From Candidatus Woesearchaeota archaeon (GTDB lineage Archaea; Nanobdellota; Nanobdellia; Pacearchaeales; GW2011-AR1): a DNA stretch of 64,000 bases. This document shows positions 1 to 64,000 of this stretch, piece by piece. The DNA is taken from NCBI GenBank assembly GCA_964647695.1, contig CAZYIS010000001.1:48275-112274 (forward strand), written 5' to 3'. Both the position numbers and the translations under genes were made by a program. The notes beneath the pieces are model-generated. The model saw only the letters and a program-made list of their open reading frames with translations. It had not been told where the DNA came from and ran no database searches. The stretch's first letter is position 1. The number at the start of each line of letters is the position of its first letter.

Positions 1-3000
1 AGCCAAATCCAATGCGGGCTGCATATATTTCAATATGCTTCCATGGGAGATGGTAAATATTATTCTTCCACCACATTTCAAACATTTTCCAACCAAAGGA
101 GGCCTTCGATACTTTTCATTACATCCTATACATCTAAAGCCCTGCTGTGAAAACTTTCTCAGATTACCCCTAGTATCTCTTATGAAATGTCTTTCTATTA
201 CCAATCTAGATACGTCCGTTACATCCACGGCCCTTATTTTACTACAAAGCTGCATCATGGAATCTACTTTCTCCTGCATTGTAGGCAATAGCTTATAACT
301 AGAACATAAAGGCCCAAGATTCAAATCCGAAGTATCGTAGGCGAAGCCCAAATCAATGAATTCTCTTTCTCCTCCAAGCCTCTGTCTAACCTGCTCCAAT
401 TTAATTTCCGAAGGCATGGCGTGTCTTTCCCCTGCTTCAAATAATTCCAAAGGCATTTTATTAGAAACATCCACATCGAAGATCATATCATCCACTTCGT
501 TAGCCCTAATGTGCATATTCAAAACCAGTGGAGCGTCCTGAGTACCTCCTCTGTGGGATGGAATGAACTTTCTTGAGAAATTAATTAATAAATCCATAAG
601 CAACATAACTGCTGCTTCATCCCCATCACAATCTCTTCTCATGGCTGCATGAATATATGGGCTAGCCAACAGCGCCTGTATTTTTGAAAATCCAATTATT
701 CTTCCCACCACCGCCGATGAAGTATGGGGGGCCATACAAGCCAAATAAGCCCCAATCAAATCTTCCTTCTTATTTGCATTGAAATATTTTTCAACTTTGT
801 ATATCTTTTCCAACTCCTCATCTACAAAATGAGCCACATTAAGAAAAACATCATCTGCCTTTTCATCCGGAGAAATAGGACAAGCCGGAAGAATTATGTC
901 ATGGGGGAACAATTCAACCAACTGATTATCATTTTCCAAAATATTTCCCTTAACGTCCTTATCATACCCTAATTTTTTAGCTTTTTCTATACTAATGCCT
1001 ATTTCTCTAGGTCTAAAATGAGTTATAGGCATTTCAGTCATATCATATCTTATAGTTCCATCCTTATTTACATTTAAATTATGTTTTGCTCTTAAAATTC
1101 CCTTAGAAAGTAACTCACAACTATGTTCCTTATTACTTGTCCCCTTTACTCCTTTAATTACATAACCTATATCTTCATTTCTTAATCCGACGGATTTTCT
1201 AGCGTGTTCGAAATATTTAGCAATATCTATTTTTTTAGAACTATACTCCTGACCCATTTCATGTTGAGTGCACTTTTCATTTAAACTGTCATTGCACTCT
1301 CTACAATAAAATTGTTTTACACAATAATTCCCACATTTTTCACATTTAGGATAAACCGTTTCTTCCTTACAATTATTACAATAAAAATTAGTAAAGTCTG
1401 CTTTGACACTTCCCGCTTCAAGAGCAGATTGAAAACTCTTTAATCGGCCGCCTTCTTCTCCCACTGGAAATAGTACGTGAGGACTACCCGTAAGCTTTCT
1501 AAGCTTTGCTTTTTCCGGTCGCCCCATTCTAGCACCAATCATAGTTCCAAGTTTATCCCTTATTCTAACACTTGAAAGAGAATTAATTACTTCCAACACT
1601 TCTTTCTCAGAAATTTTTGCACTCAAAATATTCATTTCATCTTCCAAGATAATATTTCTTTTCTCAGTTATGTCTAATCCTAAATTAAATAACAAAGCAA
1701 AACTATCTTTTTCATTTAATATCACATTCTCTGTTGAAACCAGATGTTCACAACCGATTATTTCCAATGCACGTTTGCCCTTAACGAATCTTTCTGCATC
1801 GATTCTAGAGTAAGGTAATAATAGATGAGAATTATCCAGTTTTCCATGGGCAATCCAATCAACTAAAGCTAAAAATGAATCATATTTTATTTGAGTCCAG
1901 AAATAAATATAATTTGGATGAAGTGAAATTTTATATTTTAAAGACAGCTCTTTGGCTTTTTCAAAATCCACCATCAGCTCCGAATCGCCACCTTCTTTTC
2001 TTAATTCTTCTAACCAAAACTGCTCTATATATCCTTGTTTCTCCAAAGGATGATTTCTATTGGCAAAATCTCCAAATGGAACCAATATATCTCCCAAATA
2101 TAAAATTTCAGTCACATTATGATATATCTTTATGGCCGTATCATAATCTGCTATTCTTTTAACACTTCCATCCACCAATTTAACTATTGGTCCATCAAGA
2201 CTATCGCATGAAGCAACAGTGCATCCCTTAGTAGGCTTTTCTATTTTTAATTGAGTACCTATAGCAATAAAATCATTAGTAATACCCATGGTAGCTGGAC
2301 TTATGGCTAAAGTCGAATATCCGGTTGTTCTAGCTCGCCCATATCTTAATCTGAATGCACCCGAAGCTGATGGATGAGCAAATACAGGTCTTCCAGCAAC
2401 CAGATCCTGCATATAGGTTGCTCCTCCTCTAGTTCCTCCAGCTGCTTTTCCTTCTTTTATTTTCTTTTGTAGTTTAACAAACTCTTCAAGAAAAGTCCAA
2501 TCCGTTAATTTGAATCCTTTTTGTTTTAATTTTGTAACTCTTCCAAATATTTTAGGTGCTTTTTGTGCAATTCCTTCACCCATAACCAAACAAAATCCAG
2601 ATCTTATAAAATTAGTTTCGATTCTTGGAAGATCCTTATAATTATACACTTCCTTATCTTCGCTAGGGTCCCCTGTTAATTGAATAGGTATATTTCTCAT
2701 TAAGAATTCTATTTCCTGTTCCGAAGGAAGATACTGCAAATTTGTAACTCTTTCATGATACGCATAACATTCCTGAATACCTCTCTTAACTTCATCCTCA
2801 GTGGGATCATATTTTGCATAACCAAATACTTCTCTCAAATAATCCACCACCACTAATGAAAATCCTGCTTCTGTTCCTCCAGCCGATCTTATCGGTCCAG
2901 AAAAATAAGGTGCAAGAAAGTCTTTTCCATCCTTTGTTTTCTTTACTTTTAGTTGTATAAAACCCTCCAAAGGAGAAGAGACATAACCTAGAGTCATATA

Positions 3001-3339
3001 ACCTATAGCTACTCTTATTCCTGCCTCCATTGCTTCCAGATGACTAGTAAACTTACAAAACTTTTCCTTTGCAACTTCTTCTGCAATGGTTAAAGCCACG
3101 GCCGGATCCAATGAACCAAATTGCTTTTCCAATTCTAAAATTCTTTCAACAATTTTAGTATTCGAAACCTGAGGATATAACACCGAAATCAGACCCACGA
3201 CTCTTTCAGCCAGGGAGTTTGCCAAAGGAACTTCAACTTCTCTAGCCGGATCTAATCCTTTTTCCCTAGCACCATTTGCAATTAAATAATTTCTTTTAAC
3301 TTCTTTTTCTATTTCCTTAAAATATTCCTTGATGTTCAT
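1..3339 (-). CDS. polD2: DNA polymerase II (PolD) large subunit DP2, C-terminally truncated by window edge
   Basis: By-eye reverse-frame translation from the ATG at 3339-3337 reads through to the window start without a stop (not exhaustively checked). The ORF track lists no complete minus-strand ORF in this interval, consistent with one long ORF lacking an in-window stop. The start overlaps the DP1 stop (ATGA). Translation is DP2-like (GARMGRPEKA, Cys clusters CNNCKEE/CEKCGN, HRGGTQDAPLV, C-terminal CIGCN..CLKCGG zinc finger). It is adjacent to DP1 and cdc6. Confidence 0.75.
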   Translation of the reverse strand, partial: MNIKEYFKEIEKEVKRNYLIANGAREKGLDPAREVEVPLANSLAERVVGLISVLYPQVSNTKIVERILELEKQFGSLDPAVALTIAEEVAKEKFCKFTSHLEAMEAGIRVAIGYMTLGYVSSPLEGFIQLKVKKTKDGKDFLAPYFSGPIRSAGGTEAGFSLVVVDYLREVFGYAKYDPTEDEVKRGIQECYAYHERVTNLQYLPSEQEIEFLMRNIPIQLTGDPSEDKEVYNYKDLPRIETNFIRSGFCLVMGEGIAQKAPKIFGRVTKLKQKGFKLTDWTFLEEFVKLQKKIKEGKAAGGTRGGATYMQDLVAGRPVFAHPSASGAFRLRYGRARTTGYSTLAISPATMGITNDFIAIGTQLKIEKPTKGCTVASCDSLDGPIVKLVDGSVKRIADYDTAIKIYHNVTEILYLGDILVPFGDFANRNHPLEKQGYIEQFWLEELRKEGGDSELMVDFEKAKELSLKYKISLHPNYIYFWTQIKYDSFLALVDWIAHGKLDNSHLLLPYSRIDAERFVKGKRALEIIGCEHLVSTENVILNEKDSFALLFNLGLDITEKRNIILEDEMNILSAKISEKEVLEVINSLSSVRIRDKLGTMIGARMGRPEKAKLRKLTGSPHVLFPVGEEGGRLKSFQSALEAGSVKADFTNFYCNNCKEETVYPKCEKCGNYCVKQFYCRECNDSLNEKCTQHEMGQEYSSKKIDIAKYFEHARKSVGLRNEDIGYVIKGVKGTSNKEHSCELLSKGILRAKHNLNVNKDGTIRYDMTEMPITHFRPREIGISIEKAKKLGYDKDVKGNILENDNQLVELFPHDIILPACPISPDEKADDVFLNVAHFVDEELEKIYKVEKYFNANKKEDLIGAYLACMAPHTSSAVVGRIIGFSKIQALLASPYIHAAMRRDCDGDEAAVMLLMDLLINFSRKFIPSHRGGTQDAPLVLNMHIRANEVDDMIFDVDVSNKMPLELFEAGERHAMPSEIKLEQVRQRLGGEREFIDLGFAYDTSDLNLGPLCSSYKLLPTMQEKVDSMMQLCSKIRAVDVTDVSRLVIERHFIRDTRGNLRKFSQQGFRCIGCNEKYRRPPLVGKCLKCGGRIIFTISHGSILKYMQPALDLA

Positions 3340-4937
3340 TTTATATGTAACTCCCTTAGTTCTTCTTCATTTCCAAAATCAAGAATCTTTAGTTCGCGAG
3401 TTTTTAGATTTAAAACAGGAACTTTGCACGGCTCCGGAACATTTCCTACCTTTTCTTCGAAAGGTGTTTGTCCCTGCCAACAACTTCCAGTCATAATCAA
3501 TACACCATTATAATTTTCCACATCGATTCTGTGAACTTCCCCAGTACAAACCACATCCGGAACTTCACTAATCACAAGATTATCTTTTTCGGCATTTGGA
3601 ATATATATTGCTTCAGAGTGTAATGGAAATAGATGTCTTCTCTTCAGCATGTGCCTTACTGCCTTTGCCGGGCTAAGTTTTTGACTTCTCAATTCAGGAA
3701 TCTCATGAATAAATGTGTGTATGCTGTCTCCATGATACATTAATATTTTGAATTCCTTTTCATTTTCCAACAATTTTATCAAAGAAGGATTACTTACCAG
3801 AATTAAATTTTCTATATCATATAATGGTGCCGCATATCTTCTCCCAATTATGGGTTGAGGTTCGGCCACCCTTACCGCATCGTGCTGACCTGGACACATA
3901 AACATAGTAATATGTTTAGGTATTTGTTTAAGATAGGATGCTAGAAGAGCATACTGTTCCTCCATACTCTTTAATTTTAACAAATTTTCTTGACCTGGGA
4001 AAATACCTACTCCATCCACATTATCCCCTGAAATCATAATATATTTTATTTTCCTAGCAGTTTCATCGTTACTATTTATCCATTCCAAGAAGTTTTCAAA
4101 GCTCTTTTGCAAATGCTTGGCTCCACCAGCGTGAATATCCGAAAGAAAAGCCACATTAACTTCATTCTCAAATCTTACTTTTTCTCCATTGAAAGCATCT
4201 GGAAAAAATATATCATTAACAAATAGCATGTCCCTGCTTCCCGAAGCTCTGACTGCCACAATGTCATCCAATAAGAGCTCTTCCGCCTTTTTAAAAACTT
4301 CAACCTTATCGAATTTAATAAGAGTACTTATCTTTCCAGTTAAATCCTCAAAAGTAATTATTAAATTTTTATTTTTAGTTACTCTCTTTTCGCTAACAAT
4401 CCCTATGATAGTATAATTATTTCTATCGCTCCCTATCTTATTAATAGATACTAGATTCTGTAGGTCCGGTCTATTCATTAAAATCTTTTGTAGCTGATGA
4501 TATCTTGCTCTAAAATTACCTACAAAATCAGCCACCTCTAGTTTTTTATCATTTCTAGTTGTTGAATAAAATATTTTAAAGTCATTTCTAAGATTTTCCA
4601 AATTTTTTCTAGAAATATCCTTCAGCTTATCAAAATTCTCCTTTTTTTCAACTATTGCAGTTTCCTTAGTTATTTCTAAACTTAATCCTAATTTTATTAT
4701 TACATTTTCTACTTCAGTTTTAGATTCTCCATTCAAATTACTCACAAAATTCTTAACAAATCCAAAATTTTTGTTTAACACAGCACGATTTATTATTTTT
4801 TGACCTGAAAATCTTTCCAATCCTTCCAATAATTCTTTTGCATCCCTTGGATGTTGAAAGCTGTTCAATAAATCAAATATTTCTCTCTCTAATAACAATC
4901 CTTTCTCTCTTATTACATTCATTACTTCTTCTTTCAT
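3336..4937 (-). CDS. polD1: DNA polymerase II (PolD) small subunit DP1, calcineurin-like phosphoesterase exonuclease
   Basis: 533 aa. C-terminal phosphoesterase motifs (FLSDIHAGG, ISGDNVDGVG, CPGQHD, MYHGDS). N-terminal OB/linker region. Gene order polD2-polD1-cdc6-oriC. Confidence 0.85.
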   Translation of the reverse strand: MKEEVMNVIREKGLLLEREIFDLLNSFQHPRDAKELLEGLERFSGQKIINRAVLNKNFGFVKNFVSNLNGESKTEVENVIIKLGLSLEITKETAIVEKKENFDKLKDISRKNLENLRNDFKIFYSTTRNDKKLEVADFVGNFRARYHQLQKILMNRPDLQNLVSINKIGSDRNNYTIIGIVSEKRVTKNKNLIITFEDLTGKISTLIKFDKVEVFKKAEELLLDDIVAVRASGSRDMLFVNDIFFPDAFNGEKVRFENEVNVAFLSDIHAGGAKHLQKSFENFLEWINSNDETARKIKYIMISGDNVDGVGIFPGQENLLKLKSMEEQYALLASYLKQIPKHITMFMCPGQHDAVRVAEPQPIIGRRYAAPLYDIENLILVSNPSLIKLLENEKEFKILMYHGDSIHTFIHEIPELRSQKLSPAKAVRHMLKRRHLFPLHSEAIYIPNAEKDNLVISEVPDVVCTGEVHRIDVENYNGVLIMTGSCWQGQTPFEEKVGNVPEPCKVPVLNLKTRELKILDFGNEEELRELHIK

Positions 4938-4948
4938 TTTAGTTCCTA

Positions 4949-6157
4949 TTAAGAGTAAAGGGATTTTTCTAATATTTCTTTTGCTTTTTGTTTTATATTA
5001 GGTGCAAGCATGAGTTTTATTTCTCTCATCCTTCCATGCCTTCCTTTACTAATAACGTGAGTGTTAATCAAACCCAACATGTCAAATTCAGCCAAAATGT
5101 CTGAAACTCTTCTTTGGGTAAGTATTTCATTTTTAGTTTTTTCGCAAACTTCCTGATAATTATTATATACCTCTCCAGTAAATATATCACTATTGTTTTT
5201 TTGATCTGCTAAATTCATAATAGCATACAGAACCAATTGAAATTGTCTGGGTTCGCTTTCGATTATATCTAACATTTTATCTTTCTCTATTTTACTATTA
5301 GCCACGTCTATATGTAATAGAGTTATTTTCTTACTACTTTCTCTTTCAGCCAATTCTCCTGCAACCCTAAGTAAATCCAGCGCCCTTCTAGCATCTCCAT
5401 GCTCCCTAGCGGCATAGGCAGCACATTTAGCAATAACTCCTTCTTCCAGGATTGCATCTTTAAACGCACTATCTGCCCTTGCCTTTAATATATCTTGTAA
5501 TTGTAGGGCATTGTAGGGGGGAAATACTAGTTCTTCTTCTCCCAATGAACTCTTTACCCTAGGATCCAAATCATCCATAAACGTTAAACTATTACTTATA
5601 CCAATAATACTAATTTGAGCATTTTTTAATTCCGTATTTAATCTAGTAAGTGAATAAATGAATGTATCGGATATTTTTTTTACTGCTTGATCTATTTCAT
5701 CCAAAACCAAAATAACCATCTGTTTCTTATTATCAATTAATTCTACAAACCTCTTGTACACCTGATCCGTAGGCAATCCTGTAGAAGGCACATCTCCACC
5801 CAATTCACTTATAATTTCTGCCAACATTCTATATTCCGTATCTGCTACTTTCTTTAATTTACAATTAACATAAACAAACTTTAGACTATCTTCATCCGTT
5901 TTCTTCAAACGAGAAGTCATTTTACTAGCTACATGTTTAATAGATAGAGTTTTACCAGTTCCAGTTTTACCATAAACAAATAAGTTACTTACCTTTTCTC
6001 CTCTAAGAGCTGGAGCAAGTATGGATGCTATTAACTCAATCTGTTCATCTCTATGACCTATACTATCCGGATCATAATTTGATTGAAGCACAGTTTTATT
6101 TTTAAATAAATTATTATTTTCAAAAGAATCAAATATTGCATCTAATTTATCACTCAT
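4949..6157 (-). CDS. cdc6: Orc1/Cdc6 replication initiator (AAA+ with C-terminal winged helix)
   Basis: 402 aa. Walker A VYGKTGTGKT, Walker B VLVLDEID, sensor motifs. Lies directly beside an AT-rich intergenic region with ORB elements. Confidence 0.9.
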   Translation of the reverse strand: MSDKLDAIFDSFENNNLFKNKTVLQSNYDPDSIGHRDEQIELIASILAPALRGEKVSNLFVYGKTGTGKTLSIKHVASKMTSRLKKTDEDSLKFVYVNCKLKKVADTEYRMLAEIISELGGDVPSTGLPTDQVYKRFVELIDNKKQMVILVLDEIDQAVKKISDTFIYSLTRLNTELKNAQISIIGISNSLTFMDDLDPRVKSSLGEEELVFPPYNALQLQDILKARADSAFKDAILEEGVIAKCAAYAAREHGDARRALDLLRVAGELAERESSKKITLLHIDVANSKIEKDKMLDIIESEPRQFQLVLYAIMNLADQKNNSDIFTGEVYNNYQEVCEKTKNEILTQRRVSDILAEFDMLGLINTHVISKGRHGRMREIKLMLAPNIKQKAKEILEKSLYS

Positions 6158-6350
6158 TTTTACCTCTTTAATAAAAATTAGAACACTATCCTTATTATAA
6201 ACTTATCTATCCTCTAAGCATTGTTTCCTATGGAATAAAAAATAAGATTTTTGTATAATTTTTAAAAAAATCGAAAATACGACGATAATATGTTATTTTA
6301 CTAAAAATTATAGCTTTAATTTAAAAAAATAAATTCAAAAAATAGATTGA

Positions 6351-6380
6351 AACACCCACACCCTCACTTCCGTTGGAAAA
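6351..6380 (-). promoter_or_regulatory. ORB-like origin recognition box (reverse orientation)
   Basis: acacccacaccctcacTTCCGTTGGAAAaa. Dyad TTCCgtTGGAAA matches the ORB core tTCCAgTGGAAAc. The ACCC-rich tract is the complement of the ORB G-string. Confidence 0.6.
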
Positions 6381-6440
6381 ATAATTTAAAAAATATTTTA
6401 CGTGTAAACTGTTAATTAATAAGAACTTTAATATCTATTC

Positions 6441-6500
6441 TGTAATATATATAATATAATATATAATATATAATATATATATTTATAAATAAAAAATAGA
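6441..6500. repeat. (AT)n-rich duplex unwinding element-like tract
   Basis: tgtaatatatataatataatatataatatataatatatatattta lies between the two ORBs. Confidence 0.5.
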
Positions 6501-6543
6501 AAAAGAAAAAGTTAAAAAAATCATTTATAAATTTATTCATATA

Positions 6544-6576
6544 TTTCCAATAGAAATCATAGGGTGGGAGGGTAGG
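6544..6576 (+). promoter_or_regulatory. ORB-like origin recognition box (forward orientation)
   Basis: tTTCCAATAGAAAtcatagGGTGGGAGGGTAGG: ORB-like dyad followed by a G-string, inverted relative to the ORB at 6351-6380. Confidence 0.6.
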
Positions 6577-6752
6577 TCATTTTTTACTTTTTTCTATTAA
6601 TTTCATTCCTATTTCAATCTTTAATAATTCATTTTTAATTTTAAAAAAGTGCATTTCTAACTTTTTATCGTCTTTTTCTCTTGTTTCAGATACTAAAATA
6701 TATCTTAATGGATTATGGAAAAGTTTAAATATCATATCTTATACAATCAATT

Positions 6753-7013
6753 ATGACTTTAGACAAAAAACCACTAAAAGAGATCGTTGGAAAATTAGTT
6801 GTTACAAAAGAGGGTAAAAGATTAGGTATAGTTAAAGATATTACTTTTGAAACCAGAACTGGAGAATTAATTCAACTGGTAATAAAAGATCCTACACCTT
6901 ACACTAGAAATTTAAATTTAGAAGTTTCTTCTTCCAAGGACATATTAGTTCCTTATAATACAATAATTGCCATTGGTGATTTTGTAGTTATTTCAGAAGA
7001 AGACTTAGCTTAA
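6753..7013 (+). CDS. PRC-barrel domain protein
   Basis: 86 aa. Pattern VVTKEGKRLGIVKDITFETRTGELIQLVI is typical of small archaeal PRC-barrel proteins. Confidence 0.55.
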   Translation: MTLDKKPLKEIVGKLVVTKEGKRLGIVKDITFETRTGELIQLVIKDPTPYTRNLNLEVSSSKDILVPYNTIIAIGDFVVISEEDLA

Positions 7014-7026
7014 TCCTTCTTTCAAC

Positions 7027-7455
7027 ATGAATATTCTTGGTTTTAATTTTACTAAAATTTCAGCAGAAAAATCTGTCAAATTAGAAAACGTTCAAATCAA
7101 AACCAACATTAGTTTTGAAGATCCTAAAAAAGAAGATACTAAATTACTAAAAGATCAAGAGATAGTTAAATTTCCTTTTTCCTATGAAATAAAATATGAT
7201 TCTGAAGATCCTAAAACCAAGAAAGTTGAAACCAAAGCAGTTATTTCATTCAAAGGTTTAATTCTTCTATCCGGAACTAAAGAAGAAACCAAAGATCTAA
7301 TCAAAAATTGGAACTCAAAAGAATCCAATTCAGATCAAAAAGTAGGAATCATAAATACCATAATTCATAAATCTACTATTAAAGCATTAGCATTAGAAGA
7401 AGAACTTGATCTTCCATCCCACGTCAACCTACCAACCATTAAATTATCCAAATAA
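7027..7455 (+). CDS. hypothetical protein, Lys/Glu-rich
   Basis: 142-aa ORF. No recognisable motifs. Confidence 0.4.
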   Translation: MNILGFNFTKISAEKSVKLENVQIKTNISFEDPKKEDTKLLKDQEIVKFPFSYEIKYDSEDPKTKKVETKAVISFKGLILLSGTKEETKDLIKNWNSKESNSDQKVGIINTIIHKSTIKALALEEELDLPSHVNLPTIKLSK

Positions 7456-8163
7456 TTAGTTTAATTTTTTTAATTTACCAAATTCCAGCACTTTTAGGTT
7501 CTCACCAATAATTTTAACTTCAAATTCGTTTAATTTAAAATTCCAAGGCATTTCATTTTTCATATTTCTCACATCAATTCCTTCCTTTAGACCTGAAAAA
7601 CTAGGTAAAATTATAATTTTCTTGTCTTTCCATCGTCCTTCTAAAAAACATTTATATTTCTCGCTCTTGACTCCTTCCGTCAGAACTATTGCTGGATGCA
7701 GATGACCCATTATCCAATATTTAATCTTTTTATCATTTATTTCAGAAAAATCCCTATCTCCATGTAAAAAAGCATACTTTTCATTAATATAATAATCTAA
7801 AAGTTCAATTTTTCTTTTGGAAGTAAAATTAATTAAAAAATTATCATGGTTTCCCTTAGTAATTATTATTCTATCACATTTTTTCTCCAAATAATCAAAG
7901 AAATTAATAAAATCATTCCTTTCTTCTTGATTCAACTCTGAAAACTTGTTCTTTAAATCACCCAAAAGCACAATTTTATCTACTTTTCCAGTTTTATCAA
8001 ATATTTCATTCAAATCATCTAATATTTGACCATAAACTTCTCCAGACAAGATACTTCCCAATGATTCTTCTCCCACTCCAAAGTGCAAATCCCCTACTAC
8101 TAATATTTTTTCTTTATTTTCTTCAATCAGCAAACATTTTCCCATATATTTTATATTATTCAT
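7456..8163 (-). CDS. Metallophosphoesterase (calcineurin-like; MPE-type nuclease candidate) downstream of Lhr helicase
   Basis: 235 aa. Motifs LVVGDLHFG, LLGDL, GNHD, HGDRD, GHLHP. Co-oriented with and downstream of the lhr-like gene. Confidence 0.8.
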   Translation of the reverse strand: MNNIKYMGKCLLIEENKEKILVVGDLHFGVGEESLGSILSGEVYGQILDDLNEIFDKTGKVDKIVLLGDLKNKFSELNQEERNDFINFFDYLEKKCDRIIITKGNHDNFLINFTSKRKIELLDYYINEKYAFLHGDRDFSEINDKKIKYWIMGHLHPAIVLTEGVKSEKYKCFLEGRWKDKKIIILPSFSGLKEGIDVRNMKNEMPWNFKLNEFEVKIIGENLKVLEFGKLKKLN

Positions 8164-8206
8164 TATTTTAATTCATAAAAAGGCTAATTAATACTTTCGT
8201 TGATAC

Positions 8207-8512
8207 TCAAGCAATAGCTTTAAATTCAACATCTCTTATTTCAGAAGTAGGAATAACTAACATTATCTCCAAGTTAGATACTGCGTGACCCTTAACTCCT
8301 TCTCCAGATCTTAAATTAACTCTATTTCCAAACATCAATGCTTCTCCTTCTTTTATTTTCTTTGCAATTTTAGTTGCAACATATGCTGGATGATGTTCCA
8401 AGGTATATTCATCTTTTCCACATTCATCTAACAAAGGGGTTGCAGTCAAGGTTATTTTTCTACTTTCAACAGATTTGTCTTTATAATTTATTATTAAATA
8501 GTTATTTACCAT
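8207..8512 (-). CDS. hypothetical small protein between helicase and MPE
   Basis: 101-aa ORF. Co-oriented within the helicase-MPE gene string. Confidence 0.45.
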   Translation of the reverse strand: MVNNYLIINYKDKSVESRKITLTATPLLDECGKDEYTLEHHPAYVATKIAKKIKEGEALMFGNRVNLRSGEGVKGHAVSNLEIMLVIPTSEIRDVEFKAIA

Positions 8513-8579
8513 AAAATTATACTTTTTATCTAATTTTTAAACCTAATTACTCCTTTTTACCACCTATTCATAACTAATT

Positions 8580-11183
8580 TTATTTATTTCCTATGGCTTT
8601 CATATGTAATTCATGCATTCTCTTTAAAAAATTAGCCCTATCTTCCATCTTAATAAGATCCGATCTTCCTTCCAATGAAAGATTAACCCCAAAAGGACTT
8701 ACAAAAGGTGTTCTTATCTTCTTCAGCTTAACCGTTCCATTTTCAATCCACTTTAACACCTGCTCAGCACTTTTTATGTCCATTAAATCCTCAAAAACCT
8801 CTCTCCTTGCTTCTCTAAGTATGGGGAACTCATTACTTATCTTCTTTACTGCCACCAATAGAAATCCTGAATGCATCTGCTGTTTACCTACGCTCTTTTC
8901 TCTTCCCTTATAGTTTCTAAGAATCATCAAAGATCTAGCAGCACACTGTCTAAACCTTCGGTTAAGTATTTCGGTTCTTTCCACTGCCTCTTTCAATATC
9001 TCCCTCAAATTTTTACTTTTTACAAAATCAATTATCTTATTTTCATCCAATTCTGTTCCCGATATAAAGAAGCCATTATCATTTACTCCTATTTCTATAT
9101 CTCTATACTTTAGTCTAGCGGCAGCAAAAGCATAGGCCCTAGCCAAAGAATCATTTACTCTTCTACCATAGAGCGAATGAAACATTAATACTTCCTTATC
9201 TGATTTGAACTTCTCAACCACCAAAGTATTAACATCCGGAACTGCAGCAAACTTACTTTGTTCAAGAAAATAGTTATAAATCGTTTCAGCCACATGTTTT
9301 TTACAATAAACATTTTCCATAATAAATTCTATTGCTTCTTTCTTATTGTTCAATCTCTCTTTCAACAGCTTTCTAAACCGTCCAATGCTCAAAGCCACAT
9401 CAAAACTCAAGGGCAACTGTTCAGAAAACCAACTAGGGATTGTAGGATTTTTAGTAACCCCTGCCGAAACATAGGCCTTCATACCTCTGGAATAAAGATA
9501 TTGATATTTTGCTCCCCCTAGTACAAAAATATCTCCTCTTTTCATTCTCTCCAGAAAGGATTCATCAATCTTACCTATTATCTGCCCTCTCTGCTCAACC
9601 GGATTCTGAATTGTAACGCTTATGAATCCTTCTTCAGGAATAGTTCCTATATTAGTCATATACATAACTCTTGCCATCTTTCCTCTCTTTCCAATCTGAT
9701 TCTTTTCTTTATCATACCATATTTTAGCATAAACATTTCTATGTTCTAGAGCATACTCTCCTGCTAGATAACTAACCACATCAAAAAAATCTTCTTTGCT
9801 CAAATTTTCATAGCAATAACTCCTTCTAATGGTTGCAAGTAGTTCATCCACAGCCCATATTCTAGATATGGCCATTCCAAATATCTGCTGAGCCAGCACA
9901 TCTAAACAATTTTTTGGTATATCTGCTCTATCAATTTTACCCTCCACCATCTCTTTCATCAATATACTACATTCCACCAAGTCATCCCTATCCAAAACTA
10001 TGAATTCGCCCCTAGGATTCTCATGGAGTTTATGGCCTGCTCTTCCAATTCTTTGCAACGCTCTAGAAACCGACTTAGGACTTCTAATCATCACAACCAG
10101 ATCTATGCTTCCTATATCTATTCCCAGTTCCAAAGACGTACTGGAAACAACAACTTTCAATTGTCCTGCTCTCAATTTATCTTCAATCTCCAATCTTTTC
10201 TCCTTAGACATGGAACCATGATGGGCCCCTATCAAACCTTCATATTTTCCTGGAAAATGCATATCTAAAAAATGAATTATTCTTTCTGTAGCTGCCCTAG
10301 TATTAGTAAATATCAATGTGGTTCTATTTTTTTCAATCAATTCATCCAATAATTTGTAAAACTTTTTTTGATTTACTTGATTTTCCGCTTCCAGAATATT
10401 ATCTCCTGGATAATCCAGCCCAATTTCAATCTTCTTATTCAATTTAACTGCTGCAATTAAACAATCTCTCTGAGTTCCCACTAAAAACTTAGCTATTTCC
10501 TCCAGAGGAGATATGGTGGCACTAAGTCCAATACGCACCGGTTCAATTTTACTATAATTACACAGTCTTTCAAGAGTAAGTGAAAGGTAAACTCCTCGCT
10601 TATTAGTCAATGCGTGTATTTCATCCACTATAACAAATTCCAAATTCTTAACATTTTCCACAAACTTCTCAGTTGTCAATACTATGGCCAAACTTTCCGG
10701 AGTTGTAACATATATGTGTGGGCTCTTTCTAGCATGTTTAGCTCTTTCAGCCGCCGTTGTATCTCCTGTTCTTAATCCTACTCTTATCTTTTGCATCTTT
10801 ATTCCTTTTTTCAAGGCTAAAGCCTCAATTTCTTCGAGTGGATTAATTAAATTAACAAAAATATCATTGCTCAATGCCTTTAATGGAGAAGTATAGATTG
10901 CATATATCTTATCTTCCAGTTCATTTTTCAGTGCAAGAGAGACAATATAATTAATTATTCCCAGAAAAGCTGTAAGTGTTTTAGTTCCGCCAGTAGGTGC
11001 ACTAACCAGAATGTTTTTTCTATCATAAATATTTTTTACACCATATAACTGAGTCAATGAATAATCCTTAAACCTAGTAAAAAACCATTCTTTCACGATA
11101 GGATCTAGTATTGCACTAACTTCAGCACTCTTGAAAGGTTCAATATATTTTATTTCCGACATATAATTCTGCCTTGAGTTCAT
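8580..11183 (-). CDS. lhr: Lhr-like superfamily 2 DEAH/DEIH-box helicase (Lhr-core architecture)
   Basis: 867 aa. Motif I VSAPTGGTKTL (non-canonical: Thr replaces the Gly before the Lys), motif II VDEIH, motif III LSAT, motif VI QRIGRAGH. About 400-aa C-terminal WH/domain-4 region typical of Lhr-core. Confidence 0.85.
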   Translation of the reverse strand: MNSRQNYMSEIKYIEPFKSAEVSAILDPIVKEWFFTRFKDYSLTQLYGVKNIYDRKNILVSAPTGGTKTLTAFLGIINYIVSLALKNELEDKIYAIYTSPLKALSNDIFVNLINPLEEIEALALKKGIKMQKIRVGLRTGDTTAAERAKHARKSPHIYVTTPESLAIVLTTEKFVENVKNLEFVIVDEIHALTNKRGVYLSLTLERLCNYSKIEPVRIGLSATISPLEEIAKFLVGTQRDCLIAAVKLNKKIEIGLDYPGDNILEAENQVNQKKFYKLLDELIEKNRTTLIFTNTRAATERIIHFLDMHFPGKYEGLIGAHHGSMSKEKRLEIEDKLRAGQLKVVVSSTSLELGIDIGSIDLVVMIRSPKSVSRALQRIGRAGHKLHENPRGEFIVLDRDDLVECSILMKEMVEGKIDRADIPKNCLDVLAQQIFGMAISRIWAVDELLATIRRSYCYENLSKEDFFDVVSYLAGEYALEHRNVYAKIWYDKEKNQIGKRGKMARVMYMTNIGTIPEEGFISVTIQNPVEQRGQIIGKIDESFLERMKRGDIFVLGGAKYQYLYSRGMKAYVSAGVTKNPTIPSWFSEQLPLSFDVALSIGRFRKLLKERLNNKKEAIEFIMENVYCKKHVAETIYNYFLEQSKFAAVPDVNTLVVEKFKSDKEVLMFHSLYGRRVNDSLARAYAFAAARLKYRDIEIGVNDNGFFISGTELDENKIIDFVKSKNLREILKEAVERTEILNRRFRQCAARSLMILRNYKGREKSVGKQQMHSGFLLVAVKKISNEFPILREARREVFEDLMDIKSAEQVLKWIENGTVKLKKIRTPFVSPFGVNLSLEGRSDLIKMEDRANFLKRMHELHMKAIGNK

Positions 11184-11254
11184 TATTTAAGTCTTATGAA
11201 ATATAAAATTTTTCAAATCAGTAGCTTTAAATAAGTTATTCGGTTTTATCTTCC

Positions 11255-11587
11255 ATGCCCATCATATCCCAACAAAAAAAAGACAAAATATCTGAACAAA
11301 TACTACATTATCTTTTTGAAAACTCTCCCGAAAGCAAATTCACTTCCGACATAGCCAAAGAAATCGCTCGAGATGAAGAATTTATTAAAATAATTCTTGC
11401 TGATTTGTCAAAAAAAGGCTTAATCAATCTAATAACTAAAAATTCTTCCGGCGTTTCCTACCTAAAAAGACAAAGATGGCGTCTAAGCAATCAAGCATTC
11501 CAAATTTATTCCAATGCTCAGTCCCATAAAAACCAGAATGCTGTATTTCAGAATAACAATATTTATAATAACTCTGATGACTCTTGA
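11255..11587 (+). CDS. hypothetical small protein (possible winged-helix)
   Basis: 110 aa. Stop overlaps the start of the next ORF (ATGA-type overlap). Confidence 0.4.
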   Translation: MPIISQQKKDKISEQILHYLFENSPESKFTSDIAKEIARDEEFIKIILADLSKKGLINLITKNSSGVSYLKRQRWRLSNQAFQIYSNAQSHKNQNAVFQNNNIYNNSDDS

Positions 11588-12285
11588 ATTCTATGGACAA
11601 GGATCCAATTAAAGAAGCATTTACCCGCGCAAAAATTGATATTCAATCACTTAAAGACCAATTCTCTTCACTATTAAATGAAATTCAAGATATTAAACGA
11701 ACTCTCAATACTATATCTAATAAACCCTCAGACAGACAGATAGACCAACAGACAAACCAACAGATAAATAAGGCAGATATCCAACAAGAAGATGAATTAT
11801 ACGAACCTCCAACATCTGATTGGCCCTATAAACGTCTAAAACCCCATGTTTACAGACTTTCCACAAGAAATAGGGGGGTTCCAACAGACAGACAGACAAA
11901 CCAACAGACAGACAGACAAACACATAATAAAGGGAAAATCGACAAAATAGCAGCCATTGACCAGGTTTCCCAGATACTAGAATCCCTAGATTCCATGAAA
12001 AAAGAGCTCAGATCGAAGTTTAAACATTTAACCAATCAAGAAATGCTAGTTTTTTCAACCATCTATCAACTTGAAGAAGAAGGTTTTTCCGTCGATTATC
12101 CTCTAGTTTCTCAGAAATTAAGTCTTACCGAGTCATCCATACGAGATTATGTTCTTAAGCTAACAAAAAAAGGTATTCCCATCGGTAAAATCAAAGAAAA
12201 CAATAAGAAAATCTTCCTTAAAATCTCTTCAGAGTTCAAGAAATTGGCTTCTCTGGATACGATTTTAGCTTTGAGAGAATTATAA
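11584..12285 (+). CDS. coiled-coil protein with C-terminal MarR-like winged HTH and internal DRQTNQQT peptide repeats
   Basis: 233 aa. Repeats PSDRQIDQQTNQQ and DRQTNQQTDRQTH are encoded by CAGA-type tandem DNA repeats. C-terminal region reads as wHTH (LTNQEMLVFSTIYQLEEEGF...IRDYVLKLTKKG). Confidence 0.5.
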   Translation: MNSMDKDPIKEAFTRAKIDIQSLKDQFSSLLNEIQDIKRTLNTISNKPSDRQIDQQTNQQINKADIQQEDELYEPPTSDWPYKRLKPHVYRLSTRNRGVPTDRQTNQQTDRQTHNKGKIDKIAAIDQVSQILESLDSMKKELRSKFKHLTNQEMLVFSTIYQLEEEGFSVDYPLVSQKLSLTESSIRDYVLKLTKKGIPIGKIKENNKKIFLKISSEFKKLASLDTILALREL

Positions 12286-12597
12286 AAAATTAATTAACCG
12301 GTTAAACGAACAACGTTTAAGCTACGCTATTGCTAACCTCATCTTTCCAAAAAGCTAAAAATCAGCCCTTTTAAGCTCTATAAAGGCAAATCTTCAATTT
12401 TTCCTACAGTTTAAATCAGAGAAATTGATCATTTTGTTCCAATTTCTCCTCACTTTTGCTTGAACGTGAAAACCCTATTTTTCTATTAAACCTCATTCCG
12501 CCATTGTTTTTTGACACTATTACTCTCAAACTTTCGCTTTCAAGGCCCCTCAGTAAAACTCTCTCTTTTTGACTCAAATTGATCATTTTTTCCATAC

Positions 12598-13275
12598 TCA
12601 TGGGCCCTCACTTTTCACTTTTTCTGCTTCTTTTTCACTATTTTCATCATTTGACTTATTAACGCGAACCTTTTGACCCTTGTTAACTCTCACTTTTCCA
12701 TATTTTGCTAGTTTTTCACGTATTTCTGCCGGTACAAAGACCCTCTTTTTACCGTTTTTCTCTGTTATTTCCATAATTAATCCCTCATTCTTCTGTTTTA
12801 TAGCATTTATTTGTCCTCTTACGGTTGATCGCTCTTTTCCTAGTAAAAGTGCCAAATCTTCATAGCTTAGCTTCATTTCGCTGTTCATTAAGGTAAAAAT
12901 GAGGAGTCTTTCATTTGCACTAAGATTCTTTAGAATTTCGTAAAAATTGCCTGTTTGAACAGCTGTTTGAACAGCAATATCAACAGCTTCAACAGCTGTC
13001 TGTTTACCTAAAACAGCCGATTTCTTAAACACCTGTTTGTTTTTGTCGCCCTCAGAAACCACATCAACTCCTTCGCGCAAACTTTCGATCTCATCTTTAA
13101 TCGACGCTAATTCCAATTTTAACTCATTTAATACGTCAAACACCTGTTTGTCTCTCCCATCCAAGTACTTTATCCACTTTCCAACAGCATCAATATCTTT
13201 TTTAACAGAATTAAAACCTTCTTGAGTTTTTTCCTCAAGTTTATTTTCCTTTTTTTTAAATAACCAGTCTAACAT
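12598..13275 (-). CDS. coiled-coil protein with C-terminal winged HTH; contains QTAV repeats encoded by CAGCTGTTTG repeats
   Basis: 225 aa. C-terminal LSANERLLIFTLMNSEMKLSYEDLALLLGKERSTVRGQINAIKQ is wHTH-like. Convergent with the previous gene. Confidence 0.5.
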   Translation of the reverse strand: MLDWLFKKKENKLEEKTQEGFNSVKKDIDAVGKWIKYLDGRDKQVFDVLNELKLELASIKDEIESLREGVDVVSEGDKNKQVFKKSAVLGKQTAVEAVDIAVQTAVQTGNFYEILKNLSANERLLIFTLMNSEMKLSYEDLALLLGKERSTVRGQINAIKQKNEGLIMEITEKNGKKRVFVPAEIREKLAKYGKVRVNKGQKVRVNKSNDENSEKEAEKVKSEGP

Positions 13276-13772
13276 AATTATATATCAAGTCCTATACTAT
13301 ATAAACCTTACGTCTATAGCCTCTAAAACCGTCGATAACCTTTTTAATTTTTCATCAAAAAATGCTCAGACAAACACCCTTAAACAGCAGACAAACACCC
13401 TCTATGCTCCAAAAAACAGCTGTTTGAACACTCAAAAACACCTGTTTTATCAATAAAACTGCTTCAAACACTCTTAATTTTATTAAAAAATCATAAAAAA
13501 ATGCTCAAACTTTTAAGCAAAACCATTAATTTTGATTATCTATAAAAACCGTTAAAAATTAACAATTAAAAACCGTTAAAAATTGATAAAATCGATATTT
13601 TTAGCATATTTTCATCAAAAAATAACAAAACATTTAAATACCTCCTATTCCTATAATAAGTATACACCTCTTTTTCCCGGAGGAGGACGTTTGATCATTT
13701 AAATCTAGTACGATTAAACTTCCTCTTCTAGGAGTTCAACCTCTTTTTCAGACAAAAAGTTTAAAAACCTCC

Positions 13773-13985
13773 GTGTATTATAGATTATACGAGGACAAAA
13801 AAATAATAAATATGGTAAAATATGGTTCAATTTGGTCAACATCAGACATTTTTTGTCAAAAATGTCACAAAAACACCCGCGGAGTACAATTGAAAAGTAT
13901 AGAAATGGCAAAACATGGTCTTTCTTTAGAACTTTGTAGCTCGTGTATCTCCGAAATTGCCAGTGATTCTTCAAATTTCGTCTAA
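13773..13985 (+). CDS. small zinc-ribbon protein (CxxC...CxxC)
   Basis: 70 aa with CQKCH and CSSC pairs. Preferred over the overlapping antisense 93-aa ORF 13714-13995, which looks like junk. Confidence 0.3.
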   Translation: MYYRLYEDKKIINMVKYGSIWSTSDIFCQKCHKNTRGVQLKSIEMAKHGLSLELCSSCISEIASDSSNFV

Positions 13986-14001
13986 AAATTAACAAAAAAC
14001 G

Positions 14002-14253
14002 ATGAAAATACTAAAAACCAAACGATCCTTCCGGAAGGAGTTCCGCAGACAGATCAAAATGGCCCTTGTTGCAGCCATCGGATTCACCATTGCCTTTGCC
14101 TGGAGGGATTCTTTGTCCCAAATTCTTGAAAAAACCGCTGAAAACCTAGGTTACGAAGTTGGTTTGGGCTCTTCGCCCCTTTTTATGCCTTTTTTAACCA
14201 CAATTTTAGGCGTTTTGCTCATAATCCTACTCTCAAAAATCTTTTCCGACTGA
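14002..14253 (+). CDS. small membrane protein
   Basis: 83 aa, two hydrophobic helices. Immediately upstream of mscL. Confidence 0.45.
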   Translation: MKILKTKRSFRKEFRRQIKMALVAAIGFTIAFAWRDSLSQILEKTAENLGYEVGLGSSPLFMPFLTTILGVLLIILLSKIFSD

Positions 14254-14274
14254 TTTTTCAGCCCGTTAAGGTCT

Positions 14275-14619
14275 ATGAAAGGAGGTATCATCATGGTAGT
14301 TCAAAAAAGCATAGGTTTAGCCAAAGAATTCAGAGAATTTTTGAAAGAATATAAGGTCATAGGACTCGCTGTTGCCGTAATCATGGGTTTTGCAGCCAAT
14401 ACAATGATCAAATCTTTAGTTGATAACATAATAATGCCCCTAATAACTCCATTTATACCTGGAGGAGCCTGGCAAACAGCCGTTTGGAATTTCTGGGTCT
14501 GGAAAGGAATCGCCTGGGGATCGTTTTTATCAGCTTTAATCTACTTCCTCATCATAGCATTGGTTGTTTTCCTCATATCCAAGTTCATGCTTAAGGAAGA
14601 AAAGGTAACTAAGAAGTAA
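14275..14619 (+). CDS. mscL: large-conductance mechanosensitive channel MscL
   Basis: KEFREFLKEYKVIGLAVAVIMGFAANTMIKSLVDNIIMPLI matches the MscL N-terminus/TM1 signature. Two TM helices, about 110 aa. Confidence 0.8.
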   Translation: MKGGIIMVVQKSIGLAKEFREFLKEYKVIGLAVAVIMGFAANTMIKSLVDNIIMPLITPFIPGGAWQTAVWNFWVWKGIAWGSFLSALIYFLIIALVVFLISKFMLKEEKVTKK

Positions 14620-14636
14620 ACAGCTGTTTATTCTTA
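14617..14636 (+). terminator. palindromic TAAACAGCTGTTTA hairpin overlapping the mscL stop, followed by a T-rich tract
   Basis: Inverted repeat centred on CAGCTG. Same core as the 19446 element. Confidence 0.4.
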
Positions 14637-14684
14637 TCATTTAAACACCCATAAGCTTATATTTTTCATTTTTTTATTATATTT

Positions 14685-15164
14685 ATGCCACAAAAGGGGC
14701 TAGATAGGCAATCCGAACTCGAATCCCTTTCCCTAGAAGAGGTTCAAAGACGAAAAAACTGGAGACAAAGTCATCCAATTTATAGGAATTACGCACGCGG
14801 AAATCCGGTTGAACATCAACAAGCGGAGCTGTCCATTGGAAGGACGGACATCGAATTCAAACACCTTCCCCAACACCCGGAGAACATAGACCTCAATCCA
14901 GGAAAGCAAGGTCCAAGCCAACAGCTGTTGGACTCCGCATTACCCTATTCTTTTCATTCTCCAAAAAAAGGAAAGTCTCATTTTAGAAGAACCATCTTCC
15001 AAACAACCTATAGACATGGAGTTAACCAGCTCCTAAAAACCAAAGGCATTAATCCCTATGAGTGGGAACCTTTTGATAATTTTGTAATTATCTCAGCAGA
15101 AGAATCAGATTTTTTAGAAAATTTAGTCAAGGTATTCCCAGAATATTATGCTCAAACCTTCTAG
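14685..15164 (+). CDS. hypothetical protein (GC-elevated island gene)
   Basis: 159 aa. Local GC about 45% against a roughly 30% background. Amino-acid usage is Arg/Gln/His/Pro-rich, unlike the host core. Confidence 0.45.
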   Translation: MPQKGLDRQSELESLSLEEVQRRKNWRQSHPIYRNYARGNPVEHQQAELSIGRTDIEFKHLPQHPENIDLNPGKQGPSQQLLDSALPYSFHSPKKGKSHFRRTIFQTTYRHGVNQLLKTKGINPYEWEPFDNFVIISAEESDFLENLVKVFPEYYAQTF

Positions 15165-15280
15165 CATCGCTAACAACTTTAATTCACCTATAAAGTTCGG
15201 TTAATTATCCAAAATCTTACCAAAAAACCACTGCCTTTTAACAATTATTTTCAGCCATTTTAGCCTAATTTCATGGAAAA

Positions 15281-15290
15281 GTATAAAAAC
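15281..15290 (+). promoter_or_regulatory. TATA-like box GTATAAAAAC 30 nt upstream of ATG (leaderless-type promoter)
   Basis: cgAAAAGTATAAAAAC module repeated at 15758 and 17077. Confidence 0.45.
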
Positions 15291-15310
15291 TCGGCAGGGG
15301 TTAAATTTTT

Positions 15311-15652
15311 ATGGAAATAAAACCTCAAGATTTTCGTGGAAGTCTAGCAGCAATGCCTTTACAGGCAATGATAAGAGAAGAGCAGGAGCAGAATTCTCGA
15401 TATTCAGAAGAACACTGGAAATGGTACTGTGCACGAGCAGATAGACTTGAAAGAACAATATTTGGAACTTTAGCATTGGCTTCTGAAATGGTGGCTGCTT
15501 CTTACCTATACTCTGGGCTTACACTTAATAATCCAAAAGATTATCTAGATGCAGGAATTGTTGGTTTATTTGGCTTATTTTCTGGTGCCACAAGCTATTC
15601 CGCGCATAGATCTTTGCGTAAAACAAGCCAAAAACCAGCAGTTTCTAACTAA
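15311..15652 (+). CDS. hypothetical protein, cassette-like (shared promoter and C-terminal SQKPAVSN tail)
   Basis: 113 aa. Preceded by a GTATAAAAAC TATA-like box 30 nt upstream of the ATG. C-terminus and 3' flank shared with 15788-16057. Confidence 0.45.
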   Translation: MEIKPQDFRGSLAAMPLQAMIREEQEQNSRYSEEHWKWYCARADRLERTIFGTLALASEMVAASYLYSGLTLNNPKDYLDAGIVGLFGLFSGATSYSAHRSLRKTSQKPAVSN

Positions 15653-15757
15653 TTCTCAAGTTCGTTTAATCAAAAGGCAGCCAGGTGTCCTAAAAAATAA
15701 TAACTTCAGTCCATGTGAGGCCGAAGGCCGAACGCGCCCGGCATAAAACATCGAAAA

Positions 15758-15767
15758 GTATAAAAAC
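15758..15767 (+). promoter_or_regulatory. TATA-like box GTATAAAAAC 30 nt upstream of ATG
   Basis: Same module and spacing as 15281. Confidence 0.45.
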
Positions 15768-15787
15768 GCAACAATGGTTAATTTTTT

Positions 15788-16057
15788 ATGAAAGGATTTT
15801 ATATATTAAAAAGACCGGAAGGAAAGCCAATAGGCAGACCAAAATTGGTTTCCAGAGATGTTCCTTTTGATAGGGAAGATCTAGAGTTTAAAGTCAAATT
15901 AAGTCGCCCAAGAGGAGCAAACGCAGGATTAATCTCTGACGATTCTGATCGTCATTATGAAAAGCGCTCAATGGGATCATCACATATAAAAGCAAATTAT
16001 GTTACCTATGCAGTTCAGTACTATAAAATAAGCCAAAAACCCGCAGTTTCTAGCTAA
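15788..16057 (+). CDS. hypothetical protein, cassette-like (shared promoter and C-terminal SQKPAVSS tail)
   Basis: 89 aa. Identical promoter spacing to 15311. Shared C-terminal ISQKPAVSS and 3' flank. Confidence 0.45.
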   Translation: MKGFYILKRPEGKPIGRPKLVSRDVPFDREDLEFKVKLSRPRGANAGLISDDSDRHYEKRSMGSSHIKANYVTYAVQYYKISQKPAVSS

Positions 16058-16160
16058 AGGAGGAGTTCGCCTAATCACTCTTAACTGCCGTTTTGAGGTC
16101 CCTAACGTCGAAAGTACGCTTTAATCGATACATTTTTATACTCTTACTCTAATCAGACTT

Positions 16161-16445
16161 ATGGATAATTTAGTTTACAAATTAGAATTAGAAATAAAAG
16201 GTATGAAACTTCCAGGAGTTATAGAAGTACATGACGCATTACCTGTGGAAAAGCAAGTGTTATATCTAAATGATAATTTTAAAACTATTGCAAGTATAGA
16301 ATCTGGATACTATGTAGTTACTCAAGTAGTCAGATCTTTAGATTTGACTTTTTCAGATAGACGTCTAAAAAGGGCAGAACAATTAGATTTGCCGGTTGTT
16401 TTTGCAACATACTTTGGTAGAAATAGACCTCCAAAGTCAGAATAA
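16161..16445 (+). CDS. hypothetical protein
   Basis: 94-aa ORF in the repeat-rich island. Confidence 0.4.
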   Translation: MDNLVYKLELEIKGMKLPGVIEVHDALPVEKQVLYLNDNFKTIASIESGYYVVTQVVRSLDLTFSDRRLKRAEQLDLPVVFATYFGRNRPPKSE

Positions 16446-16506
16446 TTCTTATAGCTTAATCTTTCAATCACTGCTTAGAACTTTCAGCATAGATATAAAG
16501 TTCGTT

Positions 16507-16800
16507 TTAATACTCTCTAGGTAATTCGTTAGTTTGAAAATTTATGAATGCATCAACATGATCCTTTTCTAATTTTCTTCTAGTTCTGGAAACTATATAT
16601 GAAAGTAATGTTGAACCATAGCAAATAGGTGTCGCAACATCCACTATATCTGCAGCTATTCTTTCTTCAGCTTCAGGTAGTCTTCCGCCAGACATTGACT
16701 CTCCAGCAAGTTTGCTTACTCCATAAACTCCAACTAATCCTGAAACTAACGATGTCGTTACAAGACCTATTTCAATTTTTCTTAATAATCCTTTTACCAT
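16507..16800 (-). CDS. hypothetical membrane protein
   Basis: 97 aa. Hydrophobic N-terminus. Flanked on both sides by GTTCGTTTAAT motif copies. Confidence 0.4.
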   Translation of the reverse strand: MVKGLLRKIEIGLVTTSLVSGLVGVYGVSKLAGESMSGGRLPEAEERIAADIVDVATPICYGSTLLSYIVSRTRRKLEKDHVDAFINFQTNELPREY

Positions 16801-17076
16801 ATTATTTTAGTAAAACCTAGATTAATAAATCTTTCCGCTCAAACTTTCTAGCGCAAAAGAAGGGTTCGTTTAATTAATCAGAAAATTAAAAGTTCGCATA
16901 ACTAGTCTTTCATAATCTTTATATACTTCCTATGCTTTAGTATATTGTATCTACGGATACACCTCTTTTTCCCAGGAGAAGGAGTTTGACCAAATTCTAA
17001 ACAAACTCAGGTTGATCTCCTCTCTTGGAACATTTAATAATATTATATCGGAAGGGTTCGTTTAATTTTTAGAAAG

Positions 17077-17086
17077 GTATAAAAAC
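17077..17086 (+). promoter_or_regulatory. TATA-like box GTATAAAAAC 18 nt upstream of ATG
   Basis: Same module as 15281 and 15758. Confidence 0.4.
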
Positions 17087-17094
17087 GCTTTAGA

Positions 17095-17460
17095 ATGATA
17101 AAATTTATGCACAAAATAGGAAATACAAATTGCAGATTAGACATTTATGAAGTTCAAGGAGATATTGGAAAAGCAGTTCTTCGCCATTTATCCACAAGAG
17201 ATACTCTAGTAGAATATACTCCTAGAATAGGCAATAGTGCTGAACATTATTTTTCTATATCTATAGAAAGAGAAGGTTCTCAAAGGGAAGTTGTAATGCC
17301 TTATAGAGAAGCTAACTTTAGTGAAACTCTGAAAAGATTTTATGCTGCTGCTAAAAGAGTATTTAAAAAAGAAACTAATGAAAATGAATTAGCTGATTCA
17401 ATGAATTTAGTAAGAACTTTAAATGGTTCCCCTCAGCCAATTCTTAGTCCAAGTTACTAA
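17095..17460 (+). CDS. hypothetical protein
   Basis: 121 aa. Preceded by the same GTATAAAAACGC promoter module. Confidence 0.45.
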   Translation: MIKFMHKIGNTNCRLDIYEVQGDIGKAVLRHLSTRDTLVEYTPRIGNSAEHYFSISIEREGSQREVVMPYREANFSETLKRFYAAAKRVFKKETNENELADSMNLVRTLNGSPQPILSPSY

Positions 17461-17712
17461 TAAAATAATTAATTTTATTTCTTTTTTAGAATAAGTTTGC
17501 CTTTTTCAGTTTCTACTATCAATTCATCTCCGGCTTTAAACCCTGTTTGGCTTAGAATAACCTCTGGAACATTGATTTTATACTTATAATATGCTTGCCC
17601 TTTATACTCTCTAGATTTTTCTTTTAGTATTTTCATAATTAAAAAAGTGAGAATAACTATTTAAACTTTTAGAGACCGAAAGATTTATATACTTTAGAGA
17701 CCTAAATATATA

Positions 17713-18195
17713 ATGGTTAAGGGTTTATGTGTTAATTGTAAGAAAGAAAAAGAAATAGCTTTATCCGGAAAAGCAAAAGGATTGTGTAAAGTTTGTTATA
17801 AAAAATTAATTTGGAAACCTAAATTAATAGAATGTAAACGGTGCAAAAGAATGTTACCTAATCAGGCATTTGGTTTTTGTAAAAGCTGTTATCTCTCGGT
17901 CTTTCATATGGATAGAATGAAAGAACATAGTATTAAACAACATCACAATATTGATCCTAAATTATGGAAAGAAATAACTAAAAAATGTGTCGTTTGTGGT
18001 TTCGATAAAATAGTAGATTTACACCATCTAGATCACAATCATGATAATAATTCTAGGGAAAATCTTATAGGTTTATGCCCTAATCATCATAGAATGATTC
18101 ACAATATAAAAACTAGAAAAGAAGTATTAGATATTTTGAAGGAAAATGGATATGTTCCTCTTGAAAAATATCTAGATAACGAGTTCTATAAATAA
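17713..18195 (+). CDS. HNH endonuclease with N-terminal Cys4 zinc-ribbon pairs
   Basis: 160 aa. Four CxxC pairs. HNH motif DLHHLDHNHDNNSRENLIGLCPNHHRMIH. Confidence 0.75.
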   Translation: MVKGLCVNCKKEKEIALSGKAKGLCKVCYKKLIWKPKLIECKRCKRMLPNQAFGFCKSCYLSVFHMDRMKEHSIKQHHNIDPKLWKEITKKCVVCGFDKIVDLHHLDHNHDNNSRENLIGLCPNHHRMIHNIKTRKEVLDILKENGYVPLEKYLDNEFYK

Positions 18196-18245
18196 TACTT
18201 TTCAGTTTTCCATATGTATTTAAAACCCTATTTTATGAGATTTTC

Positions 18246-18737
18246 ATGGAAAATTTAATAAAATTAGAACAATTACCCTATGCCCGAGATCTAAATTTAA
18301 TTCTAAATTATCTAAAACTAGTTTTTCCTGATTTTCCAGAAAGAAATTGTCAGGATGCAGCTAGAATTACTTCAAGAGTAACTAAGTTAAGAGAGCTGGC
18401 CGGTTATTTTAGTGAAATACCTGGACAAAGCAGGGAAGAATGGCACGCTTGGAACTATGATCCTGAAAGAAAAATAATTGTAGATTTAACAGGTAAGCAA
18501 TTAGCAGAAGATTTACCTGAAATATTTATTACTTCTAAGCATGATCCCCGATATAGATTAACCCTAAGTAATACTCGTGAAGCACGAAGCGAATATGGCT
18601 GGTTTTGTGAACCTTCTTTTCTAAAAGATTACTATGCCTATGCTAAAAATCCTGAAAGATTCTACCTGGATGGAAGAAAAAAGATTATTAGAGATTTAGT
18701 TCCTGTTTCTTTAGACCTAGCATTGCAAATATCCTGA
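18246..18737 (+). CDS. hypothetical protein
   Basis: 163 aa. Co-oriented string downstream of the HNH gene. Confidence 0.45.
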   Translation: MENLIKLEQLPYARDLNLILNYLKLVFPDFPERNCQDAARITSRVTKLRELAGYFSEIPGQSREEWHAWNYDPERKIIVDLTGKQLAEDLPEIFITSKHDPRYRLTLSNTREARSEYGWFCEPSFLKDYYAYAKNPERFYLDGRKKIIRDLVPVSLDLALQIS

Positions 18738-18795
18738 TTAAAGGTCCAAAGCCAAGATTTAAATATTCAGAAAAAGAAATTTTCTAGCAAACAAC

Positions 18796-19110
18796 ATGTT
18801 AAACGGAGAAATTAATTTGGAAAATGTAGCAAAAAATGCTTACTTTGGAGCCCAGGGCAATACAATCAATGTAGTCTATGGTTTAGACATGGGTAGAGTT
18901 CAATATAAGGAATTTAGATTATCTGATGGAATATTTCTTACTTCCTTGGGCACAACCCTGGATGATTTTAAAACAAGATGTACTTCGGTTGTTCCTACAG
19001 AAGAAGTTAAAAGATTAGTCTATGAAACCAGAACTCCTCTTAGTATCAGTTTATTAGAAGAACAGGTGTTTGTTAACGCTAGAAACGATCAATTAACGGG
19101 GGCTGATTAA
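18796..19110 (+). CDS. hypothetical protein
   Basis: 104-aa ORF. Stop is 1 nt before the next start. Confidence 0.4.
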   Translation: MLNGEINLENVAKNAYFGAQGNTINVVYGLDMGRVQYKEFRLSDGIFLTSLGTTLDDFKTRCTSVVPTEEVKRLVYETRTPLSISLLEEQVFVNARNDQLTGAD

Positions 19111-19111
19111 A

Positions 19112-19447
19112 ATGAGTCTAATAAACAAAATTCAAAAAGGAATTGTTCTCGGAGCATCATCCGCCATACTATTAGGATTCGCAGGAGTTACATATTTTGG
19201 CAGCCAACATACTAAAGCCCAAGATGATTTGATGTCTTCTTCTAATATTACAGATTATCCTGCCCTTATGCAAGATTTAAACACAAAAATAGAATATTCT
19301 GCAGATTTAACCATTGCCGGCGGAGCCCTATTGGGACTTTATGGTCTTGGTTCTTTAATAAATCGAAGAAGAGACGCACAAAATAATCAAAAATTAATCA
19401 ATCTATTAAGACTGGTTGCTGATGAAAGAAGCAATGCTAAAAATTAA
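19112..19447 (+). CDS. hypothetical two-TM membrane protein
   Basis: 111 aa. Followed immediately by a perfect palindrome, AAACAAACAGCTGTTTGTTTTT. Confidence 0.45.
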   Translation: MSLINKIQKGIVLGASSAILLGFAGVTYFGSQHTKAQDDLMSSSNITDYPALMQDLNTKIEYSADLTIAGGALLGLYGLGSLINRRRDAQNNQKLINLLRLVADERSNAKN

Positions 19448-19467
19448 ACAAACAGCTGTTTGTTTTT
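19446..19467 (+). terminator. perfect palindrome AAACAAACAGCTGTTTGTTTTT directly after a stop codon (intrinsic-terminator-like)
   Basis: 10-bp inverted repeat plus T5. Confidence 0.45.
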
Positions 19468-19511
19468 ATCCTAAACAAAAGTTTTAAAAGAGATTAATTT
19501 ATGCTATTTTT

Positions 19512-19874
19512 ATGAAACTTGAAGATATTACTCCAGAATTAAAGGAAGGAGAGTTAGTTTTAATAAAAACTACTCAAAATTCTCATGCCCTGGGTACATT
19601 CAGCGATGGAAATGAAAAGAGAATATTCTTACATCAACCATCCTATTATCTAGGAAAACCAGTCAATCTAGACGGAAAGATCAAACTAGAAGTTTCTCCC
19701 GGAATAGATTCTCGTTCCTATAGTCAAATAGGCCAAATTTATCGTGGAAAGAAAGAAATTGTAAAATACTTAGAATCCCATCCCGATCTAAAAGGTCATG
19801 CCGATTGGGTTAAAAAACTAGATGCTCCATTTGAATTACCAAAAACCGATGTTCTACGTACACTAAGATTATAA
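19512..19874 (+). CDS. hypothetical protein
   Basis: 120-aa ORF. Confidence 0.45.
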   Translation: MKLEDITPELKEGELVLIKTTQNSHALGTFSDGNEKRIFLHQPSYYLGKPVNLDGKIKLEVSPGIDSRSYSQIGQIYRGKKEIVKYLESHPDLKGHADWVKKLDAPFELPKTDVLRTLRL

Positions 19875-19938
19875 TTTTTATAGCCCAGTAGTGATTTTTA
19901 CCAATTAACTTTAAATATCCTTCAAAAGTGAGATTTTT

Positions 19939-20460
19939 ATGACAAACAAAGCAAATTTTAATAGATTGTTGGAAAATCTATTCCATCCCGAAGGAGTTAC
20001 TCTAGAAATTGCTGAAAATAATCGTATCCAACTTCCAGTTAACTATGTTTGGACTCCTAGTGGCACTTACATATTACATAATTACTCTCCTAAGGAGTTA
20101 GCTTCATTAAAAATAAACTCACCTAACTTTATCCCTGACAAACCCTATAAATATATTCCTAAGGCAAGACTATCTTTTGATAGGTCCATGTCCCCTAATG
20201 AATTTAGAGAAAATAATTTAATGGTTGCCACTTTTGGTGATAGCGGAGCCGATACTCTTGCAGATATTGCTCGACAGTTTTCTCAAAAACCCTATATATT
20301 TGGACATCAAATCGGAGAAAATCATCCTTCTATTCTTTCAAGTTTAGCTTTAGACCTTCCATTTGTCTCGGGCGGTTTAGTCGTACACGCAAATGCCTAT
20401 GCCAATTCAGATGGCTATATAATCAATCATTTTAAACCTGAAGTTTATCATTTCGATTAG
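19939..20460 (+). CDS. hypothetical protein
   Basis: 173-aa ORF. Confidence 0.45.
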   Translation: MTNKANFNRLLENLFHPEGVTLEIAENNRIQLPVNYVWTPSGTYILHNYSPKELASLKINSPNFIPDKPYKYIPKARLSFDRSMSPNEFRENNLMVATFGDSGADTLADIARQFSQKPYIFGHQIGENHPSILSSLALDLPFVSGGLVVHANAYANSDGYIINHFKPEVYHFD

Positions 20461-20527
20461 TTCGTTCAAGCTCACTTAACAGAATTTTAATACATACCTC
20501 TATATACTTGAGAGTGTTTGATATAAT

Positions 20528-20674
20528 ATGGTAGCAATCAGTTTAACAGTATCTGCATTGCTTGCAGTAATCTTTGGAATTCTTATATTAATGTTCCCAA
20601 AAATGCTTAATAATTTAGTAGGATTATGGTTATTAGTTTTCGGAATTCTACAATTGATTAATATTTATTATTAA
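20528..20674 (+). CDS. small two-helix membrane protein (DUF3096-like)
   Basis: 48 aa, MVAISLTVSALLAVIFGILILMFPKMLNNLVGLWLLVFGILQLINIYY. Below the ORF-track length cutoff; read directly from sequence. Confidence 0.35.
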   Translation: MVAISLTVSALLAVIFGILILMFPKMLNNLVGLWLLVFGILQLINIYY

Positions 20675-20680
20675 ATCTTT

Positions 20681-21223
20681 TTAATCTACAGAAACAACTT
20701 CTTCTAAAGGTTCTACCAATCTTAGAGTTCCATTTTCAAAATCTCTATTCATAGCATCATTAAGTTCTTTTAATTCTTCAGCACTATAATAATTTCCTCT
20801 ATCTTTCCATTTTTGTTTTCCATCGGCCCAAGCACACCACGGCGATATTTCAAAAGCTTTTCTAGCCAAATATTTATCATTTAACTTAAACTTAACTGGA
20901 AGTCTGCTTTCTCTATGTTTTTGAGATGCCAAATCATAGATTTTACTTAATGCCCTAATTAATAATGCTTCTTGACTATCATCCAAATCAACTCTTTTCA
21001 CAGGATCTGGAGTTCCCACATTACTATAGGGCCCCGCGCCATACCAATAATTAGTTTTATGCATATCCATAACAAATCTTCCTTCACTAGGTCTTACCGA
21101 TAGACAAACATCTTCCAAATCTTTCTTTCCATCTTCTCTCACCCAAATATGATATCCTCTAGGTTGATTTGGAAGTCTAACATCTCCACCTTCAATTACT
21201 AGAATATGTTTATTACTTTCCAT
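20681..21223 (-). CDS. hypothetical protein, C-terminal part of an ORF interrupted by a single in-frame TAA
   Basis: 180 aa. The ATG at 21223-21221 abuts the TAA (21226-21224) of the upstream ORF in the same frame. Confidence 0.4.
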   Translation of the reverse strand: MESNKHILVIEGGDVRLPNQPRGYHIWVREDGKKDLEDVCLSVRPSEGRFVMDMHKTNYWYGAGPYSNVGTPDPVKRVDLDDSQEALLIRALSKIYDLASQKHRESRLPVKFKLNDKYLARKAFEISPWCAWADGKQKWKDRGNYYSAEELKELNDAMNRDFENGTLRLVEPLEEVVSVD

Positions 21224-21694
21224 TTACTCAAAGGCTCCAGGACCATGGGCCTGCAGTCCTTGTTCTTCAAGGAGTATTTTTATTTGCTTTTTAGCGCTTC
21301 TAAATTCAGTTGGGCTAACATAGGTCAAATATCCTGTTGTCAATCTAGAACCTGCACCATTTCTATCTTCAGTTTTATCAATAAAGAATCCTCTTAGATT
21401 TCTAGGATCATCTAATAAACTGTCTCCAAAGAAATCATATTTCCAGTAATTAAAATCATCTTTAATTGTTTCATCCCTATTCTTTAGGCCATGAACTATT
21501 TCTACTTCTGGGGCAGCTAGAGTTACCTGAACAACAACCGATGGAAATTTATTCAGTTTAACAAAACCTGTGGGGTCTTCATAGCTAGGATAAACTGAGT
21601 CACCTATTCTTTCAAGAATCAATGGATCTTCATAAACCAGTCTTCTAACATTTCCCTTTACATGTTTAAACCAAAATCTTTCTAATCCATTCAT
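21224..21694 (-). CDS. hypothetical protein, N-terminal part of an ORF interrupted by a single in-frame TAA
   Basis: 156 aa. Same reading frame as 20681-21223, separated only by one TAA codon. Confidence 0.4.
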   Translation of the reverse strand: MNGLERFWFKHVKGNVRRLVYEDPLILERIGDSVYPSYEDPTGFVKLNKFPSVVVQVTLAAPEVEIVHGLKNRDETIKDDFNYWKYDFFGDSLLDDPRNLRGFFIDKTEDRNGAGSRLTTGYLTYVSPTEFRSAKKQIKILLEEQGLQAHGPGAFE

Positions 21695-21767
21695 AAAAAT
21701 TCTGATTAATTCAATTATTTAAACATATAGGCTATTTTTTCTTTAATTTTGGTAGTGAAAATAACAA

Positions 21768-22085
21768 TTAGGATATATAACTTTCAATAGTATTAGGTAT
21801 TGGACTAATTTTTTTCCTTTTTTCATCAACATATCTTGCCCTTACTCTTTTTATTTCATAGGATCCAGGAATAAATATTTCATTAGATTTCATTCTTTGT
21901 TTAACCAACCCCGAAACACCATTCCAAAATTTATTTTCTTCAACACTTCCTGCAGACTCTGCTCTAGATTTATATTGTTCATAGTCCATATAATGTCTAG
22001 CTAAATTATCTATGGGGGCTATTAACGTATAAGTCGATAAGAATAGAATAAATACGGCGCGATCCATTTTCATATTAGGATACAT
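21768..22085 (-). CDS. small secreted/membrane-anchored hypothetical protein
   Basis: 105 aa with an N-terminal signal-like hydrophobic segment. Confidence 0.4.
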   Translation of the reverse strand: MYPNMKMDRAVFILFLSTYTLIAPIDNLARHYMDYEQYKSRAESAGSVEENKFWNGVSGLVKQRMKSNEIFIPGSYEIKRVRARYVDEKRKKISPIPNTIESYIS

Positions 22086-22114
22086 ATTGTTTAGGTTGAT
22101 TATATTATTTAAAA

Positions 22115-22648
22115 TTAATCAGTCTCTTCTTCATCGCTTTCTTCACCATCTTCAACTTCTTCAGAATGATGGTCATGATGATCGTGTTCAGATAAATCGC
22201 TTTCTTCATTAATGCTCTTAATTATTATCTTGAAAATTAAGGTCTTTCCAGCCATAGGATGATTCAAATCAATTTCAACCATATCTCCAACTATTTTATT
22301 AATCTTAACTGGGATTTCGTTTCCATCTGGAGTTCTAACATATAATTCCATTCCTGCTTCTATCTTTGCTCCAGTAGGCATTTTTCTCATAGGCACTTGT
22401 TGTACCAGTTTAGGATTATATTGACCATAGGCTTCTTCAGGTTTAAGAGTTATTTCTTTTTCATCTCCAATGTCTAATCCTATAACTCCAGTGTCAAACC
22501 CAGCAATCATTTGTCCTGCTCCTACTTCAAATTCCAATGGATGAGAATGGTCTCCATGCATAGATGTATCAAAAACAACTCCATTTTCAAATCTTCCTTC
22601 ATAGTCTACTCTTACCTTATCGCCTTTCTTAATAGCCATAGAAAACAC
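22115..22648 (-). CDS. FKBP-type peptidyl-prolyl cis-trans isomerase (SlyD-like, His/acidic C-terminal tail)
   Basis: KKGDKVRVDYEGRFENGVVFDTS, GAGQMIAGFD. Inserted IF-like domain. C-terminal HDHHDHH. The true start is probably the internal Met just before the KKGDK motif. Confidence 0.8.
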   Translation of the reverse strand: MFSMAIKKGDKVRVDYEGRFENGVVFDTSMHGDHSHPLEFEVGAGQMIAGFDTGVIGLDIGDEKEITLKPEEAYGQYNPKLVQQVPMRKMPTGAKIEAGMELYVRTPDGNEIPVKINKIVGDMVEIDLNHPMAGKTLIFKIIIKSINEESDLSEHDHHDHHSEEVEDGEESDEEETD

Positions 22649-22744
22649 TCTTTTTTAGGGTATTTAATTGTTTTTATGTCAAGGAACTTCACTTATTCCT
22701 TGAGCATCCAAAACACAAGGGCTAGAAGCACATTGTGTTTTTGA

Positions 22745-22936
22745 CTAACCCATTTCTTGAAACAGCCAAACAAGAAAATAAATTATATATAATAATACCA
22801 CCAGTCCACCTATCCAAATAAGAATTCCAAGAATAGGTAAAAATATTCCTAGAAAAATAAATAAAATAGCTATCCAGAATATGGCTGAAAGCGATTCCAT
22901 TCTATTAAACAAATTTTTTATATTATAATAGCTCAT
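22745..22936 (-). CDS. small membrane protein
   Basis: 63 aa, two hydrophobic helices. Overlaps the stop of the upstream surface-protein gene. Confidence 0.35.
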   Translation of the reverse strand: MSYYNIKNLFNRMESLSAIFWIAILFIFLGIFLPILGILIWIGGLVVLLYIIYFLVWLFQEMG

Positions 22937-24531
22937 AGTTGTACATATTTATCTTTTCCAAATTTAAAAGGATTGCTACCCTTATTGGTTGAAAACCAAA
23001 CAATTAAAATTCCAATGATTATAATAATTATAATAATTATCACTATAATTATCCATCCTGCAGGGGATGAACTTGTTCCGGACCCGCTAGAACTTCCCGT
23101 ATTATTATTTGTTCCGGACCCGCCATCGCTTCCGCTACCACTATCACTTCCCAAAGCCGAGAAAGTTTCAGGAGTAACCAGCTCATGTATATAATTAATA
23201 GTTAGATTTACTTTTGTTGAATTGAGACCATTGACTCTAACTCTCAAATCATAATAATTATCTCCATCAATATTAAAGTCATGACTCTCCCCAGAGTTTA
23301 TCGTTGCCTGCTGAGAAGTTGAAGAAACATTAATTATCACTCTATCGGTTTGAATGTCCATAACTCCTACATAATGGGTTTCTCCATTAAATTTAATACT
23401 AATTCTATCCTTCTCGCTCATATTTTTATTAATACTTAACTTATAACTAAATTCTTCATCGGTGTAGGATGTAGTGCTCCAGGTCCAAGATGATGTATCT
23501 CCTGTACCTCCTCCAGAACTATCTCCAGTTACACAAGCCTCAGTTGTAAAATCTGACGTATTAATATTATAATTTCCAGCATAATCAAAACAAGTCACAT
23601 TATAGGTGTAGGTTTTTTCACAGCTAGCACTATCACTAAAGCTCCAAGTTGAACTACTAATATTCTCAGCATTACCTCTATCGCTATAGCTTCCAGCACT
23701 AGAATTTCTTTTCACAGAACAATAGTTAATTCCACTAACCGTATCATTAACCGTTATATTAAACTTAACACTAGTATTAGTAGTTGCCTTATCAATTATT
23801 TGAGGAACACTAGGAATACTATTATCTATCTTCACATTTAACAAAGTTAGGTTGCTCCGATAGCCTAGACTGTCATTGGCAATTATGGTTATATTATAGA
23901 CTGTTCCATCGGTCAATGCCGAAGTATTCCATGTGGAGTTCCAACTGGATAAACTAGTATTGCCAGCATATTTCAAAGCAGTAATATTGCCTGTTGAATT
24001 ACTAATATTAAAGGAAACGCTAGCAATAGATGAATAATCATTTAAAGTAACATTCAAGATATAATTTCCTGAGATGTTACTATTATTTCTTAGAACCACT
24101 GGAGTTATTATTGGTGAGGCAGTATCATTAACTGTAACTACCACGCTGTTATTTATGTTCGCTGTTGAATTAGAACTTATAACTATAATATTATAAATTC
24201 CAGGATAGGATGCAGTCGCATTAAACCAAAAGTACTTTGTTGTCAAATTTGGAATCATATTCAATGCGGACCAAGTTAGTTCATTCATACTACCTATGGA
24301 ATCAGTTCCATTGCTTGCATTTACAAAAGTAAAATTATTAGGTAAAACAATGGTTACTCCAGTTATATTTGCCAACGCACTAGTATCCGTATTATTTACA
24401 CTTATATTATACAAAACTGAGATATTTTGATTAACTGAGTAACTTTGAGGATTAATGTTATGGCCAGCAATAACCAATGCAACCAAAAATATGGTCAGTA
24501 TTGATCCGCTAATAATCTTATTACTTAACAT
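22933..24531 (-). CDS. cell-surface glycoprotein-like protein (many N-x-S/T sequons, Ser/Gly-rich stalk, C-terminal poly-Ile TM anchor)
   Basis: 532 aa. N-terminal signal peptide. More than 40 NxS/T sequons. C-terminal GSGSDGGSG stalk and IIIVIIIIIIIIIGILIVWF anchor. Confidence 0.6.
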   Translation of the reverse strand: MLSNKIISGSILTIFLVALVIAGHNINPQSYSVNQNISVLYNISVNNTDTSALANITGVTIVLPNNFTFVNASNGTDSIGSMNELTWSALNMIPNLTTKYFWFNATASYPGIYNIIVISSNSTANINNSVVVTVNDTASPIITPVVLRNNSNISGNYILNVTLNDYSSIASVSFNISNSTGNITALKYAGNTSLSSWNSTWNTSALTDGTVYNITIIANDSLGYRSNLTLLNVKIDNSIPSVPQIIDKATTNTSVKFNITVNDTVSGINYCSVKRNSSAGSYSDRGNAENISSSTWSFSDSASCEKTYTYNVTCFDYAGNYNINTSDFTTEACVTGDSSGGGTGDTSSWTWSTTSYTDEEFSYKLSINKNMSEKDRISIKFNGETHYVGVMDIQTDRVIINVSSTSQQATINSGESHDFNIDGDNYYDLRVRVNGLNSTKVNLTINYIHELVTPETFSALGSDSGSGSDGGSGTNNNTGSSSGSGTSSSPAGWIIIVIIIIIIIIIGILIVWFSTNKGSNPFKFGKDKYVQL

Positions 24532-24601
24532 TTTGTCCTCTTTTTTATATCCTGAACCAATACAATCTCATTTATAAATATTAGTTATGATTAATTCTCA
24601 T

Positions 24602-24674
<73 letters not shown>

Positions 24675-24746
24675 CTTTTTTCTTATATTTTTCACAATCA
24701 AAATGTTTATAAAAAGAAATAATTAGATAATCGCATAAAATTAGAG

Positions 24747-25052
24747 GTGCAAATGGGAAGTAATATAGATTTAAGGAAATTTGAAGATCCGAACAGCATA
24801 CAAGATGCTTTCTCTAGAATTGTTTCGGGTGGAAAATCAGGCTATAAGACAGTTATGGAAAGAAAGAAGATTCCTCCTAAGTGCGTCAAATGCGGCAGAG
24901 GTGGAGATGACGAACAAAAATTCTGTCCTCAATGCGGTGGTAAAATGGTTGTTCCAGTAACCCAATGTCCTGGATGTAAGAAAGCCATAGATCAAGGTCA
25001 GAAGTTCTGTACCGGTTGTGGTTATGACCTTCAATCCATAGTAATAGGCTAA
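24747..25052 (+). CDS. double zinc-ribbon protein
   Basis: 101 aa. CVKCGRGG...CPQCGG and CPGCKK...CTGCG. Confidence 0.5.
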   Translation: MQMGSNIDLRKFEDPNSIQDAFSRIVSGGKSGYKTVMERKKIPPKCVKCGRGGDDEQKFCPQCGGKMVVPVTQCPGCKKAIDQGQKFCTGCGYDLQSIVIG

Positions 25053-25062
25053 TATTTATTAA

Positions 25063-26763
25063 TTGCTTTTTCTCACTATTCTTATGAAAGACCTTATAGT
25101 AAAAGAGTTAGCAAAACATGTTAATCTAGATAAACAAATTATCCTAAATTCCATTGAAATTCCTCCTTCTTCAGAGCTAGGAGACTTTTCCTTTCCCTGT
25201 TTTGCACTTTCAAAAGAGTTAAAGAAGAATCCTATGGAAATTTCCAAAGAATTAGCTAATAAAATTAAATCTGGTGAATTTGAAAAAGTTGAAGCCAAAG
25301 GCCCCTATGTTAATTTCTTCCTAAATAAAAAAGACCTAGCTGAAAAAACTCTTAAATCAATTTTAAAAGAGAAAGCTAAATATGGTTCTTCAAAATCTGG
25401 AAAAGGAAAGAAAGTGATGATTGAATTTTCCCAAGCCAATACCCACAAAGCATTTCACGTAGGCCATATCCGAGGTACCAGTTTGGGAGAAAGTATTGCT
25501 AGACTAATGGAATTCAATAGTACAAAAGTCATCAGGGCTAATTATCAGGGCGATACTGGAATGCACGTAGCTAAATGGCTTTGGTGTTATAAAAAATATC
25601 ATTCAAATGAAAAACTCAAAGAAGATGAATCCTGGATTGCATCCATTTATGTCGAAGCTTCAAGAAAATTAGCTGAAAATCCATTACTCCAAGATGAAGT
25701 CAATGTTATAAATCAGCAACTCGAACTAGGAAAAGATAAACCATTAATGAAACTTTGGAAAGAATCCAGAAGCTATTGTCTCAAAGCTTTTGAAAACATA
25801 TACTCCGAATTAAATACTCATTTTGATAAATATTATTTTGAAAGAGAATTTGAAATTTTAGGAAAGGAAATTGCTCTTGATTTAGTAACAAAAGGAATTG
25901 CAAAGATTTCGGATGACGCAACCATAATGAATCTAGAGGAAGATGGATTAAGCGTTTGGGTACTATTAAGAAAAGACGGAACTGTTCTTTATTCTTCTAA
26001 AGATCTAGCTCTTGCAGAAAAAAAGTTCAAAGATTTCAAATTAGATCAAAGTATTAATATTGTGGCTGATGAACAGAACCTCCATTTTAAGCAATTATTT
26101 AGAACTCTTGAATTGAAAGGTTTTAAAGATGTTAAAAAGTGTAAGCACATACCTTTTGGTTTGGTAAGACTACCTACTGGAAAAATGTCTTCTAGAACTG
26201 GAGAAAACATACTTTATTCCAGTTTTCTAGACGAACTAAAAGAATTTGTTAAAATTGAAATAACTAAGAGAGAAAAATTAAAAGAAAAAGAATTGGAACA
26301 GCGAGCACTAGCTATTGCAATTTCTTCATTAAAATATTCCATGCTTAAACAAAGTTCCAATAACATAATAATCTTCAATAAAGAAGAAGCCCTCGATTTG
26401 AATGGAAATACTGGACCCTACCTACTTTATTCCTATGCTCGAGCAAAAAACATTCTTAAGAAAGCAAAATATAAATCTTCTTCAAAGTTAAACATAAAAT
26501 CTCTTTCGGCCAAGGAAAAAGAACTAATAATTAAAATGCAACAATTTCCAGAAGTAGTAAATCATGCACATACTAATCTATCTCCAAATCTAATCGCTAA
26601 TTATTCATTTGAATTAGCCCAGTTATTTAACGAATTCTATCAATCGGAACAAGTAATTGGCTCCGAAAACGAATCAGTAAAGTTAGTCATTGTTGACTCA
26701 TTTGCCCAGGTTCTAAAGAATGCACTTAATCTTCTGGGCATTGAAACCCTTGAAAGAATGTAA
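25063..26763 (+). CDS. argS: arginyl-tRNA synthetase
   Basis: 566 aa. Class I HIGH motif AFHVGHIRG. Anticodon-binding DALR-type C-terminus. Start may be the Met at about 25087. Confidence 0.9.
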   Translation: MLFLTILMKDLIVKELAKHVNLDKQIILNSIEIPPSSELGDFSFPCFALSKELKKNPMEISKELANKIKSGEFEKVEAKGPYVNFFLNKKDLAEKTLKSILKEKAKYGSSKSGKGKKVMIEFSQANTHKAFHVGHIRGTSLGESIARLMEFNSTKVIRANYQGDTGMHVAKWLWCYKKYHSNEKLKEDESWIASIYVEASRKLAENPLLQDEVNVINQQLELGKDKPLMKLWKESRSYCLKAFENIYSELNTHFDKYYFEREFEILGKEIALDLVTKGIAKISDDATIMNLEEDGLSVWVLLRKDGTVLYSSKDLALAEKKFKDFKLDQSINIVADEQNLHFKQLFRTLELKGFKDVKKCKHIPFGLVRLPTGKMSSRTGENILYSSFLDELKEFVKIEITKREKLKEKELEQRALAIAISSLKYSMLKQSSNNIIIFNKEEALDLNGNTGPYLLYSYARAKNILKKAKYKSSSKLNIKSLSAKEKELIIKMQQFPEVVNHAHTNLSPNLIANYSFELAQLFNEFYQSEQVIGSENESVKLVIVDSFAQVLKNALNLLGIETLERM

Positions 26764-26810
26764 TCCTTCTATACAGAAATCCTTAAATATGCTCTAGAAA
26801 TTGAAAATAT

Positions 26811-26972
26811 ATGGATTTAATGATATTAACCCTTAGTAGTTTTGCCCTAATTTTTATTCTATGTTTATTAATTCTATTGCTATTGGTAAAAACCATGAAT
26901 ACTAAGTTAAGAAGAAAGGCAGATATGGATCAAATAAAGAACCATGTTTCCGGCAAGAAACATCATATTTAA
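26811..26972 (+). CDS. small hydrophobic ORF (53 aa)
   Basis: MDLMILTLSSFALIFILCLLILLLLVKT... Below the ORF-track cutoff. Overlaps the putative SRP RNA promoter region. Confidence 0.2.
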   Translation: MDLMILTLSSFALIFILCLLILLLLVKTMNTKLRRKADMDQIKNHVSGKKHHI

Positions 26973-26994
26973 AAACATCTTCTAGTTTCAAATT

Positions 26995-27230
26995 AGGTAG
27001 ACAACCTGGCGTGCTAGCCCTTCGCCATTCATCAGCGGGCTTTAGGTGGGGTCAAAGGAGCGAGTGAAATTGAAAGCTATGGGCCTTCAATCGGACGTTG
27101 ACGTATTGTCCTGTTCGATCTTGCTTCTGCGAAATGGGTCAGGCCTTGATCGGAGCAGCCCTAAACAGGACGCGTGGTGCTTACAGGGTAACAATGCCGA
27201 GAAAGATTGGAGATCACCTCTATTTTTCAT
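26995..27230 (+). ncRNA. signal recognition particle RNA (7S/SRP RNA), boundaries approximate
   Basis: A GC-rich island in AT-rich DNA. GGTCAGGCCttgatcGGAGCAGCCctaaACAGGACGCGTGGTGCttacAGGG aligns with the 4.5S/SRP helix-8 core (GGUCAGGUCCGGAAGGAAGCAGCC...GAUGACGCGUGUGCCGGG). A TATA-like ATATTTAAAAAC sits about 25 nt upstream. T5 at 27223-27227. Confidence 0.6.
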
Positions 27231-27286
27231 TTGAGCAAACTCCCCGTCTACATAATATATAAAAACCTGTTTCTATTCTTTTTATC

Positions 27287-27769
27287 ATGAACAAAAGAGC
27301 TCAATTTTTTTTAGTTGCTGCTTTAATTATTATCATTATACTCTTCAGCATAGTTACTGTATATAACTCAGTTTACTCTCCAAAATCTGATCTGCCTAAT
27401 CTTCAAAATTTAGCAGATTCAATAAAGGAAGAATCCGTTCAAATTATTGATAGTGGATTTTTTAATAATCTCCCTCAAACTAATATTACCGACAATCTAA
27501 ATAATCTTACTCTAGCCTATTCAAGATCTAACTCAGATTTGAACATTACCTATTTAACCTACTACAATGGAACCTCTTCAGCAAATACTTTTTCCAATAA
27601 TAATATTTATCTAATAAATTCAAGTGATATTTATCTAGATCCTTTAAAATCAAATATTACTCTAGATTTAAATAATGCAAATCATGTATTTAATCTATCC
27701 AAAGGATACAATATATTCATTGTAGTCCAAAAAGAAAATAACTATGAGAAGTATATCGCCACAGCATAA
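27287..27769 (+). CDS. secreted/membrane-anchored protein with prepilin-like N-terminus
   Basis: 160 aa. MNKRAQFFLVAALIIIIILF N-terminus. N-glycosylation sequon-rich. Confidence 0.4.
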   Translation: MNKRAQFFLVAALIIIIILFSIVTVYNSVYSPKSDLPNLQNLADSIKEESVQIIDSGFFNNLPQTNITDNLNNLTLAYSRSNSDLNITYLTYYNGTSSANTFSNNNIYLINSSDIYLDPLKSNITLDLNNANHVFNLSKGYNIFIVVQKENNYEKYIATA

Positions 27770-28241
27770 AAAAGGAGTAAGTGAACTAATAAGCTATACG
27801 CTTTTAATAATTTTAGCCGTAGCAGCCAGCGTTCTAGTTTACAATTATCTTAAACTTACGGTTCCAAAAGACAAACCTACCTGCCCGGATGGTTCATCTT
27901 TGATAATGAGCAATTATAATTGCACCTTCGCTGCTTCATCCCTATCCATTACCCTACTAAATAAAGGCAGATTTACCATAGATGCAGCCTATCTCAGAAT
28001 AGGTAAAGTCAATGATTCCGCAAGAAAAGCAATAAATAAAAATAATGAATTTTTAACAGCCGGAGGATCTGCCGGACTTAAACCCAATGACGAACAGTCC
28101 TATGTTTATTCATTTAGTAATACTATCCTTTCTCTAGGAGCATCAAACTATTCCTTAGAAATTCAACCAGCCATGATCGATGATGCTACCCATAAATTAG
28201 CTGCCTGTACGCCTTTCGTTCAAACCATTACTTGTAACTAA
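27744..28241 (+). CDS. archaeal type IV pilin-like protein (class III signal peptide)
   Basis: 165 aa. KKG|VSELISYTLLIILAVAASVLVY resembles PibD/FlaK-processed prepilins. Confidence 0.5.
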   Translation: MRSISPQHKKGVSELISYTLLIILAVAASVLVYNYLKLTVPKDKPTCPDGSSLIMSNYNCTFAASSLSITLLNKGRFTIDAAYLRIGKVNDSARKAINKNNEFLTAGGSAGLKPNDEQSYVYSFSNTILSLGASNYSLEIQPAMIDDATHKLAACTPFVQTITCN

Positions 28242-28342
28242 TAATCTATTAAATATAACGGTCTCTATTCCACAATAATCTATTAAATAGACTATCCTTT
28301 CTTTACAATAATCTATTTATAATCTGGATTTGCTAAAATTTT

Positions 28343-29491
28343 ATGAAGTTTGCACATATGGGTGATTGTCATTTAGGGGGTTGGAGACAGCCGGAGCTAA
28401 AGGACCTAAATTTTGCAAGTTTTCAACTGGCCATAAATAAATGTATAAAAGAGAAGGTAGAGTTTGTTCTGATAACTGGAGATTTTTTTGACAATCCCTA
28501 TCCACCCATAGAGACATTGAAAGATGCATTTTCAGAACTGAAGAAATTAAAAGATCTAAACATACCTGTTTTCTATATAGCTGGAAGTCATGACTACTCT
28601 GCTTCTGGAAAAACATTTTTAGATGTACTAGAAAAAGCAGATTTTTGCAGAAATGTAATGAATCATGAAGAAAGAAATGGAAAATTAATTCTAATTCCTA
28701 CCATATACAAAAATGTGGCCATCTATGGCTTTCCTGGTAAAAGGTCATCCATGGAAGTTGATGACATAGAGAATATGATTCTCCAGGATTCTCCCGGTCT
28801 ATTTAAAATATTGATGCTTCATACTGCACTGAGAGATGCAGTTGGAACTTTACCCATAAAAGCAGTAGATCATCTTAAACTTCCAAAAGTAGATTATCTT
28901 GCCCTGTCTCATCTTCATATAAACTATAGTAAGGATGGACGAGTCTATTCGGGGCCCATCTTTCCTAATAATATTTCTGAATTAGAAGATCTACAGGAAG
29001 GTTCATTCTATATTTTCGATAATGGAAAAATCAACCGGATTGCTCTTAAACCCAAAGAGATAAAAGTTTTCAATCTAGAAGTAAAAAATGCCCTCTCAGC
29101 TACCGATGAAATAATTCAAAAATTATCGGGAGAATCATTGAATGATAAGGTAGTAATTCTAAAATTCTTTGGTTTAATAGAACAAGGTAAAACCTCAGAT
29201 ATAGACTTTAGTAAAATTGATGAATTTATTAAGAAAAAAGGAGCATTTGTAGTTCTAAGAAGCACCACCAGGTTACTAAGTGAAGAACAGAATGTTAAAT
29301 TAGATATTCTAGAATCTGAAAATTACGAAGAAGAAATAATAAACACTTTTGAAAAAAACAATCCCAATAAATTTAATCCTTTGATTAATAATCTAATAAA
29401 ATCTCTTCAGATAGAAAAAAATGAAGATGAAAAATCAGCCTCTTTTGAAGAACGTATAATCTCCGAATCCATGAAAATAATAAAACCATGA
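28343..29491 (+). CDS. mre11: DNA double-strand break repair nuclease Mre11
   Basis: 382 aa. Phosphoesterase motifs GDCHLG, TGDFFD, GSHD, HLH. Stop overlaps the rad50 start. Confidence 0.85.
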   Translation: MKFAHMGDCHLGGWRQPELKDLNFASFQLAINKCIKEKVEFVLITGDFFDNPYPPIETLKDAFSELKKLKDLNIPVFYIAGSHDYSASGKTFLDVLEKADFCRNVMNHEERNGKLILIPTIYKNVAIYGFPGKRSSMEVDDIENMILQDSPGLFKILMLHTALRDAVGTLPIKAVDHLKLPKVDYLALSHLHINYSKDGRVYSGPIFPNNISELEDLQEGSFYIFDNGKINRIALKPKEIKVFNLEVKNALSATDEIIQKLSGESLNDKVVILKFFGLIEQGKTSDIDFSKIDEFIKKKGAFVVLRSTTRLLSEEQNVKLDILESENYEEEIINTFEKNNPNKFNPLINNLIKSLQIEKNEDEKSASFEERIISESMKIIKP

Positions 29492-31542
29492 AAATAAAAA
29501 AATTAATAATAAAAAACATAAGAAGCTATGAGGATCAAGAAATAGATTTTCCAGATGGATCTTTACTCCTATCCGGGGATGTGGGTTCGGGTAAAACTTC
29601 CATTCTTCTAGCCATAGAATATGCGCTATTTGGTCTTCAGCCAGGCCAGACAGGCTCAGCACTTTTAAGAAATAATACTCAAAACGGAGGAGTTAGTTTA
29701 GAAATTGAATTAGATGGTTCAACCATTCTCATCGAAAGAAAATTAAAAAAAGGTAAAACCGTAACCAATGAATATTCTGCACTCACCATAGACGGAATAA
29801 AAACCGAATATGCCATAACCGAATTAAAAACTAGAATAATTCAGTTGCTGGGCTATCCTTCCGAGTTCATAAAGAAAAATAATTTGCTCTATAAGTACAC
29901 AGTCTATACTCCCCAGGAACAAATGAAACAAATAATTTCTGAAGATCCGGAAATCAGATTAAACATGCTGAGACACATATTCGGTGTTGAGAAATATAAA
30001 CGAATAAGAGAAAATCTTGTCGTTCTATTAAATAGATTAAAAGATGAATCAAAATTATTACAGCTGGAAATCAGTGCCGTAGATTCGGACAAAATTAGAT
30101 TAACTTCGACCAGAAGCTTCATTACTCTTCTGGGGGAAAAAATAGTTTCCCAGGATCATTTGATAGATGGATTAAAGGTAACTCGAAAGTCCATAGAAGC
30201 AGAAGTAGTTGAGTTGGAAAAGAAAATAAAGGAAAAAGAGAAATTAGAAATAGAATTAGAAAAGACCAAGGTGCTCTATTCTTCTAAAAGAGAAAATCTT
30301 TCAGACATGGATAGGGAACATATAGAATTAGAATCCTTCATTCAAAGCATTCCTTCCGATTTCAATGAGAATGAACTTTTAGAAACCATTGATAAGATAG
30401 CTAAGAACAATAAGGACTTGGATACAACCCAATCAAGTTTTATAGACTGTTTAAGTCATATTAATTCTCTTAAACAAAGAAAAACCGAAGCTCTAGCAAA
30501 AAAAGAAAGAGTTTTCAAAATAGATATGTGCCCTACTTGTTTACAGGATGTGCCTCCTGCCCACAAACACAACATATTCAACGAAACTGAGCAGCTAATT
30601 TCAGCCATTTCAAAGGAAATAGAAAATTTCGAAGCTCGAAAAGTAATTCTAACAAATCAACTGGATATTATAAAGGATAAAAAGCAAGACCTAGAAGAAA
30701 AAAAGATGAGACTACAGATTCTAAAATCAAAACTCCCAGAGATTGAAAGGGCCAAGAGTAAAATTTCTATTATTCTAAAAACCAAAGAAAATCTAAAAAA
30801 TGATGTTTTACTTTTATTAAAGCACATGGATGGATTGAAAGAATCCATACTAGCTTTTACCAGATTCAATACTCAGTATAAGACAAAACAACAGGAACTT
30901 AGAGATGCATTTCTAAATGAAAAAAACGCTGAAATCTCCCTTGCCGAGCTAAAGAAAGAGTTGGAAATAACCAATAAGGAAATATTACTGTTGGAAGATA
31001 CCATAAAACAAAAAGAAGGTAAGAAAGAAAAGTTAAATGAAATACTCGAGCTTAGCGATTGGCTATCCAATCAATTCATTGCTTTGATTAATTTCACCGA
31101 AAGAAATGTTATGCTTAAGCTCCGTACCGAGTTTTCAAAACTTTTCAGCAAATGGTTTTCAATTTTAGTCCAGGATATATTCGAAGTCCAGTTGGATGAA
31201 AACTTTACACCCATAATCATGCAATCAGGCATAGAAATGGACTACTCATTCCTTTCCGGCGGAGAAAGAACCGCTGTAGCCTTAGCCTATCGTCTAGCAC
31301 TAAATCAAACCATTGGAACCGTCATGACTTCCATCAAGACTAAAAATCTAATTATACTCGATGAACCTACCGAAGGATTCTCTGAAGTTCAAATAGATAA
31401 AATGAGAGAAATATTAATAGAATTAAAAGCAAAACAACTCATAATAGTCAGTCATGAACAAAAAATGGATAGTTTTGTCGACAACATAATAAAAATAAAG
31501 AAAGAAGACGGAATTTCTAAGGTTGAAGTCAAATCAAATTAA
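29488..31542 (+). CDS. rad50: DNA double-strand break repair ATPase Rad50 (short form)
   Basis: 684 aa. Walker A GDVGSGKTS, long coiled coil, zinc hook CPTC, signature LSGGE, Walker B IILDEPT. Confidence 0.85.
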   Translation: MKIKKLIIKNIRSYEDQEIDFPDGSLLLSGDVGSGKTSILLAIEYALFGLQPGQTGSALLRNNTQNGGVSLEIELDGSTILIERKLKKGKTVTNEYSALTIDGIKTEYAITELKTRIIQLLGYPSEFIKKNNLLYKYTVYTPQEQMKQIISEDPEIRLNMLRHIFGVEKYKRIRENLVVLLNRLKDESKLLQLEISAVDSDKIRLTSTRSFITLLGEKIVSQDHLIDGLKVTRKSIEAEVVELEKKIKEKEKLEIELEKTKVLYSSKRENLSDMDREHIELESFIQSIPSDFNENELLETIDKIAKNNKDLDTTQSSFIDCLSHINSLKQRKTEALAKKERVFKIDMCPTCLQDVPPAHKHNIFNETEQLISAISKEIENFEARKVILTNQLDIIKDKKQDLEEKKMRLQILKSKLPEIERAKSKISIILKTKENLKNDVLLLLKHMDGLKESILAFTRFNTQYKTKQQELRDAFLNEKNAEISLAELKKELEITNKEILLLEDTIKQKEGKKEKLNEILELSDWLSNQFIALINFTERNVMLKLRTEFSKLFSKWFSILVQDIFEVQLDENFTPIIMQSGIEMDYSFLSGGERTAVALAYRLALNQTIGTVMTSIKTKNLIILDEPTEGFSEVQIDKMREILIELKAKQLIIVSHEQKMDSFVDNIIKIKKEDGISKVEVKSN

Positions 31543-31612
31543 TGGAAGTTGACACCACAAAACTTAAATACCTCTCTTTTCTAAAAATAATATAAGAGGT
31601 TCTAACGTTCTC

Positions 31613-32278
31613 ATGAATGAAGATATACAAAACACAATTAAGAATAACATGCTAAAGTCAAACACTTCCCTAGTTGGAATAGTTTGCAAAGACGGAGTTG
31701 TACTAGGTGCCGACAGAAGAGGAACTGCTGGATCCATTGTCATGTCCAAAGATCATGTAAAGATCCATAAAGTTAGCGAATACATTGCCGCATCCTACAC
31801 GGGCGGAGTTGCAGATTTACTTCTCACTGATAAAATACTTGCTGCAGAATTAAGATTAAAAGAATTAAAGACCAAATCTCGCCCTTCAGTTTCCGAAGCA
31901 GCAAATCTTCTAGGAACTTTAACCTATAGAAACATAAGAAATCCTTCCATGATTCCAAGCATTGTCGGAACTCTAATAGCAGGAGTTGACGAAGATGGCA
32001 CTACTTCATTATATTCCATTGAACCTGCTGGAGCTGCAACCAAGGTAACTGATTTTGATGCAAACTTCTCTTCTGGAATGCCCTATATTTTAGGTCTTTT
32101 GGAAAGACAATATAAAAAAGATTTATCAGTTAAAGAAGGAGTTGAACTGGCAAAAGAATGTATAAAAGCATCAACCCAAAGAGATGTAGGTTCTGGAAAT
32201 GGAATAGATGTATTTACAATTACCAAAGAAGGCATTAAACATGTGGTTTCTGAGGAAATTGTACCCCAGTACAAATAA
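31613..32278 (+). CDS. psmB: proteasome beta subunit
   Basis: 221 aa. Propeptide followed by TSLVGIVCKDGVVLGADRRGT (catalytic Thr). Confidence 0.85.
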   Translation: MNEDIQNTIKNNMLKSNTSLVGIVCKDGVVLGADRRGTAGSIVMSKDHVKIHKVSEYIAASYTGGVADLLLTDKILAAELRLKELKTKSRPSVSEAANLLGTLTYRNIRNPSMIPSIVGTLIAGVDEDGTTSLYSIEPAGAATKVTDFDANFSSGMPYILGLLERQYKKDLSVKEGVELAKECIKASTQRDVGSGNGIDVFTITKEGIKHVVSEEIVPQYK

Positions 32279-32299
32279 TTTTTTTATTTAAAAAACAAA

Positions 32300-34192
32300 A
32301 TGGCAGATATCTTAAAGAACATAAAGGAAGAATTACCTGGAGTTGTATCAGACGCAGTCTTCGAAGGAGCAAATATAGTTCTCTATACTGAAGATAAAGA
32401 ATTTTTCAAAACCGGAGAATCAAAAGTTAAAGCTGTTGTAGATAAAATAAAAAAGAGAATAGAACTAAGAGCTGAACAAGCAATTCTTCTTTCCGAAGCA
32501 GAAACTGAAAAAACCATTCGTGCATTGGTTCCTGAAGATGCTGGAATTACTGCAGTTATTTTCGATGTTCAAAGATCTTCCGTAGTTATAGAAGCAAAAA
32601 AACCGGGACTAGTTATTGGAAAACAAGGTTCAATTTTATTTGACATTAGAAAATCCACTTTTTGGGTTCCAAGTGTAAGAAGAAGTCCAATCATCGCAAG
32701 TAAGATTACTGAAAAAATTCGTTCAGTTCTCTATGCCAATAACACCTATAGAAGAAAATTCCTTAATGATATAGGAAAAAAGATTTACAACGAATGGAAT
32801 CCAGATAAAATGGACATGTGGGTAAGATTAACTTACCTGGGCAGCGGTCGACAAGTAGGTCGTTCATGTTTATTGCTTCAAACACCAAATTCAAAAGTTT
32901 TGCTTGATTGTGGAATAAATCCTGCCATCGCCGATGGTCCTGAAAAATTCCCTTACCTAAATGTTTCTGAAGTTGGAGATTTAAATTCCATCGATGCCAT
33001 TATTCTATCCCACGCACACCTAGATCACTCGGGACTAATTCCTTATTTGTATAAAATGGGTTATAGGGGACCAATCTACATGACCGAACCTACTAGAGAT
33101 ATTTCTGCACTTTCTGCCCTTGATTTTGTAGGTATTGCCTATAAGCAAGCAGCATCTCCATTATTCAGAGGAGAAGACGTAAAAGAAATGGTAAGACATT
33201 CCATTTGTTTAGATTACGGAGAAGTCACTGATATAACTCCAGACATTAGAATTACTTTATACAATGCAGGACACGTACTTGGTTCAGCTCAAGTTCATAT
33301 AAATATTGGAAATGGATTACATAATTTAGTTTACGGAGCAGACACGAAATATGGAAAGACTCGTTTGCTTGATCCTGCCGCAAATCATTTCCCTAGAGTT
33401 GAAACTCTTACCATTGAATCTACCTATGGTAGCAAAGATGATATTCTTCCTCCAAGAAAAGAAACCGAAGATAAATTTATTGAAATGGCAAAAAAAGTTA
33501 TTGAAAGAAATGGAAAAGTTTTACTTCCCGAACTAGGTCTTGGTCACGCTCAAGAAACATTACTTAGAGTAGAAGAAGCAGTGCGTCTAGGTGAACTACC
33601 TAAAATACCAGTATACATAGACGGTATGATCTGGGATATTACTGCGATTCACACTGCCTATCCTGACTTTTTATCTGCAAGTGTTAGAAATCAAATCTAC
33701 CAAGATAATAATCCATTCGCATCCGAATTATTTACTCGTGTAGGTTCTCCTATTGAAAGAAAAGCAGTAATTGAAGGCGGACCTTGCATAATCATCGCAA
33801 CTTCGGGAATGTTGGTCGGAGGAGCATCCGTAGAATATTTCAAAAATCTAGCATCTAATCCTAACAATATGATTGTATTTTCCTGTTACCAAGGTATTGG
33901 TTCCGTAGGAAGACAGGTTCAGGAAGGAAATAAGGAAATATACATGGGTGCTGGAGTTGAAAGTGAAAAAATAACTGTCAATATGGAAGTTGAAACTCTT
34001 AAAGGACTATCTCAACACTCCGGAAGAAACGAATTATTACAATACATAAGTAGAATGGTTCCAAAGCCAAAGAAAATTATTATTAATCACGGAGAAGTTT
34101 CAAAGTGTCTAGATCTAGCTTCAACTCTATACAAATTAAATAAAGTTGAAACCGTAGTTCCAAGAAATCTTGAAACCATAAGATTGAAATAA
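32300..34192 (+). CDS. KH-domain beta-CASP ribonuclease aCPSF1 (FttA-type transcription termination factor)
   Basis: 630 aa. N-terminal tandem KH. Metallo-beta-lactamase HAHLDHSG. Beta-CASP and RMMBL C-terminus. Confidence 0.85.
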   Translation: MADILKNIKEELPGVVSDAVFEGANIVLYTEDKEFFKTGESKVKAVVDKIKKRIELRAEQAILLSEAETEKTIRALVPEDAGITAVIFDVQRSSVVIEAKKPGLVIGKQGSILFDIRKSTFWVPSVRRSPIIASKITEKIRSVLYANNTYRRKFLNDIGKKIYNEWNPDKMDMWVRLTYLGSGRQVGRSCLLLQTPNSKVLLDCGINPAIADGPEKFPYLNVSEVGDLNSIDAIILSHAHLDHSGLIPYLYKMGYRGPIYMTEPTRDISALSALDFVGIAYKQAASPLFRGEDVKEMVRHSICLDYGEVTDITPDIRITLYNAGHVLGSAQVHINIGNGLHNLVYGADTKYGKTRLLDPAANHFPRVETLTIESTYGSKDDILPPRKETEDKFIEMAKKVIERNGKVLLPELGLGHAQETLLRVEEAVRLGELPKIPVYIDGMIWDITAIHTAYPDFLSASVRNQIYQDNNPFASELFTRVGSPIERKAVIEGGPCIIIATSGMLVGGASVEYFKNLASNPNNMIVFSCYQGIGSVGRQVQEGNKEIYMGAGVESEKITVNMEVETLKGLSQHSGRNELLQYISRMVPKPKKIIINHGEVSKCLDLASTLYKLNKVETVVPRNLETIRLK

Positions 34193-34194
34193 TT

Positions 34195-35127
34195 ATGAAG
34201 CATTCCATAAAAATAACTATTGTTCTTTTAGCCATGTTTCTTCTAGCCCAATTCATCGGTCTAGCAGTAATAAACTCCTATAATCCTCATAGCATCGAAG
34301 TTAAAAATGAAAATGGAACTTTAATCAATGCAACCACCTATAATTTACCCTATGGTATGGGTCCACCAGAAGGAGTAACTCCCGAAGGTAATATTTTTTC
34401 CATCGTTATAGCTCTGATTATTGCCATTGTTGTTATGTTTCTTCTAATGAAATTCGGTGCCCAAACATTTCTAAGAGTTTGGTTCTTCGTAGTTATTATT
34501 TTGGCTCTGGCCATAACCATTAATGCTCCTTTATCCTTATTTGCTAAATATGCATCTTCCATTGCTCTTCTAATTGCTCTACCTTTAGCCTATCTAAAAG
34601 TTTTCAAAAGAAATATTCTAGTTCATAATGCTACCGAATTATTTATCTATCCTGGCATTGCAGCCATATTTGTTCCTCTACTAAACATATGGACCATAAT
34701 TATTCTATTGATTATTATTTCTCTTTATGATATGTGGGCCGTATGGCATTCTGGAGTAATGCAAAAGATGGCCAAATATCAAATAAAAACTCTAAAAATA
34801 TTCTCAGGTTTCTTCATACCCTATCTAGGAAAAAAAGAAAGAGACATGGTCAATCAAGCAAAACTTTCCAAATCAATGAAACTAAAAAATAAAAAGATTA
34901 AAGTAAACATTGCTCTTCTTGGTGGAGGAGATATAGTATTTCCCATGATTTTAGCTGGAGTTGTGCTAAGAACTCTAGATTGGCAACATGCCCTATTAAT
35001 TCCATTCGGTGCTCTTCTAGGTTTAGCCTATCTATTCTATCGCTCAGAAAAAGGTAAGTTTTATCCTGCCATGCCATTCATAACAGTAGGATGTTTTATT
35101 GCCCTTGCTATTGCCTATTTGATTTAA
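34195..35127 (+). CDS. presenilin/signal-peptide-peptidase-like intramembrane aspartyl protease (A22 family)
   Basis: 310 aa polytopic. YD in a TM helix (SLYDMWAVW). LGGGDIVFP (GxGD). PAM(PAL-like) in YPAMPFITVGC. Confidence 0.6.
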   Translation: MKHSIKITIVLLAMFLLAQFIGLAVINSYNPHSIEVKNENGTLINATTYNLPYGMGPPEGVTPEGNIFSIVIALIIAIVVMFLLMKFGAQTFLRVWFFVVIILALAITINAPLSLFAKYASSIALLIALPLAYLKVFKRNILVHNATELFIYPGIAAIFVPLLNIWTIIILLIIISLYDMWAVWHSGVMQKMAKYQIKTLKIFSGFFIPYLGKKERDMVNQAKLSKSMKLKNKKIKVNIALLGGGDIVFPMILAGVVLRTLDWQHALLIPFGALLGLAYLFYRSEKGKFYPAMPFITVGCFIALAIAYLI

Positions 35128-35701
35128 TATGCTCTCTAGTTGCTTTTTTCATTTCTCTAAGTAATCCTTCAATTATTTTTCTATTGATAAAATAACTCGT
35201 GGCCACATATGGGCAAGCATCATTCTTGCTTTTATCTCTCATAAAATCTGCGGCTACGTTTATTTCTTCGAGTTTTATCTTAGGCAATATCAATGGATAA
35301 AATTTAAACTCCTCACTCATATCGTGACCTATGGCTAATGTTTTTCCATAGGTTCCATCAGCCGTATGTCCTAGAAATCGATCAGGATATTCATCATTTA
35401 TTCCGAAAATTAAAGCAACACTACTAAAAACCGCCATATTTCCTTTTTCAATTTGGTAGGCTCTTGAAAAACCTTGGGCAACACCAATACTAGAATATAA
35501 TCTTTGATAAAATAACTCATTTGGTTCTTTTTTCATATCTTTATTTGCTCCAAAATAATGTCCGAATACTCCTCCATAATGTGGAACCTCATTCAATATG
35601 GATTGTAAATTCTTATTTTCTGCTCCATGAAATCCAAAAGATTTGAATCTTTTTAGGTTTGAAACCAATTCACTCCATCCGTTTATTTTTGAAACATTCA
35701 T
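35108..35701 (-). CDS. hypothetical protein
   Basis: 197-aa ORF. Convergent 20-nt overlap with the previous gene. Confidence 0.4.
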   Translation of the reverse strand: MNVSKINGWSELVSNLKRFKSFGFHGAENKNLQSILNEVPHYGGVFGHYFGANKDMKKEPNELFYQRLYSSIGVAQGFSRAYQIEKGNMAVFSSVALIFGINDEYPDRFLGHTADGTYGKTLAIGHDMSEEFKFYPLILPKIKLEEINVAADFMRDKSKNDACPYVATSYFINRKIIEGLLREMKKATREHIKSNRQ

Positions 35702-35804
35702 AATTTCACTATTGGTTCATCGTTCTTAAATCTTAGTATATTGTTGTAACTGGGCAATGACACTCTATGGAAAGATTTAAATAGCCTTTATTTGTTACTG
35801 GAAC

Positions 35805-36593
35805 ATGATAATTAAACCAGAATTGGTCAAGAGAATAAAAGATTACTTTAATTTGAATATTTACGAAGCTAAGGTATGGCTAGCATTGCTTTCCAAAGGA
35901 ATTGCTTCTGCCAGAGAAGTAGCTGACCTTTCCGGAGTACCAAGATCCAGAACCTATGACGTACTTGAAGGTCTAGAGAAGAGAGGATTTGCCATTACTA
36001 AGATTGGAAAACCAGTAAAGTATATTTCTGTTAAACCTATAGAAGTCATTGAAAAAATGAAAACCAATGTAATGCAAGATGCTCAAGAAAGAGTTAAATC
36101 TCTTGGAGAATTAAAAGGAACATCCGAATATACAGAATTAGAACAATTACATAATTCCGGAATTGCACCTATAAAATCCCATGACATAACAGGTTCATTA
36201 AAAGGAAGATCTAACATATTAACTAGACTAAGAGAAGTACTAGATAATGCTCAAAGTGAAGTAATTATTTCCACTTCAGTTTCAGATTTCGAAGATAAAA
36301 GCAGAGTACTGTTACCTGCAATTGAGAAAATGAATAAAAATAATGTCAAGGTAAAACTGTCTCTTTCTGGAGATCAAGATAAGGTAAGGAAATTGAATGC
36401 AAAACATGGTCTAAAAGCAAAATATAGCGAGTCCAATGCAAGATTTTTCATAGCTGACAAGAAAGAAACTTTCTTCATGGTTACCCCTGAAAATTCAGAA
36501 GAAGAAATGGGAGTATGGCTTCAAAGTCCATTCTTTACTTCATCCATAACTCAAATTTTAGATAATTCACTTAAATTAGGTTTGTTAAAGTAA
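35805..36593 (+). CDS. TrmB-family transcriptional regulator
   Basis: N-terminal wHTH YEAKVWLALLSKGIASAREVADLSGVPRSRTYDVLEGLEKRGF. About 260 aa with a C-terminal sensor-like domain. Confidence 0.7.
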   Translation: MIIKPELVKRIKDYFNLNIYEAKVWLALLSKGIASAREVADLSGVPRSRTYDVLEGLEKRGFAITKIGKPVKYISVKPIEVIEKMKTNVMQDAQERVKSLGELKGTSEYTELEQLHNSGIAPIKSHDITGSLKGRSNILTRLREVLDNAQSEVIISTSVSDFEDKSRVLLPAIEKMNKNNVKVKLSLSGDQDKVRKLNAKHGLKAKYSESNARFFIADKKETFFMVTPENSEEEMGVWLQSPFFTSSITQILDNSLKLGLLK

Positions 36594-36597
36594 CACC

Positions 36598-36843
36598 ATG
36601 GGCTATGAACTCGTTCTTGATCCTTCGGGAAATTATCTTTCCAGCAATGGACAAAACTACAAGGGACATTTCAAACCTAATCACCTAAATCCTATTGAAA
36701 AAGCAATTTTAATGACTGCTGCAAGAAATACTATTAATTCTAATTATATTCTAGAAGCCAAGATAGTTCAAAGATGTTTTGCCTTTTTTGACCTAGAAAC
36801 TAGATTAAAACTAATTATTGATTATGAAGAAAGTAAGAGTTAA
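36598..36843 (+). CDS. hypothetical small protein
   Basis: 81-aa ORF. Confidence 0.35.
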   Translation: MGYELVLDPSGNYLSSNGQNYKGHFKPNHLNPIEKAILMTAARNTINSNYILEAKIVQRCFAFFDLETRLKLIIDYEESKS

Positions 36844-38102
36844 TTAACCGTAAATTCAACCATATCCATTTCTTTTATCTTTTTAGCGTATTTTTTATCC
36901 CATTGCTCTAAAAATCGTTTAGCCGAATAATTAATCTTAATTTTACTGTGAATTGCTTTATTTTTAATAAATGTATTTTTATTAGCTTTCCTAAAAGCCG
37001 TAACTGCCTTTTTCATCTCCATTGGAGGTCCAATTTTTATCATTTCTCCCCTAGATTTAACAATAAGATAAAAATTAGCACTTTGCTTATCATCATATAA
37101 GAATTCCTTTCTAATGATTAAAAATTGTTTTTCTATATCTTTAATAACAAAGCTATAAAACTTTTTTAGTTTGGTTCCAGCTATATCTCCTGCCTGCTTA
37201 TTAGTAACTATTTTAACATTAACAAATTCTGCCTTTTTTCTATTAGCTTCTTCAATAATCTCCTCCACATCTATATTTTTTTCTTCAAAAAAGTCAACGC
37301 TAGGTTTACTTAAAAATTGTCTTGCTTTGTTTTGGAACTTTTGAAAAGTCTCATTGTTCAATGCGGCTAAAACGTTTCTATCTTTCCAGGTAGGATCAAT
37401 CAAAACGATAGGATTATTGAGCTTACTTTCATTTAGATTTATTATTATTTCATCTTCATTTTTATATCTTTTAGCCGGATCAAGTATTATTCTTCCTTTA
37501 ACCTTTACCAATTCCTTCAGCATCTTATCAAAACTCTTATAATATATCAATAAACATTCAAGAGCATAGCCTGAAAAACCTTTAATATAACTTTCAGCTC
37601 CATAAACTCCCTGGGCTTTACAGAATGTCTTGGCCATAGCTATTTGTTCAGCAATTTTTTTGTTTATATTTTTTTTAACATAGTTCACATGGAAATAGCT
37701 CAGATCAGTTACATTTCTTGCTTCTTTTGTCGTATTTATTTTAGTTACAGGTATTATTTCAAAGACAATATTCCCTCTTCGTATCTTAAAATAATCTCTA
37801 CTACCATGCAATCTTTCATAACCTTCTTTCAAATTTTTAGCAACTGATTTAACAACTTTTTCAAGTTCTTCCGATAGATTTTCATATTTCCAATCAAATC
37901 TAATAAATACATCTATATCATACTCCTTCTTTCTAACCAGCGTTCCTTTAGCATAGCTTCCACCTATAAATATTTCAGCATTAATTTTTTGATTTTTTAT
38001 TGCCCTTTCCAGTTCACTTTTAACAATTTTTAATTCAGATTTAATTATACTGACTTCTTTTTTATCTGGTAAAACTAGCATATTTTTGAGTATCTCTTTC
38101 AT
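36840..38102 (-). CDS. cca: tRNA CCA-adding nucleotidyltransferase (archaeal class I)
   Basis: 420 aa. Pol-beta NTase motif IGGSYAKGTLVRKKEYDIDVFIRF. Size typical of archaeal CCA enzymes. Confidence 0.75.
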   Translation of the reverse strand: MKEILKNMLVLPDKKEVSIIKSELKIVKSELERAIKNQKINAEIFIGGSYAKGTLVRKKEYDIDVFIRFDWKYENLSEELEKVVKSVAKNLKEGYERLHGSRDYFKIRRGNIVFEIIPVTKINTTKEARNVTDLSYFHVNYVKKNINKKIAEQIAMAKTFCKAQGVYGAESYIKGFSGYALECLLIYYKSFDKMLKELVKVKGRIILDPAKRYKNEDEIIINLNESKLNNPIVLIDPTWKDRNVLAALNNETFQKFQNKARQFLSKPSVDFFEEKNIDVEEIIEEANRKKAEFVNVKIVTNKQAGDIAGTKLKKFYSFVIKDIEKQFLIIRKEFLYDDKQSANFYLIVKSRGEMIKIGPPMEMKKAVTAFRKANKNTFIKNKAIHSKIKINYSAKRFLEQWDKKYAKKIKEMDMVEFTVN

Positions 38103-38136
38103 ACTAAGAATAAGTAATTTGGATATTTAAACTAAT

Positions 38137-38538
38137 TTATTTGTTCTGTTCTTTATCTTTCTGTTGTTTTCCAACCTTGCTAAGATCAACTATATACTTT
38201 CCATTCTCCAATTGGTATACTCTAGGTTTATCCATGGCAAATAATTTTGGCAAATCCAATAGATATTTACCTGGTTTCAATATTTTTATGCTTTCAAAAT
38301 CAAGGAAAACCGGCACTTCTTCATCTTCAACACCAGTAATATCCCTCACATCTTGTTCTATTTGCTGTTTTTCCTGATCTGTGAGCTTTGGTTCAAGTGC
38401 ACCCTGTTCAGTTAGCTGCTTTAGCTTCTCTTCTTTAATAAAAAAGAAAAATTTACTCTTACATTTACTACATCCAACCAGAATTTCATTGGATCCGTCT
38501 TTGAATATTTCTGAGCAGTGAACACATTTATAGGGCAT
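38137..38538 (-). CDS. zinc-ribbon protein (archaeal DUF2072-like), third gene of the GTPase triad
   Basis: 133 aa. CVHCS...CSKC zinc ribbon at the N-terminus, then an acidic/Gln-rich region. Confidence 0.5.
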   Translation of the reverse strand: MPYKCVHCSEIFKDGSNEILVGCSKCKSKFFFFIKEEKLKQLTEQGALEPKLTDQEKQQIEQDVRDITGVEDEEVPVFLDFESIKILKPGKYLLDLPKLFAMDKPRVYQLENGKYIVDLSKVGKQQKDKEQNK

Positions 38539-38583
38539 ATTAAAGAAAAATAAACTAGGTTAATAAAGTTTTATGTGATTTTA

Positions 38584-39354
38584 TTAATAGCCTAGGCTAA
38601 AACTATAGGTTCCTTCGCTTCCCTGTGGATCCATAATATCTATTTTAGCAGTGTAACCATTTGCATTACTTGGTTGTTGAACAATGCTGACTGTTCCTCT
38701 TCCGACAACATTATATAATTTAAGTGTTTTTCCATCCGTAGGTATTCCTGCTCCGAAACTATATAGTCCATTCAAATTCCCATGGCCATTCTCAATTACT
38801 TCAGTATATTTATTACCCTGCAAAGCCATTAATAATTCAGAGTCCACATTTCCAGAAAATGAGAATAAATTATTACTAACGCCATCTAAATTATTAACTA
38901 ATATCTTTGCTCTTCTGCAGGTCACATTATATTTCCCGTATAGCAATAATGAAGAGGGTCTAACATCATAGCAATTAAGATTTGATGCAGGAGAACAAGT
39001 ATACTCTGCATCAATATTACTATCACAAGTATCATCAGTTGCAGGATATGAACCTTTTCCGCTGGAAATAGGTACATAACTGTCTTCACCAATATTATAA
39101 TATTGTTCAGCATAACCATTGGGCAAGAAATTTCCTGAATTTTGAGTCAAAAGAGAATTATTGTCTATTGCCTGTTGCAAAGTCATAACATTTCCAGAAA
39201 CATTAACCATGACCTCATCGGAACTATGACCCATAACTGCAGGATTAGGATTAGGAGAATTATAGGCAAATGCAAATATTGCACCCACCATAGCAAATAA
39301 ACCTATAAACAAAACCAGGAGCTTTGTTTTTGTAATATTAACCTCTACTTTCAT
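38584..39354 (-). CDS. secreted/anchored protein, paralog of 56967-57440 (shared N-terminal module)
   Basis: 256 aa. N-terminus MKVEVNITKTKLLVLFIGLFAMVGAIFAFAYNS...PAVMGHSSDEV is nearly identical to the other copy, at the DNA level too. Confidence 0.5.
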   Translation of the reverse strand: MKVEVNITKTKLLVLFIGLFAMVGAIFAFAYNSPNPNPAVMGHSSDEVMVNVSGNVMTLQQAIDNNSLLTQNSGNFLPNGYAEQYYNIGEDSYVPISSGKGSYPATDDTCDSNIDAEYTCSPASNLNCYDVRPSSLLLYGKYNVTCRRAKILVNNLDGVSNNLFSFSGNVDSELLMALQGNKYTEVIENGHGNLNGLYSFGAGIPTDGKTLKLYNVVGRGTVSIVQQPSNANGYTAKIDIMDPQGSEGTYSFSLGY

Positions 39355-39384
39355 AATATATCTAGAATTAATTAGTATTTAAAT

Positions 39385-39774
39385 TTAATTTAACAACAAT
39401 TCAATTTTTTTTGGGTCTCTCTTTATTTCCTTAACCACCGAAGAAGGGCCTATAACCGTAAGTGCAGAGCTATCTCCAACTAAATTCTTTGCCAAATTAT
39501 ATTTCATTTTATCTATAAATCCTTTTTCTTTCATGCTAGGAGCAATAACTGCCAGTTCAATTCCCTTAAATCCTTTAATATGATCGACCATAGCCATGGT
39601 ATCTTCAATTAATCTTGCTTCCTCTTCTGCTCTTAATCTTCCATGGATAATCACAATTTTATTACTAAGTACCAGATCTAAAATCTTTTTTACCCTTTCG
39701 CTTATTCCCATCTTTTCCACTTCTGCGAAGGGTATTACCTGCATACTCAATCCATTTATTTTTTTATTTTTCAT
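39385..39774 (-). CDS. small alpha/beta protein co-transcribed with a GTPase (DUF2073/roadblock-like candidate)
   Basis: 129 aa. Immediately downstream of the GTPase gene on the same strand. Confidence 0.45.
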   Translation of the reverse strand: MKNKKINGLSMQVIPFAEVEKMGISERVKKILDLVLSNKIVIIHGRLRAEEEARLIEDTMAMVDHIKGFKGIELAVIAPSMKEKGFIDKMKYNLAKNLVGDSSALTVIGPSSVVKEIKRDPKKIELLLN

Positions 39775-39782
39775 CTTCTTTT

Positions 39783-40421
39783 TTATGCTTTTTTTGCCAA
39801 TTTAAATAACGATTCATAAAACTCATCCATATTTAATCCATCCTTTGCCGATATTCCCACCACATCATATTCTGGAAATGCTGCTTCAACTTTTTTAAGA
39901 TCTGCTTTTTTAAGATCAATTTTATTTGCTACAATCAACACAGGGATTTTTCTAGCAGCCACATTACCTATAATCGTAATATTTACCTGGGAATAAGGAT
40001 TTTCAGCGGAATCAAGAACCACCACTATGGCATCCATATCATCTAACCATTGAATACTTTCGATTATTCCCTGAGTAGCTTCCTTTGCTCTTTTTTTAGC
40101 ATCTCCTTTCTTTATTCCAAATTCTATAAACTCCTCATAATCAATTTTAGTTGCAATACCTGGAGTATCCACAAGTTTGAAGGTAAGTGTTTTGCCCTTA
40201 TGCTTTATTTCTACCTTCTCTTTGAATTGCACATGTCTAGTTTCGTGAGGCACCTTACTAGCCATACCTATTTCTTCTCCAGTCCAGTCTTTACATATCC
40301 TATTGGCCAAACTAGTTTTACCTGAATTTGGAGGTCCATAGAATCCAATCTTAATATTCTCTTTTTTTCTAAAGAGCATCTTAAGCATTCTCTTTGAAAA
40401 GTTTTTTAATATCTTTAACAT
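39783..40421 (-). CDS. small P-loop GTPase
   Basis: G1 GFYGPPNSGKTS, G3 DTPG, G4 ANKIDL. Confidence 0.75.
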   Translation of the reverse strand: MLKILKNFSKRMLKMLFRKKENIKIGFYGPPNSGKTSLANRICKDWTGEEIGMASKVPHETRHVQFKEKVEIKHKGKTLTFKLVDTPGIATKIDYEEFIEFGIKKGDAKKRAKEATQGIIESIQWLDDMDAIVVVLDSAENPYSQVNITIIGNVAARKIPVLIVANKIDLKKADLKKVEAAFPEYDVVGISAKDGLNMDEFYESLFKLAKKA

Positions 40422-40430
40422 ATTTTTAAT

Positions 40431-43166
40431 TTAATAATTTGTTTTAATAAACCTTCCGTCTCCTGAATTTTGCTGCTTTCTCTTGTCAATTTCTCTTACC
40501 ACTTTTCTATTTTCTATAAATTTGAAAACTGGTATTTCCCACATTCCAGTTCTTTTTCCATCTATTTTTCTAAATGCATAGCTCAATTGTTCATTGGACC
40601 AATTATATTTTATCAATTGGGACATTATTTGATTATCGCTATTTCTTCCAACTCTAGCATTGAATATGAAATTTATTATATTATACAAATCATCTTTATT
40701 TTTGAAAAGGTGGGCTTCATATCTAAACTTATACCATTCCTGCAGAGCCAGATAAACCACCAGGAATATAACTATCAATAAAATATAGAACCATTTAGCA
40801 GTACTGGGCCTATTTCCTCCTTCTGGAGTTGGAGGCAATGCATCCACCACTACTCCTAGTTCTTTCATGTCTGGAGTAACATACATTCCCAAGTCAGCTA
40901 CACTTATTTTTTCAGGAATTAAGAATTCTATGCTTTTGTCACCATTAATCGGAATAGCCATATATCCACTCGATTGATCAAAAGAACCATTTTGTTTATA
41001 ATCCTCTTTGAATATTATCTGATTCATAGGATAATATATAATAAGATTAGCTGGGGTGCTAACTTTTCCTTTAGCATCTATTTTTATCTGAGTAAATGAA
41101 GGAATAAATCCTGTATCGGTTTGTTTAGATATTTGTTTATAGTTAACCATCACATTATAATTATCCGTATCCCATTTTATTATCTTTAATCTGATATTAT
41201 CTTTCTGAACGTTTGTAACCGCAGAATAATCTCCTTCTGAAAGGGTTAAAGCAGGAGCTACATTTATTCCTTGAAAACCTACATCTATAGGTAAGCTACC
41301 ACTTGCATCAGTAGCTATTCCATAGGGGACGTTCAAAGCGATAAGTTGATTCAGTAAAATTATTTTATCCGCATCTGTAGAATTACCAAATTGAACATTA
41401 AGATTATTAAGTGTATTATTAATATTAGTCATATTTAATTTATTCAATATGGCATTTCCTACCCAGGAATCATAGCTGCTCAAAACATTACTCATATTAT
41501 TTAGGCCAGAGGTATATCTATTAATTAAAATATTAAATGCCGTGGTCGGATTGCCAGCTATTATACTTATTATTTTTCTAGCCATTTTTCCATCCTGCCT
41601 TGTTACTTCTAATTCTAGATTAAACGTTCCATCCTTCATATATTTATGATTAGTATTTTTAGTTTGAGTTGTTACATCCGGAGCACCATCTCCAAACTTC
41701 CAAACCACCGAACTAACATTTTGATCCATGCTCAGAGTAAATGTAGTATCAATTCCCACCAAAACTGCTTTAGGATTAACATCAAATGAAAAACTAGGTG
41801 TTACATTTATAGGAATATCTGAAACCAATGAACTAGAATCAATATAAAAACTTAATTTCTTCTGTGAAGTATTCAAGGGCAAACTAAAATTAGCTTTTGC
41901 AATATCATAGTTAAGATACCCTGAACTCAAACTAGAGTTCACTGAATTTATGGAGTATAAACCGTAATTTATTTTAGAGACTGTACGTCCTTCTTCCGTA
42001 TATCCTAAAGCTCCAGAAAAGGTCAAATTTTGATCTATGCTAGAGGTTACAAGTATTGGAATTACGCAACCATTGGTACAGTTTGTCCCATAGGTATTAG
42101 TTATATAATTCGTAGAATCCATCGCCAGAGTATTCTCATTTAATATGGAGTAGGTATTATCATTTACAAAAAACTGCGAATTATTGAATTTTTTAGCCGT
42201 AGCAAATATACTAAATGTATCTCCGGTCGGATAATCTGGACCAAAGTCGGTTCCATAGCCCCCACATTTTATGCTGCTTTGACCATATACTTTAATTTTA
42301 TAGGGATTATCATTACTTCCAGAAATACAAACATAATACTCTCCTGCCCTTGCTCCTGGATTTTGCACTAAACAACTTACCGTCTGCCATGAATAATTAA
42401 TCTGCGGCAATGTACAACTAGGAGCATTGGCAATGTATCCATCATCAGCATAATATAGCTGCATAATTGCTTGAGTATTATATCCCTGAAAACTGATATT
42501 GGTTAAATTTGCCCCCAACAAAAATGCTGCTGAAGAAGGTAATGTAATCTTTTGGCATACTGGGCCGCCATTGGTTGTGCTAGGTAAGGCCAATTCTTCA
42601 GTAGGTATGGTTTGCTTATTCAAACAGCCATAGTTATCCGTGGTGCTGGACTCATTAGTATATCCATAGGTTTGAACATTACTTACATTCCATCCGACAA
42701 AATCAATCTTTGCACCTGGAAATTCGGACTGTCCGATATTACTCGTTGCTGATAAGTTTATAGAAGTAATGGCTACATTTGTTTTTCCAGAGACTATGTT
42801 AAATCCAATTAATTTTTTCTCATTGGCTGCTAAATGAATCGTGTTTAAGGCTCCGGCCGATGTAGTATACTGGGAAGTACAATTTTTAATTGTGCAATTG
42901 TATTCTATCCCTTCCTGAAAACCATTCAGTTTAATAAAATCCAATAACTTTATGCTATTATTAAAATTATCTCTCAAAATCGCATTAGTATTTTGATTTG
43001 TCAGACTAAAATTAATATTACCTCTTAAAGATTCCCCGCCATTATAATAATTTTCAATACTATTATTTCCATAGGCGAACGTTACACTGCTAGCATTAAC
43101 CTGAAAAATTGCAAAAGCCAGAACTACTAAAGTTAAAACTAAAAAACCTGCATGCTCTTTTTTCAT
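40431..43166 (-). CDS. large cell-surface protein with PKD domain, N-glycosylation-rich, C-terminal TM anchor and cytoplasmic tail
   Basis: 911 aa. Signal peptide. PKD-like WKFGDGAPD...HKY...GTFNLELEV. TM WFYILLIVIFLVVYLAL near the C-terminus. Confidence 0.65.
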   Translation of the reverse strand: MKKEHAGFLVLTLVVLAFAIFQVNASSVTFAYGNNSIENYYNGGESLRGNINFSLTNQNTNAILRDNFNNSIKLLDFIKLNGFQEGIEYNCTIKNCTSQYTTSAGALNTIHLAANEKKLIGFNIVSGKTNVAITSINLSATSNIGQSEFPGAKIDFVGWNVSNVQTYGYTNESSTTDNYGCLNKQTIPTEELALPSTTNGGPVCQKITLPSSAAFLLGANLTNISFQGYNTQAIMQLYYADDGYIANAPSCTLPQINYSWQTVSCLVQNPGARAGEYYVCISGSNDNPYKIKVYGQSSIKCGGYGTDFGPDYPTGDTFSIFATAKKFNNSQFFVNDNTYSILNENTLAMDSTNYITNTYGTNCTNGCVIPILVTSSIDQNLTFSGALGYTEEGRTVSKINYGLYSINSVNSSLSSGYLNYDIAKANFSLPLNTSQKKLSFYIDSSSLVSDIPINVTPSFSFDVNPKAVLVGIDTTFTLSMDQNVSSVVWKFGDGAPDVTTQTKNTNHKYMKDGTFNLELEVTRQDGKMARKIISIIAGNPTTAFNILINRYTSGLNNMSNVLSSYDSWVGNAILNKLNMTNINNTLNNLNVQFGNSTDADKIILLNQLIALNVPYGIATDASGSLPIDVGFQGINVAPALTLSEGDYSAVTNVQKDNIRLKIIKWDTDNYNVMVNYKQISKQTDTGFIPSFTQIKIDAKGKVSTPANLIIYYPMNQIIFKEDYKQNGSFDQSSGYMAIPINGDKSIEFLIPEKISVADLGMYVTPDMKELGVVVDALPPTPEGGNRPSTAKWFYILLIVIFLVVYLALQEWYKFRYEAHLFKNKDDLYNIINFIFNARVGRNSDNQIMSQLIKYNWSNEQLSYAFRKIDGKRTGMWEIPVFKFIENRKVVREIDKRKQQNSGDGRFIKTNY

Positions 43167-43206
43167 ATATTATACAACAATACTTTGTTTAAAAATATAA
43201 CTACCC

Positions 43207-43632
43207 CTAGGCTATTTCCCAATAAAACACCCTTATTCTTTTGGCCCTATCCAAGTTATCCAGAGTTAGGTTAGTGGATATTATTCTTTCTGAAGAATAT
43301 ATATTGCTTTTTTTATCAAAATTATTTAGGCTCGGATCACAACTTTGATTTATACTACACAATTTTAGGGTATAATTTAATTTGCTAGAGTCTAGATTAT
43401 TATTCAGCACTAGATTCAAATCATTTATTACATTAGTATCATTATTCAAAATTTCATTTCTCAAAGAATCATTGTTAGCTATATAGTTAAGCAGGGTTGA
43501 AATTTGATCGCTTGGATCTTTGACACTTTCTACTTTTTGACTAGAATATAATATCAAAAAAGCAGACAATATTATTAAAACTGCTAATGTAGCCTCTATT
43601 ATTCTTAGCCATGCTTTTTTATTTTTTACCAT
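43207..43632 (-). CDS. prepilin-like protein
   Basis: 141 aa. KKA|WLRIIEATLAVLIIL N-terminus, then an N-glycosylation-sequon-rich globular part. Confidence 0.45.
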   Translation of the reverse strand: MVKNKKAWLRIIEATLAVLIILSAFLILYSSQKVESVKDPSDQISTLLNYIANNDSLRNEILNNDTNVINDLNLVLNNNLDSSKLNYTLKLCSINQSCDPSLNNFDKKSNIYSSERIISTNLTLDNLDRAKRIRVFYWEIA

Positions 43633-44348
43633 GTTATTATTTTTAGATTAACTGGAACAATATTCCCCATACTATTATTAATCAAATTTAATTTATAATC
43701 TCTAGTATAAATTTCTAAACCGTTAGCCGTAGTGCTCTGGGCAGTTATTGAATAAGAATTGTTTATATGTAATATAAAACCAAAGTTTTGTCCGCGAGGA
43801 ATATTAAAGTAGGATTCAATGGCACTATAATTATGATCATATGCTTTTTTTAATTCATTAGCTTTACTTTCAGATATAAGTTCTCTTTCATCATTAGAAG
43901 TTATATTGTATCTACTCTCCCCATTAGCAGTACATCCACCAATTACTAAATTTTCATTAACATATGGGCTCAAATAGATTCTTGTAAAATTACTAATCTT
44001 ATCTATTCCATTTTTAGACTTTAAACAGATGGTTCCCGTAGAGTTATCAACAATGGTGGCATTTATTTCTTTTCCAAGATAGTCTTTAACCTGAACTCCA
44101 TAGCCAGTTATATCTTTATCCAATTTTATGGTAAAATTTGTTCCCATATTATTGTCCAACTGAACACCATAGATCAATAAATTACTACTCAGGTTATCTT
44201 TAATCTCCGAGTATAGGTTATCTAGATTAGCGGAAGCATTGCTCTTTTCCTTTGGAAAATTAAAGAAGTACAATATGGCTATAATTGAGCTAATAAATAG
44301 AACAAACGCTAGAATTGCTTCAATGTGACTTAAACCCTTTTTCTGCAT
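43626..44348 (-). CDS. prepilin-like protein with bacterial-type Glu+5
   Basis: 240 aa. KKG|LSHIEAILAFVLF (Glu at +5 after the Gly cleavage site). Confidence 0.5.
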   Translation of the reverse strand: MQKKGLSHIEAILAFVLFISSIIAILYFFNFPKEKSNASANLDNLYSEIKDNLSSNLLIYGVQLDNNMGTNFTIKLDKDITGYGVQVKDYLGKEINATIVDNSTGTICLKSKNGIDKISNFTRIYLSPYVNENLVIGGCTANGESRYNITSNDERELISESKANELKKAYDHNYSAIESYFNIPRGQNFGFILHINNSYSITAQSTTANGLEIYTRDYKLNLINNSMGNIVPVNLKIITW

Positions 44349-44396
44349 TAGCTTTATTATGAAAAGCTCTTTATATACATTTTTCTTAACAAAATC

Positions 44397-45179
44397 ATGG
44401 ATTTAACAGAAGATTCACTAATTAATGAGATAAAGGACAAGAAAGAGCTAAATGGCATTTCTTCAAAGCTAGTGAAAGATATATTAATTGAAAAATTAAA
44501 AAAGAATGGTAAAAGTTTATCTGATTTTATTAATTTTTCCAAATATGATAAAAAACTAATAACCAAAGAGGTACGGGCTGAACTAAGACTCCTTCATGGG
44601 CGATTCAATAATCAAGTAACCAAAAGAACAAAAAAAGAAACCTTGTCCATAGAAGAACTATTGGAGACCCACAACTCCACAAAAGAGAGATTAGCAGATT
44701 ACCCTATAATTAAAGATCTAATATTAAAATTAAATCCTAAATCTATACTTGATCTAGGTTGCGGACTAAATCCTCTAGCTCTATTGGATACTATAAAAAA
44801 TATGGAATACTATGCATCCGATATAAATGAAAATGATCTAGAATTGATAAATAAGTATTTTAGACTAAATAATATAAAAGGAAAAGCATTCGTCTACGAT
44901 CTTAGAACCATTGGTTCTGAAAAGTTGCCCTGTGCCGATCTATGCATAATATTTAAGGTTCTGGACATAATTGAAAAGAAAGGTCACCGATTGGCAGAAA
45001 AAATACTTTCCTCCGTTGACTCAAAGCAATTTTTGGTCAGTTTTGCCACAAGAAAGTTATCCAATAAACCTATGAATAGACCCAAACGGGGATGGTTCGA
45101 ATACCTGCTGAAAAGATTAAACTACTCTTTTGAAATTTTAGAACTGGGTAATGAAGTAATTTATATAATTAAAAAGTAA
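44397..45179 (+). CDS. class I SAM-dependent methyltransferase
   Basis: 260 aa. Motif I ILDLGCGLNPLAL, acidic motif II ASDINEND. Confidence 0.5.
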   Translation: MDLTEDSLINEIKDKKELNGISSKLVKDILIEKLKKNGKSLSDFINFSKYDKKLITKEVRAELRLLHGRFNNQVTKRTKKETLSIEELLETHNSTKERLADYPIIKDLILKLNPKSILDLGCGLNPLALLDTIKNMEYYASDINENDLELINKYFRLNNIKGKAFVYDLRTIGSEKLPCADLCIIFKVLDIIEKKGHRLAEKILSSVDSKQFLVSFATRKLSNKPMNRPKRGWFEYLLKRLNYSFEILELGNEVIYIIKK

Positions 45180-45180
45180 A

Positions 45181-46071
45181 CTAGGCTCCGCCAGAACTAA
45201 ACAATACGTTGGCTCCAGTAGATGTTAAAAGAGCAGTAACTGCCAGTATGAATGAGTGTTTTACTCCTGATTTAATAGTCCCTTCCGTAACTTTACCTAT
45301 GACCAATCCGGCAAATAATCCCTGGGCCACCAAAAGATAGAACAATGGACTCGATAGATCATCAATTTTAGTATTAGATCTAGCATTCGAGGTAGAATTA
45401 AAATTCCCATTACCTGCTGTAGCAAAATCCGTATTGCCCACTGATCCAAAAGCGTTTATATTAGCTGTAAGTGGAAGTATTTTGAATTCGATAACCAACA
45501 TAATTCCTATAAATATAAAAAATATAATATATCCCTGAGCCACAATACTGTAAATTGCTGCCTTTCTTTCTTTCTTTAATTTTTCAATTTCAGCTATAGC
45601 TTTGGCGCTGGATTCAAGAATATAATCTATTTCTCCTCCTGCTTTTTCAGCTTCACTTATCAATGTAACTGCTCTAGTTATTACTTCATTATCCACATCT
45701 CTTGCAAAATTCTGCAGAGCCATGCTCAATGGAATACCTACTGAAATTTGATTAGATAATTTAATAATATTTGGGCTCAGAACACCATAATTCTTACTTC
45801 TCATATTAACTATGCTTTTACTAATAGGTGTTCCTGCAGCAACGCTTTCTGCTAGATTTCTAGAAAATTCTAGGAACATGTCTGCTATTTCCTGATTATT
45901 TTTATTATTCAAATTGACATTTATAACAAAAGGTAAGGTTGCAACCGTAAGTGCAAGACCCATTAGAAATAAGAACATATTTGTTTGCCCAGGTCCAATA
46001 AAATATATTAAATCTAATATCATTATTACTGCTGCAATAGAGAAACCCATAATATTTATTTTTTTCATCAT
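45181..46071 (-). CDS. type II/IV secretion system F-domain membrane protein (FlaJ/TadC C-terminal-half-like)
   Basis: 296 aa. T2SSF-like region ...AAGTPISKSIVNMRS...GIPLSMALQNFARDVDNE... Flanked by TM helices. Confidence 0.65.
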   Translation of the reverse strand: MMKKINIMGFSIAAVIMILDLIYFIGPGQTNMFLFLMGLALTVATLPFVINVNLNNKNNQEIADMFLEFSRNLAESVAAGTPISKSIVNMRSKNYGVLSPNIIKLSNQISVGIPLSMALQNFARDVDNEVITRAVTLISEAEKAGGEIDYILESSAKAIAEIEKLKKERKAAIYSIVAQGYIIFFIFIGIMLVIEFKILPLTANINAFGSVGNTDFATAGNGNFNSTSNARSNTKIDDLSSPLFYLLVAQGLFAGLVIGKVTEGTIKSGVKHSFILAVTALLTSTGANVLFSSGGA

Positions 46072-46073
46072 TT

Positions 46074-47372
46074 TTAATAGTTAGGTTGTTTTATATGTAA
46101 TACTGCTAGGAAAATGAGATTTAATAATGCTATTACGGAAATGGATATGGCACTCAACATAAATATGGATATATCTCCAGCAATTCCTAGAACAACGATC
46201 ATTACCAGAAGAATCATAAGAATCATTGGGGCAGCTATAACTATACTTATATAAATGTCCATAAAAGTTTCGGCCATTTTAGTATATTTTTCTCTTTCCA
46301 ATCTATAATTAACCATCAAAGTTTCAGATCTTTTCTCAAAGAATGTTTGCAAATTACTGCCCGAAGTTATGGTTGTGGATAAACCTCCAAACAATTCAGC
46401 CAATCTCTGGCTAGGTGTATTTTTTGCAACATTATTCAATGCCGTAACCAGATCGTAACCATAAACATTAATTTGATTTAAAACTTTTCTAATTTCTTTT
46501 CTCAAATAAGGATATTCCCTATTTAATCCTATAATTTTAAATATTTGAGTTGGTTCTATTCCCGATCCAGATATGGCACTCATGTGGATTACTGCAAATG
46601 GCAGTTCAATTTCTATTTTTCTTGCCAGAGAACCTCTTTCACTTACTGGATATCTATAGATGAAAAAGAAAACTATCATGGGCAAGATAATTGGAATAAG
46701 TAATAACTCTAAAAATCGATTAATTGAAAAAATATTATAAAAACTAAAGAAAGGTGCAATCAAATCAACTTTAATAAATGTAAAGAATACTACTGCAATT
46801 AGCCCTACAAAAATGAATAATAGGGTGGTAAACAAAAGCATGGCCACATAGGTTGAAAATAAAATGTCTATATTTGCTTTTTTGATATCTAGAGATAAAT
46901 CCTTGAAATATCCCTTCCTAATTAAATTTTGGGCAGGTTCTAAAAATAATCTATTGGACATTTTTAGATATCCTCTCGGTGCACGGATTTCATCAAAAAC
47001 TTCAGCGGTGCCGGATCCTTTTTTTCTAAGCTTTCGAATTAACAATTCATTTATACTTAATTCTCTTAGAAGTTTCTCTCTATCTTGTACATTAACCGTT
47101 ACCTGTAGATCCGTTCTGATTCCTTTAAATTCTATTTTTTCCAGAGAAGTATTTCTTTCTTTCTGAGCCAGTTTTTGAACCGAACTAACTTCATCTAATA
47201 TTTTAGGTATGGAATTATTAATTAATTTCATACTATTTTTTAAAGATTCTATGGATGTAAGCAATAATTTTCTTTCCGATGAATTAGCATAATCTAATCT
47301 TCTCAAACTATTAGAAATCTCTCTAAGTATTTCTATTTCAGTTTCTACATTCTGTTTAAGTTCATCGATCAT
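46074..47372 (-). CDS. type II/IV secretion system F-domain membrane protein (FlaJ/TadC N-terminal-half-like) with N-terminal coiled coil
   Basis: 432 aa. T2SSF-like ELPFAVIHMSAISGSGIEPTQIFKII...LAELFGGLSTTITSG. Multiple TM helices. Confidence 0.65.
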   Translation of the reverse strand: MIDELKQNVETEIEILREISNSLRRLDYANSSERKLLLTSIESLKNSMKLINNSIPKILDEVSSVQKLAQKERNTSLEKIEFKGIRTDLQVTVNVQDREKLLRELSINELLIRKLRKKGSGTAEVFDEIRAPRGYLKMSNRLFLEPAQNLIRKGYFKDLSLDIKKANIDILFSTYVAMLLFTTLLFIFVGLIAVVFFTFIKVDLIAPFFSFYNIFSINRFLELLLIPIILPMIVFFFIYRYPVSERGSLARKIEIELPFAVIHMSAISGSGIEPTQIFKIIGLNREYPYLRKEIRKVLNQINVYGYDLVTALNNVAKNTPSQRLAELFGGLSTTITSGSNLQTFFEKRSETLMVNYRLEREKYTKMAETFMDIYISIVIAAPMILMILLVMIVVLGIAGDISIFMLSAISISVIALLNLIFLAVLHIKQPNY

Positions 47373-47383
47373 ATTAATTTATC

Positions 47384-47530
47384 TATTTGTGATTGAAAAT
47401 TAATGATTTCTTTTTTTGCAGAATTAACTTTTTCCAGATCCTTTCTTTTTTGTGCATCCTGTAGTTTAGAAATTGCATCTTTTATACCCGTTAGTAACTG
47501 GGCGATGAGTGTAACGTCCTCTTTTTCCAT
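47384..47530 (-). CDS. small coiled-coil ORF between ATPase and membrane component
   Basis: 48 aa, MEKEDVTLIAQLLTGIKDAISKLQDAQKRKDLEKVNSAKKE... The ATG is 3 nt after the ATPase stop. Below the ORF-track cutoff; hand-translated. Confidence 0.25.
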
Positions 47531-47533
47531 CGA

Positions 47534-49063
47534 TTAACCTTCCACAATATTATATTTATTAAGGATTTCTACTGGATTTTTATAGTAATCATTTATTATT
47601 TTCTGTATCTCTTCAAATCCAAAAACTTTCTGTTTATATAGCTCATATAGTAATCTAGAACGAGTTACAAATTCTTTTTGTAATTTTTCCAAAGGAATAC
47701 CATTTTTAGAAGATATCTTTTCAAAAACTTTACTTTGTTTTTTATGATAAAAGAAGTCCTTTGCCGGATCCCAGACCAGAGGAGTATTGATCAATGCAGT
47801 TCCATCCCTATTAACATTTATTATTTCCACGACTTCTTTTAATTTTCTTGTTTCTCTCTTATTAACCACTGCATGAGTGGCGATGGCAACACAGTCCAAT
47901 GAATTTACCAGCGTTGGTGAAAGATCAATAGGTGGTGTTTGTAATCTTCTAATAAGTGTATCCACCGAATCTGCGTGCATGGTACTTATGGCTGCGTGTC
48001 CCGAGGCCATACCCTGGAACAAAACCGATGCTTCGGCTCCTCTAACTTCTCCCACTATTAAATAGTCAGGATTTTGTCTAAATGAATTCTTAAGAATTGC
48101 GAATAAATCTACTTCTCCAACTTTTCCAACTCCTATGGACGTTCTAGCTACGGCTGGAAGCCAATTTTCTCTTGGTAGATTTATTTCTCTTGTATCTTCT
48201 ATGGATACTACTCTTGCTTCAGGAGGTATAAAGAAGGCCAATGCGTTAAGTAAAGTAGTTTTACCAGATGCCGTTCCTCCAGATATCAATATGCTTGATT
48301 TATATTGGATCAATATCCAGAAGTAGGCTAACATTTCTGGACTAACCGTATTAAGACTTATTAATTGAGTTGGAGTCCAAGGTATCTTAGTAAACTTTCT
48401 AATGGTATAGGTTGGTCCTCTAGAGGTTACATCCTTAGTATAGGTTGCATTAACTCTGCTTCCATCAGGTAATGTGCCGTCCAACAATGGTTGTGCATAG
48501 GAAACATATCTTCCGGTTCTTTGGGCTAATTTTTCTACAAAACTAGCCAATTTATCCACATCCTTGTAATTAAGATTTGTTCTTAGATTTCTATAAACTC
48601 TATGGACTACATAAACTGGAGTATCTACGCCATTACATTCTATATCTTCTATAAAATAATCTCTCAAAATTGGATCCACATCATTTAATCCTATAAAATC
48701 TCTAAATAAATAATAAAATATTTTTGTGTAGGTTTCCTTACTTATCTTTAGATTCAATTCAGAAATTAATAATCTTGCAGTCTTATCTATATATTCAGTA
48801 GTAGCATCAATGGTATTTTCCACAGCCACATTTATATTAATCAACTCAAGCATAGCATTTTCTAGTTTTTCAAGAGCTTCTTTTTCATAATCCTGCAGTA
48901 AAGGTTCTTCTATATCATAAACCAATTCATTTATATTTTCATCCCAATAGATATGTGCCGAAGCATAGGGTGGTATCAACATATACCTCACATTTATCTT
49001 TTTTTTATCATCCACTCTCGGCAAAGCCGGAATGGCAGGGTTAGTATTAATTACTATTGCCAT
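47534..49063 (-). CDS. type IV pilus/archaellum-family secretion ATPase (FlaI/TadA/VirB11-like)
   Basis: 509 aa. Walker A SGGTASGKTT, Asp/His boxes, Walker B LIVGEVRG. Confidence 0.85.
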   Translation of the reverse strand: MAIVINTNPAIPALPRVDDKKKINVRYMLIPPYASAHIYWDENINELVYDIEEPLLQDYEKEALEKLENAMLELININVAVENTIDATTEYIDKTARLLISELNLKISKETYTKIFYYLFRDFIGLNDVDPILRDYFIEDIECNGVDTPVYVVHRVYRNLRTNLNYKDVDKLASFVEKLAQRTGRYVSYAQPLLDGTLPDGSRVNATYTKDVTSRGPTYTIRKFTKIPWTPTQLISLNTVSPEMLAYFWILIQYKSSILISGGTASGKTTLLNALAFFIPPEARVVSIEDTREINLPRENWLPAVARTSIGVGKVGEVDLFAILKNSFRQNPDYLIVGEVRGAEASVLFQGMASGHAAISTMHADSVDTLIRRLQTPPIDLSPTLVNSLDCVAIATHAVVNKRETRKLKEVVEIINVNRDGTALINTPLVWDPAKDFFYHKKQSKVFEKISSKNGIPLEKLQKEFVTRSRLLYELYKQKVFGFEEIQKIINDYYKNPVEILNKYNIVEG

Positions 49064-49110
49064 AGGGTAAAAAGAATAAACTTACTTATAAAACTATCTT
49101 TTTATACTCG

Positions 49111-49620
49111 CTAACTAATTTTAAAATCCATATTTGTACCGTTATTATATATGCTTATCTTATAGGCGCTGGCTGCCGGAGCAAGAACCTTATTCTGATG
49201 GCTTCCCTCATAGGTTATATTAAAATTAGCATAGTTTAAACTAATTATCACGCTATTCTTCTTATCTCCCTTTAGAGAAACAATATTAACATTTCCATCA
49301 TTAAAACTAACATTATTTTCTGAATAAAGATTGCTAAGATCATCTATTTTTAAAAATATTTTATTATTTACTCCATCTATATCTAAAAATCCTCTTCTAA
49401 TGGTAAACTCAGGTATTCTCAAACTTCCACTGGATCTTGCAACTTCTCTAATTTGGGAATCAATTTCTTTCATGGAATTGATACTTTGCTGTATTACTAT
49501 ATTATCTTTAGATTGATTTATCTTAGGCATTGCAAAACCTAGAACTATTCCTATGATTGCCAAACCTACAATGGTATACAAAACTGTTTCAATCCAAACC
49601 TGTCCTAGTTTACTTCTCAT
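49111..49620 (-). CDS. prepilin-like protein with bacterial-type Glu+5 (G|QVWIE)
   Basis: 169 aa. MRSKLG|QVWIETVLYTIVGLAIIGIVLGF. Confidence 0.55.
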   Translation of the reverse strand: MRSKLGQVWIETVLYTIVGLAIIGIVLGFAMPKINQSKDNIVIQQSINSMKEIDSQIREVARSSGSLRIPEFTIRRGFLDIDGVNNKIFLKIDDLSNLYSENNVSFNDGNVNIVSLKGDKKNSVIISLNYANFNITYEGSHQNKVLAPAASAYKISIYNNGTNMDFKIS

Positions 49621-50172
49621 TTAAAGAGATACCCCATTACATTGATTTAAAGTTATTGAATCAGATGAAGTACAAATTCCCGAATCCAACAAAACCTGAA
49701 CCTGAGCAGAGGAATATTTTAGGCTGGCATTGTAAACATAGGTCATGGTTTCCATAGGTCCATTAAAGGTTATATTTGCATTTTTGTCCTCTATATTCCA
49801 CAAATCTACTCTTTTTATGCCCTTGCTAATATTAAAGCTAGTAACATTATTAGCATCATCCTTCAAAATAATCACAAATCCCTTTATTCTATTCAATTGA
49901 TCAGAATTCAAATTATCTGTTTTCAAACTTATTCCAGTTAAATAATAATTATTTTCATTTTGCCAGCAATTATAATTATTAACTGCAGAACCATTATCTA
50001 ATTTATCTTCAAATGAAACATAGGTATTATAGGCATTACATTTTGTTGCATCTCCCAGAGATTTTTCAACAAATGGTTTCATAAAAGCAATTAATGCAGC
50101 TGCTGCAACAACGGTGAGCAAAATTAATAAAATTGCTGCAATAACTTCAGATACGCCCTTTTTATTTTTCAT
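49621..50172 (-). CDS. archaeal type IV pilin (class III signal peptide)
   Basis: 183 aa. MKNKKG|VSEVIAAILLILLTVVAAAALIAF. Confidence 0.6.
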   Translation of the reverse strand: MKNKKGVSEVIAAILLILLTVVAAAALIAFMKPFVEKSLGDATKCNAYNTYVSFEDKLDNGSAVNNYNCWQNENNYYLTGISLKTDNLNSDQLNRIKGFVIILKDDANNVTSFNISKGIKRVDLWNIEDKNANITFNGPMETMTYVYNASLKYSSAQVQVLLDSGICTSSDSITLNQCNGVSL

Positions 50173-50174
50173 TA

Positions 50175-50669
50175 TTAAGAAACCACTACCTCTACATAAT
50201 TATTACTACAGGCATATTCTTTCTTACTGCTTCCATCTTGTAATATTCCTAGAAGAACGGCAACAACTCTAACGCTATTTCCTTTAGCTATTCCATTTGC
50301 AGGTACGGTTAGTGAAGAATCATCTCCACTGGTTAATGGACCTCCAGAAAAGCTAGCATTACCTATGATTTTAACCGAGGCCAATCCTTTCCTAGCTACT
50401 TGTATTCCCTGAATAGGTATGTTTCCACTATTTTGTAATTCTATTTTTAAATCGCTTCCAGATAAAATTGCATTGGCACTAAACACCAATTGATCTGCGC
50501 CACAAAAGTTTTCAATTGCTTCAGGTCCAGCACCCAAATCTTTCTGTATTTTTTCTCCTATAAATGCTTTAACCCATAGGAATATTATCAATGCAATTAT
50601 AACTGCAATCAATATAAGTAAAGTAGTTGCAATAACTGGAGACAAACCTTTTTTATTTTTCAGAATCAT
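50175..50669 (-). CDS. archaeal type IV pilin (class III signal peptide)
   Basis: 164 aa. KNKKG|LSPVIATTLLILIAVIIALIIF is the canonical archaeal prepilin N-terminus. Confidence 0.65.
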   Translation of the reverse strand: MILKNKKGLSPVIATTLLILIAVIIALIIFLWVKAFIGEKIQKDLGAGPEAIENFCGADQLVFSANAILSGSDLKIELQNSGNIPIQGIQVARKGLASVKIIGNASFSGGPLTSGDDSSLTVPANGIAKGNSVRVVAVLLGILQDGSSKKEYACSNNYVEVVVS

Positions 50670-50670
50670 A

Positions 50671-52407
50671 TTATTTTTTCCTTTTTATTTTATTATTTCT
50701 TTTACTCATCAAATATAAATAAATTAGTGCAATAATAACCAAAACTATGATTAAATTAGTAGTTGAAAAGAAAGGCAATAGGGCTACTTCTCTACAAGGA
50801 ATTTGTATATATTGACTTTGATCACATAATTGGGCAGGGCTACATTGGCCCGCAACCGAAGTAACTGTAACTTTGGCAGTTCTATAACCATTAACGCAGG
50901 TATTGTTTATACTATCATAAGCCGTAACACAAGAACCTTGGAAAACATCCCTCTTGTAAACTTCTTCCTTTACTCCACAGGATTTAGTACTATTATCCCA
51001 ACTACATCTATTTATTATATTTCCGTCACAGGAAGCATTAATAGGTGCCCAGGCAATTACATTATTGGTGGCATTCAACATATGAGTTTCACATATACTT
51101 TGATTGGTATTATTGAATTGAGTGCAATCGGTAGTTACATATGGAACAAAATCAGTTTCATTTAATATTTGAGCAATATAACTTTTTCTTACTATTTCTC
51201 CCGGTTGAGAATGATTATAACTCAAATTGAAATAAACCCAGTCACCGATGTGAAAACTCGTATTCAATGCAGGAGTTGAATAGAAATTAAATTGAGTTAA
51301 GCCCAGAGCCACACCATCTGATTCTACCGAAAGATTAGCATGATCCCAAACCCATTGAGAATTATTTGAATTAATCAAACTAGGCAATAATGATTCACCA
51401 GTCAAATAATCAGTTTTACCATAAAGATTTATATCAAATTTCTTTCCAAATCCTCCGCCATCACTTACATTGACAATCAGACTTTTATCCGTTCCATTTA
51501 CAAATCTAGCTTCGGTAATATTTTTTACCGCTGGAATAATTATTACCGGTGCTGCAGCTTTACAACAAACCTGATAGGAATAATATCCCGGTGCTCCAAT
51601 ATGGGCATTTGTCATAAAAGACATGGACATTATATCGGTTGTATTTGCTGGGCAATTAAGGAAAGCCCAATTACATGACAAATCGCCATAGCAAACTTCA
51701 ATAGGATAACTCAAACCAACACCATCGAAAGAAACATGGGAGTTTGTTAATGAATTTAAAAATAAGACATGATTATTAGATTCAGGTCTATTATACTGAA
51801 TATTTGTCCTGTTACATTCCCAAGGATTTGCGCCCGTATATTGATGTCCAAATAAATCATTGTAACAAATACTTACATTATAATTTGGATCCTTATAGGT
51901 GGAATTATAAAATGCTGCATGAGAATTATTTTGAGCATAAAGCGTCAATATGGTTTGATTAGGAATTGCACAACCTGTTGTTAAAGTAGGAGATCCACTA
52001 TAAAGTGAGAATGTAAAAGTAGGACTTGGAAGCTCAGTTCTGGCACTACTATAATATCTAATTCTATCTACAAATTTGTAAGAGCTTCCTGGTTGAATAC
52101 CTGCCGTAGGAATATCTAAATTCCAATAGGGTTGACCACTTATATTTCCATCCTGATTATAAGCTCGAAAAGTTGGACCACTGATAGGCATATTAGTTAT
52201 AATTACATTAGAATTATTATTAGAATTTATCACAAAATCTCCATTATTAGTCAAAGTTAAATTTGCAACCATCAGTCCAGTTTGTGCATCCACTCTAGTT
52301 CCAGAAATAGAAAAATTTACGCTTATAGATAGAGCACTTACAAAACCCGTGCTAATAATAAAACTAAATATTAAAAATAATAGACCTAGTTTCGACCACT
52401 TTTTCAT
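50671..52407 (-). CDS. large secreted Cys-rich surface protein with C-terminal TM anchor, first gene of the pilus operon (putative adhesin/tip component)
   Basis: 578 aa. Signal peptide. Many Cys and NxS/T. C-terminal LLPFFSTTNLIIVLVIIALIYLYL followed by a KR-rich tail. Confidence 0.55.
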   Translation of the reverse strand: MKKWSKLGLLFLIFSFIISTGFVSALSISVNFSISGTRVDAQTGLMVANLTLTNNGDFVINSNNNSNVIITNMPISGPTFRAYNQDGNISGQPYWNLDIPTAGIQPGSSYKFVDRIRYYSSARTELPSPTFTFSLYSGSPTLTTGCAIPNQTILTLYAQNNSHAAFYNSTYKDPNYNVSICYNDLFGHQYTGANPWECNRTNIQYNRPESNNHVLFLNSLTNSHVSFDGVGLSYPIEVCYGDLSCNWAFLNCPANTTDIMSMSFMTNAHIGAPGYYSYQVCCKAAAPVIIIPAVKNITEARFVNGTDKSLIVNVSDGGGFGKKFDINLYGKTDYLTGESLLPSLINSNNSQWVWDHANLSVESDGVALGLTQFNFYSTPALNTSFHIGDWVYFNLSYNHSQPGEIVRKSYIAQILNETDFVPYVTTDCTQFNNTNQSICETHMLNATNNVIAWAPINASCDGNIINRCSWDNSTKSCGVKEEVYKRDVFQGSCVTAYDSINNTCVNGYRTAKVTVTSVAGQCSPAQLCDQSQYIQIPCREVALLPFFSTTNLIIVLVIIALIYLYLMSKRNNKIKRKK

Positions 52408-52448
52408 ATTTTAAAGAGAGAATTAATGTTTATAAACATTTATTTTAC

Positions 52449-53387
52449 CTACTTAGATTTACTAATATGTTCAAAAGCCGAATAGGCTGCAGTGCAACCC
52501 TCTGCAACACCCGTTATGGCTTGTTTGAACGGTTTATCTGCCACATCTCCTGCAGCATAAACTCCTTTCAAATTAGTTTCTGAAGTTTTATGATCTATTA
52601 TTATCTCCCCCTTACCATTAAGAGTAACTCCCAGTTCTTTTGCTAAATCCGAAAGAGCAATATGTCCTATGGCTACAAAAATACCATTCAATTGTAATTC
52701 CTTAGAACCATTAAATTCTCTGTCTAGAATTACGGATTTAACGCTTTTTTCTCCTCTAACTTCCATCACATTGGCGTTATTTATAATTTCAATTCTTGGA
52801 TTTTTAGCAATTCGGTCAATATTTATCGGTTCAGCTCTGATTTTATCTTTTCTATAGATTATGTAAACCTTTTTTGCATGTTCAGCCAATACCAATGCAT
52901 CCTTTGCTGCACTATCACTTCCACCAATTACTGCTGCTATCTTATTTTTATACAATGGGGAGTCACACAATGCACAATAAGCTACTCCCCTATTCTCAAA
53001 TTCTATGCTTCCTGGAACTTCAAGTTTTTTCCATTTGGTTCCGGTTGCAAATAATATGGTCTTTGCTTCGTAATCATTTTTATCAGTTTTAATTAAAAAC
53101 AAATCTTTCTTTTTTTCAATTTTCGATACTTTTTCTTCCCTCAAAGTTACCTGCTCATAGGCCAGGGCATGTTCTCTTATCTTATCAGCCAACTCCGGTC
53201 CCGAGAGTTTAATAAATCCCGGATAATTTTCCACGACATTGGTGGTAGTAATTACGCCTCCCAATGGCATTTCAGAACCATTATTTGTTCCCAAACAGAT
53301 AGTTTTCATTCCTAATCTTGCACCATACATTGCGGCAGCCATTCCTGCGACTCCTGCACCAACAATTAAAAAATCATATTTTTCCAT
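52449..53387 (-). CDS. trxB: thioredoxin-disulfide reductase
   Basis: 312 aa. FAD motif IVGAGVAGMAAAMYG, redox-active CALCD, NADPH motif GGSDSA. Confidence 0.85.
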   Translation of the reverse strand: MEKYDFLIVGAGVAGMAAAMYGARLGMKTICLGTNNGSEMPLGGVITTTNVVENYPGFIKLSGPELADKIREHALAYEQVTLREEKVSKIEKKKDLFLIKTDKNDYEAKTILFATGTKWKKLEVPGSIEFENRGVAYCALCDSPLYKNKIAAVIGGSDSAAKDALVLAEHAKKVYIIYRKDKIRAEPINIDRIAKNPRIEIINNANVMEVRGEKSVKSVILDREFNGSKELQLNGIFVAIGHIALSDLAKELGVTLNGKGEIIIDHKTSETNLKGVYAAGDVADKPFKQAITGVAEGCTAAYSAFEHISKSK

Positions 53388-53462
53388 AAAAAAGCTTATT
53401 CCGCTGATTATATAAATTATTCCATAGAAAAATATATTAATTATTGTTACTAATAAATATGG

Positions 53463-54212
53463 ATGAATAAAAGATATTCTTTAATTCTGTCCATTCTAAT
53501 AACTTTTTTTATATTTATAAACATTTTTTTGATTGAACAACAATATAATTCAAATGCTAGAGAAAAAGTAATAATTTCAAGAGTAATCGATGGCGATACT
53601 CTGGAATTAGACGATGGTCGCATAATTCGTCTTCTAAACATCAATTCTCCTGAAAAAGGAGTTATTGGTGCTGAAAAGTCTGCTGAGTTTCTATCTTCTT
53701 TTCAATCAAATCAAGTGGAGATTGAAATAACTGGAAAAGATAAATATTTTAGAAATCTAGCGAAACTCTATACTCCCAATTACATAAATTTAGAACTAGT
53801 TCAAAAAGGTTTAGCCTCTAAATTTCTAGTTCAAAAAGATGAATTGAAACAATTTGCCGATGCCGAAAAGAATGCAATTCAGAATTCTTCGGGAATTTGG
53901 GAAAAATCCTATTCCTTCAACTGTTTTAATTCCAGCATAGATTATAAAAATGAAATTATCACTCTAGAGAATCATTGCCCGTCGATCTCTACTGAAAATT
54001 GGACTCTGAAAGATGAAAGCCGAACCACCTATTATTTCAAGAGAAATATTAGCTCAAACCTATTCCGAATTCATTCGGGCTTCGGAATAGATAATTCCAC
54101 AGATATATTTTGGAATTCAAAACAACCCATCTGGAACAACGACCGCGATTCACTATATTTATTTGATGAAAATAAAAAATTAGTACATTATGAAACCTAC
54201 GGTTATTATTAG
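53463..54212 (+). CDS. secreted staphylococcal-nuclease (SNase/thermonuclease)-like protein
   Basis: 249 aa. N-terminal TM/signal. RVIDGDTLELDDGRIIRLLNINSPE is the SNase signature. Confidence 0.75.
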   Translation: MNKRYSLILSILITFFIFINIFLIEQQYNSNAREKVIISRVIDGDTLELDDGRIIRLLNINSPEKGVIGAEKSAEFLSSFQSNQVEIEITGKDKYFRNLAKLYTPNYINLELVQKGLASKFLVQKDELKQFADAEKNAIQNSSGIWEKSYSFNCFNSSIDYKNEIITLENHCPSISTENWTLKDESRTTYYFKRNISSNLFRIHSGFGIDNSTDIFWNSKQPIWNNDRDSLYLFDENKKLVHYETYGYY

Positions 54213-54741
54213 TCTAAGCATTTTTCTAATATTTTCCATTAACCTAGTCTGTGCTTCAAATTTTGACTTTCACTATAGCAATATATCAAAAATAAATGAT
54301 GAAATAATTGTAACTCTAATAAATTACAATATTTCTGATGTTCAAGACATTAAACTGTATATTCATAATTCCAGCGATGATAAAATAGTTCGTTCCGAGA
54401 TATTATCCAACACTCTCAATTCAGGTATTTGGAAAGATTCTTGGAATTATATTTCGTCTTCATTTCCCGATAATCTCAGTTATAAAATTAAGTTAACTTC
54501 CTATTCAAATAATTCTTCCATCTGTGTAAAACTAAGAAAAGTAAATTCATCTAAAACCGAAGAGCTATGTAAAACATTCATTCAAAACCTAGAACCCATC
54601 AATTCCTATAAAAATCTAAAACCTTCCAAATCTTCTTTTTCCACAGATTTGGAAAATCTAAGACTAGGCATTACACTCTCTTCATTCATACTGATACTCC
54701 TTATTTTCCTAATTTTAACTTTAGATATTAGGGATTTGTAA
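54190..54741 (+). CDS. secreted protein with C-terminal TM anchor
   Basis: 183 aa. Signal peptide plus a C-terminal hydrophobic segment. Confidence 0.4.
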   Translation: MKPTVIISLSIFLIFSINLVCASNFDFHYSNISKINDEIIVTLINYNISDVQDIKLYIHNSSDDKIVRSEILSNTLNSGIWKDSWNYISSSFPDNLSYKIKLTSYSNNSSICVKLRKVNSSKTEELCKTFIQNLEPINSYKNLKPSKSSFSTDLENLRLGITLSSFILILLIFLILTLDIRDL

Positions 54742-54787
54742 TCTTCAGAAACTTAATATTTAAAAATAGGGTTTTTCTACTCTTTCC

Positions 54788-55342
54788 ATGGAAGGAACTA
54801 AACTTACAGGTATTATGATTCTAGAAATCCTAGGTAGACCTAAAGAGACCATTGAAGGAGCATTAAGAGCAGTGGTAGACAAGCTCTCTAAAGAAAAGGG
54901 CGTAAAACTGATAAAAACTGATTTCCATGAGACTAAATCCGTAGAAAATGCAAAAGATTTATTCACTACTTTCGTAGAAATTGAACTTGAATTTGATTCT
55001 CTAGAAACCTACTTCTATACTTTATTTGCCTATATGCCTTCCCATGTAGAAATCATTAGTCCTAACAATGTTAATTTTACCATTCAACATCTAAATGAAT
55101 TCGGAAATAAATTAATACAAAAGTTACATGATTATGATTCCATTGTTCAAAAAACATTAAACGAAAGGGATTTCCTAACTAAAAAATTATTTGAAGTTGC
55201 ACCTCACCTATTCAAACCAGCAAATGCTCCCGTAACACCTCCAGTTCAAAATAATTCTTCCAGTCAACCAACCAATGAATCTACTAAACCATCAAAATCC
55301 GTAAAGAAGAAATCTAAAAAATCAAGTAAAAAGAAAAATTAA
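54788..55342 (+). CDS. hypothetical protein with Lys/Ser-rich C-terminal tail
   Basis: 184-aa ORF. Confidence 0.4.
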   Translation: MEGTKLTGIMILEILGRPKETIEGALRAVVDKLSKEKGVKLIKTDFHETKSVENAKDLFTTFVEIELEFDSLETYFYTLFAYMPSHVEIISPNNVNFTIQHLNEFGNKLIQKLHDYDSIVQKTLNERDFLTKKLFEVAPHLFKPANAPVTPPVQNNSSSQPTNESTKPSKSVKKKSKKSSKKKN

Positions 55343-56721
55343 GGTAAATTTTTTCTATTTTTCTTTTCTGCTTCTCTAATTTGGGTCTTTATAGGATCTT
55401 TATCTGCCTTTACTTTTTTATAATTATAATAAACATATCCCAAGATTCCTATCAATATAATTGCCAAAAGGTAACCGATCCAAGCACTACTAGTTTTAGT
55501 AGTTGTTCCAGTTCCGCAAATACCTCTGCAGCACAATCCATCCTTACCCACTATTTCGGTGCCTTTACATGCCTGTCCATTAGCACATTTGTTTCCTATA
55601 AGTTCAGAACAGGTATACTGTAAATAGCCTTGCGAATTATTAGCTGAAACATGTATTGAATCGTCAATAACACTATAATTATCTACAAAATTTATTTTAA
55701 TTGGTAATTCTCTACTAATATTATTTTCTTTGGATGTAATATTTATAATTTCATCAAAACTCTTTCTATAACTCTCTTTAATGGTAATATCATATTGCAT
55801 CTGTTCATCTGAATTCAAACTAGTTTTGCCCGAAGGAGTTATGCTAAAAATATCAGTATTATAATCTAAATATATATTAACCATATTATTAATGCCTGTA
55901 TTTTGGATAGTCAAAGTATAATTAATATTAGTTGCGCTCTTTAGTTTTGTAGCATCTATAAATCCCGGACTAATGGACAGCGAATTATTTTTCTTTTCAG
56001 TTATTATTGGAAAACCATCTCTGACCACATACAATGGAATGGTATAGTTTCCTATTTTCATTGTTGTTAATTGGGTCCCAGTAAAATCCTTAATATTAAA
56101 TTCAATTTTATTATCTCCTGGAAGAATATTGTAATCCTTACTTTCAGGTTGGTTAATATTCAAAGTCATAGAGTCATTGGCCTGAGAAGTAATAACCATG
56201 GAAAAATTACCTTTAGCAAATATAAATCCTGGATTTATTGTGTAATCTGCCAGATTAGAATTTACCGTGAAATTCTGAATAAAATCAACACTCTGGGTCG
56301 TTCCAGTCACATAGGTGAAAACATCCTTTATTCCCATACTATAATTTCCTTCGCTAGCTCCCGAAGAAACAATAAACCAAATATAATAAGCATCCCCTAA
56401 TTTAGCCACATCATACAGAAAGGGCATTCTAACATTATCCCTCTTAAATTCAATCTGGTCCTTAGTAATTGGTTCTAGTATAGGCCCGGATAATTTAACC
56501 ACTGCAGTTTCACCTTTCATATAGCTACTTTTCATATCGCTACTTATTGCGCCTGCATTGGTCAAAAGTAAAACTAAAACTAAACTAAAAATTATAAAAA
56601 TCCCTCTTCTTACCATATTCCTAAAAGAAAGATAAGTTATATAAATATAATGATTCTCTACTAAATATGGTACTAAACACAACATCCTATATTGCCCCCG
56701 AAACAAACATTCTTTCGTCAA
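55339..56721 (-). CDS. surface protein with C-terminal Cys-rich module and TM anchor
   Basis: 460 aa. Signal peptide. CANGQACKGTEIVGKDGLCCRGICG followed by a TM and a KR tail. Confidence 0.5.
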   Translation of the reverse strand: MTKECLFRGQYRMLCLVPYLVENHYIYITYLSFRNMVRRGIFIIFSLVLVLLLTNAGAISSDMKSSYMKGETAVVKLSGPILEPITKDQIEFKRDNVRMPFLYDVAKLGDAYYIWFIVSSGASEGNYSMGIKDVFTYVTGTTQSVDFIQNFTVNSNLADYTINPGFIFAKGNFSMVITSQANDSMTLNINQPESKDYNILPGDNKIEFNIKDFTGTQLTTMKIGNYTIPLYVVRDGFPIITEKKNNSLSISPGFIDATKLKSATNINYTLTIQNTGINNMVNIYLDYNTDIFSITPSGKTSLNSDEQMQYDITIKESYRKSFDEIINITSKENNISRELPIKINFVDNYSVIDDSIHVSANNSQGYLQYTCSELIGNKCANGQACKGTEIVGKDGLCCRGICGTGTTTKTSSAWIGYLLAIILIGILGYVYYNYKKVKADKDPIKTQIREAEKKNRKNLP

Positions 56722-56966
56722 TTATTCAGGCACTTCCTGCCTCTGTAACTGATAAATTATCTTTCCTCATTGACATAAGTAAAATATTGATGATTGTGCT
56801 AATTATTTATTTCGTTATTTTAATAATTTCAAAAATATTTAAACTAAGAGATTCATTCAATCTTTCTAATATAGCCAAGAACGTCGAAGAGATTAATGAA
56901 AAGCTTTCTTCCAAGGAAAAGAAATCCAAAAAGAAAGTTTAAATATTCATTATTATTCTATTAATT

Positions 56967-57440
56967 ATGAAAATAGAGATTAATATTACCAAAACCAATA
57001 TGGTAATAATTCTATCAGCCATATTCTTCGTAGGTGGAATGATTTTTGCATTTGCCTATAATTCTTCTGGAACCGGTGGAAAGCCTGCAGTTATGGGTCA
57101 TTCGGTTGATGAAATTAACTGGGCGCAACCTATCAAAACGCTATTAAATATTGGAAGTACGGATGGATATAATTGGGATATTGGGGTGAACAATAATACC
57201 TATGGTAATTCTCTTGTTTTTCATAGTCAAAATCAATCCAATTATAGCAAATCAGTTTATTTTACTGCTAGCGGAGATATTTGCAGTAATGGCTTAGGCG
57301 GAGCATGTTTAAGTCAGACTGGTCCACCAATACTTTGTACTTTTAACGGCGAACTTTTAGTTAGTAAAGATCTTGGTTGTTTATATGTTAAATGTGATGG
57401 AACAAAAGTGAACGGTATTAGGTTCACTCCCCCATGTTAA
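56967..57440 (+). CDS. secreted/anchored protein, paralog of 38584-39354 (shared N-terminal module)
   Basis: 157 aa. MKIEINITKTNMVIILSAIFFVGGMIFAFAYNS...PAVMGHSVDEI. Confidence 0.5.
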   Translation: MKIEINITKTNMVIILSAIFFVGGMIFAFAYNSSGTGGKPAVMGHSVDEINWAQPIKTLLNIGSTDGYNWDIGVNNNTYGNSLVFHSQNQSNYSKSVYFTASGDICSNGLGGACLSQTGPPILCTFNGELLVSKDLGCLYVKCDGTKVNGIRFTPPC

Positions 57441-57557
57441 TAGATTACTTATTTAATTTTCATTTACATTCATTAAAATTTTAATCTGTATTTTATCAAA
57501 TTAAATATAACTCTCATTTATAATTAATCTTAAATACCTCTTATTTGTGAACTTTTC

Positions 57558-57983
57558 ATGGCTGCATTACCTATTTTGAATACCCCTGGAAAAGAATTAG
57601 AATCAATAGTGGATTGGTTAACCACATTCAAGGAAGCAGGTTGTAGTTTAGTTTTGCCAGTAGCAGATTTTAATCCCGTATTAGTTAATAATATTTCGGG
57701 ACATTTTTTAATTGCTCCTTCAGGACCAAAATATGCAACTTTAGGTTTTGATCTTAATTCAAAAAAAATAATAACTCCTGATACCTTGATTCCAGATATT
57801 ATAATCAATTCAAATCACATTGGAATTTATTTATTAAACGATGCAAGACATAGAACCTATTTTATTTATCCAACAATCGAATCAAGAGATTCTAAGGATA
57901 GTCTAATTAATGGATGTAATGGTATGTATGGATTACCCGTTGATTGGTTATTACAAAAAGGTTTTGCAAAAAGAAATTCTTAA
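57558..57983 (+). CDS. hypothetical protein
   Basis: 141-aa ORF. Confidence 0.35.
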   Translation: MAALPILNTPGKELESIVDWLTTFKEAGCSLVLPVADFNPVLVNNISGHFLIAPSGPKYATLGFDLNSKKIITPDTLIPDIIINSNHIGIYLLNDARHRTYFIYPTIESRDSKDSLINGCNGMYGLPVDWLLQKGFAKRNS

Positions 57984-59909
57984 TTATTTACTCATTTCTC
58001 TCAATTTTCTAAGTGTTTCTTCCATTTCCTTGTCTCTTGCTGATCCAGTGGCAGGTCTTCTAACTGGAGCTACTGGTGTTGATGAATGGACTGGTCTTAT
58101 TGGAGGTGTTGGCGAAGGTCTAAATGCATTTTGCATTCTCTGCATAGGATTAAATCCTTGTCCTGCTCCAGGGCTACTTGGTTTAACAACCGGAGTTACT
58201 TTAGCGTTACCTCTAAACTTAAACCACCATATTTGTAATTCATGTCTATATATAATTGCCAATGCAACCAGGATACACAATAACAATAGAATAATTATCC
58301 AGAACCAATTTACTCCTCCAGTTGAAGCAACAGCAGGCATGCAACAAACACTTCCAGAATCACAGGTTGAAGTTGAATCTTCATTTTCTCCAGTATCACA
58401 ACTATTTCTACAAATTCCATTATTTAATGTGCAGGTATTTCCAGTACTAGCTGCAACACATGAGCCTATACAGCAACTTCCATCGCTTGAAGCTACATTA
58501 TTACCACTACATACTTGATTAGAACTACATACTGCTCCTTGTTTAGCAGAACAGCTTAATAATGGGACCTTAACTGAACAGCAAACATTTAGTCCAGATA
58601 CACATTGGAAATTATTCAAAACCGATCCACCGGCATTTATACAATCACCCATATTTTCACAAGACTGGGTTGAAACTCCAGTACAGATAGGTAAATCTCC
58701 TGATCCTCCAGAAGTTGCTCCTCCTCTAGTCCATCCACCATAAAGTAAAAATGCCATATTTCTTATGTTTCCATTATCCCAGCAACCATCTTTTCCTTGT
58801 ATACTCAACAAATAGGTTTTAGCATTTTCAACTTCGGGAGATGAACTTGTTCCCAGAGTCAACATGGCTAAAGCAGTATCATAAAATTGACCATAGGGAC
58901 TTGAGATTACTTGCCAAAGTCTATTATTCTTTTGACTCTGTATAATTTCAGCATATTGATTATCGGCTGCAGTTAAATAATATAAGAATGATTCTGGGAA
59001 ATATTTTTTATTGTTATCTGCAAGAGCAATCAAATAAGGCAAATAGGAATCTACATTTTTACCTTCCTTACTTAATGCAACCGTTGCCCACAAACTTCCT
59101 TCATAATCGCAGGTATTTCCATTCTTGAAACAATTAACGCTAACTTTAGCAGTGGTTGAACCTAGAGCTGAAGCACTACTTGATTTTGGTAAAACATAAA
59201 CTGTTTGATCATTCTTTTTTTGATAGGCAGTGGCAGTCAAAAAGTCCTTATCACAAGAGATTTGTATATCCTTATCATAGCAACTTTCTCTGAACAATAA
59301 CCAATAACCATTGGCTGCTATGCTAAAACAATTTCCAGGAGTTCCAGAAATTGTCATATCGCTATTAACGCTGACTTTCTTTTGTACTCCATCGTAGCTA
59401 AGAGTACATTGGGATGGATCCTTATTGGCAATATCAATTTCCAAATACCAATTCAAATCGCTTGAAGTTGCATTTTTAGTCAATAACCAATTTACGATAC
59501 CTGATCTTTCTCTTCCCGATCTTTGATAAGCCAATAATACCTGAGCAGTTTCCTTAAGATTGCAACCTTTGGCATTGGACCAGCAATTTTGGATTGCATT
59601 TTTTTCAGAGTCAATTTTATCCTGGGCAACTTTTCTATAGCCCAAAGCCAGAGTAGTATATATGGATTCTTCCAGTGAAATTGAAGAACTAGTCTTATTT
59701 TTAATTTGATTATCCAAACAGGTATAGGCATTATTTATTGCCGTATTATCGCTAGAGGTTGTAGAAGTCAAAGAGCCCACATCGGAATTTAACCCCGTAA
59801 TGGAAGTATTAACTAATGTATTATTAGTAGAATTAGCGGCCATTGCCAACGACAAAGACAGCATAACAAATGTAAATATGAATATCAACAATTTACCTTC
59901 TTTTTTCAT
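57984..59909 (-). CDS. large surface protein with prenyltransferase/terpenoid-cyclase-like alpha-alpha toroid repeats, Cys-rich stalk, TM anchor and Pro-rich cytoplasmic tail
   Basis: 641 aa. Signal peptide. QGKDGCWDNG-type QxxDGxW repeat. Cys-rich modules. TM WFWIIILLLLCILVALAII. Pro-rich tail. Confidence 0.5.
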   Translation of the reverse strand: MKKEGKLLIFIFTFVMLSLSLAMAANSTNNTLVNTSITGLNSDVGSLTSTTSSDNTAINNAYTCLDNQIKNKTSSSISLEESIYTTLALGYRKVAQDKIDSEKNAIQNCWSNAKGCNLKETAQVLLAYQRSGRERSGIVNWLLTKNATSSDLNWYLEIDIANKDPSQCTLSYDGVQKKVSVNSDMTISGTPGNCFSIAANGYWLLFRESCYDKDIQISCDKDFLTATAYQKKNDQTVYVLPKSSSASALGSTTAKVSVNCFKNGNTCDYEGSLWATVALSKEGKNVDSYLPYLIALADNNKKYFPESFLYYLTAADNQYAEIIQSQKNNRLWQVISSPYGQFYDTALAMLTLGTSSSPEVENAKTYLLSIQGKDGCWDNGNIRNMAFLLYGGWTRGGATSGGSGDLPICTGVSTQSCENMGDCINAGGSVLNNFQCVSGLNVCCSVKVPLLSCSAKQGAVCSSNQVCSGNNVASSDGSCCIGSCVAASTGNTCTLNNGICRNSCDTGENEDSTSTCDSGSVCCMPAVASTGGVNWFWIIILLLLCILVALAIIYRHELQIWWFKFRGNAKVTPVVKPSSPGAGQGFNPMQRMQNAFRPSPTPPIRPVHSSTPVAPVRRPATGSARDKEMEETLRKLREMSK

Positions 59910-59984
59910 AACTAATCCATGTAATTATTATTTAAAAATGTTCTTAGTCGTTATTTTAAGCTATTTACTCGAGTTTTATTCCTA

Positions 59985-61553
59985 CTATTTGCTCTTTCTC
60001 ATATTTCTCATAACTTCTACTATGGGATTTTTCACATCCATTTTTTTATCTATCAATCCCAAATCTTTGTAAAATGCTTCGTTTTCGTAATTAGGCGGTA
60101 GAATCTTTTTCTTCTGCTTCATGTGCCAACTTATCTGACTCTTAATGTACCCTTCTTTCAAAGGATTTTCATTTAATTTATTCCAATCCCTTACCCTTAA
60201 ATTAATTTCATCAAAACCCATATTTATTGCTCTAAAGAAAGTAATCAAAATAAACAGACCACGTTTTTTACCGTCGTTAACTCCCTTGAGTAATTTTTTA
60301 ATTGAAGCAGGATACATGGAATCATTAATATCTTTGTATTCAATTTCATCATATTTTCTATCTCCCTTTTGTCCAGCAGTATTTTTAGAAAACTTTTCTC
60401 TCAACAATCTTTCTTCTTCCGTTTCCTTAGAGGCCTTCCATTTCATTGCATCCGAAAGTAATTTTTCTGCTTCACCTTCATTATTTTCCGGCATATAATT
60501 CATAAATCTAATTTTCATCGGATCTGCATCCTTTGGAGAAAATTCTTGCAGCTCTTCTTTTTTTATAACCACGCTACAAAGTGAAGTCTTTTCATGCAGC
60601 GAGTAGGGCATTCTAAACAGATGTCTTGGAGCTACTAAAATTAAATCCAATTCGGCATGTTCATCAGCCAATTCTCCTCTAATTTCTTCAAACATTTCTG
60701 GATGTTTATTGGAACTCAAAGGTAGTTTTTCATTATCCACATCCTTACAATTTTCACAATAAAAATATTCTATGGATTCCAACACTTCCAGCACTCCAGC
60801 ACAATCATTACTTAAACATCTTAATCTTCTATTAACGCTCTTCATATCTCTTCTTTCCATATGCATATTACAAACTGGGCACATTAATTTTGTAAGTGCT
60901 CCTTTCAATGCAATGTTATTACATCTCTTACAAACAACTCTAATGGTTTTTTCTTTTTCATCTTTTTCCAGATGGCTAAAGCTCATCAACTGTCCAACTC
61001 TTTTTCTAAATTCCGGTTTTATCTCCTTGAAAGTAAATTCGGTAATTGCTCTAGGCCATTCAGGAAATGAATTTTTCATCAGTTGACCATTATAGGATTC
61101 AGGAAATGCTTTTCCCGATACAATAATATGAAATCCCTTTGATCCAGAATATTTTAACCCGTATTTTATACCATATCTTTCTAAAAGTTCGATTACTAAT
61201 TTAGCTGCTTCCTTAGAAACATCAAAATAGGGGCTATCAATATCTATCAGTAGATCCCAACTTTTTCTAAGTTTATCCATTTCTTCTTTGGTTATTTCTG
61301 AACTTAGTTGTAGGGGATCATTCCATATTTCTTCAGAACAGTGAAATGAAGTTGCACCCTTATTCACCAGTCCAATTATATCGCTGGGATATTGAATCAT
61401 ATCCGGTCTTCTTCCAAAACCCTCAAAATATCGAGGTGAAATTTCTCTAAACGCTGCAAAATCCAACATCGCACTCTGTACTTTTGGATTAGAATAATAT
61501 AATCTAGTAATCGCCCTTATTCTTTTTTCTTTATCACTCTGTTCTTCTGCCAT
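59985..61553 (-). CDS. priS: archaeo-eukaryotic DNA primase catalytic subunit (PriS) with zinc-binding insert and C-terminal helical extension (possible PriS-PriL-CTD fusion)
   Basis: 522 aa. AEP motif I LLIDIDSPY, motif II YSGSKGFHIIV. Cys clusters CKRCNN...CPVCN and CLSNDC...CENCKD. About 170-aa extra C-terminal domain. Confidence 0.7.
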   Translation of the reverse strand: MAEEQSDKEKRIRAITRLYYSNPKVQSAMLDFAAFREISPRYFEGFGRRPDMIQYPSDIIGLVNKGATSFHCSEEIWNDPLQLSSEITKEEMDKLRKSWDLLIDIDSPYFDVSKEAAKLVIELLERYGIKYGLKYSGSKGFHIIVSGKAFPESYNGQLMKNSFPEWPRAITEFTFKEIKPEFRKRVGQLMSFSHLEKDEKEKTIRVVCKRCNNIALKGALTKLMCPVCNMHMERRDMKSVNRRLRCLSNDCAGVLEVLESIEYFYCENCKDVDNEKLPLSSNKHPEMFEEIRGELADEHAELDLILVAPRHLFRMPYSLHEKTSLCSVVIKKEELQEFSPKDADPMKIRFMNYMPENNEGEAEKLLSDAMKWKASKETEEERLLREKFSKNTAGQKGDRKYDEIEYKDINDSMYPASIKKLLKGVNDGKKRGLFILITFFRAINMGFDEINLRVRDWNKLNENPLKEGYIKSQISWHMKQKKKILPPNYENEAFYKDLGLIDKKMDVKNPIVEVMRNMRKSK

Positions 61554-61644
61554 GAAAATTGAAGCGATATTCCTTTTATATTGTTTATGCTGCTGAACTT
61601 TAGATTATTATCCAGTTAACTACCATAATCCTTAAAAGCTCCAA

Positions 61645-62388
61645 ATGTGCACTAAAAATATGCTATTAAAACTAGATAGTCCAAAAATACTTTCAGATAT
61701 AGTCTCTATTATTTCTGAATTGGTCAACGAGGTGCGTTTGAAAGTAACTAAAGAAGGTCTTACTCTTACAGCCATAGATCCAGCTAATATAGCCATGGTT
61801 TATTTCAAAGTTCCAACCGAATTATTCTCCCAATATGAAATAGAAAAAGATGAAATTCTTGGAATCAATCTAGAAAATTTCAAATCCGTTCTTAAAAGAT
61901 GCAGTCTTGGCAGTTCTCTAACTCTTCAAAAAGATGATAATATGCTTAAGCTAGGTATCCAGGATAAAATCAAGAGAGATTTCACTCTAGCACTTATAGA
62001 TATCGAATCCGAAGAAAAAGAAATGCCTAAATGGGAATTCAAATCCGTTATCAAGATGGATTCATCCGCATTTACCGAAGTTGTCGAAGATTGTTTGGTA
62101 GTTTCCGATGCTTGCACTTTTGTAGCCTCTCCAAGTAATTTCATAATCGAAGCCCATGGATTAAACTCTGCAAAAGTAGAATTCAACACCGATGAAGTTG
62201 AAATCTATTCCGATACTAGCACAGCAAGATTCTCTCTAGAATATCTAAACAAATTCATTAAGGGTTCAAAGATTTCGAGCAGAGTTACCATTTCATTCAG
62301 TGATAATCATCCAATGAGAATTGATTTCCCAACCGGAAATGTAATGCTTTCTTTTGTTCTAGCCCCAAGAGTCGAACACGACGATTAA
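61645..62388 (+). CDS. pcn: DNA polymerase sliding clamp PCNA
   Basis: 247 aa. MLLKLDSPKILSDIVSIISELVNEVRLKVTKEGLTLTAIDPANIAMVYFKV is typical PCNA. Start possibly the Met at 61660. Confidence 0.85.
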   Translation: MCTKNMLLKLDSPKILSDIVSIISELVNEVRLKVTKEGLTLTAIDPANIAMVYFKVPTELFSQYEIEKDEILGINLENFKSVLKRCSLGSSLTLQKDDNMLKLGIQDKIKRDFTLALIDIESEEKEMPKWEFKSVIKMDSSAFTEVVEDCLVVSDACTFVASPSNFIIEAHGLNSAKVEFNTDEVEIYSDTSTARFSLEYLNKFIKGSKISSRVTISFSDNHPMRIDFPTGNVMLSFVLAPRVEHDD

Positions 62389-62458
62389 TCAAAAGCCTTT
62401 TAAGTATTAACTTCCTAGTATAATTATCCTTTTTTGTATTTGAAAGGAGGTAAAAAAT

Positions 62459-62626
62459 ATGGCAAAATTAACAGCTTGGCTTGTTACACTTATTGGAATA
62501 TTGCTTGTATTACCTTTGATTAGAGTACCTTTTGATCAAACAGTTACTAACTGGGTAATCGCTCTAGCAGTATTAATTATCGGTATCGCAAAGTTACAAA
62601 GAAATTATTCTGGAAAAAGAAGATAA
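62459..62626 (+). CDS. small two-TM membrane protein with strong Shine-Dalgarno
   Basis: 55 aa, MAKLTAWLVTLIGILLVLPLIRV... AAGGAGGT lies 8 nt upstream. Below the ORF-track cutoff. Confidence 0.4.
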   Translation: MAKLTAWLVTLIGILLVLPLIRVPFDQTVTNWVIALAVLIIGIAKLQRNYSGKRR

Positions 62627-62654
62627 TTTCTAAATAACAAAACTTTTTATTTTT

Positions 62655-63215
62655 TTATTTTAAACTTTTTATAACCATTTCAATTCTTTTTTGTTTTGTC
62701 TCTGGTCTTTTAGCTCGGAGCATTTGTCGAATATACATTCGCCTATAGGAATTTGAAAGTTTCTCAAATTTTTCAATAAGTTTTTCTTTCTCAAGAGCAT
62801 TTTTCAAATCTCCCGGAATAACATTATCGTCAACACCATTAAAATCATCCAACAAAGGTTTCTTTAGTCCTTCTTTAAATCTAATTAATCCAGCCGAAGT
62901 CATAAGCTTTCTTTTTATCAAATCTCTTCCACATTTTATAGTATTTTTACTCCATCTACTTTTATCCGTTCTTCGAGAAAAATGTCTAATCCAGGTGTCC
63001 TCATCAATTCTTTTTGCAGTCGTATCTATCCACCCAAAACATATGGCTTCTTCCATTGCTTCTCGATGGTTCAAAGAGGGTTTTCCCGTATGCTTTTTAT
63101 GGCTGATCATGGCTACCTTGTGCTCTCGGTCATGATTTTTAGCCAACCAATCCCTCCATTCATGTCTATGAAAAATAGTCACTTTTTTTGGCTCTTCTTT
63201 TATTTTTTTAACCAT
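62655..63215 (-). CDS. YdeI/OmpD-associated family-like protein
   Basis: 186 aa. EAICFGWIDT motif, KR-rich. Confidence 0.5.
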   Translation of the reverse strand: MVKKIKEEPKKVTIFHRHEWRDWLAKNHDREHKVAMISHKKHTGKPSLNHREAMEEAICFGWIDTTAKRIDEDTWIRHFSRRTDKSRWSKNTIKCGRDLIKRKLMTSAGLIRFKEGLKKPLLDDFNGVDDNVIPGDLKNALEKEKLIEKFEKLSNSYRRMYIRQMLRAKRPETKQKRIEMVIKSLK

Positions 63216-63503
63216 TTTTGTTACCCTAATTTTGAATAAATGTAACTAGTAATCTTTATATACCCTCATTTTCTATAAAATTTAGAGAATTTAATTGAAT
63301 GTAGATAGCTAATGAGGTTCAAGATGCTGATAACATCTGAACATCGACATATACGAGAGTTCACAAACAAGAAAGATTTTAGTTGAAATCTGACTAGAAA
63401 GAAGTCGTGTTCTGCAAAGAGCCGGTCAATTCGAATAACATAGACAAACAACAAAATAAATTGTAGTTGTAAATAACTGCAAAACAAACAACAATAACAA
63501 AAA

Positions 63504-64000
63504 ATGGCACCACACAGTCCACACCACGGAAGCCTTCAATTTTGGCCTCGTAAGAGAGCCGAGAAGCTAATACCTAGTGTAAACTGGAGTATCGTTCCAT
63601 CCAATTCTAAAACCCAAGGAGTTCTTGGATTTTTAACCTATAAAGTAGGAATGGCCACTGCCGTTGTTAAAGATAATACTGAACATTCCATGACCAAAGG
63701 AAAGAAAATGGTTGTTCCAGTTACTATTCTTGAAGCTCCAAATATGAAGATATTTTCCGTTAGATTCTATAAGTTCGGAAAGGTTATGAAAGAAGTAGTC
63801 GTTTCCAATGATAAGGATCTAAAGAGAGTTGTTAGAGTTCCAAAAGAAGTTAAAGCATTTGATGCCCAAATTCCTTCTGGTTACGAAGACATCAGAGTTA
63901 TTGTCTATTCATTGGCAAGCCAAACTTCCGTTAAAACCGTTCCAGATTTAATTGAACTTGCAGTTAATGCTCCTGATAAACTTTCTTTTGTTAAGTCATT
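63504..64000 (+). CDS. rpl3: 50S ribosomal protein L3 (uL3), 3' truncated by window edge
   Basis: MAPHSPHHGSLQFWPRKRAEK... is the archaeal uL3 N-terminus. About 260-nt leader upstream. Confidence 0.8.
   Translation, partial: MAPHSPHHGSLQFWPRKRAEKLIPSVNWSIVPSNSKTQGVLGFLTYKVGMATAVVKDNTEHSMTKGKKMVVPVTILEAPNMKIFSVRFYKFGKVMKEVVVSNDKDLKRVVRVPKEVKAFDAQIPSGYEDIRVIVYSLASQTSVKTVPDLIELAVNAPDKLSFVKS

Follow-up and report, generated by a model that had tools for sequence, protein, structure and literature searches.

DPANN archaea have tiny genomes, yet a large share of their genes are unexplained ORFans. One locus in such a genome raises the question of whether small genes of this kind are exchanged as self-contained cassettes or are simply co-regulated neighbors that share a signal. 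A sequence-only reading of this DNA had suggested recombination-mediated cassette exchange, integron-like or shufflon-like, and as a fallback a family of co-regulated leaderless small genes with a common terminator or operator. The window (the whole stretch of 64,000 nucleotides that we analyzed) is chromosomal DNA from a small, symbiotic-type DPANN (Nanoarchaeota-type) archaeon, as indicated by the genes around the locus (Orc1/Cdc6, PolD, ArgRS, proteasome, Rad50/Mre11, FttA, and PCNA). The locus is hypervariable and is bounded by the DUF5654 and MscL genes on one side and by tRNA-Thr and ArgRS on the other. Its array consists of tiny genes without known function, with conserved non-coding modules between them.

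Independent assemblies (one 9-kb MAG contig from NCBI and six contigs from ENA, JGI, or Logan) are 99.9-100% identical to the window over the array junctions, so the junctions are not chimeric, and neither are the shared protein tails that are discussed below, which the sequence-only reading had named as a possible artifact. Contigs from other assemblies that seemed to show alternative junctions (ending at 15707-15749 or at 16930) have divergent tails that are Nextera adapter (CTGTCTCTTATACACATCT), so we consider these ends to be low-coverage artifacts. Three of four scans of viral contigs gave no match, and the 46 viral matches to CATCGCTAAYAACTTTRAT lie in conserved phage coding sequence without the box described below, so they are chance matches and we do not take them as a sign of viral origin.

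The repeated element is a short box, GTTCG-N2-4-TAAT, which occurs seven times on the + strand between 15195 and 17066. All seven copies that had been claimed are present, and all are direct repeats. These boxes and two others in the window are:

15195-15205, + strand: GTTCG box GTTCGGTTAAT, with a G where the earlier consensus permits T or C
15660-15670, + strand: GTTCG box GTTCGTTTAAT
16065-16075, + strand: GTTCG box GTTCGCCTAAT
16500-16511, + strand: GTTCG box GTTCGTTTTAAT, with one additional T
16864-16874, + strand: GTTCG box GTTCGTTTAAT
16892-16902, + strand: GTTCG box GTTCGCATAAC, degenerate
17056-17066, + strand: GTTCG box GTTCGTTTAAT
20460-20471, + strand: eighth box GTTCGTTCAAGC, degenerate, overlapping the stop codon of the 19939-20460 gene
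12301-12311, - strand: a further GTTCG box, not part of the array, in the convergent spacer that follows the conserved wHTH gene 11584-12285

Exact matches to RGTTCGYYTAAT number 5 in the 64 kb, as compared to 0.08 expected, and 0 of 100 shuffled sequences reached 5; with one mismatch allowed there are 11 matches versus 2.0 expected. The motif therefore exceeds expectation in the window, a point on which the cassette proposal had been made to depend. Intergenic GTTCG pentamers on the + strand are mostly in the array (7 of 10), and the remaining 3 are in unrelated contexts. Motif copies within coding sequence (at 11692 and 11796) encode conserved peptides of the wHTH protein (IKRT and ELYEP), and we treat them as coincidental. 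The boxes had been said to lie mostly 8-35 nt past stop codons. The first four boxes are 31, 8, 8, and 55 nt after a stop, and the last three have no intact + strand ORF ahead of them. (The box at 16864 is preceded by a remnant, GCTCAAACTTTCTAG, that matches the AQTF-stop end of the 14685 gene.)

The array can be read slot by slot by comparing it to a close relative, L029, which is about 89% identical to the window at the nucleotide level. Its parts are:

14685..15164, + strand: first array gene, 159 aa, no family; its last codons (AQTF-stop) enter box1
15150..15274, + strand: module IG1, with box1 GCTCAAACCTTCTAGC at 15150-15165, GTTCG box at 15195-15205, CTTACCAAAAAACCACTGCC at 15216-15235, and a spacer
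15275..15680, + strand: cassette 1 (promoter, leaderless ORF, 3' boxes), missing from L029
15276-15290, + strand: BRE/TATA of the cassette 1 promoter
15311-15652, + strand: cassette 1 ORF, leaderless, 113 aa, two predicted transmembrane helices
15628-15649, + strand: cassette 1 3' elements CCAAAAACCAGCAG and TTTCTAAC, then the GTTCG box at 15660-15670 and 10 nt more
15681..15787, + strand: module part C+D, with CCAGGTGTCCTAAAAAATAA, the GC-rich hairpin element, and a promoter with BRE/TATA at 15753-15767
15715-15744, + strand: GC-rich hairpin element GTGAGGCCGAAGGCCGAACGCGCCCGGCAT
15788..16057, + strand: cassette 2 ORF, 89 aa, which reads through into the module with its final 8 codons (SQKPAVSS)
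16033..16160, + strand: module IG3, with CCAAAAACCCGCAG and TTTCTAGC, GTTCG box at 16065-16075, spacer CTCTTAACTGCCGTTTTGAGGTCCCTAA, and promoter TATA at about 16131-16141
16161..16445, + strand: cassette 3 ORF, 94 aa, kept in L029
16473..16511, + strand: module IG4, with box1 GCTTAGAACTTTCAGC at 16473-16488, 11 nt, and GTTCG box at 16500-16511
16507..16800, - strand: cassette 4 ORF, 97 aa, with its stop codon within the GTTCG box
16837..17066, + strand: module block with no ORF, with a box1 remnant at 16837-16852 and GTTCG boxes at 16864-16874, 16892-16902, and 17056-17066
16917-16926 and about 16959-17035, + strand: TATA-like site and copy of a conserved hairpin RNA element, both in the ORF-less block
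17067..18218, + strand: insertion missing from L029, beginning directly after a GTTCG box, with BRE/TATA at 17072-17086
17107-17460, + strand: ORF of this insertion, 117 aa
17475-17636, - strand: AbrB/MazE-like ORF (Pfam/PHROGs domain match), inside the insertion
17713-18195: HNH endonuclease (Pfam/PHROGs domain match), inside the insertion

L029 is collinear with the window at 88.7% identity up to 15272. Beyond that point, conserved modules are interspersed with slots that cannot be aligned, and 5 of the 7 slots differ by insertion, deletion, or replacement. The conserved parts include IG1 (84% identical), part C+D (80%, L029 7240-7342), IG4 (93%, and 85% to another relative, L009), and the ORF-less block (91%, L029 8322-8552). 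As to the slots, L029 has just 22 nt in place of cassette 1 and 9 nt in place of the 17067..18218 insertion, an unrelated 80-aa membrane ORF replaces the body of cassette 2, and an unrelated 44-aa ORF on the + strand occupies the slot of cassette 4. All of the alignable intergenic DNA is 71-93% identical, so we interpret the unalignable segments as replacements rather than drift. The junctions are at 15275, 15680, 15793, about 16046, 16512, 16837, 17066, 18219, and 20476, and every one of them is at the edge of a promoter or box element. At 16512 and 17066, the likeness ends 0-1 nt from the 3' end of a box; at 15680 and 20476, it ends 10 nt and 4 nt after one. The last of the replaced segments (19112-20475) has its right edge at the eighth box (20460-20471, GTTCGTCTAAC in L029). 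We saw no target-site duplications at the junctions.

The same kinds of elements, with different ORFs between them, are present at the same locus in six sequence-distinct relatives (L029 as well as L009, L025, L028, L035, and L036). IG1 is collinear with L025 7305-7522, L009 4620-4355 (- strand), L029 7086-7217, and L037 1-115, and IG3 is homologous to L025 7888-7929 (83%) and L029 7574-7688. The box doublet of the ORF-less block (16864/16892) has a counterpart in L009, and L028 contains module copies without ORFs. The box in the spacer after the wHTH gene is also found in L025, L028, L019, L009, and L029. Searches of ten loci with tblastn found the flanking genes at 40-78% amino acid identity and none of the cassette ORFs; orthologs of the first array protein were found later, at the same locus, in L029, L036, and L035 (80%, 55%, and 32% identity). 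A different sort of evidence comes from L037. There, a homolog of the cassette 2 protein (P0006, 82% amino acid identity) is encoded directly after a complete IG1-type module and ahead of a cassette-1-type 3' module, so the same ORF body is paired with a different tail, 3' module, and slot. Overall, the modules are kept across species, what lies between them changes by insertion, deletion, or replacement of ORFs, and the break-points are at module edges. The patches of homology between modules measure about 40-230 nt and have diverged to about 80%. dS varies from 0.18 to 1.1 along the locus, and the IG3 spacer is closer to the distant L025 than to the close L029; judging from these comparisons, the ancestry of the locus is a mosaic.

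Each + strand cassette has its own BRE/TATA, 29 nt ahead of the ATG in three of them and some 26-30 nt ahead in the cassette at 16161. Three genes (15311, 15788, and 17095) had been said to share a nearly identical promoter module. For the first two this is right: 15272-15316 and 15749-15793 are identical at 37 of 45 positions, which makes them the most similar of the 1891 pairs of promoters in the window (mean 18, standard deviation 3.9, next best 31). The third is just 60% identical. It probably starts at ATG 17107 rather than 17095, and with that start the spacing from TATA to ATG is 29 nt in all three genes. The identical spacing that had been noted for two of these genes, at 30 nt, thus probably holds for all three, at 29 nt. 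This is also the genome-wide pattern of leaderless genes.

The 3' sides tell a similar story. Over their 54 nt, the regions 15619-15672 and 16024-16077 share 80% identity, with weaker likeness out to about 15698 and 16103 (i.e., a module of 54-80 nt), and the bodies of the two ORFs, 15311 and 15788, are unrelated in both DNA and protein. This bears out the earlier observation of two unrelated proteins with a common tail and 3' flank. Because the homolog of cassette 2 in L037 ends ahead of a different 3' module, the SQKPAVS tail must be read-through: the ORFs extend into the module to varying degrees, and this produces the common tail. In four copies, the GTTCG box is preceded, at a distance of exactly 11 nt, by an additional box, GC-CA-A-YTTTCTAGC. 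A full module has, in order from its 5' side, boxes of the CCAAAAACC and TTTCTAGC types, the AARGTTCG-N-TTTAAT box, a spacer, the GC-rich hairpin, and a BRE/TATA promoter, which is placed 29 nt ahead of the ATG.

The core of the GC hairpin is 97-100% identical in 8 loci, and L029 has a compensatory variant in the stem. It precedes the promoter by 10-30 nt in the second intergenic module of the window (IG2) and in L025, L029, and L037, and by about 60 nt in L009. Only one of the window's intergenic modules contains it, and in other genomes it also occurs outside of arrays. No Rfam family reached the gathering threshold anywhere in the window, and in 13200-17700 the sole match at E <= 5 was tRNA-Thr. 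The GTTCG box itself is a linear element. For all of the 3' modules, folded as RNA and as DNA and on both strands, z-scores ranged from -1.3 to +1.8, no better than shuffles. Across 40 boxes, a test of whether box1 (AACTTT) can pair with the box arm (AAAGTT) scored 6.0 of 7, as compared to 5.6 in shuffles, and perfect pairing is found only in IG1-type copies. We therefore rejected an attC-like or terminator hairpin as a general feature. Because the GTTCG box has no consistent T-tract or hairpin, it is only its position that points to a role in termination.

These results argue against an integron. It is true that the array resembles integrons and CALINs, including the archaeal ones (Ghaly et al. 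2022, PMC9668308), in having tandem, mostly co-oriented short ORFs with a recurring site between them, a cargo of ORFans and toxin-antitoxin genes, and high turnover. But no IntI (which a CALIN does not need) was found among the ORFs scanned; the sites have no R''/R' cores and, unlike attC with its imperfect inverted repeats (R''-L''...L'-R'), form no single-stranded hairpins; GTTCGTT does not fit the attC core GTTRRRY; the cassettes have their own promoters, unlike those of integrons, which generally have none and depend on a shared Pc; and the junctions are not at a single fixed point. Pfam found no tyrosine or serine recombinase, integrase, or transposase among the ORFs from 11.2-32 kb and most of those above about 190 aa from 32-62 kb. 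Nor is the array shufflon-like, as its boxes form no inverted pairs and no invertase was found among these ORFs. We also rejected a MITE or IS element (the repeat search showed no terminal inverted repeats bounding the units, and the junctions with L029 have no duplications) and a diversity-generating retroelement, which the shared tails had brought to mind (the Pfam scans contain no reverse transcriptase, and what the tails have in common comes from a non-coding module). So the integron and shufflon analogies fall away, and what remains of the proposal is cassette exchange by recombination, in favor of which are the differing slots, the break-points at edges, and the ORF body with two 3' modules. 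The fallback of co-regulated leaderless genes with a shared terminator or operator fits the anatomy of the array and becomes part of our explanation.

The closest parallel that we know of is the promoter-early stem-loop, or PeSL (Arbiol et al. 2010, PMC2839356; Comeau et al. 2014, PMC4122927), a terminator/promoter cassette that is thought to move ORFans around in the genomes of T4-type phages. As with PeSLs, short composite motifs with a putative terminator side and a consensus promoter are repeated between small ORFans of a hyperplastic region, every gene would be transcribed as a unit of its own, and indels and replacements between close relatives (the window versus L029 and L037) end at or inside the motifs. 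The GC-rich hairpin next to the promoter in some modules may correspond to the PeSL stem-loop, which terminates upstream transcription. Unlike PeSLs, which are found in phage genomes with sigma-70 type early promoters, this array is in a cellular archaeal chromosome and has archaeal BRE/TATA promoters with leaderless mRNAs; its most constant element is the linear GTTCG-N-TTTAAT box, which has no stem-loop; the hairpin is present in some modules only; and the promoter and terminator roles are predicted from sequence.

By analogy, we lean toward the view that the array is an archaeal counterpart of the PeSL cassettes, with units swapped by recombination between modules. The 3' half of a module (the GTTCG box, and the hairpin where present) would mark or insulate the 3' terminus of the transcript before it, with the next gene driven by the 5' half, so that each gene would be an autonomous unit. 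The repeated modules may offer short stretches of homology for general recombination, and the partners could be sister chromosomes, related strains, or acquired DNA. The recombination genes Mre11 and Rad50 are encoded in the window. On the other hand, break-points at module edges would also arise if the modules were simply the sole conserved sequence, and the two junctions that are flush with the 3' end of a box (16512 and 17066) would also be expected from a site-specific mechanism. The short and diverged patches of module homology, the patchy presence of the hairpin, and the lack of a consistent T-tract or hairpin at the GTTCG box weigh against this view as well.

Such a mechanism would make the GTTCG box an att-like site. 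A recombinase or endonuclease whose gene lies elsewhere would place cassettes, each with a promoter, directly 3' of the box, as an integrase-independent or trans-acting analog of an integron or CALIN. Besides the flush junctions and those just after a box, one could cite the unidirectional array with one co-oriented box per cassette, the boxes that adjoin or overlap stop codons, the integron-like cargo, the ORF-less module copies in L028, and the homing-type endonuclease genes (HNH and LAGLIDADG-like) within the locus. We think this rather unlikely, given the lack of a recombinase or transposase in the Pfam scan and of a hairpin or inverted repeat at the box on either strand; also, other junctions are at an ATG, a TATA box, a tail, or the start of box1, and the inserted segments have no clean second copy of the box at their ends. 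Quite unlikely, too, is its more specific form, in which GTTCG-N-TTTAAT is the recognition site of a putative DPANN capture machinery that inserts ORFan, toxin-antitoxin, or endonuclease units 3' of the box. Alternatively, the box might be purely regulatory, either an operator for a DNA-binding protein of the locus, such as one of the conserved wHTH proteins (11255-11587, 11584-12285, or 12598-13275 on the - strand), or a 3'-UTR signal, and the turnover of genes would be ordinary island dynamics, independent of the modules. The sequence of the box is kept in species that have diverged to just 59-83% identity in their Lhr helicases, it adjoins a conserved pair of wHTH genes in every relative examined, it is inverted near that pair in the window and in L029 (which a DNA-binding site could tolerate), and a second palindromic motif (AACAGCTGTTTG) surrounds a neighboring wHTH gene, so the locus is rich in operator-like sites. 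We still consider this unlikely, since it does not account for the match between break-points and module edges, for the promoter and box that come along with inserted units, or for the paralogous copies of promoter and tail on either side of the extra cassette. Also, the distance from a box to the next TATA ranges from 11 to about 90 nt, unlike a fixed operator. Finally, the roughly regular spacing of the boxes (465, 405, 435, and 364 nt) and the paralogous flanks might suggest tandem duplication of one ancestral unit followed by divergence. But the flanks are 80-82% identical and the bodies cannot be aligned as DNA or protein, which is why we reject this idea; one slot holds a gene on the opposite strand, and slots differ between genomes that are about 89% identical. 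The shuffle statistics exclude a chance motif, and we view duplication or chance as very improbable.

Phage morons are reportedly autonomous insertions of promoter, gene, and terminator between conserved genes. They are like the cassettes in being self-contained transcription units between resident genes whose presence varies among relatives, but morons are not known to share a conserved boundary module or to form an array. In the haloarchaeal virus HGTV-1, a conserved motif of TATA and inverted repeat precedes most ORFs of the left arm (Sencilo et al. 2013, as cited in PMC3950731), and it has been proposed to be PeSL-like in regulation and shuffling (PMC3950731). As in the array described here, a promoter motif of archaeal type thus recurs ahead of many small ORFs. 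The differences are that HGTV-1 is a viral genome with a haloarchaeal host and unrelated sequence, and that the part of PMC3950731 concerned with this motif cites no comparative slot-by-slot replacement.

The locus is a conserved genomic device for the gain, loss, and swapping of ORFans that should still be expressed instantly, as each slot supplies a predicted strong leaderless promoter and a 3' boundary. If the modules are recombination substrates, then the PeSL principle holds beyond phages, in the chromosome of a cellular archaeon. The locus can also serve as a well-defined system in which to study the entry of ORFans into genomes. The combination of GTTCG box, GC hairpin, and promoter is a signature that can be searched for to find platforms of accessory genes in uncultured archaea, and the modules are candidates for archaeal 3'-end or insulator elements, which are an ill-defined class. 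If there were instead a capture machinery, it would be a second and structurally unrelated answer to the task of the integron, with double-stranded linear sites and a fixed chromosomal locus conserved throughout an archaeal clade.

The six array ORFs belong to no Pfam or PHROGs family, and NCBIfam gave nothing for the neighboring ORFs that were tested. The cassette 1 ORF has no homolog among 5.8 billion proteins, and for cassettes 1 and 2 together P0006 was the one homolog found. The cassette ORFs are real genes, with a coding signature (GC1 and GC2 both exceed GC3). Four genes of the array or island have orthologs in L029, with dN/dS of 0.18-0.33 (for example, 0.18 for the first array gene and 0.22 for cassette 3, whose protein is 66% identical), so the retained ORFs are under purifying selection.

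A conserved composite module lies between the genes of the array, and comparison with relatives shows turnover of the cassettes themselves, with break-points at the module edges. The window comes from the chromosome of an archaeon with low GC (33%) and encodes the PolD small subunit, Orc1/Cdc6, Lhr helicase, ArgRS, Mre11/Rad50, a proteasome subunit, FttA, PCNA, and one tRNA-Thr; by Lhr protein, the nearest genomes are MAGs of Nanoarchaeota, Pacearchaeota, and Woesearchaeota. Genes in the window mostly lack a leader and have their BRE/TATA about 30 nt 5' of the ATG, and each cassette has a promoter of this standard type. The array region recurs in seven independently assembled contigs, and their odd ends are sequencing adapter, so the region is not an assembly chimera, and those divergent ends are not evidence for alternative junctions either. 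One MAG contig at NCBI, which carries the label "archaeon" (GCA_037135175.1), is equivalent to window 8571-17607. (A probable replication origin, at about 6160-6750, adjoins Orc1/Cdc6 at 4949-6157, and GC falls to 0.25 across the 6-8 kb interval.)

The seven copies of the motif in the sequence-only reading are all where it placed them, but only four match its consensus in full; the others are one copy with a G substitution, one with an additional T, and a degenerate one. We write the motif as GTTCG-N2-4-TAAT and call it the GTTCG box. The suspected excess is real within the 64-kb window (5 exact matches to the consensus versus 0.08 expected), and a chance origin is excluded. All seven + strand intergenic copies fall within 15195-17066, and intergenic DNA in the rest of the window has no box-like copy; an eighth, degenerate, box runs across the stop codon at 20460. 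Four copies have a second box (box1, of type GCTCAAACYTTCTAGC or CAGTTTCTARC) on the 5' side of the GTTCG box, at a distance of exactly 11 nt. The GTTCG box is always oriented like the upstream ORF, 0-95 nt past its stop, and is also found in convergent spacers, without any promoter after it. From these positions we infer that the upstream unit has its 3' end marked by the box, together with the GC hairpin in modules that have one.

Of the three promoter modules that had been described as nearly identical, those of the genes at 15311 and 15788 are indeed alike (37/45 identical; none of the other promoter pairs among the window's 1891 is as similar, the mean being 18 and the sd 3.9), but the third is weaker (60% identity). 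The shared TATA-to-ATG spacing holds for all three genes, at 29 nt, if the start of the third is taken to be 17107, the one given by the MAG annotation. Two unrelated proteins do share a C-terminal tail and homologous 3' flanks, as claimed: the SQKPAVS tails with their flanks show 80% identity across 54 nt, and the ORF bodies are unrelated. In the relative L037, a homologue (82% amino acid identity) of P15788, the protein starting at 15788, directly follows a complete module like IG1 (window 15150-15274) and ends in ...KSKKK*, ahead of a cassette-1-type 3' module. This different ending and 3' module shows that gene body and module are separable and that the SQKPAVS tail is read-through.

Searches with the Lhr gene, with homologues of the first array gene, and with a conserved 24-mer rich in GC led to the same locus in relatives. 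The flanking genes (three wHTH-type proteins, DUF5654, and MscL) are kept at 40-78% amino acid identity. No homologues of the cassette ORFs were found by tblastn in ten loci; orthologues of the first gene's product, P14685, were found later in the close relative L029 and in L035 and L036. In contrast, the non-coding modules recur: IG1 is collinear with intergenic modules of L025, L009, L029, and L037, while IG3 (16033-16160) matches L025, and IG4 (16473-16511) matches L009 and L035. L009 has a box doublet like that at 16864/16892, and all six + strand boxes of L035 lie within its array. ORFs may stop before the module, inside box1, after box1, or at the GTTCG box's own TAA, so the module is a DNA element rather than a coding one. 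Two copies of the module in L028 enclose no ORF; between them, at 4192-4220, sits a perfect palindrome made of box sequence, GGTTCGTTTAAG-gttt-CTTAAACGAATT.

Over window 8577-15272, L029 runs collinear at 88.7% nucleotide identity. Slot by slot, it compares with the window as follows:

15275-15680, promoter, P15311, tail, and box: missing in L029
P15788 body: an unrelated 80-aa membrane ORF in L029, flanks conserved
P16161: kept
16513-16836, minus-strand ORF: a 44-aa plus-strand ORF in L029
16837-17066, no ORF: yet 91% identical
17067-18218, P17095, AbrB-like ORF, and HNH endonuclease: insertion relative to L029, beginning right after a GTTCG box
18219-19111: kept
19112-20475: replaced, as far as the degenerate box

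At 16513-16836, similarity is lost at the end of the GTTCG box and regained at the start of the next box1. Wherever intergenic DNA can be aligned, identity is 71-93%, so the unalignable stretches are replacements, not drift. Duplication followed by divergence is excluded. Also, dS along the locus ranges from 0.18 to 1.1, and the IG3 spacer is closer to that of the distant L025 than to that of the close L029, which point to a mosaic history. For the four array and island genes kept in L029, dN/dS is 0.18-0.33; among nine flanking genes that were compared, six have 0.01-0.15.

The modules are probably homology patches where general recombination exchanges units. The parallel is with PeSLs, the promoter-early stem-loop cassettes of T4-type phages, for which exchange of units at modules has been proposed and partly demonstrated (PMC2839356, PMC4122927). 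A site-specific recombination system acting at the GTTCG box would fit the two junctions that are flush with it, but we consider this unlikely: other junctions are at an ATG, a TATA box, or a tail, no secondary structure was found for the box, and the ORFs scanned across 64 kb include no recombinase. The array is not an integron or a shufflon, the analogies suggested from the sequence alone, nor is it a MITE. It is possible that the box is purely regulatory, for instance an operator for the adjacent wHTH proteins, but this leaves the junction pattern unexplained. On the favoured reading, the array works like PeSL or moron-type autonomous cassettes, although it differs from them in its cellular archaeal chromosome and its distinct linear 3' box. 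A similar motif was noted in the archaeal virus HGTV-1 (PMC3950731). No account of an array like this from the chromosome of an archaeon turned up in our search of the literature.

One candidate for a conserved hairpin RNA, about 60-75 nt long (CCC-RGGAGRAGGA-GUUUG...CAAAC-UCCUCUYCU-GGG), is present twice in each genome, both times about 25-30 nt past a TATA-like box. One copy is upstream of a Zn-ribbon gene (13773-13985), and the other is an ORF-less "cassette" within the array. In the RNAalifold prediction, 2 of the 19 pairs show compensatory changes; Rfam has no match. The copies are:

Window: 13663-13740, 16959-17035
L029: 5587-5660, 8437-8515
L035: from 9321, from 11291
L028: from 2982

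The GC-rich element GTGAGGCCGAAGGCCGAACGCGCCCGGCAT (15715-15744), usually preceded by AATAGCCACAATAAT, is 97-100% conserved between species (L026, with 3 copies, L024, L021, L019, L022, L025, L028, and L009 carry it) and is found outside arrays too. In L029 the stem is a compensatory variant, GGCGC-GAA-GCGCC. The element is where several assemblies break, and the sole SNP in 9 kb between the window and the MAG contig is in its loop (15725).

Two conserved proteins (11584-12285 and 12598-13275(-)) always adjoin the array. Both combine a coiled coil at the N-terminus with a wHTH at the C-terminus and carry a low-complexity repeat (TNQQ/DRQT, or QTAV) that DNA repeats encode, and neither has an above-threshold family in Pfam or NCBIfam. 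The palindromic motif AAACAGCTGTTTG (or AAACACCTGTTTG), at 12958, 13028, 13139, 13415, 13437, 14619, and 19451, clusters within and upstream of the 12598-13275(-) gene, and likewise in six relatives. A further pair of copies, 20/22 identical, sits just past the stops of MscL and the 19112 gene; 4832 nt apart, they bracket most of the variable region.

Different genomes have free-standing homing-type endonuclease genes at this locus, and the array cargo of relatives includes toxin-antitoxin pairs (DUF4258/DUF2283, Fic/Doc with RHH, PemK) and a cupredoxin:

Window 17713-18195: HNH gene, part of the insertion missing in L029
L008 3116-4156: LAGLIDADG-like ORF (by eye)
L009 6252-6689(-): LAGLIDADG-like ORF (by eye), 34 nt from a GTTCG box
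L021 369-781(-), L009 1923-2481(-), L035 13082-13408, L025 7988-8359: cargo
Window 17475-17636(-): AbrB/MazE-like ORF
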